The notes beneath the pieces were generated by a model. The model worked only from the letters and a program-made list of their open reading frames with translations. It did not search any database and had not been told where the DNA came from. A program made the position numbers and the translations under genes. A stretch of DNA of 33,487 nt from Candidatus Bathyarchaeota archaeon (GTDB lineage Archaea > Thermoproteota > Bathyarchaeia > Bathyarchaeales > WUQV01): the NCBI GenBank assembly GCA_029934005.1, contig JAOZNA010000003.1:1-33487 (forward strand), written 5' to 3'. Each line of letters starts with the position of its first letter. Position 1 is the first letter of the stretch. Below are positions 1 to 33,487 of this stretch, piece by piece.

Positions 1-65
1 TCCACGAAAAGAATCTCAAAATCTTATGCGCACAAAAATAAGAATTTAAACCAATAATTTAAACC

Positions 66-99
66 TAAACCTAACCCCGCACCAAAATTGCACAAAATT
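66..99 (-). repeat. G-rich tRNA-3'-end-like element, copy A (inverted relative to copies at 2754-2787 and 8768-8787)
   Basis: The reverse complement reads aattttgtgcaattttggtgcggggttaggttta. The 22-nt core (78-99) matches 2754-2775 at 21/22 positions in inverted orientation. The tggtgcgggg part matches the CCA/acceptor end of the tRNA-Leu gene. Confidence 0.6.
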
Positions 100-532
100 C
101 GGCTGTCTGGTCATGTGCATGTAACGGTTCGAAGGCAAGAATAGTTCAAATGTCTTTTCTCATGGCATACTGCAGATGCTTCGCTTATGCTTGAAAAGTT
201 TTTTAAACAAGACAATTATCACTGAAACTATCATGTGCGGTACTTAGGGGAAAAGTATGGTAGCAAAAAAGTTGATAGCATTCCTCTCCGTTCTCATAAT
301 AATTGCCATAGTAATTGTTTCAATCTTTATGTCTAATCTTCTGAATCAATCAAAAGAAGAAACAATAACTCCAGCAGATTCTCCCAAGCTTCCTGATCGA
401 GGTTTCGTCTTTGCATAGTTTTTCCTTCATAATTGCTCTGCGCCCTTATTAATATTAGTTCCACCACATCATTAATGGCATGTTTGTTTATTTCCCCTTC
501 AGATCCATTAACTGTCGACTTTTCAGATTACG

Positions 533-545
533 GGGGTTAGGTTTA
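533..545 (+). repeat. 13-nt exact inverted repeat partner (ggggttaggttta) of 66-78
   Basis: ggggttaggttta at 533-545 is the exact reverse complement of taaacctaacccc at 66-78. It also resembles ggtgggattt of the tRNA T-arm region. Confidence 0.5.
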
Positions 546-602
546 CATATAGGTTTTATATTCCACGTTTTTTAGCATGGAGCAATAGATCTAAACATCG
601 GT

Positions 603-2600
603 TTAAATTCTCGTATTTTTCAGATGGAAACCCTTTTTAACATAGAATGCTGCTAAAGCGCCGAGCATTAGAAGAATGCTAATTATAATTTGGGGTTGGG
701 GTACCACGTTGAAGGCAAAGACTCCTATACTTTTGGTGTTCCAAGCGTCGCCATTGTCAAATTGGCCATTTTGGTTTACGTCAACCCAAATGTCGTATGT
801 TCCAACAGTTAAAGGTGGAGACCAGGTTAAGGTGTTAGTAAGATTTCCATAATCGTCTGTGGTCACGTTGACGCTTGCTTTAGCATTCTCTGGTGTGGGG
901 CTATGGATGTCTTGAATGATATAAATTGTTACTTGCGTGTTTTCAGGAAAGCCTCGGCCTTTTACGTAAACTTCTTCATCGGGTAGAAACGTGCTTTTTG
1001 CGTTCCCAAGGGAATCGGTAGACCAAACTTCTATTGGAGTTAATGGATCCAAATCTTCTCCATCTGGAATCCCGTCACCATCCGTGTCTGGGTTGGTAGG
1101 GTCTGTGCCTTCTACATTTACTTCTGTTCCATCCGTCAAGCCATCTCCGTCTGTATCGGGATTATTCGGATCTGTGCCGATTTGCACTTCTTCTTCATCG
1201 GTTAAACCGTCACCGTCGCTGTCTTCAACCAGAGATACTAGGAAAGCATCGACATACCCTTGAGATGGCTCACCGCTTGGAGTAATCTCTTCTCCTTCTG
1301 GAACAGTCACATTAAAGTGAGTGTTATAGAGTTCACCGTTCGGGTTTGATTCCACTCCGTTCGGTATGGTTTCGTTGCCATCAACATCTTCTAGAGTGAA
1401 GACACCAGTTGACGGCACCGTATATCCAACCAAATAAATCGTTCCGGAAGCTACATCTTTAGCTCTATCCGAGTATTGGTCTCCTAAGACTTTTTGCCAT
1501 AATAGATTTCCAGTTCCATCGTATTTGAGGATGAGTGCGTTGGCATAGTCGCCAAAGCTTTCTGTATAACCTACAACGTAAACGGCGCCAGCTTGGCTTA
1601 CTGTTACACCTTGTGCGTCATCATTTTTTCCTGTATCTCCCCATGCTCTCTGCCATAATAGTGTTCCGTCGGAATCGTATTTCAGAATAAAAGCATCGTA
1701 GGTATAAGATGGAATGGGTATAGACGTGTAACTGTCTGACTTTTTGCCAACAACATATATGTCCCCATACTGATCTACAGCCACATCGTAGGCACTGGCC
1801 ATAGAAGTGTCAGAGGTAACGTTACCCCACATCTTATCCCATAACAAAACTCCATTGGAGTTGAATTTCAAGAGTAAAGCGTAACTTGTAGAAATGTTTT
1901 CTGTGAAGCCTGCAACGTAAATGTTGCCAACTTCGTCGACAGCAACACCAAAGGCCTCTTCACTGAATGGATATCCGTCAAATCTGCTGTAATATCCCTT
2001 TTCCCATAGAACTGTCCCATCAGGACTAAGTTTCAATATGAACGCGTCCTCTCTGCTATAAGTAGAGTTCAGAAGCTTACCTACTACGTATATGTATCCG
2101 CTTTGATCTATAGCCACGCCTTCGGCAACGATGTCTATGTCCCCAGTTGCCAAAGTCTTCTGCCATAATAGATTTCCATTTGAATCATATTTCAAAATAA
2201 GAGCATCGAAAACGTAGTCGTATACTTCGGGGGTAGCATAAACTCTTTGTGTATAACCTACAACATACGCGTTCCCGTTTTGGTCCACGGCAACATCATA
2301 AGCCACATCATCAAGGCCTTCGCTTGTTCTATTCCATGCTTTCTGCCATAAAAGTGTTCCATCAGAAGCATATTTCAGAATAAAAGCATCGTAATAATGG
2401 TTCTCTTCCTCTGTTGATCCCACAACATGTATGCTTCCATCTGAACCTACAGCAACACCATAGGCAAACTCTCTCCATCCCAAACCCCAAGTTTTCTCTA
2501 TTCCTACAGTTGTTTCGGCTTGCGTTATAACAGTCATCAAAGGGAACAACAACAAACATACATAGACAACGACACAAACGCTAAAGAATTTCTTCAACAC
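603..2600 (-). CDS. Secreted surface protein: SBBP-like beta-propeller repeats + thrombospondin-type-3-like Ca-binding repeats + Ig-like domain + C-terminal sorting-signal-like tail
   Basis: 665-aa ORF with a GTG start and GGAG 8 nt upstream. The N-terminal signal peptide ends ...[10 protein letters not shown]. About 7 repeats follow the pattern G-x-[IV]Y[VI][VA]G ... DAFILKY-xx-G-x-LLWQK (SBBP/PF06739-like). Three D-rich repeats are present: [36 protein letters not shown]. The tail reads FNVVPQPQ + 18-aa hydrophobic helix + KKG. Confidence 0.85.
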
Positions 2601-2753
2601 AGTCTAATCTCCGAATAGTACACTAATTTAGAAAATAAAAATATTTTTGAATCTCTATTCTAGACAAATTAGAAAAATTTTCTATATACTAACTCAACTC
2701 TTTATAATTTCAAAACTTGAATCACTATAGAACTAAACATTAACCAGCCAGCA

Positions 2754-2787
2754 AATTTTGTGCAAATTTGGTGCGAAGGTGGGATTT
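2754..2787 (+). repeat. tRNA-3'-end-like element, copy B (same orientation as the tRNA-Leu 3' end at 8768)
   Basis: The sequence is aattttgtgcaaatttggtgcgaaggtgggattt. Its tggtgcgaaggtgggattt part (2769-2787) aligns to tggtgcggggggtgggattt of the tRNA-Leu gene (8768-8787). No complementary T-stem or anticodon arm follows, so it is a fragment rather than a gene. Confidence 0.55.
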
Positions 2788-2982
2788 CGGCACTAATTTA
2801 CCAGTAAAACTTGTGCCTTTATATGCTCGATATGTTCGATTTCTTCCAGCATTATCTTGTGAGTGTGACGATGCTGTATACACCCCTTCCAAGTATTTAT
2901 ACTATTGCCATCCTCCTCGGGCTTCTATATGCTAACTGTCATGCCAAAATGCATGGAGAGCACCTCTAATAGAACTAAAGGA

Positions 2983-2996
2983 AAAATTTTTAAAGG
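2983..2996 (+). promoter_or_regulatory. TATA-like box upstream of the 3045 operon
   Basis: aaaatttttaaagg lies about 50 nt upstream of ATG 3045. An AGGTGG SD-like motif sits at 3035-3040, 4 nt before the ATG. Confidence 0.3.
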
Positions 2997-3044
2997 AATG
3001 GGCAAACATAACAATATTTTCTGGAAAGCAATATAGGTGGAAAA

Positions 3045-6000
3045 ATGAAAAAAGGGGTTGGAGTTTTCATAATTCTGCTAATATTATGTAGCTCATTGAC
3101 AACCGCTACGGCAATTAGTTACGTTGAACCTATTCGGATTGCTGTATTAGACGCTTCTGCTGAGCAAATGCCAAGATTGGGCGATTTCGATATTCTCGTC
3201 ATGGATGGCATATGGCTTCAAGAAAAAATTCGAAGTAATGATGCGGAATTAATCAGTTTTGTCAAGGATACAATTTTGGCAGGTGTACCTACGTTAACTT
3301 TTAATGGAGGATATATAATCCACAAGATTATCGGTAACCTCCCTATTAAAGAATATTTGAATCAGCCGATAATGATTCACGGGTTAAAAGTCTATTCTGA
3401 GAAAGTCAATAACCTGATGCGGAGCGAAGAGCTGTTCATTGGTGGTGTAAACACAACTAGCACAGAAATGATGGCTAAAGCCTGTGAATGGGCTATCAAG
3501 AGAATTTCAAAAACGGATTATTCAACAATGGGCAATGATCCAGATGTTGAAGTGAATTTCGCACAAACAACTGGTAGTCCCTACTGGGAGCATATAGCAA
3601 CGCATCAGTGGATATATTACATGAATCCTTATGGCAATCTGAACATGACACGCTGTTGGTATGCGCTTGTTAATGATGGAAGTAATACATACGACTGGTT
3701 CAACTTGGTTATGGAAACCACATCTGTGCCAGGGAAAGCTGTTTACGGTAGTGATTGGCGTACTGCCGACATATGGAACTGGGTTGATGCAGATTACTTT
3801 AGAGATCCTAATCTACTTATTGACTATGGTCCTCCAAATACACAAGGTGTATCGACTGTAAACTATCAGATTGGTGTCGAAGCAGGAGAGCAGGGCGCCG
3901 TTGTTACATGTAAAATGGCTGTAAGCTATTCAGTTCAAGATGTTCCGGTTGAAGACCAAAGTGACCCATCCGAGCAGCTTGCAAAATGGTGGCATAACGT
4001 ACCAGAACAGGGAGACACGGGTATGAATCCATATACTATTAAGCCAGGCATAACGATGAGAGTTCTGCCTATAGCTCCTACGTCCATACGCAATTGGTAT
4101 CAAGTACAATACATGCAACCAAATTGGTTCTGGGGCTGGTTAATTCCAGACAAGTATATGTCACCAGAATTCATTGTAGATACCGTAATAGATTATCCAC
4201 GAAGCATAAATATCTTTATAGTTAAAGCAAGCGACTCCTCCTCGTCATGGATTGAAAATGTCGAAGATGTAAAAGCAGGAATATTGGAAGCTGTAAATGA
4301 CGCCAATACAAGGACTAGAGTCAAGCTTTCTAACGAACAAATTAATTGGTATGAAATCACATCTACCCAAGACTTACTCGGCTTGGTACTTAATCCTCCG
4401 CTTAGAGCAGTAATTGTCAACACTCATGGTGAAACTATACCCATGCCTAGTTGGTACTTCGGCCCATCTATTCACATAACCTCACCCTCTGATGGGCAAA
4501 CAATTTATTCCAGCCCAACAGTCTATGCTGATGTTTATCCACCGCAAGGGACGTCGCTTCAATTAAGTCAACCCGAAGGTTACACTCAGTGGTCTTATGT
4601 TTGGGTTATGTGGTACCGTCCCAGCACCGGGGCATCAAGTTGGATGCCAATGTATCCTAACGCGAGCGGAGGTGGAACCTACTATAAGTATATAAGCCTT
4701 CCAGCATACGATACCTATCAAATATACGTAGTAGCAGCGGCTAATAACCTCGTCAGTGTTGCCCATATCACCGTCCATTATCAGTATAGCGGAGGCGGAG
4801 GCGGGGGCTGTCCTTACGTAAGCGTTTGGAACGGCACACATTTTATGATTGACAATAATCTATTGCGAGGTGGATTCTCTGAAACAGACATTACAGACTA
4901 TTATAAGCTGGAACAAACTCTAGTTCCTAATGATGGAATCTACTCTTTACAGCTTAGCGAATTTGAAGAGGAACACAACTTCATTGATCAAGTTAAACTT
5001 CTCGCCATAGACCACGCATCTAACGTTAGCGTGGCTGTGAGTCCCTACGGTGAGATCTTGACATATATGAATCCACATCCGCCAGTTTCAGCTATAACCA
5101 ATGAACACAAAAATGTTAAAAAGCTCCTAAGCTCCATTGATGGAAAATATTATCAAGGCTATAATGGAAGCTACATTACCTTGAACTTTGGAGATGAGCT
5201 GGACGTAAGCCAAGGTGCAAAGCTCGTCATAAGGTCTGATAGGTTTGCGGTTAAAACATCAATTCGCATTCAAGTCCAAGATAAAAATGGCGAATGGAAC
5301 ACTGTGGCTTCATTTGTTCCAAGAACCTATTGGTCAACAGAAATCTTCGACATGACTGAATACTTACCAGACGCCAAAGGAAATCTGAAAGTAAGGCTGT
5401 ACTTCACAGCGAACCATAAAATAGACTTTGTGGGTTTAGACACAAGTCCACAAGCAACACTAAAAATTAAAGAGGGTTGTTTGGTTTCTGCCACACATAG
5501 TACTGGATTAAAGATTCTAGGCTCAGAGTCAACTCAAATAAAAGCAACTTACAAAAACTTATTAAAGAGCGACAACGTTTATACAGAGTTAACCCCCGGC
5601 TACCGCATACAAATGAATTTTACCGTTCCTGAAAAGGATGCCACGGATGAAATTCGAGACTTTATATTTATTGTTGAAGGTCACTATAGGAAAGCGGGCT
5701 CTCCATATGGTTGCATGGTTAACTGGCAAGATTGGTTCGACCTTTTGGAAGATAGAACGAGAAACTATGGGTGGATATGGACAAATGTGGCGGGTTACTC
5801 TTGCTACTATTTCGGAAACACATGGTACGAATCGAAGATTCCGGAAGCTTATCGAGAAATCCCAGGTGAAAACGGGCTAAAACAGTTCTTGAGTAAAGAT
5901 GTCACCGCCTACTTTTATGATGGACATGTAGCACGAAGGGGATTGGATTTTCTAGAGAGGACAGGTTTTGATCCGCAAGTCTACAACGACCTACCTACAA

Positions 6001-6947
6001 CAGATATCGTTGCTTCAAGACCGCTTCCTAAGACCGCGGGACTTCCATGGAACACAATCGGGTACATAGACGCTTCAACAGATGATCGTGTAACAGCCTC
6101 AATAGCTATGAATACCTCTTCGCTGGACGGCATAATGCCTGGGATTTTCATTCACAGCGGCTTCGATGCAAGTGCAAGCGACTGGTTAAAAGGGTACATA
6201 GCAAGTATGTTGGCAATAGAAGAAGCAAGGGCGTTCCTAATGATGCCAAAGACATTAACACAAACACAAGGTAACATTCATGCGGCAACGTTCTCTGTAA
6301 CAATGTTACCAGGAGGATGGGGAGAGGGCCACACAACCTTTCCAGATACGGGGCTCGATCAGGATTATAGATACGTGGACCTTATGCTTATCATCTCGAC
6401 ACATTACGAAAGTTATTTGTGGACCGTACCTGGTGCTACGTATTCTCATTCATTATCTGAAGCGGATTTCAAATTTGACAGTGCTGACACGGAAGTATGG
6501 GCGGAGATTGACCTTGAACACTCTGGATGGGAAACTGGCGACTACGAATCGGTAGAATTTCTGAACGATCTCGGTTGGTGGTTCGTGGGGCTTTCCGCAG
6601 ATATTCTTGGAAGTTTCATCGATGTCCCATATCTTGGATCAGTTGTGGGTTTAATCCCCGTTCTCATAAGAGGACCTAACCCACCAAATCTTCAGCCCGA
6701 CCTCAGTCATCATGTATGGGCCAACGGAACGTTGATTGATCCAAATGATGACAATTGGGGTACGATGAGCTTTTATTTCAGAGTAATCTTCCGAATAGAC
6801 GGGCTACCGAGAGATTACGTATTTGATCTTGGAATGGCTTCGTGGATCGATTGCTGGGTGTTTCCAGATGAAGGGCTACCATATCATTTTACAAGGTTTG
6901 CAGCTATTTCATTTAATACGCAACTGCAATTCACGGTGACTGGATGA
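3045..6947 (+). CDS. Giant secreted multidomain protein of unknown function
   Basis: 1300-aa ORF with an ATG start preceded by AGGTGG. The signal peptide is MKKGVGVFIILLILCSSLTTATA. Two alpha/beta-looking modules are visible (IRIAVLD...FDILVMDG and INIFIVKAS...RAVIVNTHGETIPMP). A Gly6 linker (4791-4808) is followed by Cys and a beta-rich module (CPYVSVWNGTHF...). There is no C-terminal TM segment. Confidence 0.85.
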   Translation: MKKGVGVFIILLILCSSLTTATAISYVEPIRIAVLDASAEQMPRLGDFDILVMDGIWLQEKIRSNDAELISFVKDTILAGVPTLTFNGGYIIHKIIGNLPIKEYLNQPIMIHGLKVYSEKVNNLMRSEELFIGGVNTTSTEMMAKACEWAIKRISKTDYSTMGNDPDVEVNFAQTTGSPYWEHIATHQWIYYMNPYGNLNMTRCWYALVNDGSNTYDWFNLVMETTSVPGKAVYGSDWRTADIWNWVDADYFRDPNLLIDYGPPNTQGVSTVNYQIGVEAGEQGAVVTCKMAVSYSVQDVPVEDQSDPSEQLAKWWHNVPEQGDTGMNPYTIKPGITMRVLPIAPTSIRNWYQVQYMQPNWFWGWLIPDKYMSPEFIVDTVIDYPRSINIFIVKASDSSSSWIENVEDVKAGILEAVNDANTRTRVKLSNEQINWYEITSTQDLLGLVLNPPLRAVIVNTHGETIPMPSWYFGPSIHITSPSDGQTIYSSPTVYADVYPPQGTSLQLSQPEGYTQWSYVWVMWYRPSTGASSWMPMYPNASGGGTYYKYISLPAYDTYQIYVVAAANNLVSVAHITVHYQYSGGGGGGCPYVSVWNGTHFMIDNNLLRGGFSETDITDYYKLEQTLVPNDGIYSLQLSEFEEEHNFIDQVKLLAIDHASNVSVAVSPYGEILTYMNPHPPVSAITNEHKNVKKLLSSIDGKYYQGYNGSYITLNFGDELDVSQGAKLVIRSDRFAVKTSIRIQVQDKNGEWNTVASFVPRTYWSTEIFDMTEYLPDAKGNLKVRLYFTANHKIDFVGLDTSPQATLKIKEGCLVSATHSTGLKILGSESTQIKATYKNLLKSDNVYTELTPGYRIQMNFTVPEKDATDEIRDFIFIVEGHYRKAGSPYGCMVNWQDWFDLLEDRTRNYGWIWTNVAGYSCYYFGNTWYESKIPEAYREIPGENGLKQFLSKDVTAYFYDGHVARRGLDFLERTGFDPQVYNDLPTTDIVASRPLPKTAGLPWNTIGYIDASTDDRVTASIAMNTSSLDGIMPGIFIHSGFDASASDWLKGYIASMLAIEEARAFLMMPKTLTQTQGNIHAATFSVTMLPGGWGEGHTTFPDTGLDQDYRYVDLMLIISTHYESYLWTVPGATYSHSLSEADFKFDSADTEVWAEIDLEHSGWETGDYESVEFLNDLGWWFVGLSADILGSFIDVPYLGSVVGLIPVLIRGPNPPNLQPDLSHHVWANGTLIDPNDDNWGTMSFYFRVIFRIDGLPRDYVFDLGMASWIDCWVFPDEGLPYHFTRFAAISFNTQLQFTVTG

Positions 6948-8329
6948 AGTTAAAATATCTAGCAATTTCAACCTTTGCTATATTCCTAATCTCCCTTCTT
7001 TTTTCTGCAAGCATTATTCAAGCTCAAACACAGATTTTAACTGAAACTAGAAAATCAGCCATTGTAAAGGCACTCACTCAAAAACAGCTGAGAAAATGGG
7101 CGGAATTTGAAGCAATGATTTTAATCATCTTTAAAATTTTAGATGCCCTCAAAGAAACAAATATCACAGAAGCGATAGTTAGAATTGTTTCTCAGCAGAA
7201 TGTAACAATAGATAATGTAACATTATGGGGTTGGCCAGCTAAGTTCGGGGAGTCATTAACATATGTTACTAACCCACATAGAATTAATACATGTTTGACC
7301 GCTCTGAGGTTGGTTAACGCCCTTAACCAGGTGAATAAGGAAGCTTTAATTGAAATGGCTCTCTCCAGGTATAATGAATCCGATGGAGCTTTCCATGAGC
7401 CCGTATTCAAAATCGAATACTCTGATGGCAGAATAGAAAATCGCACAATCACCGGTTTTCCTCTTGAATTTTATGCTATAAGTGATTTGGCGTATGCAGA
7501 ATCCAATATAATTAGCACATTTGAATGGATTTCGATTCTCGCGCAATTGAATGCGTTAGATAAAATCAATACAACAAAAACTCTGGAATGGATTTTAAGC
7601 TGTAAAGCGGAAAATGGAGCATTTAAGCCATTTCCTGAATCTAGTCCAGAATATTTGCCTCCTTGGTCATCTTTACGCACAAACCCATTTTATGTAGATA
7701 GGTATGGAACAGGTTTAGCCTATACCTACGCAGCGATCTCAACGCTTAAAATCTTAGGTTATCTTAAAGATAATAATGCCATAAATAGAGAAAAGATAAA
7801 GGAGTATGTGTTTTCATGTTTAGTAGTTACTACCCGTGATACAGCTTATTTCAAGGCTCATCCAGACGATAAACGAGGGACAGTTGGCATTGGAGCGAGG
7901 CAGTATAACTACTACGCTGTAAAAACATTAGAATGCATTGGGATGCTCGAAGAATCAATGTCCGAATTAATAAGGGTTCGGAAGTACCTCCTTGAAGAGT
8001 ATCAAAATCTTTACTATAGAGACTCGTGGCTATTGCCAAATAGGTTATGGAATGCCACATGGAAAGAGAATACATGGGCAGATGTCTACGGCCTTTTTGG
8101 AGGATCCTTTACCCCAGTACAAGCAACATATTATGCAGTACTGACTTTAAATTTAACAAAAAGTTTACACTTTCTAAACCAACTTACACCAGCAGCTTTA
8201 AAAGCATGGTACAATTTAACTATTTTATCCCTTGTGATATCTGGAATCTCAGTTTTAGGCATTCTCATCTATAAAGAAATATTAAGAAAAGGGAAGAATG
8301 AAAAAGCAATAATTTCCATGCCTCTCTAG
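6944..8329 (+). CDS. Secreted, C-terminally membrane-anchored repeat protein, possibly alpha/alpha-toroid (prenyltransferase/squalene-oxidase-repeat-like)
   Basis: 461-aa ORF whose ATG overlaps the upstream TGA (ATGA at 6944-6947), with GGTGA 5 nt upstream. The signal peptide ends ...SASIIQAQT. Spaced motifs recur: YNESDGAFHEP, CKAENGAFKPFP, FSCLVVTTRDTAYF. The C-terminal TM segment is ILSLVISGISVLGILIY followed by KEILRKGK. Confidence 0.8.
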   Translation: MKLKYLAISTFAIFLISLLFSASIIQAQTQILTETRKSAIVKALTQKQLRKWAEFEAMILIIFKILDALKETNITEAIVRIVSQQNVTIDNVTLWGWPAKFGESLTYVTNPHRINTCLTALRLVNALNQVNKEALIEMALSRYNESDGAFHEPVFKIEYSDGRIENRTITGFPLEFYAISDLAYAESNIISTFEWISILAQLNALDKINTTKTLEWILSCKAENGAFKPFPESSPEYLPPWSSLRTNPFYVDRYGTGLAYTYAAISTLKILGYLKDNNAINREKIKEYVFSCLVVTTRDTAYFKAHPDDKRGTVGIGARQYNYYAVKTLECIGMLEESMSELIRVRKYLLEEYQNLYYRDSWLLPNRLWNATWKENTWADVYGLFGGSFTPVQATYYAVLTLNLTKSLHFLNQLTPAALKAWYNLTILSLVISGISVLGILIYKEILRKGKNEKAIISMPL

Positions 8330-8767
8330 ACAATGGCTGAAAACCTTCTGGCTATTATGTCTTCAAGATATATATTGAAATATATTATTCGTGCGCGAAA
8401 TCCCGAGAGCCAAAAATGAGAAGTAAACATGCAATCAAGTAAACGATTCATAAGGTAAACTTTCATAGGTCATCTAGCCACGCATGTTCCCTTAAAAGTT
8501 CACTCTTAATTCTGAGCTTCTTTCAGCAAACAAAGCTAGAAATGTGCATAAGTAACTCAAAAATTTCACGTATCTAATTAACCCTTTTGGACGCATTTAC
8601 AGACCTACCCCCTCTTTTATCAGAGAAAAAGGGAAATTTACGGGAGAAATCGCCATCCTAATCCTGTAAAAGCCATAAAAGACTAGAATAACTAAGCTCC
8701 CAACATCTGTATTTAAATCGATTTTAAGTATCATATCTAGCGCCGGGAGCGGAATTTACGCGTAAAA

Positions 8768-8855
8768 TGGTGCGGGGGGTGGGATTTGAACCCACGAACC
8801 CCTACGGGACAGGCTCCTGAAGCCTGCGCCTTTAACCTGGCTCGGCAACCCCCGC
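8768..8855 (-). tRNA. tRNA-Leu (anticodon CAG), class II with long variable arm, genomically encoded CCA
   Basis: The reverse complement is GCGGGGGTTGCCGAGCCAGGTTAAAGGCGCAGGCTTCAGGAGCCTGTCCCGTAGGGGTTCGTGGGTTCAAATCCCACCCCCCGCACCA. The fold has a 7-bp acceptor, a 3-bp D stem, anticodon stem CAGGC/GCCTG with loop TTCAGGA, a variable arm CCC-GTA-GGG, and T arm GTGGG-TTCAAAT-CCCAC. A TTTT run follows the 3' end. Confidence 0.95.
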
Positions 8856-8887
8856 TCCATTAAAGTATATCATTATCTTCAACTCTC

Positions 8888-9511
8888 TTATTTTTTTGCG
8901 ATATTTATTTCATACAATCCTTTCACCATTGACATCGTGAAAATAGCAGCATAAGCTATATGTGGAAATAAGTGTTCTATTGGTACTTTTAATGGGAACG
9001 AAAACAAAGTTGGAAGAAATATAGCTGTGGTTGGGATAAAGAGAACCAAATTTAAATTATTCATTTTTCCAAAAAGTTTTCTTAAGTCGTTGCTTTTAAC
9101 CATAATTACTATGGAAATCAAGAAACATATCCACTCTACAGTTATGTTTGTTGGACTGTCAATTGGTATGTCCATTCCATAATATCTTATAGAAATTGGC
9201 CATAGAATCTGCGTTTTTCCAGCGAAAAAGTCGCCTATGGTTGAGTGTTGCACTAAAGCTATTAAGTATGGAACTGATTTTTTGCTATATACAATGAGGA
9301 ATGGAATGAAGAAGAGAAATGCGACTATTGTTGAGTGGGTTGGGCCTCTATGATTTAGTTGCGGAATGAGTATATCAATGTCTGGTAATACTGAGAAAAG
9401 AAATATAAGTGGAAGGTTTACTTCTACTTTAAGGAGTTTTGAAGATAATTTGCTGCAGATATAGCCCAATGCTAAATGTCCAGGCGCAAACGAAGTTATT
9501 TCCTCCTTCAT
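8888..9511 (-). CDS. Membrane-bound metal-dependent hydrolase, YdjM/DUF457-like
   Basis: The ORF-track start at 9517 is TTG. An in-frame ATG at 9511 gives MKEEITSFAPGH.... The protein is polytopic and hydrophobic, with LPDIDIL ... NHRGPTHS motifs typical of DUF457. Confidence 0.7.
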   Translation of the reverse strand: MKEEITSFAPGHLALGYICSKLSSKLLKVEVNLPLIFLFSVLPDIDILIPQLNHRGPTHSTIVAFLFFIPFLIVYSKKSVPYLIALVQHSTIGDFFAGKTQILWPISIRYYGMDIPIDSPTNITVEWICFLISIVIMVKSNDLRKLFGKMNNLNLVLFIPTTAIFLPTLFSFPLKVPIEHLFPHIAYAAIFTMSMVKGLYEINIAKK

Positions 9512-9613
9512 ATGCAAAACTTCGTGTACTTATTAACATTTAGTTTGTTTCTTCTTGTCGTAAATTTCGAAATCTTTATTTATTGTGTATTCGTGTTGCG
9601 CTTCAACACAAAA

Positions 9614-9626
9614 ATATTTATTAAAT
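9614..9626 (+). promoter_or_regulatory. TATA-like box, spacing consistent with a leaderless transcript starting near ATG 9645
   Basis: atatttattaaat is centred about 25 nt upstream of ATG 9645, and no SD-like motif lies between them. Confidence 0.35.
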
Positions 9627-9644
9627 CTTAAGATACGGTATTCA

Positions 9645-10130
9645 ATGGTGATGCCAATAAAAGCCCAAACCTACCTCCCAAAAATGTCCATTCTACTAAT
9701 AATAATGGTGGCAGTAGCATCAGCCATAACAGCCTTAATAGCTTCAGGCATCCTAACAAGAAACATCAGAGTTCCAAACAGTGGGCAAGTAAAAACTATA
9801 GGAATAGGCGCTTATCAAGATCCTCAGTGCCAAATTCCCTTACAATCAATTGATTGGGGAGACTTACTCCCTGGAGACCAGAAAAGCAGAACAATTTATT
9901 TAAAAAATGAAGGAGATGTGACAATTATCCTTACTCATACCGTAGGAAATTGGACTCCAACGGAAGCGCAAAACTATCTAAGTTTGACTTGGAATCGAGA
10001 AAACTATGTAGTTCAACCTAACGAAATCATCAATGCTACTTTAACCCTCACAGTTAATGCAACTGCACCTGGATTTGGAAGTTTCACGTTCGACTTGACA
10101 ATTATAGGAACAGAACAAGTAGAAGCGTAG
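9645..10130 (+). CDS. Small signal-anchored secreted beta-sandwich protein (paralog family member 1)
   Basis: The track ORF starts at GTG 9585. ATG 9645 (MVMPIKAQ...) is better placed relative to the TATA-like box. An N-terminal TM segment (MSILLIIMVAVASAITALIASGIL) is followed by a beta-rich domain (IDWGDLLPGDQKSRTIYLKNEGDVTIIL ... NATLTLTVNATA ... FTFDLTIIG). This domain is collinear with ORFs 17827-18375 and 15668-15925. Confidence 0.75.
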   Translation: MVMPIKAQTYLPKMSILLIIMVAVASAITALIASGILTRNIRVPNSGQVKTIGIGAYQDPQCQIPLQSIDWGDLLPGDQKSRTIYLKNEGDVTIILTHTVGNWTPTEAQNYLSLTWNRENYVVQPNEIINATLTLTVNATAPGFGSFTFDLTIIGTEQVEA

Positions 10131-10146
10131 TTCCCACTAGGCATCG

Positions 10147-10187
10147 CTTGGCGTGGCGTTCCCTCCATACGCCACAGAACAGCCAAG
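10147..10187. terminator. GC-rich bulged hairpin between convergent genes (possible bidirectional terminator or structured RNA)
   Basis: CTTGGC-GTGGCGT-tccctccat-ACGCCAC-agaaca-GCCAAG gives 13 paired positions. It is conspicuously GC-rich in an AT-rich intergenic region between the stops at 10130 (+) and 10238 (-). Confidence 0.35.
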
Positions 10188-10237
10188 ACGAAGAAGTCAC
10201 AGAGAGAAAGGAATTACTTGAATAAGATGATAAGGAA

Positions 10238-10444
10238 TTAGAACGGGTAGAAAACACGCATCACAACAGTAATCATAAAACCTACTCCCAAAGCCAGAGC
10301 CACCAATCTTAACCGTTTCTTTTCTATCAAAATTTTTCCGGTGTATTCGGTTGCAGATGATATAAGTTCTGAAGTTATTAAAAGTAATATTGCCATAAAA
10401 GCCAGCCAAAGGCTTATATCCGACATGGATAAGGGAAAGTTCAT
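10238..10444 (-). CDS. Small two-TM membrane protein, last gene of the archaeosortase operon
   Basis: ATG at 10444 (MNFPLSMSDISLW...) lies 2 nt after the upstream stop at 10447. There are two hydrophobic helices separated by KILIEKKRLR. The longer track start at 10471 would overlap the upstream gene. Confidence 0.55.
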   Translation of the reverse strand: MNFPLSMSDISLWLAFMAILLLITSELISSATEYTGKILIEKKRLRLVALALGVGFMITVVMRVFYPF

Positions 10445-10446
10445 TT

Positions 10447-11352
10447 TTAATCCTCTACAAAACTGTACCAAAACTCCACGGTTTGAAAATCTGTTGATAC
10501 ATTATCCTTTTCTATTGTAACTATTTTTCCAGATGCCTTAGCTATTGCACATGCTATAGCGCTTGCGAGTGGACATCCGAGAAAATGAACACTCTTTAAG
10601 TTTTGTTCTCTTTTATACAAATTCTTATAAATTGAATCATCTATTCTTACGTAAATTTTTTTCTTATCCCTTTTCATTTCAACTTCCTTTGCTAGCTCCA
10701 AACTTTCCGTAATTATTTGTGGGAGCCTTTCAAGAAGTGTCTCTAAATCTACCTTAGTAACATCTTCTCTCAGTTCTCTTTCAATTTGGTTTAGCAAGCC
10801 AAGTCCAGGTGGAGAAATACAGATTCCATTCGGATTTTTAAGTAGAAATTTGCTTTTCGCAATTTCTTCTATAGAGGGCATTTCTGGCCGAGTATCCGCT
10901 GATATGAAGACAACCATTTCTTTTAAGCCCCTAAGATATTCCGGCAGATAGACATCCTTCGGATAAGGCGGAATATAATAGCTTCTGCCTTTAAATTTTA
11001 AGTCATTTACTATTCTATCAACCGTTATGTATGTCGAAGTTGCTGCTAAGTCCAGTAAACTGCCTTTAACATATCTTATCGGCTTTATGAAGAAGAACAG
11101 AAATCCCCAAAATGTTAAGCTTAGCCCAATAAACGCGAGTATTTGGGATTCGCTAAGCACAGACAATACAAGTACAGTAATCCCAGAGGTCGTAAGCGTT
11201 ACTCCCACTTTTTCAGAGGGGATTCGTTTTGAACGTTCTAATTCAAACTTTAAACTTTCAATTTCAGATTGTAATTCCCGTATCCTTTCCACTAAGTATT
11301 TAGTTGTCCGCAGTTCAGAAAACGAACTTTCAACTTTCTCTTTTTCACTCAT
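10447..11352 (-). CDS. Membrane protein: N-terminal coiled coil + 2 TM + about 190-aa C-terminal domain, unknown function
   Basis: The track start at 11364 is TTG; an in-frame ATG at 11352 gives MSEKEKVES.... A heptad-like segment reads LVERIRELQSEIESLKFELERSK. The TM pair is VGVTLTTSGITVLVLSVLS / ILAFIGLSLTFWGFLFFFI. The gene starts 40 nt downstream of the archaeosortase stop. Confidence 0.75.
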   Translation of the reverse strand: MSEKEKVESSFSELRTTKYLVERIRELQSEIESLKFELERSKRIPSEKVGVTLTTSGITVLVLSVLSESQILAFIGLSLTFWGFLFFFIKPIRYVKGSLLDLAATSTYITVDRIVNDLKFKGRSYYIPPYPKDVYLPEYLRGLKEMVVFISADTRPEMPSIEEIAKSKFLLKNPNGICISPPGLGLLNQIERELREDVTKVDLETLLERLPQIITESLELAKEVEMKRDKKKIYVRIDDSIYKNLYKREQNLKSVHFLGCPLASAIACAIAKASGKIVTIEKDNVSTDFQTVEFWYSFVED

Positions 11353-11392
11353 TTTTAACAACAAATAAAACTTTTACATATTTTTAAGCTTT

Positions 11393-13456
11393 TTAGATTT
11401 CTAATTCATAAACTTTCCACACTAATTTAGGAACATTGTCAACGGACACAACATCCTTCCTTATAAAGCCATACTCCTCAAGGCGATTCAAAATGTCAAT
11501 TAATTCATCATTTTTCATAGATTTTCCAGTTTTTTCCCTAAAAGCATTCATAATTTCCATAGTCCCTACGTACTTTTTCTCCTTAGCCAAATCTATGACT
11601 GTCTGGAGAACGAGTTTATCATTTTTAGAGGCAAACCCTCTAAAAATTTTCAAATTTCTCATTCTTTTTCTTAATTCGTAACTATATTGACCTATTTTTG
11701 TAACAATAATTAAAACGGTTGAAATAACGAGTAGAAATTGTAACGCCGGGATTCCAAGTGAAATTAAACTCTGAAATTTTAGCGGTTCCCAATAAGAAGC
11801 AATAATTTTTCCTATACTCAACAATTCATTTTCAAATTCCCTATAATTTGTTGACTCATATGTTAATATTATTAAGCTTATTCTAACATACTTTTGTCCC
11901 ACAGTTACTCCTGTATCAAATGTTGCTCTTTCAAACCAATAAAGTGTAATCTGCGTATAGTTTTGTGGAGCTTTAAACGCCAAATAACGTGCAATTATAG
12001 AGGTGCCTTCCAGCAGATCTATTTCTCTGGAATCCAGCACTTTTACCAGAGGGTATCGTCCATGAGCCATTTGCCAGGTTATTAAGCATACTTCCCAACT
12101 ATGAAGGTTGGAAATGCTATTTGCAACATTTATTGAAACATATACGGTTGGTTTTGAGTAGTTTATGGGAAAATAAGCATACACAAGTGCAGCGTCTTGA
12201 TGTGCAATTTTTTCATAGTTTACGTCTCTGTATAAAAATTTAAGCTGATAATCTTGTATTTCTGGGAGAATTTCTGTTGTGTTTGTCCAGCTGGTTCCCG
12301 ATGATATTTTAATTGATTCTCCAGCCATCGCAAAAGTTGGTGCGTTAAGGCTTATGGTCACAAGCCAGCATCCAACTAGAAGCACTAGAACCTTCGCCCA
12401 AGTTTTAAATGAAATTTGCCAATTAGACTGGTTTAGAAAGTTTCCACATCGTAAACAGAAGGAAGCTTTCTCTTTTAGGCTTCTTTTACATTGTCGGCAG
12501 AACTTAATTTCCCGCGGTTTTGTAAAGAATTTTATTTTCAGAACTCTATCTGCAAAAATCAACGTGAAAAACATTCCGATGAATATTAGGATTATGCCTG
12601 CTATAGAGTGAAAAACGAACATGGCAATTTCTTCGCCGAAATAATGTCCTATCGAAACTATGGATGTTATCCGAACAATGTTTAAAGCTTCAAAAATAAA
12701 AAAGCCGCCTATAAACATCAAAATTTTCCTTTTTATTGAAGCTTTGCTAATGAAGGCTAAGAACGCTGAAAACATCGTGAATGCTATTAAGGAGTACATT
12801 CCTGAACATGGTAGGTCAACCGCAAACGAGACAGAATTCGAATCTGATAGTAATTGGATAATGGGTGGTCCATAAGAATATGATAACTTGACTGGAATGC
12901 CAAAACCTCGAAGCAGTATATAGGATATTTGGGTTTCAAAATTTGCCATAGATCCGCCAACAGCGTACATAAACTCCATTGGAGGCGGAACCAAGAAAAA
13001 TAAGAAAACTATTGGAAGAATCGATGTGATTAGTACTTTAGAATTTGATAGGACTAATACTATTCCCATTAAGAATATAGGAAGCGACATAAGGTGATAT
13101 TCCAACGGATAAAAAGTGTGAGAGCCATACCAATAAACCAAAAAAGCTATAAGGCATAAAATAACCCCGGCTAATTCATTCAGGTACTTTGTCGCCGACT
13201 GCTTCCGAATCTTCTCTAAACTAATTGAAGCTTTTATTAAATCCTTTTTTAAATAAAAGAGGAAAATAGCAAAAAATGGCACTAGGAGAATATGGCTGAA
13301 AGCCTCTGTTTGAACAGCCTCGTTAAACAAGATCTTAAGGTCATCACCATAAACAATAAAAATTAGCAAAATAACCAGAACAGCAAAAAAAATACATCGA
13401 TAATTAGTTTTTACGCTTATTCTAATTTTCTCTAACATTCTCATAGCTCTTACCAT
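11393..13456 (-). CDS. Archaeosortase/exosortase-family transpeptidase fused to zinc ribbon, EpsI-like ectodomain and C-terminal winged-helix domain
   Basis: 687 aa with an ATG start. The N-terminal motif is EAFSHILLVPFFAIFLFYLKK. The candidate catalytic Cys is in DLPCSGMYS (C217), the Arg in ALNIVRITS (R262) and the His in VFHSIAGII (H283), all within a polytopic core. CRQC-x10-CLRC spans aa 320-337. After a TM segment, an ectodomain carries EpsI-like LHSWEVCLITWQ and ITLYWFERA. A second TM segment (aa 564-586) and a basic patch are followed by a wHTH-like region, aa 611-683. Confidence 0.85.
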   Translation of the reverse strand: MVRAMRMLEKIRISVKTNYRCIFFAVLVILLIFIVYGDDLKILFNEAVQTEAFSHILLVPFFAIFLFYLKKDLIKASISLEKIRKQSATKYLNELAGVILCLIAFLVYWYGSHTFYPLEYHLMSLPIFLMGIVLVLSNSKVLITSILPIVFLFFLVPPPMEFMYAVGGSMANFETQISYILLRGFGIPVKLSYSYGPPIIQLLSDSNSVSFAVDLPCSGMYSLIAFTMFSAFLAFISKASIKRKILMFIGGFFIFEALNIVRITSIVSIGHYFGEEIAMFVFHSIAGIILIFIGMFFTLIFADRVLKIKFFTKPREIKFCRQCKRSLKEKASFCLRCGNFLNQSNWQISFKTWAKVLVLLVGCWLVTISLNAPTFAMAGESIKISSGTSWTNTTEILPEIQDYQLKFLYRDVNYEKIAHQDAALVYAYFPINYSKPTVYVSINVANSISNLHSWEVCLITWQMAHGRYPLVKVLDSREIDLLEGTSIIARYLAFKAPQNYTQITLYWFERATFDTGVTVGQKYVRISLIILTYESTNYREFENELLSIGKIIASYWEPLKFQSLISLGIPALQFLLVISTVLIIVTKIGQYSYELRKRMRNLKIFRGFASKNDKLVLQTVIDLAKEKKYVGTMEIMNAFREKTGKSMKNDELIDILNRLEEYGFIRKDVVSVDNVPKLVWKVYELEI

Positions 13457-13496
13457 TTACAATTCGTTCAAATCAAGTTCCCTGGTCAATAATGCT

Positions 13497-14177
13497 TTAT
13501 AGTACTCTAAGAATTCTAGAGATCTTACCTCTATACTTAAAGGTGGCAAGTGCCATCATAAACATAAAAACACCCAAAATAGGACCGAACGGATACTGTG
13601 GAACAACATTTTGAAGCGGTACTGTAACTTCTATTATTGGCACTTGAGTACCATCAATCCAGAGAATAACTGCGAGAACTTGTCCTGGTCCCGGAACAAA
13701 ACCTTCCCCGTTATTCTCCGCTTCTTCCACCATATTCCTTCCTTCTTCGGTAGAAGGCATATTTCCACCATCAACAAAATACCATATTGCTTCCTTTATA
13801 TCATCCTTTGTTCCCTGCTTATAGTTTAGAATATAATTGACTTTATCCCAGTCTGGATCTGAATGCGGATTATCCTCATCATAGCTTGAATACATTCTGG
13901 CACTGTATTCTACACCAACACTAATGTAGTGATGCTCATCAACACACCATCCCAAATATATTCCATCTGAAACATGATAGCCAGAAGGTACATCGCTGAG
14001 CATTATATTGTAATAGCAGTTTTCTCCAGGATATTTAATTACTTCCATGGTGATTTCGCTTGAAGGAAGAAGAATGTATGGTGCATTTACAGCTGCATAG
14101 ACAGAACTAGACAGAACTAAAAGTAAGCCAACAAAGGAAATTGCGAATGCTATCTTAATCTTTTTTATAGTATACAT
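13497..14177 (-). CDS. Secreted protein with thioester-domain-like motifs and C-terminal sorting signal (putative archaeosortase substrate)
   Basis: 226 aa with an ATG start and GAGG 7 nt upstream. The signal peptide ends ...SSSVYAAVN. Motifs present are GWCVDE (C78), VNYILNY and IKEAIWYFVDG. The tail is QNVVPQYPFGP + hydrophobic helix + KYRGKISR. Confidence 0.85.
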   Translation of the reverse strand: MYTIKKIKIAFAISFVGLLLVLSSSVYAAVNAPYILLPSSEITMEVIKYPGENCYYNIMLSDVPSGYHVSDGIYLGWCVDEHHYISVGVEYSARMYSSYDEDNPHSDPDWDKVNYILNYKQGTKDDIKEAIWYFVDGGNMPSTEEGRNMVEEAENNGEGFVPGPGQVLAVILWIDGTQVPIIEVTVPLQNVVPQYPFGPILGVFMFMMALATFKYRGKISRILRVL

Positions 14178-14242
14178 GTAATTCCTCTAATCTTTTAATA
14201 ATCGTTATATAAATAATGTAATGTAGAATTTTTATAGAAATC

Positions 14243-14767
14243 TTAAGTGTTTTTTCTACTTAAAAAGGTTGTAAAGACAACTGCCATCAAAAGTATGATG
14301 GCAATGGTTCCTAAAGGAGTATAAGGTATTGTGTTAAATGACGTAGCTCTCACTGGGAAGCTATCCTGGTCACTTTGTGAAGTTTGGCCTTCGCTATTAA
14401 TGAATTTTGCCTTAACTGCCCACTCGCCGACTTCATCTGGTTGATAAGTATCTGTGAACCTATATACTTCTGTACCATCTGGCACTCCCGGCTCACCATT
14501 AGTATACCATATAGTATAAACTTCAACAGTAACATTTCTCTTAACTGTCGTATCGTTATATATCCATGTAAAAATAACTTTAGTTGTCGTATTGTCAGTT
14601 GTATCCGCCCAAGCTGCGACATTTTCACCAACAAGAACTTCTTGTCCATGATGATCCGTTGTTACACGATAACCTGATCCAAGCGATTTTTGAGCGTAAG
14701 CTGCGCTAAAGAATGAGTTAGCAACAAACATGAAAATTAACATCGATAACGCAAGTACTCTTTTCAT
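14243..14767 (-). CDS. Small secreted beta-rich protein with C-terminal sorting signal (putative archaeosortase substrate)
   Basis: The track start at 14776 is TTG; ATG at 14767 gives MKRVLALSMLIFMFVANSFFSAAYA, a signal peptide. The tail is FNTIPYTPLG + TIAIILLMAVVFTTFL + SRKNT. A TATA-like cttataaata lies about 30 nt upstream. Confidence 0.85.
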   Translation of the reverse strand: MKRVLALSMLIFMFVANSFFSAAYAQKSLGSGYRVTTDHHGQEVLVGENVAAWADTTDNTTTKVIFTWIYNDTTVKRNVTVEVYTIWYTNGEPGVPDGTEVYRFTDTYQPDEVGEWAVKAKFINSEGQTSQSDQDSFPVRATSFNTIPYTPLGTIAIILLMAVVFTTFLSRKNT

Positions 14768-14859
14768 TATGACCAACTTGTTATTATTCTTTTTGTTATT
14801 TATAAGTCCATATTGATCTTTACTCTAGAAAACTTCTTGTATTTTCCATTTTCGATTTC

Positions 14860-15546
14860 CTATGTGAATTTTGACTTGAGTATTGTTTTCAGAATTTTTA
14901 TTCCATCAAACAAAACTTGGAGCTTTGATTGATGATATTTTCTCTTTCTACAGTTTATGGGTATTTCTTGGTATTTAAATCCGTTTTTTAAACCTTTAAC
15001 TGTAAGTTCGGTTTCAATTTCGTATCCTTCAGAAGTTAAGTCTAGTTTTTCTAAAACTTCTCTTTTAAATGCCCTAAAACCTGTTTGGCTATCCGTCACG
15101 TATTTCCTTGTCAGAGTCATTATTATCGTATTTATTATTCTATTACCCACCCGATTCAGCTTAGTTGTTGAATCTTTCCCATTTCCCAAAAATCTTGAGC
15201 CAACAGTTATGTCTATACCATTAAAAAGAGGCTTAATCAACTTGGGAATTTCTTTTGGATCATGAGCACCATCTGAATCTAAAGTTATTATTATTTGACC
15301 TTTCGCATGTTTGAACCCTTTCCTTAAAGCGTATCCCTTCCCCCGATTTCTTCCGTTTGAGAGCACCGTTACCTTATATTTTGAAACTATCCACTTTGTT
15401 TTATCGGTTGATCCGTCGTCTACTACTATAATTTCATATGGATTCCTTATGTTTTCTAATACTGAAATTGTCTTATGGAGCACTTCACCTATGGTTCTCT
15501 CTTCATTGTATGCTGGAATAATCACTGAGATAGTCGAATAATCCAA
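14860..15546 (-). CDS. GT2-family glycosyltransferase, polyprenyl/dolichyl-phosphate sugar synthase-like
   Basis: 228 aa with only a TTG start available (GGGAGAG upstream). Motifs: ISVIIPAYNEE, IIVVDDGSTDKT, RGKGYALRKG, TLDSDGAHDP. Confidence 0.85.
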   Translation of the reverse strand: MDYSTISVIIPAYNEERTIGEVLHKTISVLENIRNPYEIIVVDDGSTDKTKWIVSKYKVTVLSNGRNRGKGYALRKGFKHAKGQIIITLDSDGAHDPKEIPKLIKPLFNGIDITVGSRFLGNGKDSTTKLNRVGNRIINTIIMTLTRKYVTDSQTGFRAFKREVLEKLDLTSEGYEIETELTVKGLKNGFKYQEIPINCRKRKYHQSKLQVLFDGIKILKTILKSKFT

Positions 15547-15667
15547 TGGGTTCTCTCCCTTCGCCCCTTTACTTGATATTAAAATGGAAAATTTAAATAG
15601 ATAAGAAAAAATGGTATAGAAAAGTAGATTTTTTGTTCTAGAATATTTTTAAGTAATTTTTTATGTT

Positions 15668-16140
15668 TCATGAAGAATGTTTTTCAGTTATGTGAATAAT
15701 TATGTCAAAACTGAAACTCCTCACGTCATTCTCTACGATGAAATTTATAAAACCGTTGGAGCTTGTAACATTTAGCGTTAATGTCAATTCCACTGTCTCA
15801 TCCGGCTTCAGAATTGTCATATTGCATTCTGGCTCAATTAATATTTCCATATAATCCGTTTTGTTGACTGGTCCAAGAATAGATTTATTTGTAGAATCAT
15901 AAAAAGTCCAATTAAACACCCTCAATAAGTCGAAAGGGAATCACAGGAAAACTTGCATCTGTAAGGAGGGGACTTGCCATACATAAGCCGTCTCTTCAGA
16001 GAGTCGCTTGTATTTTTTAGGTTCCACCAGTAAGCTTTCAATAACGATTTTTTCTTCCGAGTTTGTTACAATTAGCCATATAAATATAAAGGTCAATCAA
16101 AAAAGTAGAAAGAAGACGAGGTAAAGTGAAATGGATAACA
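15668..16140 (-). pseudogene. Decayed paralog of the small secreted beta-sandwich protein (17827-18375), with multiple frameshifts
   Basis: The 85-aa ORF 15668-15925 aligns to the C-terminal half of 17827-18375 (GPVNKTDY, ELTLTLNVTS, FIVENDVRSFSFDI). It has only a TTG start and an in-frame TGA 15 nt upstream. Other frames upstream read LSEETAYVWQVPSLQMQ (compare LSNDQKFLDWGTVYPGIMV) and FIWLIVTNSEE (compare SIWLSHNSD). Confidence 0.65.
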
Positions 16141-16142
16141 GT

Positions 16143-16480
16143 TCAACGAATACGCGATCTATTCACCATATAATCTAAATCTCCGGCTCGTTCATTTTCT
16201 AGCCTATTAAGTGTAGCCTGTCCTATATGATAAATCACTGAAGCTTTAAGCAACCCTTCATTCCGGCTTTCAGTAAAAACCCGGTCCTTTACTTACGATA
16301 ACCTTCAGCCTTTTATCCTTAAATCTATCTATAACCATAAGAGTTTTATCGGTAGAACCACCCTCGATTATAATTAATTCAAGATCCTTAAAACTTTGAT
16401 TTAAAATACTATTTATGGATTCAGTAATAAAATCCTCACAATTATAGACGGAGCATTATTACTGAAATTCTCGTTTTCAT
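16143..16480 (-). pseudogene. Truncated, frameshifted GT2 glycosyltransferase remnant
   Basis: From ATG 16480 the reading is MKTRISVIM, then a frame change to SVYNCEDFITESINSILNQSFKDLELIIIEGGSTDKTL...GPGFY*, then a third frame with ESRNEGLLKAS. This is the GT2 N-terminal signature (ISVIMPVYN...DDGSTD...ARNxG) broken by at least 2 frameshifts, and no DxD region follows. Confidence 0.7.
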
Positions 16481-16543
16481 GAGGTTTCCATCGTTTTAGG
16501 GGTAAAAGGTGTTTTACAGTTAATTAACTATCTAGGATCAAAA

Positions 16544-17677
16544 TTATTTCAAGTAGCAAATCATATGGAGAAAGAAGAGCTTATTCCAACATTTCCAGAC
16601 ATTGAAAAAGTTTGAGTTAAGAAAAACATCAATATTCCAAAGCATTTTATCTCTAATCTTTACCAGTTTGTTCCTTTTCAGCGGCTCTCCATCAGGCAAA
16701 GAATCGATGTCATTCATTATTTGAATTGCAAAATTTCTTTGTTTTTCACGTAACTTTTCAACTTTCCTTATTAATTCTCTTTGCATTTTTTTATAATTGG
16801 CTAAGAGGCCCTCAAACTTCATTAAAATTTTGTCAGCCGTTATTTCGTCTGTTCTGATGCAATATTCCGTAAATCCTACACTTTCTGAAAAAGCAAAACA
16901 TTTCGGTCTATATTCGAGGCAAATAAATGGAGTGCCTACGGCCGCACTGAAGATTAATGAATGTAACTTTTCTCCAATCAATACTTTACATGTGGAGATA
17001 AATTCGAGGACTGAATCGAAATTAAACCATTCCTTGAATATTTCAGCGCCCGATAATGCTGCTAATTTCCTTATATACGGAACATTTTCTCTCCAAAACG
17101 GAATAAGTGTCACTTGATAGCCCTTTGTTTTTAAAGTTTTCGTAAATTTGCTAACTTCTTTTAAAACTTTCTCTTCGTTTCCTCCCCATAATAAACCATC
17201 TGAACCTATGTTAATTGCTACTCTTTTTTCATAACGTTTTTTATGCAGACCAACTCCTAAATTTAAACATGGGTCACCTATAACTTCTGATTTCAGTTCC
17301 CAACGTTCCAATAAAGCTTTTGAAACATTGTCTCTGACGCCCAGAAATCTAAACTCAAAGCTTCGCATCCTATCAATAATTAGTGAATCAAATCTCCCCC
17401 AAAAAGACGGATTTCTCACCCCAACCCCGAAGGCATAGTTATATTTCATCGGTTTAACTGTCACTGTAAAATGGGGTAACAATGTACCTCCGCCAAAAAA
17501 GCATATTTGCGGATATATATTGTGAAAATTTTTCATGTTCTCTGCGAACTTTTGGTCTGATAATATGAATTGATATTTACTGAAAATGCTTTGTATGACT
17601 CTGTATGATGCATCATCTCCTAAATTTTGATTACCTACCCATCCTATGTAGTAAATTGGAATTTTTTTAAAGCCCAA
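16544..17677 (-). CDS. Polysaccharide pyruvyl transferase family protein (CsaB/WcaK-like)
   Basis: 377 aa with only a TTG start in frame. Motifs: IYYIGWVGNQNLGDDA near the N-terminus and GEKLHSLIFSAAVGTPFICLEYRPKC near the C-terminal third. Confidence 0.8.
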   Translation of the reverse strand: MGFKKIPIYYIGWVGNQNLGDDASYRVIQSIFSKYQFILSDQKFAENMKNFHNIYPQICFFGGGTLLPHFTVTVKPMKYNYAFGVGVRNPSFWGRFDSLIIDRMRSFEFRFLGVRDNVSKALLERWELKSEVIGDPCLNLGVGLHKKRYEKRVAINIGSDGLLWGGNEEKVLKEVSKFTKTLKTKGYQVTLIPFWRENVPYIRKLAALSGAEIFKEWFNFDSVLEFISTCKVLIGEKLHSLIFSAAVGTPFICLEYRPKCFAFSESVGFTEYCIRTDEITADKILMKFEGLLANYKKMQRELIRKVEKLREKQRNFAIQIMNDIDSLPDGEPLKRNKLVKIRDKMLWNIDVFLNSNFFNVWKCWNKLFFLHMICYLK

Positions 17678-17826
17678 AATCCCATATCCCTTATGATGTT
17701 AATGTACAATCGATAGAGAGTACAATTTAAAATTCATGGCTCATCATTCCAAAAACTTGTTCAACATAGTTTTTATTATATAAGATTTACAAGCTGCAAA
17801 GCGTATTTTGTTGATGTAATTAAATT

Positions 17827-18375
17827 TTAGATAACCTGTATGCAAATATCAAAACTGAAGGTTTTTACATCGTTTTCAATCAGGAAATCTATGAAATCAT
17901 CTGAGTCTGCAACCTTCAGTGTTAAAGTTAGTTCCAGAGTTTGGTTTGGATGTATTAAAGTTTCATTTAGACTTACCTTTAATGTTAAATAATCCGTCTT
18001 ATTTACTGGGCCTTTAACTATTTTTCCCTGTGAATTGTTAAAAGCCCAATTCATCGTTTTTATAATTAACATGGCATCAACATTACTTCTACTAGTCACA
18101 TTTAAAGTTCGGTTTACCATAATCCCTGGATAAACAGTTCCCCAATCTAAGAATTTTTGGTCATTACTCAACTCTTTTAGGTCGCCCCCATAGACTTCAA
18201 CATTAATTGTGTGAATTGTTCCAATACTTGGAAGGTAGATATCGCTGTTGTGGCTTAGCCATATGGAAAGTAAAGTTTGAAGTAAAATGGTGATCAAAAC
18301 TGCTGCAATTATTGACAATAATGTTTTCTTGTTTTGTTTAATAGTGTCGGCCAGGAATTGAAAAGAAATTTTCAT
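17827..18375 (-). CDS. Small signal-anchored secreted beta-sandwich protein (paralog family member 2), rich in N-x-S/T sequons
   Basis: The track start at 18384 is TTG; ATG at 18375 gives MKISFQF.... The TM segment is LLSIIAAVLITILLQTLLSIWL. The domain is collinear with 9645-10130 (LDWGTVYPGIMVNRTLNVTS ... LELTLTLKV ... FSFDICIQV). Six sequons are present: NRT, NVT, NNS, NKT, NET, NQT. Confidence 0.8.
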   Translation of the reverse strand: MKISFQFLADTIKQNKKTLLSIIAAVLITILLQTLLSIWLSHNSDIYLPSIGTIHTINVEVYGGDLKELSNDQKFLDWGTVYPGIMVNRTLNVTSRSNVDAMLIIKTMNWAFNNSQGKIVKGPVNKTDYLTLKVSLNETLIHPNQTLELTLTLKVADSDDFIDFLIENDVKTFSFDICIQVI

Positions 18376-18414
18376 TGATTTCAACCAACAATAAGTAGGG
18401 GTATTTTATATTAA

Positions 18415-20001
18415 TTAAGGGTTATGATATATTTCATTTGATAGTTTTTCCATAAGGGCTAGCGGGACATTTATCAATTTCGATATAATTCCTAGGCCTG
18501 AAAATATCATTCTAAGATTATAGATGTCTGCCTGATTAATTGCACCCATGATTGGAGCTGTAACTACATATGTCGCGAGAAATGTTAAGCCTCCTATTAT
18601 CAGTTGAATCCAATCTGTGTATGTTATCAAACTTATAACTAAAAATGTGGCTGTTGCCGCAAGGGTTGATGCTGCAAGGATTCTGAATGATGAATTTACA
18701 TTTGCTTTAACTTTGTAATGTTTCCATACCCAATATAGCCCTAAGCATATGCTTGGTATTCCCGCTACTATACCAGTTAATATTAGTCCAACTATCCCCA
18801 TGTTAGGTATCAGTAAAAGAGCTAGTGGCACTCCGAATAGGAAATTTATTAGGGATAGTTTTAGCTGAGTTTTGGTTTCGCCTAGCCCCATCAGTAAGCT
18901 TCCCAAGCTTAGACTTCCGAAGATCATGAAAAGGTAGTTTATCACATATAGAGTGAGGAGGAAGGGTGCATCTCTCCATTTTTCGCCAAAGAGCGTACTC
19001 ACCATAGGCTTTGACAGAACCATCATTGCGACCGTAGTTGGAACAAGCATTAACGACATATATTTGACTGATGATGTAAATACCGTTTGAAGTAATTCTA
19101 ACTCACTTTTTGGATTAATTTTTGAGAATGCTGGAAACAGCACGGTTGATACTGGAATTGTAAAGAATGTTAACACGGTGGCAAATTGGGTTGCTGCTTG
19201 ATAATTTCCTATAACGGTGTCGGTGCAGTAAATAGCCATCATGAAAGCATAGAATTGTGCTAAAAGTCCGGTTATGATCCACGATAATGAAAGGGGGACT
19301 CCATAATGTAACATTTTCTTTAAGGTTTTAGTGATGCTTATTTTCTGGGGATTCTTTTTCTTTATTTTTCTGATTATGGTTAGGTATAGTATCACAAGAC
19401 CTACTATAGCTGATATCAAAAAGGAAACCGTATGCCCAAGGATTACTCCTAATGCGCCATAGCCTATTAGTACTAGAAAGGGAGATGCTGTGCTTTTTAC
19501 TATAGCTTGACATATATTTGTTAAGCTTTTTAATTCCATTCTTTCGAAGCCTGTGAAGCTTGACTGTGTAGCTCTAAGGAGGGCTTCTGCAAAGATCGTA
19601 GTAGAGGCTATTGCTATTAACGGCGCTGCCTCCGGTCTGCTGAAAATTGTTGAAGCGATAGAGTTCGAAAGGAGAATTAAGATTATTGACAAAATCAAGC
19701 CCGCTGTTACCTCAAAAAGTATACCTGTTACAATTATTTCGTAAATATTTTCTTCCTTATTTTCAACCCGTAAACTAGCTGTATATTTAGTTATAGCCGA
19801 ATTAACCCCCCAATCTCGAAAGAGAATGGCCGTATATGCTGGAATTAAAGCTATAGAGTATAACCCATATTCCTCGGGCGTTATGAGCCTCACCAAGATT
19901 AGTGTACCTATAGCCATAATCAGCGTTGATCCGGCTACGCCTATAAATAGTTGAAAGACTCCAGTTGCAGATTTCTTGCCGATTTCTAAGGCTTTTTGCA
20001 T
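18415..20001 (-). CDS. Wzx-like oligo/polysaccharide flippase (MOP superfamily polysaccharide biosynthesis protein)
   Basis: 528 aa with an ATG start and about 14 hydrophobic helices throughout. The N-terminal segment GVFQLFIGVAGSTLIMAIGTLILVRLITPEEYGLY is typical of the family. Confidence 0.8.
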   Translation of the reverse strand: MQKALEIGKKSATGVFQLFIGVAGSTLIMAIGTLILVRLITPEEYGLYSIALIPAYTAILFRDWGVNSAITKYTASLRVENKEENIYEIIVTGILFEVTAGLILSIILILLSNSIASTIFSRPEAAPLIAIASTTIFAEALLRATQSSFTGFERMELKSLTNICQAIVKSTASPFLVLIGYGALGVILGHTVSFLISAIVGLVILYLTIIRKIKKKNPQKISITKTLKKMLHYGVPLSLSWIITGLLAQFYAFMMAIYCTDTVIGNYQAATQFATVLTFFTIPVSTVLFPAFSKINPKSELELLQTVFTSSVKYMSLMLVPTTVAMMVLSKPMVSTLFGEKWRDAPFLLTLYVINYLFMIFGSLSLGSLLMGLGETKTQLKLSLINFLFGVPLALLLIPNMGIVGLILTGIVAGIPSICLGLYWVWKHYKVKANVNSSFRILAASTLAATATFLVISLITYTDWIQLIIGGLTFLATYVVTAPIMGAINQADIYNLRMIFSGLGIISKLINVPLALMEKLSNEIYHNP

Positions 20002-20107
20002 GCAACTTTCACTTTAGAGTTTGATTTTCAGAGACCAATGAAATTAAATATCTAAAAAGAAAATTACAATAAAATCATTACTTTAAACTAGTTAACATCG
20101 ATCTCAA

Positions 20108-21090
20108 TTAAAGACCTACTTGATTTTTGTACGCTTGTTCAATTACTTCTAGATCTCTCAATCCATCTTCTTCTGTTGGCGTTGGCATCTTGTTGTGAAC
20201 CAAGCAGTTTACGAAATGTTGAAGTTCTGCAAGGTGGGCTTGATAGAACCGAGATGTATTTGTAGCTAGTATTTGAATTACTGTTAACAGTTTATTTTTA
20301 GGTTTATGTTGCATCTGGGCATGCTTTACAGTTCCGAAAAGTTTGACTTCAAGATGATATTGATGAGAAAACCAGCCCACCGATATAACCGCTTTTGTTC
20401 CATTTTTAAATTTAACTAGACATATTGCTGAATCTTCAAACGGCATGTTAAATCTATAACCTAAATAACTTTTTATACCTATTACTTCACCGAAGTACCA
20501 TCTTAGAAGGTTTATTACATGGCTTCCTAAATCGATAAGAGCTCCTCCTCCCGTCAGTTCTCTGTTAAACCACCATTCTGGCACTTGTCTTGGTGTCAAA
20601 CCTTCAGCTCTATGGAAAAATGGTCCAGAACTTATGTAGGTAGCGTGGGCGATTTCTATGTCGCCCAAAATTCCATTCCGAATTTGCTGTTTCAAGTGTT
20701 GAAACGCTGGATCGAATCTAATCGGATAACCGATCATCAACTTTACTGCGTTTTTCTTTGCCGCAAGACAATTTGCTTTGCTTCTTCAGTATTTCTTGCT
20801 ATTGGCTTTTCTAGGAATGTGTGCTTTTCCGCCTCGGCGGCGCTTTTGGCACATTGAGCATGTAAATGTGTGGGTAATGCTATTATAACTGCGTCTATAG
20901 CCGGGTCTTTTAGAAGCTGTTCATAACTCCCATAAGTTTTTCTGATGCCTGCGGTCTTCGCCATTTTTAGAGCTTTTTTGGATAGATCCGCTACAGCTAT
21001 CAGTTTAGCGTTCGCTAACTTTTTACAGTGTCGAAGATGAATTTTGCCTACGTATCCCAAACCAATTAAACCGAGTCCAAGCTTTCTCAT
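20108..21090 (-). pseudogene. Gfo/Idh/MocA-family NAD(P)-dependent oxidoreductase interrupted by a 1-nt frameshift
   Basis: The N-terminal ORF reads MRKLGLGLIGLGYVGKIH...FLEKPIARNTEEAKQIVLRQRKTQ*. The second frame is open from 20785 and reads ...AAKKNAVKLMIGYPIRFDP.... The canonical family sequence continues across the break near 20762-20770, which is not a homopolymer. Confidence 0.8.
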
Positions 21091-21103
21091 TTTCTCTGCC
21101 TTT

Positions 21104-21996
21104 CTATTCTAATCCTAGTTTCTTGCTTATTCCTGTTTGAATAGCAATGGCGTATGCCCTGCTTAAAAGTTTAGTTTGCAAATTCTTCTTGGGGTAGCGG
21201 GATTTGAAGTATTCGAGTGGTTCACCCCTCGGGATGAAAGTTAAGTTTCCTAAACCTTCCTTACGGGCCAATTGGATATATCTTACTGCTTTCGGGTTCA
21301 CTCTCGCAATTTCCGCTGCCGCAACGTCTATTGCTACATGATCTTGGCTTGCCATTATTAAACCTAGTTTTCGTGGTTGAACCCTTGAAACTATATTTCC
21401 GTCGATTATGCAGAGGTCAAACTTCATTGCTTTGTTAATGGCGACTATTGCTTCATCAAGTACTGGGTGATATTTGTACTTTTTAGGGTAAGGATTGCAA
21501 CCGAAAATATTTTTTAATGCACATGTAATTTTGATTTTTTTATACTGTATTTTATCTTTGGCACGTTAATTTTTAAGTCCGCTTCTTTAATGGTCAGAGG
21601 AACCATTATTTCGAAAGACCGTTCCCCAGCAGTTACACGAACTACACTATATGGATCTTCAGAGAGACTAACAAGATTTACATTGTATTCGTCTGCGAGC
21701 TGCTCGTAACCTAGCATTCTAAAAGCATATTTGCATTGCATTGCAGAAGCATCCGATTCAACGATGGAGATGTTAACGTCAGGCGATATTTCTGAACGGA
21801 TTAAGTTGATTAATGCCCCTACAAACCTCGGATCAGTAGTTTGCCCAGTGGTGTAATCCCAATAATAACATAAGTTCGGTTTGATAACAACCTTTCTTGC
21901 CTTCTTTGGAAAAACATAATTGATGAGGTTTAGTGAACTCTCTATTGCTTTGGTTATATCTGAATTCTTAATCTGTACAAAACTTACGAGACTCAT
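21104..21996 (-). pseudogene. DUF362-like protein split by a -1 frame change inside an A7 run (pseudogene, sequencing error or recoding)
   Basis: The N-terminal part reads (M)SLVSFVQ...VVIKPNLCYY...INVPKIKYSIKKSKLHVH*. The -1 frame is open from 21565 and reads KKIKITCALKNIFGCNPYPK...MKFDLCIIDGNIV...ASQDHVAIDVAAAEIARV. The two frames join at T7 (plus strand) at 21535-21541. Confidence 0.75.
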
Positions 21997-23362
21997 AATA
22001 TTTTTCCTCAATTTTGCCGAGCCCTACCGCCCAATAGTCGAGTTTTCTGCTAAATTCCGTTGGATCAAAAATTCTCCGGCCGTCGATGACTATGGGGTGT
22101 TTCATATTTTTGATAAAATCCTTTGGATTTAACTTTTTAAATTCATCCCATTCTGTTACAATTATACAGCAGTCGGCGTTCTTTATGCAGTTAATCGGTG
22201 AAGAAGTATACTGAATGCTGTTGCCTAACCTTTTTCTTATATTTGGTGTTGCTGCGGGGTCATAGGCGGTGACTCTTGCCCCTTCTTTTAAGAGGGCCTT
22301 AATGATTTTTATGGAGACAGCCTCCCTTATATCGTCAGTATTAGGTTTAAAAGCCAATCCAAGTATAGCCACATGTCTTCCCTTTAGACTTCCAAGAGCT
22401 TCCTTGCATAACTTAATAGCTTTATATGGTTGGGTTTCATTCACCTTGTTAATTGCCTTCAGCAGGATCGGTTTATGACCCAAGCTTTTGCAAAAGGCTA
22501 TTAATGCCTTAATATCTTTTGGCAAGCAACTTCCTCCATATCCTAATCCTGCATTTAAAAACAACCGTCCGATACGCTTATCCAACCCGATGCCTTTAGC
22601 TACTACTGTTACATCTACGCCTGGAATTCTTTCACAAATGTCAGCGATGTGATTGATAAAGCTTATTTTCATGGCTAAGAAAGCGTTGTTGGCATATTTA
22701 ATAAGTTCAGCTGTTGAAAGGTTTGTTCTTAAAAGCGGAGGCGTTTGTTCACCATGTAGGTTTCGATACAGCATCTCTAACATGTCACCAGATTTTTTGT
22801 CATATTCACCAATTATAATGCGGTCGGGATGTAAAGTATCATTAACTGCCGATCCTTCCCGTAAAAATTCAGGATTTACACAGATTCCCCATTCTTCGCC
22901 GCAACGCTTGCCAGACTGTTTCTCAATAATGGGTTTAACAACATTTTCCGTTGTTCCGGGAATAACTGTGCTTTTAACGACGATTAAATGGTAATTTTCT
23001 TTTTCTTTCAATGCTTTCCCAATTTCGCGAGCTGCATTCTTAACATATTGTAGATTTATACTTCCATCACGCTTGCTAGGGGTTCCAACAGCAATGAAGG
23101 TAATGTCCGTCTTTAAAATAGCTTCTTTGCAGTCCAAAGTGCATTCTAAATAGCCCTCTTTCAAGTTTTCTTGTAAAAGATCTTTTAAGCCAGCTTCGTG
23201 GAAAGGAGGAATTCCCTTATTTATTAATATTACTTTCTTAGAGTCATGATCTATTGCAATTACCTTATACCCCTTACTGGCAAATCCTACCGCTATGCAT
23301 AAACCGACATAACCTGCTCCAATAATGGATATACGTTGTCTTGTCATAAAGGCTGCTTCCAT
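21968..23362 (-). CDS. ugd: UDP-glucose/GDP-mannose dehydrogenase family enzyme, probably UDP-glucose 6-dehydrogenase
   Basis: 464 aa. Motifs: ISIIGAGYVGL (Rossmann), GYGGSCLPKDIKAL (catalytic Cys motif), ILGLAFKPNTDDIRE. The alternative start M6 at 23347 looks more typical. The gene is adjacent to galU. Confidence 0.85.
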   Translation of the reverse strand: MEAAFMTRQRISIIGAGYVGLCIAVGFASKGYKVIAIDHDSKKVILINKGIPPFHEAGLKDLLQENLKEGYLECTLDCKEAILKTDITFIAVGTPSKRDGSINLQYVKNAAREIGKALKEKENYHLIVVKSTVIPGTTENVVKPIIEKQSGKRCGEEWGICVNPEFLREGSAVNDTLHPDRIIIGEYDKKSGDMLEMLYRNLHGEQTPPLLRTNLSTAELIKYANNAFLAMKISFINHIADICERIPGVDVTVVAKGIGLDKRIGRLFLNAGLGYGGSCLPKDIKALIAFCKSLGHKPILLKAINKVNETQPYKAIKLCKEALGSLKGRHVAILGLAFKPNTDDIREAVSIKIIKALLKEGARVTAYDPAATPNIRKRLGNSIQYTSSPINCIKNADCCIIVTEWDEFKKLNPKDFIKNMKHPIVIDGRRIFDPTEFSRKLDYWAVGLGKIEEKYYESRKFCTD

Positions 23363-23388
23363 TAATTACATTCACTTCTAACTGAAAG

Positions 23389-24231
23389 CTATAATATTGT
23401 TCTCAGCATTTTAATGTAGTTTTCAGCAGTACCTATATCTATTCGCTTTTCATTATCTTGCAATTCTATAGCATAAACTTTGCATTGCCAGTCTATTAAT
23501 AGTTGGAGAGCATCAGTCAATTGTACTTCGCCGTTTTCATCCGGACGCGTTTTTTCAATAGCTCGATGTATCACTGGTTGAAAAATGTACACTGCAACGA
23601 TGGCCAGCCTCGATGGAGGTTTTTTGGGTTTTTCAATGACTTCTGAGACCTCTAGAATCCCTGGACTAACTTCTCGTCCATTGATAACTCCATATTTCTG
23701 TGGATTTTCAACCTTCTCAATTAGGAAAACTGCATCAGCATCGTATTTCTTAAACGCATTTAAAAGTCTTTTAAGATGGTTTCTGTTCTGGGATAGGATT
23801 AAATCATCGCCTGCATGCAGCAAAAAGGGCTCGTTTTGGGTAAATACTGACGCTTTATGTACGGCGTCCCCGAAACCTGCTGGAACTGGCTGATTTATGA
23901 AGACTATTGTTGAGTTTTTTATTTTTTCATAGAAATCTTGCAGTTCTTTGGCTAAACCATCTTTATTTTTGCTTTTAAGGTACTCTATGAAATTGTAGTC
24001 TGGTGAAAAGTAGTCTTCTATTGCTCTTTTTCCTCTACCAACTATAAAGGCGAATTCTCTGAAACCTTCACTGTAAAGTTGCTCGAAAACTGCGTGTAAC
24101 ATGGGTTTTAGACATAGTGTTCCGTTCGTTCCAACGCTAACTATTGGAAGCATTTCTTTAGGCATTTCTTTTGTGGCTGGTAAGAGTCTGGTGCCGAGTC
24201 CTGCTGCGGGAACTACAACTTTTCTAATCAT
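23389..24231 (-). CDS. galU: UTP--glucose-1-phosphate uridylyltransferase (sugar-1-phosphate nucleotidyltransferase)
   Basis: 280 aa with an ATG start and GGTGA 4-5 nt upstream. Motifs: KVVVPAAGLGTRLLPATKEMPKEMLPI, GFGDAV, LLHAGDDL. Confidence 0.85.
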   Translation of the reverse strand: MIRKVVVPAAGLGTRLLPATKEMPKEMLPIVSVGTNGTLCLKPMLHAVFEQLYSEGFREFAFIVGRGKRAIEDYFSPDYNFIEYLKSKNKDGLAKELQDFYEKIKNSTIVFINQPVPAGFGDAVHKASVFTQNEPFLLHAGDDLILSQNRNHLKRLLNAFKKYDADAVFLIEKVENPQKYGVINGREVSPGILEVSEVIEKPKKPPSRLAIVAVYIFQPVIHRAIEKTRPDENGEVQLTDALQLLIDWQCKVYAIELQDNEKRIDIGTAENYIKMLRTIL

Positions 24232-24262
24232 TTAATCACCAATTAAATTTTCAAGAAATAGT

Positions 24263-25393
24263 CTAATTCAGTAATTCTTCATACACCCTAAGTATTTTTC
24301 TAGCGACAATCTCTAAAGAATATTTTTCTATAACGACTTTTCTTCCTTGCTTTCCCAGCTTCTGTCTAAATTTTTCATCTTCTAAAAGAAGTTGAATGGC
24401 ATTTGCCAGTTTTACACTGTTGTTAGGTGGAACTAGAATTCCATTTTTGTAGCTACTAATAATCTCGGGGATTCCTCCAATACTCGATGCCACAACAGGG
24501 GTTTCACATGCTAAAGATTCTAAAATCACGTTTCCAAAGGATTCGCTTAAAGAAGGCACAATAACGACCGACGCAGACTGATAATACTTCACTAACTCAT
24601 CAGATTTCTTGGGACCCAAATATCTAACCTTATGAGACGTTTTTTCATTTATTTCAGTAATCAACTTGGCTACTTTCTTATGGTAATCTGATTTTCCAAC
24701 CAATGGACCTATAATTAAAAGCTCAACTGGTACGCGTATATGTTTAAGCGACTCAAGAAGAACATGAAGTCCCTTATATTTTTCAATTCTACCCACAAAC
24801 AACAATCTATTCTCGACTTTTTCCTTTCCAGGCCTAAAAGTGGAGACGTTTATTGCGTTAGGAATAATTTTAAGTCTACTTTTGGGAATGTCTAAATCTA
24901 GAAGTAAATGTAAAACGTATCTTGATTGGGCAATATAGACATCGGCAATTTTCTTAAGTATCCGCCTGCAGACAACATTTCTCTTGAAAATCGAATAAGT
25001 CACATTTAAGCATCTAAGATGAAACACTTTAGGCTTGCAAACTTTATATAAGAACACGGGAAAACTCAAATCTGTTTCATTGTGAAAATGTAATATATCG
25101 TATTCCTCGACAATATAGGTATGATTTCTTGGAACAAAGTTTATCATAAAGTTAATTTTGTTATGACGTAGTTTCCAAGGCAGAAAAGCAATGGTTGGCA
25201 CTCTAACAACATTTAAACCATTTATCTTTTCAATTTTTTGGAAATGTGCCGGTTTCATTTTTCCGTCTAAATTAAAGGTCATGATATCAGTAGATATTCC
25301 AATTTCATTTAGTTTGAGGGAAAGATTTTCTATTTGGGCTTCAGAACCGCCGATTATTGGGTGATAGAAAGGAGTTACCATTAATACCTTCAT
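24263..25393 (-). CDS. GT4-family glycosyltransferase
   Basis: The track start at 25402 is GTG; ATG at 25393 gives MKVLMVTPFYHPIIGGSE. The C-terminal EX7E region is SLSESFGNVILESLACETPVVASSIGGIPEI. Confidence 0.85.
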   Translation of the reverse strand: MKVLMVTPFYHPIIGGSEAQIENLSLKLNEIGISTDIMTFNLDGKMKPAHFQKIEKINGLNVVRVPTIAFLPWKLRHNKINFMINFVPRNHTYIVEEYDILHFHNETDLSFPVFLYKVCKPKVFHLRCLNVTYSIFKRNVVCRRILKKIADVYIAQSRYVLHLLLDLDIPKSRLKIIPNAINVSTFRPGKEKVENRLLFVGRIEKYKGLHVLLESLKHIRVPVELLIIGPLVGKSDYHKKVAKLITEINEKTSHKVRYLGPKKSDELVKYYQSASVVIVPSLSESFGNVILESLACETPVVASSIGGIPEIISSYKNGILVPPNNSVKLANAIQLLLEDEKFRQKLGKQGRKVVIEKYSLEIVARKILRVYEELLN

Positions 25394-25434
25394 GATAGTC
25401 ACTATCTGCTAGAACATAAAGCAACAATAGCTAA

Positions 25435-26583
25435 CTAGTATAACTGATCAATTTGCGAACAGTAATCGGCAAATATTCGAATGAAATTTTTACGAAAGTT
25501 CAAGTCCGAAAACCTTTGAACTATTCGATTCATCTTTTTCGCCTCTTTAACAGACCACGTATCAATTGATTTTCCAACTTTCTCCGCAGCTTCATATAGA
25601 TCTTTATAAATAAACTCTCTCGGTACGTACTCTTTTGCACCACCCACATGATAGACCACGGGTATGCAACCCATAGCCATTGCTTCAGCTATAGAGATTC
25701 CAAAATGTTCAACTGTCGGCGGATGTAAATAGACCTTCGCCTTTCCTAAAATCTTCTTTAAATCTTCCTTAGAAATGTTCGTTAAGACCTTAACTTTATC
25801 CTTCAAGCCTAAACGTTCAATTTCTGCATTTATCTTTCTCAATGTATCTTTATCGTGAAGAAAACCGACTATTGTAAATTTTACATCATTTTTCCGCAAC
25901 ATACTTGCAATTAGAGGAATTGTTTCAAGTCTTTTATAATCTGTAATTCGCCCAACAGTTACGACAAGATTCTTCCGATTCTTCTTTCCGTAAACGTTTA
26001 AAGCATTCAAAAACAAAGATGAAATGGGAGGATACAGCACTTCAGCATCCACTCCCATAGCCTTTTTAATAACCCCCGAAGTAAATTGGCTGTTGGCGAG
26101 AAGTAACTTTCTATCATACTTCTCAAAATTCCTTTCAAAGAATACGTATGGCCAATTAATCGCATGACTCAGAACTTCTCTTCTTTTCGCTAAATTTAAA
26201 TACGGAAAATTCTGTTTGAAGAAAGGACTTCCAAGATATGGAAAATGGACGTATGAAACATCCGTCCAAGGAAAAACATAATTTGAATATGTATCAACCA
26301 CCAAATCACACTTCAATTTCAAAGCTAAAAGTTTAAAAGCAATTTCGTAAAGGTTCACGATACTTCGAGATCTCAAAATTGAAGACTTCAAAATTATTTT
26401 TACGCCGTCTGGCAGCTTTTCACCCATAATCTCAGATAATTTATGTTGATCAATCAAATTTCGGGTAAATAAGATAACATCATATCCATTTTCTGCCAAA
26501 GCATTAACTACCGACAGAGTTACCGCCACAGATCCGCCGAAGGATTCCAAACGCATCGGAGGATGAAAAACGCCAACAATCAT
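25435..26583 (-). CDS. GT4-family glycosyltransferase
   Basis: 382 aa with an ATG start. The EX7E region is PTVEHFGISIAEAMAMGCIPVVYHVGGAKEYV. Confidence 0.85.
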   Translation of the reverse strand: MIVGVFHPPMRLESFGGSVAVTLSVVNALAENGYDVILFTRNLIDQHKLSEIMGEKLPDGVKIILKSSILRSRSIVNLYEIAFKLLALKLKCDLVVDTYSNYVFPWTDVSYVHFPYLGSPFFKQNFPYLNLAKRREVLSHAINWPYVFFERNFEKYDRKLLLANSQFTSGVIKKAMGVDAEVLYPPISSLFLNALNVYGKKNRKNLVVTVGRITDYKRLETIPLIASMLRKNDVKFTIVGFLHDKDTLRKINAEIERLGLKDKVKVLTNISKEDLKKILGKAKVYLHPPTVEHFGISIAEAMAMGCIPVVYHVGGAKEYVPREFIYKDLYEAAEKVGKSIDTWSVKEAKKMNRIVQRFSDLNFRKNFIRIFADYCSQIDQLY

Positions 26584-26613
26584 TTATTTTTCTTCCTTCT
26601 CTAGAAACTCTGA

Positions 26614-28791
26614 TCAATGTCCAGGCATGTTTAAACCTTTATAGATCTCACACTCGCCATTCGAGTATAGCTTATTTTGGCTCTCAAGTATGTTGGACAC
26701 TTCAGTTATGTTCAATCTGTAGTATCCTATATCTGGAAGGTGGGTAGCGACTTTTTTGTTTATTACACTTGTATAGCCTAGGTAAATGAATTCATTATCG
26801 CCCAAGCTGGATTTCGTCCTATTAGATAGTAGAAATATCCGTCCTCGTTCAATTAAACTGTAGGCAGTTAAAACATGAAACTTAGACGTTATATCCGAAT
26901 ATACGAAAATGCCTGAGGTGTTTGCGTTTCTGAACAGCCATGTAGCACCAATTACCTCTTCGGGCTCAGTTATAAAACCATGCAATTTCAAGTCGTCCCA
27001 TCTATGCATACTTAAAGGCAAGGACTCACAGCGGACTCCTGCAACTTCATAAATGAAACCTGTTTGAAATAAGAATAGAGGCACCAGCACAAATACAGCT
27101 AAAACTGTAGCTGAAAATTTTTTGAGATTTATTTTGGGTAGATGTTCAATAATTGTTTGTCCGCCCAGTATGCTAAGAGGCGCTAAAACTATGAGAGTTG
27201 TTTGGTAAAAGCGACTCATAAGGAAAGTGTCTGCAAGTTTAGGTAATAGAAGGTTCATCATTATAATTGTCAAATTCGCTGCGCTGATTATTTTGTAATT
27301 TTGGTCAAAGCTTCCTTGCTTACTCTTTACGACTAGCTTTAAGAACCCAACTACAATGAAAAATTCTGTTAAGAGAAATAGAAAAGTGCTAATTCGATGA
27401 AAAATTGTTGGAGTTTCGACTACTCCGAGCCCCTTAAGAGCAGTTCCTCTCGATTGAGGATTGAAAAATTCATTGATGTTACGTATTACGGTGTTTATGG
27501 AATCTAAAAGTAGATTAAATGCCTCTGAAGCGTTTACGTAAATACCCCATGAAAAAGCTATGACTAGATATATCATAGTTAGACTTAACAGAGTTCTTGA
27601 TTCGTTTGTAAATAACATGCCGCTTTTGTAATATTTCATAAATGTTAAGGTAAGAAAGAAGAACAGCATAATGAAAATAAATATGTATGACAATGCATAG
27701 TGTGATGCTACCAGGGCAAAACTGAAAATTACAAACAAAATCTTCCTTTTCATAGGAGTTATTTTTTTGTTGAAGAAGAGGAGTAATAACAGAACATAAA
27801 AAAGTTGGGCTGCCATTTGTTTCGCTGAACCCCATCCTTTACCAGTCGAAATCGTAATGAAGAAGAATGATGCCAAAAAAGCTACTTTACTGTTTGTTTG
27901 CGTGGTATATAATTTGTAAGTTCCTAAAGCCATAAAAGAAACTATAAATGGGTAAAGAATTTTAAATGTCCAAGAAGAGTCTAGTTGCAATATTTGCGAA
28001 AAAATTGTTGGCAGTATTGTTACACTTATCATGGAATATGTTGGAAACAAAACATGTGCGTACGCAGAAGGAGACATTGCGGAGTTCCAGAAAAAGCTTA
28101 TCTCCGTAAATTTGAAAGCTTGATATTCAATCCACTGGTCCCCTTTTCCGATGATATATTCTGTCACTATAGACGTATCTCCGAAGATAAAAAACAGAGC
28201 TGACAAACATATGGTAAACAAAATTAAGGGATGCAATATTTGGTTTTTTCGTCCAAAGAAAGCACCTAGCAAGAATAGGATGGAAATCACAAGTATTAAA
28301 AAGAGAAAGATATGACTATCTTTTGTTATATTCAATGTTAACACGCCAAATATTCCTAAAATAATTGTTATTAGGGAAAAGGCGAAAATCAAAATGGTTT
28401 GTTTGTTAAATGGTAGGTGATGTGAATTTCTTTTTGTCTCCTTACTTGCTTCCATATTTAATATGTAACTTAAAATTATTTCTACAAGAATTATGGTGCT
28501 TTGGGTTATTAATAGCAGTGCCGATGACAATGGTTGTGTAATGTCAAAGACCGGGCAAAGTTCATTTATAAAGAGCCCGGTGAGCATTAGAAATGCTACA
28601 CTTAGGCCTACCGAGAAAAGGATGGTTTCAGTCGTGTCAAACTTTTTTAATCTGAGTAACCGTAGGAAAACTAATCCTGGAATGAAAGTAAGGTAAAAAA
28701 AGCCAATGACTTGCTTGACTATAGGAATATTAAAAAGTATCGTAATGTAGAAGATAAATTGCAAAGTGAGAATGCTTATCAGAAAGTCCAT
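26614..28791 (-). CDS. Large polytopic membrane protein with C-terminal soluble domain; possible GT-C-like or polymerase-like component (DUF2206-like?)
   Basis: 725 aa with an ATG start, about 15 or more hydrophobic helices over about 560 aa, then a soluble tail of about 150 aa. No WWDYG-type AglB motif was seen. It sits between GT genes. Confidence 0.8.
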   Translation of the reverse strand: MDFLISILTLQFIFYITILFNIPIVKQVIGFFYLTFIPGLVFLRLLRLKKFDTTETILFSVGLSVAFLMLTGLFINELCPVFDITQPLSSALLLITQSTIILVEIILSYILNMEASKETKRNSHHLPFNKQTILIFAFSLITIILGIFGVLTLNITKDSHIFLFLILVISILFLLGAFFGRKNQILHPLILFTICLSALFFIFGDTSIVTEYIIGKGDQWIEYQAFKFTEISFFWNSAMSPSAYAHVLFPTYSMISVTILPTIFSQILQLDSSWTFKILYPFIVSFMALGTYKLYTTQTNSKVAFLASFFFITISTGKGWGSAKQMAAQLFYVLLLLLFFNKKITPMKRKILFVIFSFALVASHYALSYIFIFIMLFFFLTLTFMKYYKSGMLFTNESRTLLSLTMIYLVIAFSWGIYVNASEAFNLLLDSINTVIRNINEFFNPQSRGTALKGLGVVETPTIFHRISTFLFLLTEFFIVVGFLKLVVKSKQGSFDQNYKIISAANLTIIMMNLLLPKLADTFLMSRFYQTTLIVLAPLSILGGQTIIEHLPKINLKKFSATVLAVFVLVPLFLFQTGFIYEVAGVRCESLPLSMHRWDDLKLHGFITEPEEVIGATWLFRNANTSGIFVYSDITSKFHVLTAYSLIERGRIFLLSNRTKSSLGDNEFIYLGYTSVINKKVATHLPDIGYYRLNITEVSNILESQNKLYSNGECEIYKGLNMPGH

Positions 28792-28809
28792 ATTTTTCCA
28801 TCTACCATT

Positions 28810-29691
28810 CTAAAGTTCATTTAAACAAAATCTCCTTCTTAACGTGTTCTGTTCTCCAAATTCTTTATGAAAATTAGACATTTTTGCAAGCGCTTTTAAT
28901 TCCTCCCAAACTCTAATTGCATTCATCAGTGGGGAATATAAAAAAAGAGCCGGGTGCACTGCTACTGATAGTTTTACTCCATTCCATAAAGATTCTAGAA
29001 TGGAATAAGCTAGTCTACTGTAGACTCTACTGCGAGAAGAACTTAAAGCTTGACTTGCAGAACCATCAATAAATGCGCGGCCCTGTACCCACCAGCGAAT
29101 ATGCTTAAGGAATTCTAACATGTTCATAGGGTGATAGACGACGGCTTCTTTGACCCATTTCCATTGATATCCCGCTTTTATTATACGATAATATAGTTCA
29201 TAATCTTCACCAGCTCCTGTTATTTCTTTGTTAAAGTTACCTACCTCTAGTATAGCTTTACGTCTAAACATTACATTATTACATCCTATATAGACAGATG
29301 CAGTGCGACGTATATATTCCCAAAGGGATTCTAAAGGCTTGCATCCATACCCAAAAATACATGTTCCTGTAACAGCTGCAACCTTTTGATTTTTGAAGGG
29401 CTTAATTATGTGCTGGAACCATTCTCTAGTCAGTATCACGTCGGAGTCGATCATCGCAACTATTTCAGAGGTTGCTTTTTCAATTCCCAAAGCTCTAGCT
29501 GCTCCTAATCCTTTGTCTCCGTCCCAGAATACTTGAGTAGCGTATTTTTCAGCTATTTCTTTTGTGTTATCCCGAGAACTTCCATATATTACAATAAGAT
29601 TTTCAAAAGGGACGTATTTTATAATTTGTCGCAGTGCTCTCTCTAATAAGACTGCTCGATTCTTAGCGCAAACAACTACATCTACCCTCAT
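28810..29691 (-). CDS. GT2-family glycosyltransferase
   Basis: 293 aa with an ATG start. Motifs: VDVVVCAKNRAVLLERAL, GLGAARALGIEKATSEIVAMIDSDV. Confidence 0.8.
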   Translation of the reverse strand: MRVDVVVCAKNRAVLLERALRQIIKYVPFENLIVIYGSSRDNTKEIAEKYATQVFWDGDKGLGAARALGIEKATSEIVAMIDSDVILTREWFQHIIKPFKNQKVAAVTGTCIFGYGCKPLESLWEYIRRTASVYIGCNNVMFRRKAILEVGNFNKEITGAGEDYELYYRIIKAGYQWKWVKEAVVYHPMNMLEFLKHIRWWVQGRAFIDGSASQALSSSRSRVYSRLAYSILESLWNGVKLSVAVHPALFLYSPLMNAIRVWEELKALAKMSNFHKEFGEQNTLRRRFCLNEL

Positions 29692-29709
29692 AATAATTCG
29701 CCATAAACT

Positions 29710-30792
29710 TTAACGATTCAATTTCTGTAAATCTAATAGTGGTCTGTATGTACCATCTCCTATCTTTTTGGATAACAGCCATTTTAATCCTATCATTTCT
29801 GAATAGAATTTGCCTTTTAGATTAGCAATCTGTTGGTGATCTTTATCTATAACGAATTTTTTTAAATTAATCAGTGAAGAGAAGATAAGCCAAGTAATTC
29901 TATACAGCAGGGAGAGGCTTGGCTCTGAGCCGTATAATCTATAGAACAGAAGGTTATGTTCAATGCATCTTAAAAGAGCCCTTCTATAGTTTCTTATGCT
30001 ACGCGTTAAAGTTTGGCCATGAATGAGATGGTAAACGCTCGCTTTAGGGTTAAAAATGAGAAAATATCCCTTTTTCCATAGATACCAACCTAGAAACTGC
30101 TCCCATGCTAAGCCAAGAATCCATGAGTTTGGAAATTTAAAGTCTTTGATAGCTTTGCGCAAAACAGACATGTTCGCGCCCATACCAAGTAAGGATTCAA
30201 CGGGCTGACGCCAAGCAATACGAGAAAGATTAGAATTATATTTCACAACTCCGGCTTTGGATAAGTAAACAAGGTAATTTTCCATTCCTTCAAGCGGCTG
30301 ACTCCAAACCTTATGGAAAATATTTTCAAGATAAGATAAGAATCTAAAGTTAGGTATAATATGTGATGCGCCTTTAATTTCTATAATTTTGCTTCCCTCA
30401 AATTTTGCTGGTATAACGTTTCCAGCAACTCCACCAACATCACGCTTCTTGTAAGATTCTATGTGTCTCTGGGCCCACTCTATGCAAGGAACCGCATCAT
30501 CATCCAAAAAAGCTATAATATCACCCTTAACACGTTTAAGCCCAAGATTCAAAGCATCCACAACATAGCCACTGTTTTGCAGTACTAATTCTATTTCCAG
30601 CCATTTCTTAAACTTCTCGATGACACTTTCTGTTTCATCATTATCGCTGGGTTTCAACACTATTACAACTTCAAAGTCCTTGAATGTCTGTTTTTTCAAC
30701 CCTTCTAAGACATAACTTAACAAGCTAGCGCGCTTAAATGTTGGGATTAGAACTGAGATATACATTTTAATCTCTCTTATAGAATAAGACAT
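29710..30792 (-). CDS. GT2-family glycosyltransferase
   Basis: 360 aa with an ATG start (alternative M10 at 30765). Motifs: ISVLIPTFKRASLL, ALNLGLKRVKGDIIAFLDDDAVP. Confidence 0.8.
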   Translation of the reverse strand: MSYSIREIKMYISVLIPTFKRASLLSYVLEGLKKQTFKDFEVVIVLKPSDNDETESVIEKFKKWLEIELVLQNSGYVVDALNLGLKRVKGDIIAFLDDDAVPCIEWAQRHIESYKKRDVGGVAGNVIPAKFEGSKIIEIKGASHIIPNFRFLSYLENIFHKVWSQPLEGMENYLVYLSKAGVVKYNSNLSRIAWRQPVESLLGMGANMSVLRKAIKDFKFPNSWILGLAWEQFLGWYLWKKGYFLIFNPKASVYHLIHGQTLTRSIRNYRRALLRCIEHNLLFYRLYGSEPSLSLLYRITWLIFSSLINLKKFVIDKDHQQIANLKGKFYSEMIGLKWLLSKKIGDGTYRPLLDLQKLNR

Positions 30793-30864
30793 AAGATTTA
30801 TTACATACTACACCATAAGTATACGCGAAGAAAATGTACACAAAAATCGAAAACATTTTAACTC

Positions 30865-33177
30865 GTGAAACCTCGTATAAGAAGGAGGAAAAATAGAAGA
30901 TTGCAAAAATCAGAACTAAACGGTATACTTTTGATTCTTATAGTAGCATTTGGATCAATAAGTCTTTCTTTGGCCTTCGTAGTTAGCAAAATCCCCGTAG
31001 GAAAAGTTCCTGTAAGAAACATAGGTAAGATAGTGATCCATAAAATTTGGGATGATTGCAACCGAGTTAATGGCTGGAGGGTTCATAGCAGTCAGTCACC
31101 TCCATACACAGGTGAAAATATCATTGAAACGGACACTACGGACAAGATTGAAGGTAATGCCAGCCTAAAAATGACTTTTGCTGCTACGGGGGCCAATTGG
31201 GGGGGATATTTCGTTAAAGAGGGACATTGGAATTTCTCTGAAACCCCGATTTTGAGGATGAGACTTAAATGTAACTCACCACCACCTGACAAATTCACAT
31301 TTGCTTACAGAGTTCCCGGCACATGGTCGGCATACAATCTCACTGAAAAAATAACCTCGTTTGGCGAATGGTTAACTATAGATTTCGATTTACGACTTCC
31401 AGAAAAAGGAGAGCAATTTCCGGATTTAACAAATGTGGTGTGGGTCGAATTTTCATGCTGGCAACTAATACAGGAGCCATTTTCATTTAACATAGATTAT
31501 ATAGAAGCTTTACCTGGCCCTAAAATCCCTTTAGACGCTCGTATAAGACCGGAGAGTGCTTGGACAGTAGTAGGTGCACCTGTTACATTTAATGTGGATG
31601 TAAAGGGTGGCATAAAGCCCTATTCATATCAGTGGTCTGTGAACGGTACAATTCAACTTGAAACATCGAGTACTTTCACCTTTACACCAACAGCTGAGGG
31701 TGAACACACGGTAACTTGTGTTGTAAAAGATGCTGAGGGTTCTAATTTAACTTTGACTGCAAGTGTAACAGCAGTTGTAGTTACTCCTCCACCTCCTTCA
31801 CCGCCGAGCGTGGATGTTTTTAAAAGCGAAATCCGCGGGGTGTATATAAGTAACTGGATGTTAAGAAATCCGATTTGGGATGAAATTGCTGAGACTTGTC
31901 TTAATTACGGGATTAACACTATAGTAATTCAGATAACCCCTACAGAGATTTGGGATAGCTCCACAGAAAGCGTCAAAGATTACCCGCCTCTTCGTGAAGC
32001 GATAAATACTTTTCATAATTACGGGTTTAATGTTCATACACTCGTAAACGTCGCATATAATAACATACCTGGTATGACAGTAACCTTACCTGACGGGAGT
32101 TCGGAAACTTGGTTGTGTCTAACCAAGAACAAAACTAGACAAGCATGGAAGGCGATGCTTGAATCTCTAGTTGGAGACTATGAAATAGACGGTTTAATGT
32201 TTGATTATATACGCTGGAAGCACACGCGTATGTGCTTCTGTGACGAATGCAAAGAAAAATTCATAGCGGATACTGGTTTGACAGATGTTAACTGGCCAGA
32301 TGACTGTCTAGAAGGGGGACGCTATTACTGGGACTTCATACAGTGGCGGCTTAATCCTATAACGGAGTTCGTCGGAGACGCCGTTGGCTGGATGAAAGCT
32401 ATAAAACCGGATATAATAATATCTGCGTGTGTCTTCACAGCGTTTAGCAACTGTGGAAATTACTGGGTTACAAGTATAGGACAACATACTGCCGACTGGG
32501 TTGATAAAGGATACTTAGACTTTGTTACTCCCATGATGTACACAACTAGCGCTGGAGTCGCGGTTAGTTACATGCTAGACAGCATGAATTTCTATACTGG
32601 CGGAGCGGAAGGAAAGATTCCCATGGTTCCATTCATAACAAACGTTGACATGTCTAAAGATGAATATACTCCCATGCCAGTTGAAACTTTCGTTGATATA
32701 GTAAGGCAGTTAAAAGAAAATGGCGCGGATGGATGGATTATATGGAGATATGGTGGGCCGGGCTTCGAAAATGATCCCTTCAGGAAGTTTCCGGATATAA
32801 GACCGCACCTTGCAGGGTTAATAGATGCAGGTCTAATGGAACCCGTATGGGCCATTCAAAACTTAACGATATCAGTGAATTCGGAAAAAAATGAGGCAAC
32901 TATTTCATGGGTAACAACTATACCTACTACTGGCAGAATTGAGTATTCAAATCAAACAATTTTTAATGGGACAATTAGGTATGGCGATTTTGGGAGGCCA
33001 ATATACTATAAGGATATTGATTATATCGGCGGCAAAATTATAGAAAATACAACATTAAGTACTACACATGTATTTGTTATTCCAATAACCAATCAAACAG
33101 AGTTTAGAATTCAAAGCGTTGATGCGAATGGAGTTACAATAACAAGTAAGCCTATATCCATCCAACAGTTTTTCTAA
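30865..33177 (+). CDS. Membrane-anchored extracellular glycoside-hydrolase-like protein: CBM-like + PKD + Pro-rich linker + GHL10/DUF187-like TIM barrel + FN3-like
   Basis: 770 aa with a GTG start. A basic N-terminus is followed by the TM segment ILLILIVAFGSISLSLAFVV. The PKD-like segment is VGAPVTFNVDVKGGIKPYSYQWSVNG...HTVTCVVKDAEGS. The linker is TPPPPSPPS. GHL10-like motifs are GINTIVIQ, DGLMFDYIRWKHTRMCFCDECKEKF and DFVTPMMY. The C-terminal segment ATISWVTTIPTTGRIEY is FN3-like. Confidence 0.8.
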   Translation: MKPRIRRRKNRRLQKSELNGILLILIVAFGSISLSLAFVVSKIPVGKVPVRNIGKIVIHKIWDDCNRVNGWRVHSSQSPPYTGENIIETDTTDKIEGNASLKMTFAATGANWGGYFVKEGHWNFSETPILRMRLKCNSPPPDKFTFAYRVPGTWSAYNLTEKITSFGEWLTIDFDLRLPEKGEQFPDLTNVVWVEFSCWQLIQEPFSFNIDYIEALPGPKIPLDARIRPESAWTVVGAPVTFNVDVKGGIKPYSYQWSVNGTIQLETSSTFTFTPTAEGEHTVTCVVKDAEGSNLTLTASVTAVVVTPPPPSPPSVDVFKSEIRGVYISNWMLRNPIWDEIAETCLNYGINTIVIQITPTEIWDSSTESVKDYPPLREAINTFHNYGFNVHTLVNVAYNNIPGMTVTLPDGSSETWLCLTKNKTRQAWKAMLESLVGDYEIDGLMFDYIRWKHTRMCFCDECKEKFIADTGLTDVNWPDDCLEGGRYYWDFIQWRLNPITEFVGDAVGWMKAIKPDIIISACVFTAFSNCGNYWVTSIGQHTADWVDKGYLDFVTPMMYTTSAGVAVSYMLDSMNFYTGGAEGKIPMVPFITNVDMSKDEYTPMPVETFVDIVRQLKENGADGWIIWRYGGPGFENDPFRKFPDIRPHLAGLIDAGLMEPVWAIQNLTISVNSEKNEATISWVTTIPTTGRIEYSNQTIFNGTIRYGDFGRPIYYKDIDYIGGKIIENTTLSTTHVFVIPITNQTEFRIQSVDANGVTITSKPISIQQFF

Positions 33178-33180
33178 AAA

Positions 33181-33186
33181 TTTTTT
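33181..33186 (+). terminator. Oligo-T tract immediately after the 33177 stop
   Basis: A tttttt run starts 4 nt after the TAA. Archaeal termination commonly uses oligo-T. Confidence 0.3.
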
Positions 33187-33253
33187 ATGATACATGGTAC
33201 GTTATATTCCTGCAATACTAAACGGACTATAAAATGCCACTGTTCGACTTATG

Positions 33254-33487
33254 TCAATCTATTTTTATGCATTTTAGGAGAATACTCCTAGAAAGTACCT
33301 CAGGAAGAAGTTTGCTTAAAAGTCTTTCCGTTAGAATAAGTAGATGCAATATTGTTGTGTTATAAAATATGTTCCAAACGTTATGGGGTATTTTTTGAAG
33401 CGGAGCAGATTTTACTGCAACTAATTTAAATTCTCTAAGCAGATTTCTAACCTTATAAAGATTAAAGACGTGTGCTCCTCTTGCACT
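33254..33487 (-). CDS. Possible 3' fragment of a CDS running in from the right edge (hypothetical)
   Basis: The minus-strand frame is open from the window edge to TGA (plus-strand tca at 33254-33256). It reads 77 codons, ...ARGAHVFNLYKVRNLLREFKLVAV...ILLKCIKID*. It is absent from the ORF track because it has no start within the window. Confidence 0.3.
   Translation of the reverse strand, partial: SARGAHVFNLYKVRNLLREFKLVAVKSAPLQKIPHNVWNIFYNTTILHLLILTERLLSKLLPEVLSRSILLKCIKID

Follow-up and report, generated by a model that had tools for sequence, protein, structure and literature searches.

A four-module exosortase-family protein conserved in Bathyarchaeia, with an EpsI-like ectodomain and a cytoplasmic winged helix

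The window analysed here, a stretch of 33,487 nt from a Candidatus Bathyarchaeota archaeon, contains a gene (11393..13456) encoding a 687 aa exosortase-family protein with four modules, as identified from the list of open reading frames, Pfam and NCBIfam matches and homolog clusters. This gene and all other features described below lie on the minus strand. The sortase gene is part of a tightly packed operon, with intergenic gaps of 2–83 nt, that sits inside a polysaccharide/glycosylation cluster. The first gene of the string encodes a GT2 glycosyltransferase resembling AglJ/dolichyl-phosphate hexose transferases (14860..15546; PF00535, E 2e-39; TIGR04182, 168 bits), which is also found upstream of the sortase in loci L001 and L002. 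It is followed by the genes of two putative substrates and by the sortase gene itself. After a gap of 28 nt comes a DUF7982-like gene for a putative partner of 305 aa with a coiled coil, two TM helices and a cytoplasmic domain (10447..11364); its identity to the DUF7982 genes of L001 and L003 is 57%, and its hallmark recurs in 29 of 41 loci. The next gene, separated by 2 nt, encodes a conserved 68 aa protein with two TM segments (10238..10444), recognised through its orthologs and 71% identical to those in L001 and L003. Some relatives of the sortase carry a fused Wzx flippase.

A preliminary description of this locus had presented the protein as an archaeosortase whose core is followed by a zinc ribbon, an EpsI-like ectodomain and a winged helix. 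The open reading frame and every motif listed there were recovered at their coordinates, and each of the four modules held up. The 8-TM core of EpsH type (aa 22–305; 12542..13393) was delimited by hydropathy, BLASTP to XrtV and PF09721 (Exosortase_EpsH), which matches over aa 30–302 with 112.3 bits (E 3e-32, cutoff 25.7). The superfamily signature TIGR04178, with a cutoff of 23, scores 60.6 bits, and matches of this strength lie well outside what chance would give. The core displays the motifs EAFSHILLVP (aa 51–60) and DLPCSG (aa 214–219), and BLASTP with curated XrtV (E 5e-13) pairs DLPCSG with EDACSG, NIVRI with NVLRV and FHSIAG with LHATTG. The three residues previously singled out as hallmarks, namely the catalytic Cys217 (12806..12808), Arg262 of NIVRI (12671..12673) and His283 of FHSIAG (12608..12610), all align with their XrtV counterparts; they are kept in 51, 61 and 56 of 66 divergent representatives, respectively, and the hydropathy topology places them at the outer membrane face.

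Assignment to a subfamily gave a different picture from that expected of an archaeosortase. When the NCBIfam models were run against the window protein, no named Xrt or Art subfamily cutoff was reached. The best scores came from XrtW (87.4 bits vs a cutoff of 425), XrtA (86.2 vs 208) and XrtD (59.6 vs 400), with the 8TM_EpsH model at 80.9 bits (cutoff 105.55), while ArtC gave 26.3 bits (cutoff 100). The ArtA, ArtB, ArtE and ArtF models had no match to the window protein and weak matches in some relatives. By HMM score, the sortase is thus closer to bacterial-type exosortases than to any named archaeosortase; the earlier term is borne out as regards superfamily membership, but XrtW and XrtA outscore ArtC.

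Hydropathy and the positive-inside rule predict that the N terminus is inside and that the eight TM helices of the core are followed by an inside loop (aa 303–347), whose 12 K/R residues assign it to the cytoplasmic side. TM9 (aa 348–370; 12347..12415) returns the chain to the outside, where a domain of 196 aa is displayed before TM10 (aa 567–585; 11702..11758; hydropathy score 2.48), and the last 102 aa, with 21 K/R, are inside. This is the arrangement proposed in the preliminary description, with the zinc ribbon and winged helix in the cytoplasm and the EpsI module outside. A reading of TM10 as a pseudo-substrate (GIPALQ, TM, RKRMR) was set aside, since the V/I-P is not kept in the broad-family consensus. 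Within the cytoplasmic loop, a predicted zinc ribbon (aa 313–343; 12428..12520) is indicated by conserved Cys residues and by Pfam matches that stay below threshold (DZR, 17.6 vs 27.3; Zn_ribbon_15, 17.9 vs 28.9), with DZR matches in 25/66 relatives. Its CRQC-x10-CLRC motif (aa 320–337; nt 12446–12499) provides the ligands C320, C323, C334 and C337. Both Cys knuckles are present and conserved: about 60 of the 66 divergent members keep the ligands, the first pair reading CxxC or CxH and the second CxxC. Cys stands at both C334 and C337 in 60/66 representatives and at all four positions in 34/66, most of the remainder having the CxH...CxxC variant.

The domain exposed between TM9 and TM10 (aa 371–566; 11759..12346) is predicted to be an extracellular EpsI-like alpha+beta domain, on the basis of AF2, hhalign and conservation. 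It is the best-conserved module of the sortase, and its AF2 model has a pLDDT of 79, rising to about 90 in the core. The H452-S-W-E455-V-C457 motif (12086..12103), which lies in LHSWEVCL (aa 451–458), would be the counterpart of the EpsI H-R-P-E-x-C motif, with W replacing P. Together with Y506 and W507 of LYWFERA (aa 505–511), H452, E455 and C457 are invariant in the close family, and C457 is the sole Cys of the ectodomain. In 120 genuine EpsI proteins the H, P, E and C hallmarks are each present in 120/120 and YW in 116–119. When aligned with these proteins by hhalign, the ectodomain gave 143 co-linear columns at P 6e-4, with a probability of just 28%; the score of 31 compares with 13.3 ± 2.5 for shuffled alignments (maximum 20, z about 7). 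In addition, DUF3485 has sub-threshold matches on the ectodomain in 5/66 relatives (best E 0.0056 library-wide, profile positions 3–156). The comparison with shuffles, the DUF3485 matches and the shared invariant residues together support the ectodomain as a remote EpsI homolog. The EpsI likeness noted earlier is thus supported, though not by a direct HMM match: neither the EpsI family HMM nor any other Pfam or NCBIfam model matches the window ectodomain at E<=10.

That same lack of a match speaks for a rival reading, in which the ectodomain would be a separate domain unrelated to EpsI, binding a ligand or acting as a sensor (Bet v1/START-like or PsbP/Apa-like), and would share the short H..E.C motif by chance. 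Searches with a V-type EpsI HMM against the sortase family and the reverse (hmmsearch) were likewise not significant, though match placement was consistent, and a profile of the ectodomain reached just 227 representatives among 1.84 billion proteins. The best Foldseek matches were 3lyd, PYL/START, PsbP and Apa; with TM-scores of <=0.45, however, no close solved relative emerged from this PDB fold search and no fold family is assignable, the scores being too low for any of these alternatives. The co-linear alignment above every shuffle, the DUF3485 matches and the identical invariant H, E, C and YW residues all argue against coincidence, as does the position of the domain: in the EpsH-EpsI fusions already described, EpsI likewise follows the exosortase core and a single TM helix (PMC1569441). 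We consequently regard an unrelated sensor domain as improbable. No solved structure turned up when the PDB was searched by sequence with EpsI and with the whole 687 aa protein. In locus L006, xrtV and epsI form a gene pair.

Past TM10, a basic juxtamembrane helix (aa 596–608) precedes the C-terminal domain (aa 611–683; 11408..11626; the segment DKLVLQ...KLVWKV spans aa 613–682, nt 11411–11620). AF2 models this domain as three helices and a beta-hairpin with a pLDDT of 85, and the best 50 Foldseek matches in the PDB are all winged helices, including PadR, Stf76, Cdc6 WHD, TFIIE and cullin WHB, with probability 1.00 and TMq of about 0.6 to PadR, Cdc6 WHD and Stf76. The checks by AlphaFold and Foldseek that had been suggested thus return a winged-helix fold, and its predicted side is cytoplasmic. 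What does not follow is the coupling to transcription that the preliminary description had built upon it. In such a scheme the ectodomain would sense surface-protein or EPS status, and the winged helix would bind DNA while tethered, like ToxR/CadC, or be released to regulate transcription. The true winged-helix fold, PadR-type regulators and Stf76 among its best matches, the cytoplasmic location and the retention of the domain almost throughout the family, Cys-less members and an orphan paralog with no substrates nearby included, would fit such catalysis-independent signalling. ToxR/CadC regulators resemble the sortase in that a TM helix connects their cytoplasmic winged helix with an extracytoplasmic domain. 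Yet the winged helix of the sortase lies at the C terminus, is acidic and fused to an enzyme, has no homology to OmpR/PhoB-type domains and does not conserve the DNA-reading positions. Several exposed positions at the start of helix 3 are D/E in 35–74% of members, the wing tip reads D/N-D-E-P with D/E at residue 674 in 86%, the positions that would contact bases vary across the family, and the mean net charge of the domain is -0.24. Moreover, its matches also include winged helices that do not bind DNA (cullin WHB, TFIIE) and the acidic sigma-70 region 1.1, and all winged-helix Pfam models fall below their cutoffs (Cdc6_C, 21.2 vs 25.1; PadR, 12.8 vs 27). Given the acidity and variability of helix 3 and the wing tip, together with a net charge near zero, a DNA-binding or transcription-factor role is not favoured, and we consider transcriptional control by this protein unlikely.

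The charges of the cytoplasmic parts are complementary, with 12 K/R in the loop and an acidic winged-helix surface, and both elements lie in the cytoplasm, one at each end of the inserted module. They could accordingly serve a purely structural purpose, with the acidic winged helix sitting on the basic loop and clasping the ends of the TM9-ectodomain-TM10 unit to the core with no external partner. Six representatives that have no zinc ribbon nevertheless keep the winged helix, and bacterial EpsH-EpsI fusions do without either element; we give this clasp little credence.

The architecture is not a singular fusion. A homolog search with the 687 aa protein returned 381 clusters, the best 120 of which are all about 680–700 aa long with 94–100% query coverage, and the four-module architecture is common to more than 300 clusters. 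The database search for the same domain order that had been proposed thus yields a conserved family, and all 41 genome loci with the sortase (41/41) belong to Bathyarchaeia, a major uncultured sediment lineage. Some representatives of about 335 aa had the appearance of stand-alone TM-ectodomain-TM-winged-helix proteins. We discarded these as contig-edge truncations rather than separate proteins because in L005 the frame stays open ahead of the annotated Met, back across TM8 and a CPTC...CPAC ribbon. Our literature search yielded no earlier account of archaeosortases in Bathyarchaeota or of a winged helix attached to an exosortase. Judged by its sequence, the sortase belongs to a known enzyme family, of which it forms a conserved variant that has no name.

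The genes next to the sortase indicate what it may act upon. Putative substrate 1 (13497..14177; 226 aa), found in a motif survey, has a signal peptide and a C-terminal tail of the form ...NVVPQYPFGP, TM and KYRGK; a gap of 40 nt separates the end of its gene from the start of the sortase gene downstream, and its L007 ortholog is 58% identical. Putative substrate 2 (14243..14776; 177 aa), from the same survey, combines a signal peptide with the tail ...RATSFNTIPYTPLGT, TM and SRKNT, and many loci have orthologs that end in RATSFN(V/I)(V/I)P(E/D)xP...G. Across 200,984 residues of open reading frames, the pattern [VITM][VIT]P[EDQY].P was found 39 times at 22–45 aa from the C terminus and 3 times elsewhere. 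The C-terminal (V/I)PExP tails are on the sortase strand in 38 of 39 cases and adjoin the sortase in 26 of 42 loci, many of their genes ending 41–200 nt upstream of it. A possible further substrate in the window is a 665 aa protein with a beta-propeller and TSP3 repeats (603..2600), the variant tail of which (...FNVVPQPQ, TM, KKG) falls outside this strict pattern. When 10 tails were compared with the curated CTERM models, none matched the signature part, and no known archaeosortase signal (PGF-, PEF-, VPXXXP-, PIP-CTERM and so on) was found among them. (V/I)PExP-G followed by a TM and K/R is thus a predicted, uncatalogued PEP-CTERM-like signal on secreted proteins.

What is new here is that the Cys of the catalytic site and that of the ectodomain are kept or lost together. 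Among the 66 representatives, 50 have both Cys217 and Cys457, 14 have neither and 2 are discordant (Fisher p 3e-12). On a rough NJ tree the joint loss occurred in at least seven scattered lineages, and cleanly aligned cases with Ser at both positions retain the Arg, the His, H452 and E455. This coupling suggests that the EpsI domain has a co-catalytic or a redox role. It could also reflect repeated loss of the whole function in paralogs rather than physical proximity. One orphan Cys-less paralog, remote from any substrates, retains the ectodomain and winged helix, which would suggest some function other than catalysis, perhaps signalling. EpsI has been listed with "no known function" since its definition in 2006 (PMC1569441). 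We tentatively suggest, as a possibility that stays well below even odds, that the EpsI domain is a co-catalytic subunit, whose Cys, with the His and Glu, partners the exosortase Cys as a two-thiol acyl relay or a redox/disulfide gate, and that the Bathyarchaeia module also signals through TM10 to the winged helix, a function surviving in Cys-less paralogs.

Altogether, we favour, at a probability of roughly 0.6, a dedicated Bathyarchaeia cysteine transpeptidase or protease of the exosortase type (EpsH family). By analogy with ArtA and PEP-CTERM systems, Sec-exported substrates would be held in the membrane by the (V/I)(V/I)P(E/D/Q/Y)xP..G signature, the TM and the K/R tail; Cys217, Arg262 and His283 would cleave at the signature on the outer membrane face, and an acceptor, for instance a lipid, glycan or water, would receive the cleaved protein. 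The EpsI-like domain is placed outside between TM9 and TM10, with its H452/E455/C457 cluster coupled in evolution to the catalytic Cys; this cluster may belong to the active site, supply the second thiol of an acyl relay or form a redox/disulfide switch on Cys217. More speculatively, the zinc ribbon and the winged helix would make up a protein-binding platform and not a DNA reader, a proposal drawn, for the winged helix, from its surface chemistry alone; the partners might be the basic substrate tails, the basic zinc-ribbon loop, or the DUF7982-like or 68 aa membrane proteins.

Archaeosortases have been described in Euryarchaeota, and ArtA–ArtG, of which Haloferax volcanii ArtA with its PGF-CTERM substrates is an example, share with the Bathyarchaeia sortase the TIGR04178 superfamily signature and an archaeal host. 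The logic of ArtA-type systems is likewise that a tripartite C-terminal signal is cleaved and the protein re-anchored, and the catalytic residues of ArtA have been validated through mutagenesis (PMC6098224). ArtA–ArtG have no EpsI, zinc ribbon or winged-helix modules, however, and their similarity to the Bathyarchaeia sortase is weak. Bacterial XrtD/XrtW-type fusions, as well as XrtA/XrtV with an adjacent EpsI, have an 8-TM EpsH core with Cys, Arg and His as found here. The PEP-CTERM/EpsH system also resembles the Bathyarchaeia sortase in having an EpsI-type domain outside after one extra TM helix, substrates with a PEP-like signature followed by a TM and a basic tail, and a location in a polysaccharide gene cluster (PMC1569441). 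In contrast to bacterial exosortase-EpsI proteins, the Bathyarchaeia protein adds the zinc ribbon, TM10 and the cytoplasmic winged helix and has an archaeal host; its signal is (V/I)PExP-G instead of PEP and its EpsI domain is very divergent. The XrtD and XrtW NCBIfam profiles have 486–494 positions. The EpsI family (PF11984/DUF3485, TIGR02914) and the ectodomain share H-x-x-E-x-C and YW, the extracytoplasmic location and the link to an exosortase, but bacterial EpsI (230 aa) ends after its periplasmic domain, whereas the Bathyarchaeia ectodomain is followed by a second TM and a cytoplasmic domain.

By analogy with these systems, the gene product is probably a membrane enzyme that trims and re-anchors surface proteins of Bathyarchaeia. 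It represents a rare case of a surface-processing enzyme coupled to cytoplasmic zinc-ribbon and winged-helix domains, and the Wzx flippase fusions of its relatives tie protein sorting to polysaccharide export. An uncatalogued sortase subfamily with its sorting signal would be usable for predicting the surface proteome of this lineage. Exosortase/EpsI systems have a wide distribution among environmental archaea and bacteria. The joint loss of the two Cys in several lineages amounts to a natural covariation experiment that makes EpsI function a testable hypothesis; if true, the co-catalytic reading would account for the function of EpsI in PEP-CTERM/exosortase systems generally.

The sortase ORF (11393..13456, minus strand) encodes a 687 aa protein in which every motif of the preliminary description was located: EAFSHILLVP (51–60 aa), DLPCSG with C217 (nt 12806-12808, minus strand), NIVRI (R262) and FHSIAG (H283) in the core, CRQC-x10-CLRC (nt 12446-12499, minus strand), LHSWEVCL (451–458 aa), LYWFERA (505–511 aa) and the C-terminal segment DKLVLQ...KLVWKV. 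Hydropathy and K/R counts predict a cytoplasmic N terminus and about eight transmembrane (TM) helices in the core, followed by a basic cytoplasmic loop holding four cysteines (303–347 aa, 12 K/R), TM9 (348–370 aa), an extracellular domain of 196 aa, TM10 (567–585 aa) and a cytoplasmic tail of 102 aa with 21 K/R. This agrees with the earlier proposal that the zinc ribbon and winged helix are cytoplasmic and the EpsI module lies outside, and it places Cys217, Arg262 and His283 at outer helix ends, which puts them and the ectodomain on one side of the membrane. The observation was confirmed, and the four-module description is essentially right.

The core (30–302 aa) matches Pfam Exosortase_EpsH with 112 bits, and the protein clears the cutoff of 23 bits for the exosortase/archaeosortase signature TIGR04178 with a score of 60.6. 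As had been proposed for C217, R262 and H283, BLASTP aligned all three with the exosortase residues of the curated XrtV from a Novosphingobium plasmid (DLPCSG/EDACSG, NIVRI/NVLRV and FHSIAG/LHATTG), and this Cys/Arg/His set, which resembles the sortase triad, has been validated by mutagenesis in H. volcanii ArtA (PMC6098224). The top subfamily scores come from bacterial-type exosortases (XrtW 87, XrtA 86 and 8TM_EpsH 81 bits), with only 26 bits for the archaeosortase C model, and all named subfamily models fall far below their curated cutoffs. The archaeosortase label therefore holds for superfamily membership but not for ArtA-ArtF; judged by these best scores and missed cutoffs, the protein is an unnamed exosortase-like branch.

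The ectodomain is the best conserved of the modules, and AF2 confidently predicts an alpha+beta fold (core pLDDT about 90). It has no match in Pfam or NCBIfam even at E<=10 and no close relative among solved structures (TM-scores <=0.45 to 3lyd, Apa, PsbP and PYL), while a profile search of 1.84 billion proteins returned only 227 representatives, essentially all of the sortase architecture. In order to test the suggested resemblance to EpsI, we used a genuine EpsI encoded beside xrtV at another locus, whose motifs ARFYRD, LQLHRPEVCYP and IVYWTRV occur in the same order as KFLYRD, NLHSWEVCLI and LYWFERA in the ectodomain. Comparison by hhalign with a profile of 120 EpsI homologs, all annotated PF11984, gave 143 co-linear columns with a score of 31 (P 6e-4, probability 28%), against 13.3±2.5 (maximum 20.1) for 60 column-shuffled controls and 12 for the reversed control. 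DUF3485 (Pfam) weakly matches 5 of 66 divergent family representatives, obtained by clustering at 50% identity (best E 0.0056 library-wide); in the homolog P0142 the match spans profile positions 3–156, exactly on the ectodomain. All 120 EpsI sequences (120/120) share the motif residues H, P, E and C, and nearly all have YW; the ectodomain counterparts H452, E455, C457, Y506 and W507 do not vary within the close family, where W replaces the P. Known EpsH-EpsI fusions carry EpsI in the same position (PMC1569441). The resemblance is thus supported, and the ectodomain is quite probably a very divergent EpsI-type domain.

Cys457, the sole cysteine of the ectodomain, and Cys217 both face outside in the predicted topology. 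Both are present in 50/66 representatives, neither in 14, and only two are discordant (Fisher p 3e-12), a value to be read with the shared ancestry of the representatives and the roughness of the tree in mind. Joint losses occur in at least seven places on a rough NJ tree, each with Cys/Cys sisters, and a Cys/Ser intermediate adjoins a Ser/Ser pair. In the well-aligned Cys-less cases only the two cysteines have changed (for example GVASSG paired with LHGPEVS), with Arg, His, H452 and E455 kept. The simplest reading would be that the EpsI Cys cooperates with the catalytic Cys, whether in a shared site, in a thiol relay or as a disulfide gate; alternatively, the joint losses could reflect repeated loss of the whole function in paralogs. 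The catalytic Cys is absent from 15/66 representatives, including P0151, P0206, P0252 and P0267, often with Ser at both positions and with Arg and His retained; such members could be pseudo-sortases or Ser-nucleophile variants. The Ser/Ser orphan P0267 (L048:10001-12250) lies among metabolic genes and lacks an EPS cluster, DUF7982 and VPExP-tailed proteins as neighbours, yet its zinc ribbon, its ectodomain and its winged helix are all retained.

Pfam zinc-ribbon matches to the cytoplasmic loop are sub-threshold only. The module itself stands: C334 and C337 are Cys in 60/66 representatives, 34 have Cys at all four ligand positions, most others show a CxH...CxxC variant, and the element is absent from six. 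The C-terminal domain is predicted as helices followed by a beta-hairpin (AF2 pLDDT 85), its top Foldseek PDB matches are all winged helices (PadR, Stf76, Cdc6 WHD, TFIIE and cullin WHB; probability 1.00, TMq about 0.6), and the Pfam models Cdc6_C (21 bits) and Sigma70_r1_1 (20 bits) narrowly miss their cutoffs; the proposed winged-helix fold is therefore upheld. This fold had led to the idea that the sortase is coupled to transcription. However, the exposed positions of helix 3 are variable and 35–74% D/E, the wing tip reads D/N-D-E-P (residue 674 is D/E in 86%), and the domain has a mean net charge of -0.24 across the family, the positive charge being located in the juxtamembrane helix. The usual DNA-reading surfaces thus do not look like those of a DNA reader, and coupling to transcription, though possible, appears unlikely.

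Sortase homologs form 381 clusters, the best 120 of which are all about 680–700 aa with full coverage, and 41/41 loci from species-representative genomes, complete chromosomes included, belong to Bathyarchaeia. Apparent stand-alone ectodomain-winged-helix proteins proved to be contig-edge truncations. The conserved gene order is a GT2 glycosyltransferase, one or two small secreted proteins, the sortase, a DUF7982-like gene, a 68-aa 2-TM protein, an opposite-strand anchored protein of ~150 aa and YdjM, embedded in a polysaccharide/glycosylation cluster. Gaps along the sortase string in the window are 83, 65, 40, 28 and 2 nt, the last two preceding the genes for the DUF7982-like protein (coiled coil, 2 TM, cytoplasmic domain; 10447..11364, minus strand) and the 68-aa protein (10238..10444, minus strand). 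These two share 57% and 71% identity, respectively, with their orthologs. They may be partners of the cytoplasmic modules. In two relatives, P0154 (1209 aa, L049:435-4064) and P0149 (957 aa), an N-terminal Wzx/Polysacc_synt flippase is joined to the sortase-EpsI-winged helix as one continuous gene, a Rosetta-stone link from polysaccharide export to the sortase.

Within the window, a tRNA-Leu (CAG; 8768..8855, minus strand) separates the YdjM-like gene from the genes upstream. Three paralogous small proteins (9585..10130, plus; 17827..18384, minus; 15668..15925, minus) combine an N-terminal anchor with a probable beta-sandwich domain that weakly matches 'choice-of-anchor D'; one is syntenic on the opposite strand at two related loci (L001 11327..11779, L003 15068..15523), and an 85-aa ORF among them resembles a truncated copy. 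GFO_IDH_MocA oxidoreductase (20108..21090, minus) and DUF362 (21104..22011, minus) are apparently split into ORFs of 115 and 210 aa and of 165 and 107 aa; their L001 counterparts are single genes (328 and 307 aa), and the splits are frameshifts, pseudogenes or sequencing errors. A 1300-aa secreted protein (3045..6947, plus) is overlapped by the gene of a protein of 461 aa that has a TM helix at its C terminus (6944..8329, plus).

Sortase-adjacent proteins begin with signal peptides, and their C-terminal tails are of the type RATSFNVIPELPIIGTAG-TM-RKRR or NVVPEYPFGP-TM-KRK. Across 200,984 ORF residues, the signature [VITM][VIT]P[EDQY].P lies 22–45 residues from a C terminus in 39 cases and elsewhere in only 3; 38 of the 39 are on the sortase strand, many ending 41–200 nt upstream of the sortase. 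In 10 tails scanned, none of the curated CTERM models matched this signature, which is a PEP-CTERM-like, uncatalogued signal. A secreted protein of 665 aa (603..2600, minus strand), which contains TSP3 and beta-propeller (SBBP/delta-60) repeats, bears a variant tail, FNVVPQPQ-TM-KKG, and is likely a further substrate, about 9 kb from the sortase gene.

Altogether, the best description of the family is that of an archaeal exosortase-EpsI fusion that is so far unnamed and has a sorting signal of its own. We favour, with a probability of about 0.6 and above coupling to transcription, a dedicated sortase that would act on proteins bearing this C-terminal signal, with the EpsI domain taking a co-catalytic part with the core and the cytoplasmic domains serving as a non-DNA-binding platform. 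Our literature search returned no earlier description of such an exosortase-EpsI-winged-helix enzyme. The main value of the family is that it offers a testable hypothesis on the function of EpsI.

Follow-up and report, generated by a model that had tools for sequence, protein, structure and literature searches.

The window, a stretch of 33,487 nt from contig JAOZNA010000003.1 of a Candidatus Bathyarchaeota archaeon (GCA_029934005.1), carries a gene predicted to encode a member of the exosortase/archaeosortase family together with genes for putative secreted cargo proteins and for glycan synthesis. The relevant features are:

603..2600, minus strand: 665-aa secreted SBBP beta-propeller/TSP3-repeat protein (Pfam SBBP, TSP3_bac), third substrate candidate
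9585-10130, plus strand: 181-aa paralogue of the 185-aa protein below, found in 40 sortase loci
10447..11364, minus strand: 305-aa protein with a coiled coil and a transmembrane (TM) hairpin (Pfam DUF7982 in orthologues)
11393..13456, minus strand: 687-aa exosortase/archaeosortase-family enzyme (PF09721, TIGR04178)
13497..14177, minus strand: 226-aa secreted candidate cargo, predicted TED-like fold and sorting tail (ORF; tail HMM 37.1 bits)
14243..14776, minus strand: 177-aa secreted candidate cargo, small, beta-rich and possibly Ig-like (ORF; tail HMM 21.4 bits)
14860..15546, minus strand: GT2 glycosyltransferase, next upstream of the two adjacent cargo genes (PF00535, E 2e-39)
17827..18384, minus strand: 185-aa protein, N-terminal TM segment followed by a beta-rich body, found in 30 sortase loci
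18415-20001: Wzx-like flippase within the minus-strand glycan-synthesis cluster

The 177-aa cargo gene, which probably starts with the ATG at 14767, is separated from the 226-aa cargo gene by 65 nt and the latter from the sortase gene by 40 nt, all on the minus strand, which agrees with the placement of two tail-encoding genes directly upstream of the sortase in the initial annotation. For comparison, 77 genome loci (nearly all from Bathyarchaeia) and 80 metagenome loci were recovered; in the search of genome contigs a single sortase sequence found nothing, whereas an alignment query recovered the 77 loci.

The gene of the 305-aa protein lies 28 nt downstream of the window sortase. Homologues follow the sortase on the same strand in 51 of the 77 loci, with a median gap of 48 nt, and those of loci L078 and L079 are annotated with PF25939. 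The DUF7982-type protein thus appears to be a conserved partner of the sortase. A homologue of the GT2 glycosyltransferase occurs near the sortase in 31 loci, and this enzyme, too, seems to be part of the conserved sortase module. It forms the downstream end of a minus-strand glycan-synthesis cluster of approximately 17 kb, which extends to about 30792 and also encodes a pyruvyl transferase, GT4 and GT2 enzymes, a UDP-glucose dehydrogenase and DUF2206. The 185-aa and 181-aa paralogues (26% identity, E 2e-10) are both conserved around the sortase. Two glycan-cluster genes nearby are broken by frameshifts. A scan for sigma-70 promoters and terminators gave counts equal to the shuffled expectation, the sigma-70 model being uninformative for an archaeal host.

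C-terminal tails of the secreted proteins

According to the ORF translations, the C-termini encoded at 603-2600, 13497-14177 and 14243-14776 (all minus) share one architecture, namely [FQ]N-[VT]-[VI]-P-x-x-(P), a TM helix and K/R. The tail of the 226-aa protein reads QNVVPQYPFGP-ILGVFMFMMALATF-KYRGKISRILRVL (nt 13497-13613), that of the 177-aa protein FNTIPYTPLG-TIAIILLMAVVFTTFL-SRKNT (nt 14243-14338), and that of the 665-aa protein FNVVPQPQ followed by a TM helix and KKG... (nt 603-710). Each of the three also has an N-terminal hydrophobic segment resembling a signal peptide, and their tails follow the generic tripartite x-CTERM layout of motif, TM helix and basic end combined with an N-terminal signal. 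The motif and the helix had been read correctly before, but the basic ends had been cut short.

A tail HMM was trained solely on related loci (60 tails), the window sequences being excluded. Among the 100 window ORFs of at least 50 aa, its top three were those of the 226-aa (37.1 bits), the 177-aa (21.4 bits) and the 665-aa protein (7.9 bits), and the fourth-best reached 4.0 bits. Since an independent model ranks exactly these three ORFs first, the tail that the initial annotation had described on them, and located correctly, is shared beyond chance. The tail of 603-2600 is the most degenerate of the three, being without the second Pro and the Gly (7.9 bits). The ORF at 6944-8329, formerly proposed as a weak fourth candidate, was rejected with -1.0 bits and homologues in none of the sortase loci; its C-terminus is an ordinary membrane anchor.

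The mature domains of the three proteins are mutually unrelated (TED-like, small beta-rich, and SBBP propeller). For the 226-aa cargo (AF2 model with a pLDDT of 87.8) the top 12 Foldseek matches in the PDB were all thioester domains (TEDs), among them 5a0g (E 2e-5, probability 1.00, TM 0.52), 4c0z and 2xi9, and the protein is predicted from this model to have the fold of TED adhesins. Two residues, C78 in the motif W-C78-V-D and Q178 in T-Q178-V-P-I-I, do not vary among 51 homologues; a third motif, D-[VI]-Q-x-A-I-W132, is located in a predicted helix and contains K128 in the window copy. TEDs, reported only from Gram-positive bacteria, are described by a Cys motif [YFL]C-Phi-zeta, a Gln motif Phi-Q-zeta-Phi-Phi and a TQxx-Phi-W helix (Walden 2015, PMC4450167). 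A loss of the thioester Gln through K128 was considered and rejected, since the Gln of the helical motif belongs to a non-essential motif (Walden 2015, PMC4450167), the Gln that may form the thioester being instead the invariant Q178. The TQXA_dom model stayed below threshold (best E 0.053, in 3 of 51 homologues). Elsewhere the homologues bear other anchors, namely PEF-like tails, in one case a tail designated PEP-CTERM by NCBI, or a dockerin; four of the 51 match PEP-CTERM and another four PEF-CTERM. Orthologues with VP[EQ]YP tails adjoin sortases in L001, L007, L008, L025, L072, L078 and L079.

The likeness of the 177-aa cargo to Ig domains in the PDB is weak (E 0.003). Homologues precede the sortase on the same strand in 19 loci, with a median distance of 68 nt. 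In an alignment of 18 family members P151, P154 and G156 are invariant, and P151 is followed by D or E in 17 of the 18 and by Y in the window copy alone. As to the 665-aa protein, residues 527-655 align with tail-bearing proteins in L059, L063, L055 and L057; this final domain of approximately 110 aa with its tail thereby matches four tail-bearers adjoining sortases elsewhere (FNVVPQPQ versus FTVVPESY).

The consensus of the whole family is N-V-[VI]-P-[ED]-x-P-[LVFI]-G-T. Because 173 of the 187 unique tails (93%) have E or D after the first Pro, the class reads VP[ED]xPxGT. The corresponding residue is non-acidic in all three window tails (Q, Y, Q), which are rare Q/Y variants of the acidic class, and the class itself is a relative of PEP- and PEF-CTERM.

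In comparisons with NCBIfam r20 and Pfam none of the named CTERM models reached its cutoff on the window tails, and when these were scanned alone at E<=10 no PEP, PEF, VPXXXP, PGF or PIP model matched. The only named x-CTERM match, to Heimdall-CTERM, covered just the TM helix (12.2 bits versus a cutoff of 24). The statement of the initial annotation that the motif is not PGF, PEF, PIP or PEP therefore holds for the window tails at the level of models, but the P-[ED] core of the family marks it as kin of PEP and PEF. The suggestion that VPXXXP is the nearest type did not stand: VPXXXP-CTERM likewise has two prolines around a short spacer after V/I, but the spacing here is P-x-x-P and not P-x-x-x-P, the model was outside the 25 most-matched families for the 60 related tails, and ArtB gave no match at E<=1. 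LPXTG_anchor matches in 14 of the 60 tails (best E 0.002) were dismissed, as they presumably fall on the TM helix and the basic end.

The sortase enzyme and its named relatives

The enzyme passes PF09721 with 112.3 bits (cutoff 25.7, E 3e-32) and the generic signature TIGR04178 with 60.6 bits (cutoff 23; residues 212-305). Its architecture comprises an EpsH-type polytopic domain (about 22-305), a Zn ribbon (313-343), a TM segment, an outside domain of approximately 190 aa (367-560), a further TM segment and a cytoplasmic winged helix (613-671). Seven KD-predicted TM segments lie within residues 22-302, and the AF2 model (pLDDT 80) is a helical bundle. Full-length homologues number more than 380, almost all from Bathyarchaeia. 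In 30 aligned homologues, all of which match PF09721, C217 (in DLPCSG), R262 and H283 are invariant and lie inside or near the TIGR04178 match; every invariant family residue is kept in the window enzyme. Foldseek searches with the whole model returned no solved exosortase, and a PDB sequence search found nothing; the outside domain gave only weak matches (3lyd, Apa, EagT6; E 0.04-0.14) and the winged helix PadR-like ones. EpsI (PF11984) was not matched by Pfam in the C-terminal half of 30 members. However, XrtD and XrtW alignments extend into the outside domain behind the EpsH region in several relatives, up to model positions of about 424-441 of 486/494.

Scored against the named Xrt and Art models (XrtA-X, ArtA-G, cyanoexosortases), the enzyme stays below every subtype cutoff (XrtW 87.4 versus 425, XrtA 86.2 versus 208, ArtC 26.3 versus 100) and even below that of the generic 8TM_EpsH model (81 versus 105.6), and ten relatives from both clades likewise passed no named subtype model. 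The best-scoring named models are the bacterial XrtA, XrtW and XrtD with 60-128 bits, while the archaeosortases ArtC and ArtF reach at most 35 bits. This corrects the earlier label "archaeosortase": by score the enzyme is nearest to the bacterial exosortases. A literature search combining Bathyarchaeota or Bathyarchaeia with archaeosortase or exosortase found nothing relevant.

The system most closely resembles PEP-CTERM with its exosortases (XrtA and the EpsH-EpsI-type fused XrtD and XrtW), with which it shares the V-P-E core, TM helix and basic cluster of the tail as well as a polytopic EpsH-family enzyme. Furthermore, the window sortase lies within a polysaccharide-synthesis cluster, an arrangement reportedly noted for PEP-CTERM/EpsH loci by Haft in 2006. 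Some tails of the distant clade read VPEPATIA and match TIGR02595; more distant sortase paralogues adjoin VPEY..G and canonical VPEP tails. The host, however, is archaeal and has no outer membrane, the P-[ED]-x-P-h-G-T of the window clade is one residue longer than PEP and tolerates Q, Y or S at the E position, and the enzyme differs from bacterial exosortases by its additional Zn ribbon and C-terminal winged helix and by the conserved DUF7982 partner gene downstream.

With PEF-CTERM/ArtC of methanogens it has in common the archaeal host, the P-E-aromatic core (VPEY, VPEF, IPDF), the TM helix and the basic tail, and some cargo homologues end in IPEFPSFLVL..RRKR; but the ArtC model (274 positions) scores only 26-35 bits and is exceeded in length more than twofold. 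The PGF-CTERM/ArtA system of Haloferax volcanii also combines a signal peptide with a tripartite C-terminus; ArtA cleaves its substrates via Cys173, followed by a proposed transfer to archaetidylethanolamine, and is the sole experimentally characterised archaeal relative (PMC7157517). The ArtA motif differs, being PGF, and the ArtA model had no match at E<=1.

It might be argued from these similarities that the tails fall into a class that already has a name (PEP-CTERM, served by an exosortase A-like enzyme, or PEF-CTERM, served by archaeosortase C), and that their novelty is divergence only. The P-E of the consensus, the best specific sortase matches (XrtW, XrtA, XrtD), the cargo homologues that match PEP- or PEF-CTERM, and the matches of TIGR02595 to eight (best E 8e-7) and of PEF-CTERM (TIGR03024) to one (E 0.029) of the 60 related tails would fit. 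This seems unlikely given that 52 of the 60 miss PEP-CTERM, that the window tails match no such model, that the second Pro of the window clade (P-E-x-P) is one residue off PEP and that the 687-aa architecture and the scores of both clades depart far from every named enzyme. The proposal of a new sortase/signal pair can be kept insofar as both signal and sortase subtype are unnamed, but it has to be qualified by the relationship to PEP- and PEF-CTERM.

Co-occurrence of tails and sortase

Co-occurrence was assessed locally, within 10 kb on either side of each sortase match. The density of tails was 2.24 per 10 kb at up to 1 kb from the sortase versus 0.10 per 10 kb at 5-10 kb, a decrease of about 20-fold, and 56 of 60 tails were encoded on the sortase strand. 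Among 3111 locus ORFs the tail HMM gave 90 C-terminal matches, in 54 loci, versus 2 internal ones. By regular expression the tail was absent within 10 kb in 19 of 48 well-flanked genome loci, most of which were regained with the HMM. At least 21 mature-domain clusters unrelated by BLAST carry the tail. Much of the tail set comes from two big families of orthologues, with 28 and 10 members; 76 of 86 tail-bearing proteins have an N-terminal hydrophobic segment.

In the reverse direction, patterns of the mature domain alone retrieved 80 homologues of the 177-aa protein from metagenomes. Of the complete ones, 78 out of 79 end in the tail. Where each flank extended over 5 kb or more (11 loci), 9 have the sortase within 5 kb; within 2.5 kb it was found in 17 of 25. 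The tail subtype follows the sortase clade: tails near the sortase were PxxP in 37 cases versus 6 others in the window clade, and in 2 versus 20 in the distant clade (Fisher p = 1.4e-9). A tail-profile search of a 5.8-billion protein set returned 11 short fragments from 335 candidates, which says nothing on distribution because the word-based collection of candidates fails for a 40-aa profile. This conserved synteny in both directions, with one tail on unrelated domains, supports the earlier view of a dedicated sortase with its substrates.

The Q, Y and Q of the window tails raise the question of a signal that is decaying in this organism, in which case the three proteins would be poor substrates or none and the local system degenerate. 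Non-acidic residues in all three tails, compared with about 6.5% family-wide, have a naive probability of about 3e-4, and the two frameshift-split genes of the neighbouring glycan cluster would fit. Such a decay is nonetheless quite improbable, as the Y variant is retained in 177-aa orthologues at 36-97% identity (L079, L083-L085, L089, L091, L092) and the Q variant in the 226-aa family at 46-90% identity (P0132, P0133, P0136, P0176), as a single sortase in L079 has both IPYTP and VPEYP cargo directly upstream, and as the window sortase keeps all invariant residues.

The notion that the tails are permanent anchors with a conserved juxtamembrane stalk, inherited in few families while the sortase acts elsewhere, could draw on the two large families, the missing acidic residue in the window copies and the fact that processing of the cargos is proposed by analogy, but is very improbable in view of the 21 unrelated clusters, the extreme C-terminal position of the matches, the fall in density away from the sortase, the co-variation with sortase clade and the exchange of the tail for PEP-CTERM, a PEF-like tail or a dockerin on the same cargo domain in other lineages.

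Proposed sorting mechanism and its meaning for Bathyarchaeia

Tripartite tails, signal peptides, sortase family membership with catalytic-type residues, two-way synteny, portability of the tail and its co-variation with sortase clade form the observational basis. Most likely, the three tails serve as C-terminal sorting signals that are read by the neighbouring 687-aa enzyme, a member of an unnamed exosortase/archaeosortase subfamily specific to Bathyarchaeia.

The cargo proteins would be exported via their N-terminal signal peptides and would then stay in the membrane, retained by the C-terminal helix and the basic stop-transfer cluster. The sortase would recognise the juxtamembrane N-V-[VI]-P-[ED/Q/Y]-x-P-h-G-T, and C217, together with R262 and H283, might cleave at the motif via an acyl-enzyme intermediate. 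The new C-terminus would presumably be joined to either a membrane lipid or a glycan from the flanking glycosyltransferase/flippase cluster, leaving adhesin-like domains (TED-like, small beta-rich, beta-propeller) on the cell surface. Cleavage, cleavage site and acceptor molecule are proposed by analogy to ArtA/PGF-CTERM and to exosortase/PEP-CTERM. Sorting by exosortases and archaeosortases as such is known; what is new is most likely a conserved, unnamed bathyarchaeal branch of enzyme and tail.

Bathyarchaeia are abundant sediment archaea, represented mostly by metagenome-assembled genomes. Next to nothing is known of their cell envelope and surface proteome. A broader picture, offered tentatively, is that Bathyarchaeia possess an exosortase-type anchoring system, Xrt-like and not Art-like, with a fused outside domain and winged helix and always with DUF7982, in which P-x-x-P-h-G and not the acidic P-E forms the core of the signal and TED "chemical harpoon" adhesins are displayed on the archaeal surface, probably linked to a locally made glycan.

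The system of tail and enzyme would extend PEP-CTERM-like sorting to an archaeal lineage. Its recognition would improve annotation, because all named members seen carry no more than the label "exosortase/archaeosortase family protein" or "hypothetical protein". At one motif position the residue varies naturally among E, D, Q, Y and S, which may serve as a ready-made probe of enzyme recognition, and tail and enzyme together would provide a handle to predict the anchored surface proteins of Bathyarchaeia, such as adhesins, propellers and TED-like domains.

Shared tails and the conserved sortase neighbourhood

The shared tail was confirmed for three proteins of the window (603-2600, 13497-14177 and 14243-14776, all on the minus strand), where the initial annotation had placed it. 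All three have a hydrophobic signal-peptide-like segment at the N-terminus and end in a hydrophobic helix followed by K/R. A tail HMM built from 60 tails, all from related loci (consensus RVTSFNVVPEYPLGTILALAAMFAALALFKKKK), ranked the three candidates first to third among the 100 window ORFs of at least 50 aa (37.1, 21.4 and 7.9 bits); no other ORF exceeded 4.0 bits. The product of 6944-8329, proposed as a weaker fourth candidate, scored -1.0 bits and was rejected. In the 665-aa SBBP/TSP3 protein (603-2600), residues 527-655 align to the last domain and tail of four tail-bearing proteins that adjoin sortases in other genomes, pairing FNVVPQPQ in the window with FTVVPESY, and this homology gives better support to its place as a weak third member.

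The 33.5-kb window derives from a Bathyarchaeia genome and has a G+C content of about 37%. A minus-strand glycan-synthesis cluster of about 17 kb leads into five closely packed genes, with gaps of 83, 65, 40 and 28 nt from the GT2 gene to the 305-aa gene. It encodes GT2 and GT4 glycosyltransferases, DUF2206, a nucleotidyl transferase, a UDP-glucose dehydrogenase, a GFO/IDH/MocA oxidoreductase, a Wzx-like flippase and a pyruvyl transferase.

Genes of the five-gene run
14860-15546, minus: GT2 glycosyltransferase
14243-14776, minus: 177-aa tail-bearing protein
13497-14177, minus: 226-aa tail-bearing protein
11393-13456, minus: 687-aa exosortase/archaeosortase-family protein (the sortase)
10447-11364, minus: 305-aa coiled-coil protein with a TM hairpin, directly downstream of the sortase

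The oxidoreductase gene (20108-21090, minus) is split into two ORFs by a frameshift near 20741-20745 beside an A-run, and the neighbouring DUF362 gene (21104-22011, minus) is likewise split; the orthologues in the recovered locus L079 are unbroken (328 and 312 aa), and the splits reflect either sequencing error or gene decay. A tRNA-Leu(CAG) (8768-8855, minus) lies between a YdjM-like gene (8888-9517) and a plus-strand gene pair (3045-8329) encoding a 1300-aa secreted protein without family assignment and, with a 4-nt overlap, a 461-aa prenyltransferase-like alpha/alpha-toroid protein with a signal peptide and, at its C-terminus, a TM anchor. Homologues of the 1300-aa and 461-aa proteins were absent from every sortase locus.

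More than 380 full-length homologues of the sortase were detected, the named ones all from MAGs of Bathyarchaeia, Bathyarchaeota or Thermoproteota, and the 77 loci from GTDB representative genomes belong almost throughout to Bathyarchaeia. In these 77 loci the tail HMM gave 90 C-terminal matches scoring 8 bits or more, spread over 54 loci, and only 2 internal matches among 3111 ORFs. Tails defined by regex were dense close to the sortase (within 1 kb, 2.24 per 10 kb) and sparse farther out (at 5-10 kb, 0.10 per 10 kb), and 56 of 60 lay on the sortase strand. The reverse search, conducted in JGI metagenomes with mature-domain patterns of the 177-aa family and hence independent of tail and sortase, found the tail at the end of 78/79 complete homologues; a sortase was located within 2.5 kb of the homologue in 17/25 loci and within 5 kb in 9/11 loci with at least 5 kb on either side. 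Local co-occurrence of sortase and tail is strong in both search directions. The proposal of a dedicated sortase with its substrates was right in substance.

The 305-aa gene (51/77 loci, median gap 48 nt; orthologues carry Pfam DUF7982), whose product is probably an obligatory partner, is part of the conserved module too, as are a GT2 gene (31 loci) and a flippase gene (24 loci). Two paralogous proteins of about 180 aa (9585-10130, plus; 17827-18384, minus; 26% identity, E 2e-10) are also kept near the sortase, in 40 and 30 loci, respectively; both have a TM segment at the N-terminus and a beta-rich body.

Affinity of the sortase and its signal

The sortase is recognised by PF09721 (E 3e-32) and, at 60.6 bits against a cutoff of 23, by the exosortase/archaeosortase signature TIGR04178. 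Across 30 homologues, C217 (within DLPCSG), R262 and H283 do not vary. The cutoffs of the named subtype models were all far from reached, both by this protein and by ten relatives from both sortase clades. Among specific models it scores best with those of bacterial exosortases (XrtW 87 vs cutoff 425, XrtA 86 vs 208), whereas the ArtC model gave 26 bits (cutoff 100). The enzyme is therefore nearer to bacterial Xrt than to the named archaeosortases, and the archaeosortase affinity initially assigned to it is to be corrected to an exosortase-like one.

C-terminal of the EpsH domain follow a CxxC...CxxC zinc ribbon, a TM helix, an outside domain of about 190 aa, a second TM helix and a cytoplasmic winged helix. 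Within this region (residues ~310-687; nt 11393-12530, minus) the TM-flanked outside domain carries an LHSWEVC motif and the winged helix is PadR/Cdc6-like; a DNA-binding-type domain is unusual on a membrane sortase. EpsI (PF11984) was not matched in the C-terminal region, some relatives have XrtD/XrtW alignments that reach into the outside domain, and no solved structures resembling the membrane domain were found.

At E<=10, the window tails alone matched none of the PGF, PEF, PIP, PEP and VPXXXP models. Their sole CTERM match was Heimdall-CTERM, on the TM helix and below cutoff (12.2 vs 24 bits); the signal remains unnamed, as initially proposed. Among the 60 family tails, 8 matched PEP-CTERM (best E 8e-7), one PEF-CTERM (E 0.029) and 14, weakly, LPXTG_anchor. 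Full-text searches of a collection of papers yielded nothing on exosortases or archaeosortases of Bathyarchaeia. Based on the comparison with the named classes, sortase and tail constitute an unnamed branch related to the PEP-CTERM/exosortase system, and a kinship of the pair with VPXXXP/ArtB was rejected.

Composition and recognition of the motif

Aligned motif positions in 187 unique tails
Position 6: N (106)
Position 7: V (122)
Position 8: I/V (169)
Position 9: P (179)
Position 10: E (130), D (43), Y (6), Q (4), S (1), G (1)
Position 11: variable, mostly V/Y/I/F/L
Position 12: P (143)
Position 13: L/V/F/I
Position 14: G (173)
Position 15: T (139)

Since E/D predominates at position 10 (93% of 187), the bathyarchaeal tail class has the acidic residue after the first Pro typical of PEP- and PEF-CTERM, contrary to the initial placement nearest VPXXXP and apart from PEP and PEF. 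This residue was hidden from the initial annotation because all three window tails (603-710, 13497-13613, 14243-14338) have rare non-acidic substitutions (Q, Y and Q). Rare as they are, these do not represent decay of the signal: IPYTP/VPYTP/IPYVP is kept in orthologues of the 177-aa protein (36-97% identity) and VPQYP in those of the 226-aa protein (46-90% identity), and in L079 both an IPYTP and a VPEYP cargo lie directly upstream of one sortase. The window tails suggest that the recognition motif has relaxed or shifted in this lineage, and the persistence of non-acidic variants indicates that the recognition core may be P-x-x-P-h-G, not the acidic residue. In a subgroup of 177-aa-family orthologues (metagenome loci L097, L101, L103, L106, L111 and L139) Ser replaces the first Pro (NVISDFPVVGTAGA), which is otherwise 97% conserved.

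Tail type also follows sortase clade (Fisher p = 1.4e-9). Within 3 kb of sortases of the clade to which the window's enzyme belongs (37 sequences averaging 54% identity) there are 37 P-x-x-P tails vs 6 others, and in the distant clade (25 sequences) 2 vs 20 of the VPEY-hGG or VPEP types.

Cargo proteins and presumed mechanism

After removal of the last 45 residues the tail-bearing proteins fell into 21 BLAST-unrelated clusters, and in 76/86 the N-terminus contains a hydrophobic segment. Elsewhere, homologues of the 226-aa cargo share its mature domain and carry PEF-like tails, an NCBI-named PEP-CTERM, a dockerin or further domains instead. Unrelated mature domains and anchor swapping are as expected for a sorting signal.

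According to its confident AlphaFold2 model (pLDDT 87.8), the 226-aa cargo (13497-14177, minus) is predicted to have the thioester-domain (TED) adhesin fold; all of its twelve best PDB matches are thioester domains from adhesins of Gram-positive bacteria (e.g. 5a0g, E 2e-5; Cpa, 4c0z). TED sequence models remained sub-threshold on the family. The family has three motifs that resemble those described for TEDs by Walden et al. 2015 (PMC4450167): W-C78-V-D and T-Q-V-P-I-I, in which C78 and Q178 are invariant, and a helical [DE]-[VI]-Q-x-A-I-W; in the window copy of the TQxxΦW-like helix K128 replaces the Q. While TEDs were described as found only in Gram-positive bacteria (Walden et al. 2015), the TED-like domain of the window is archaeal, with an exosortase-type tail as its predicted anchor.

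ArtA cleaves PGF-CTERM substrates by Cys173, and transfer to archaetidylethanolamine has been proposed (PMC7157517). From ArtA we infer the mechanism as a whole, our observations being of its sequence-level prerequisites only: Sec would export the cargo, the C-terminal helix would keep it in the membrane, C217 of the sortase would cut at the P-x-x-P-h-G motif, and the cut cargo would be passed to a lipid or to a glycan from the flanking cluster.
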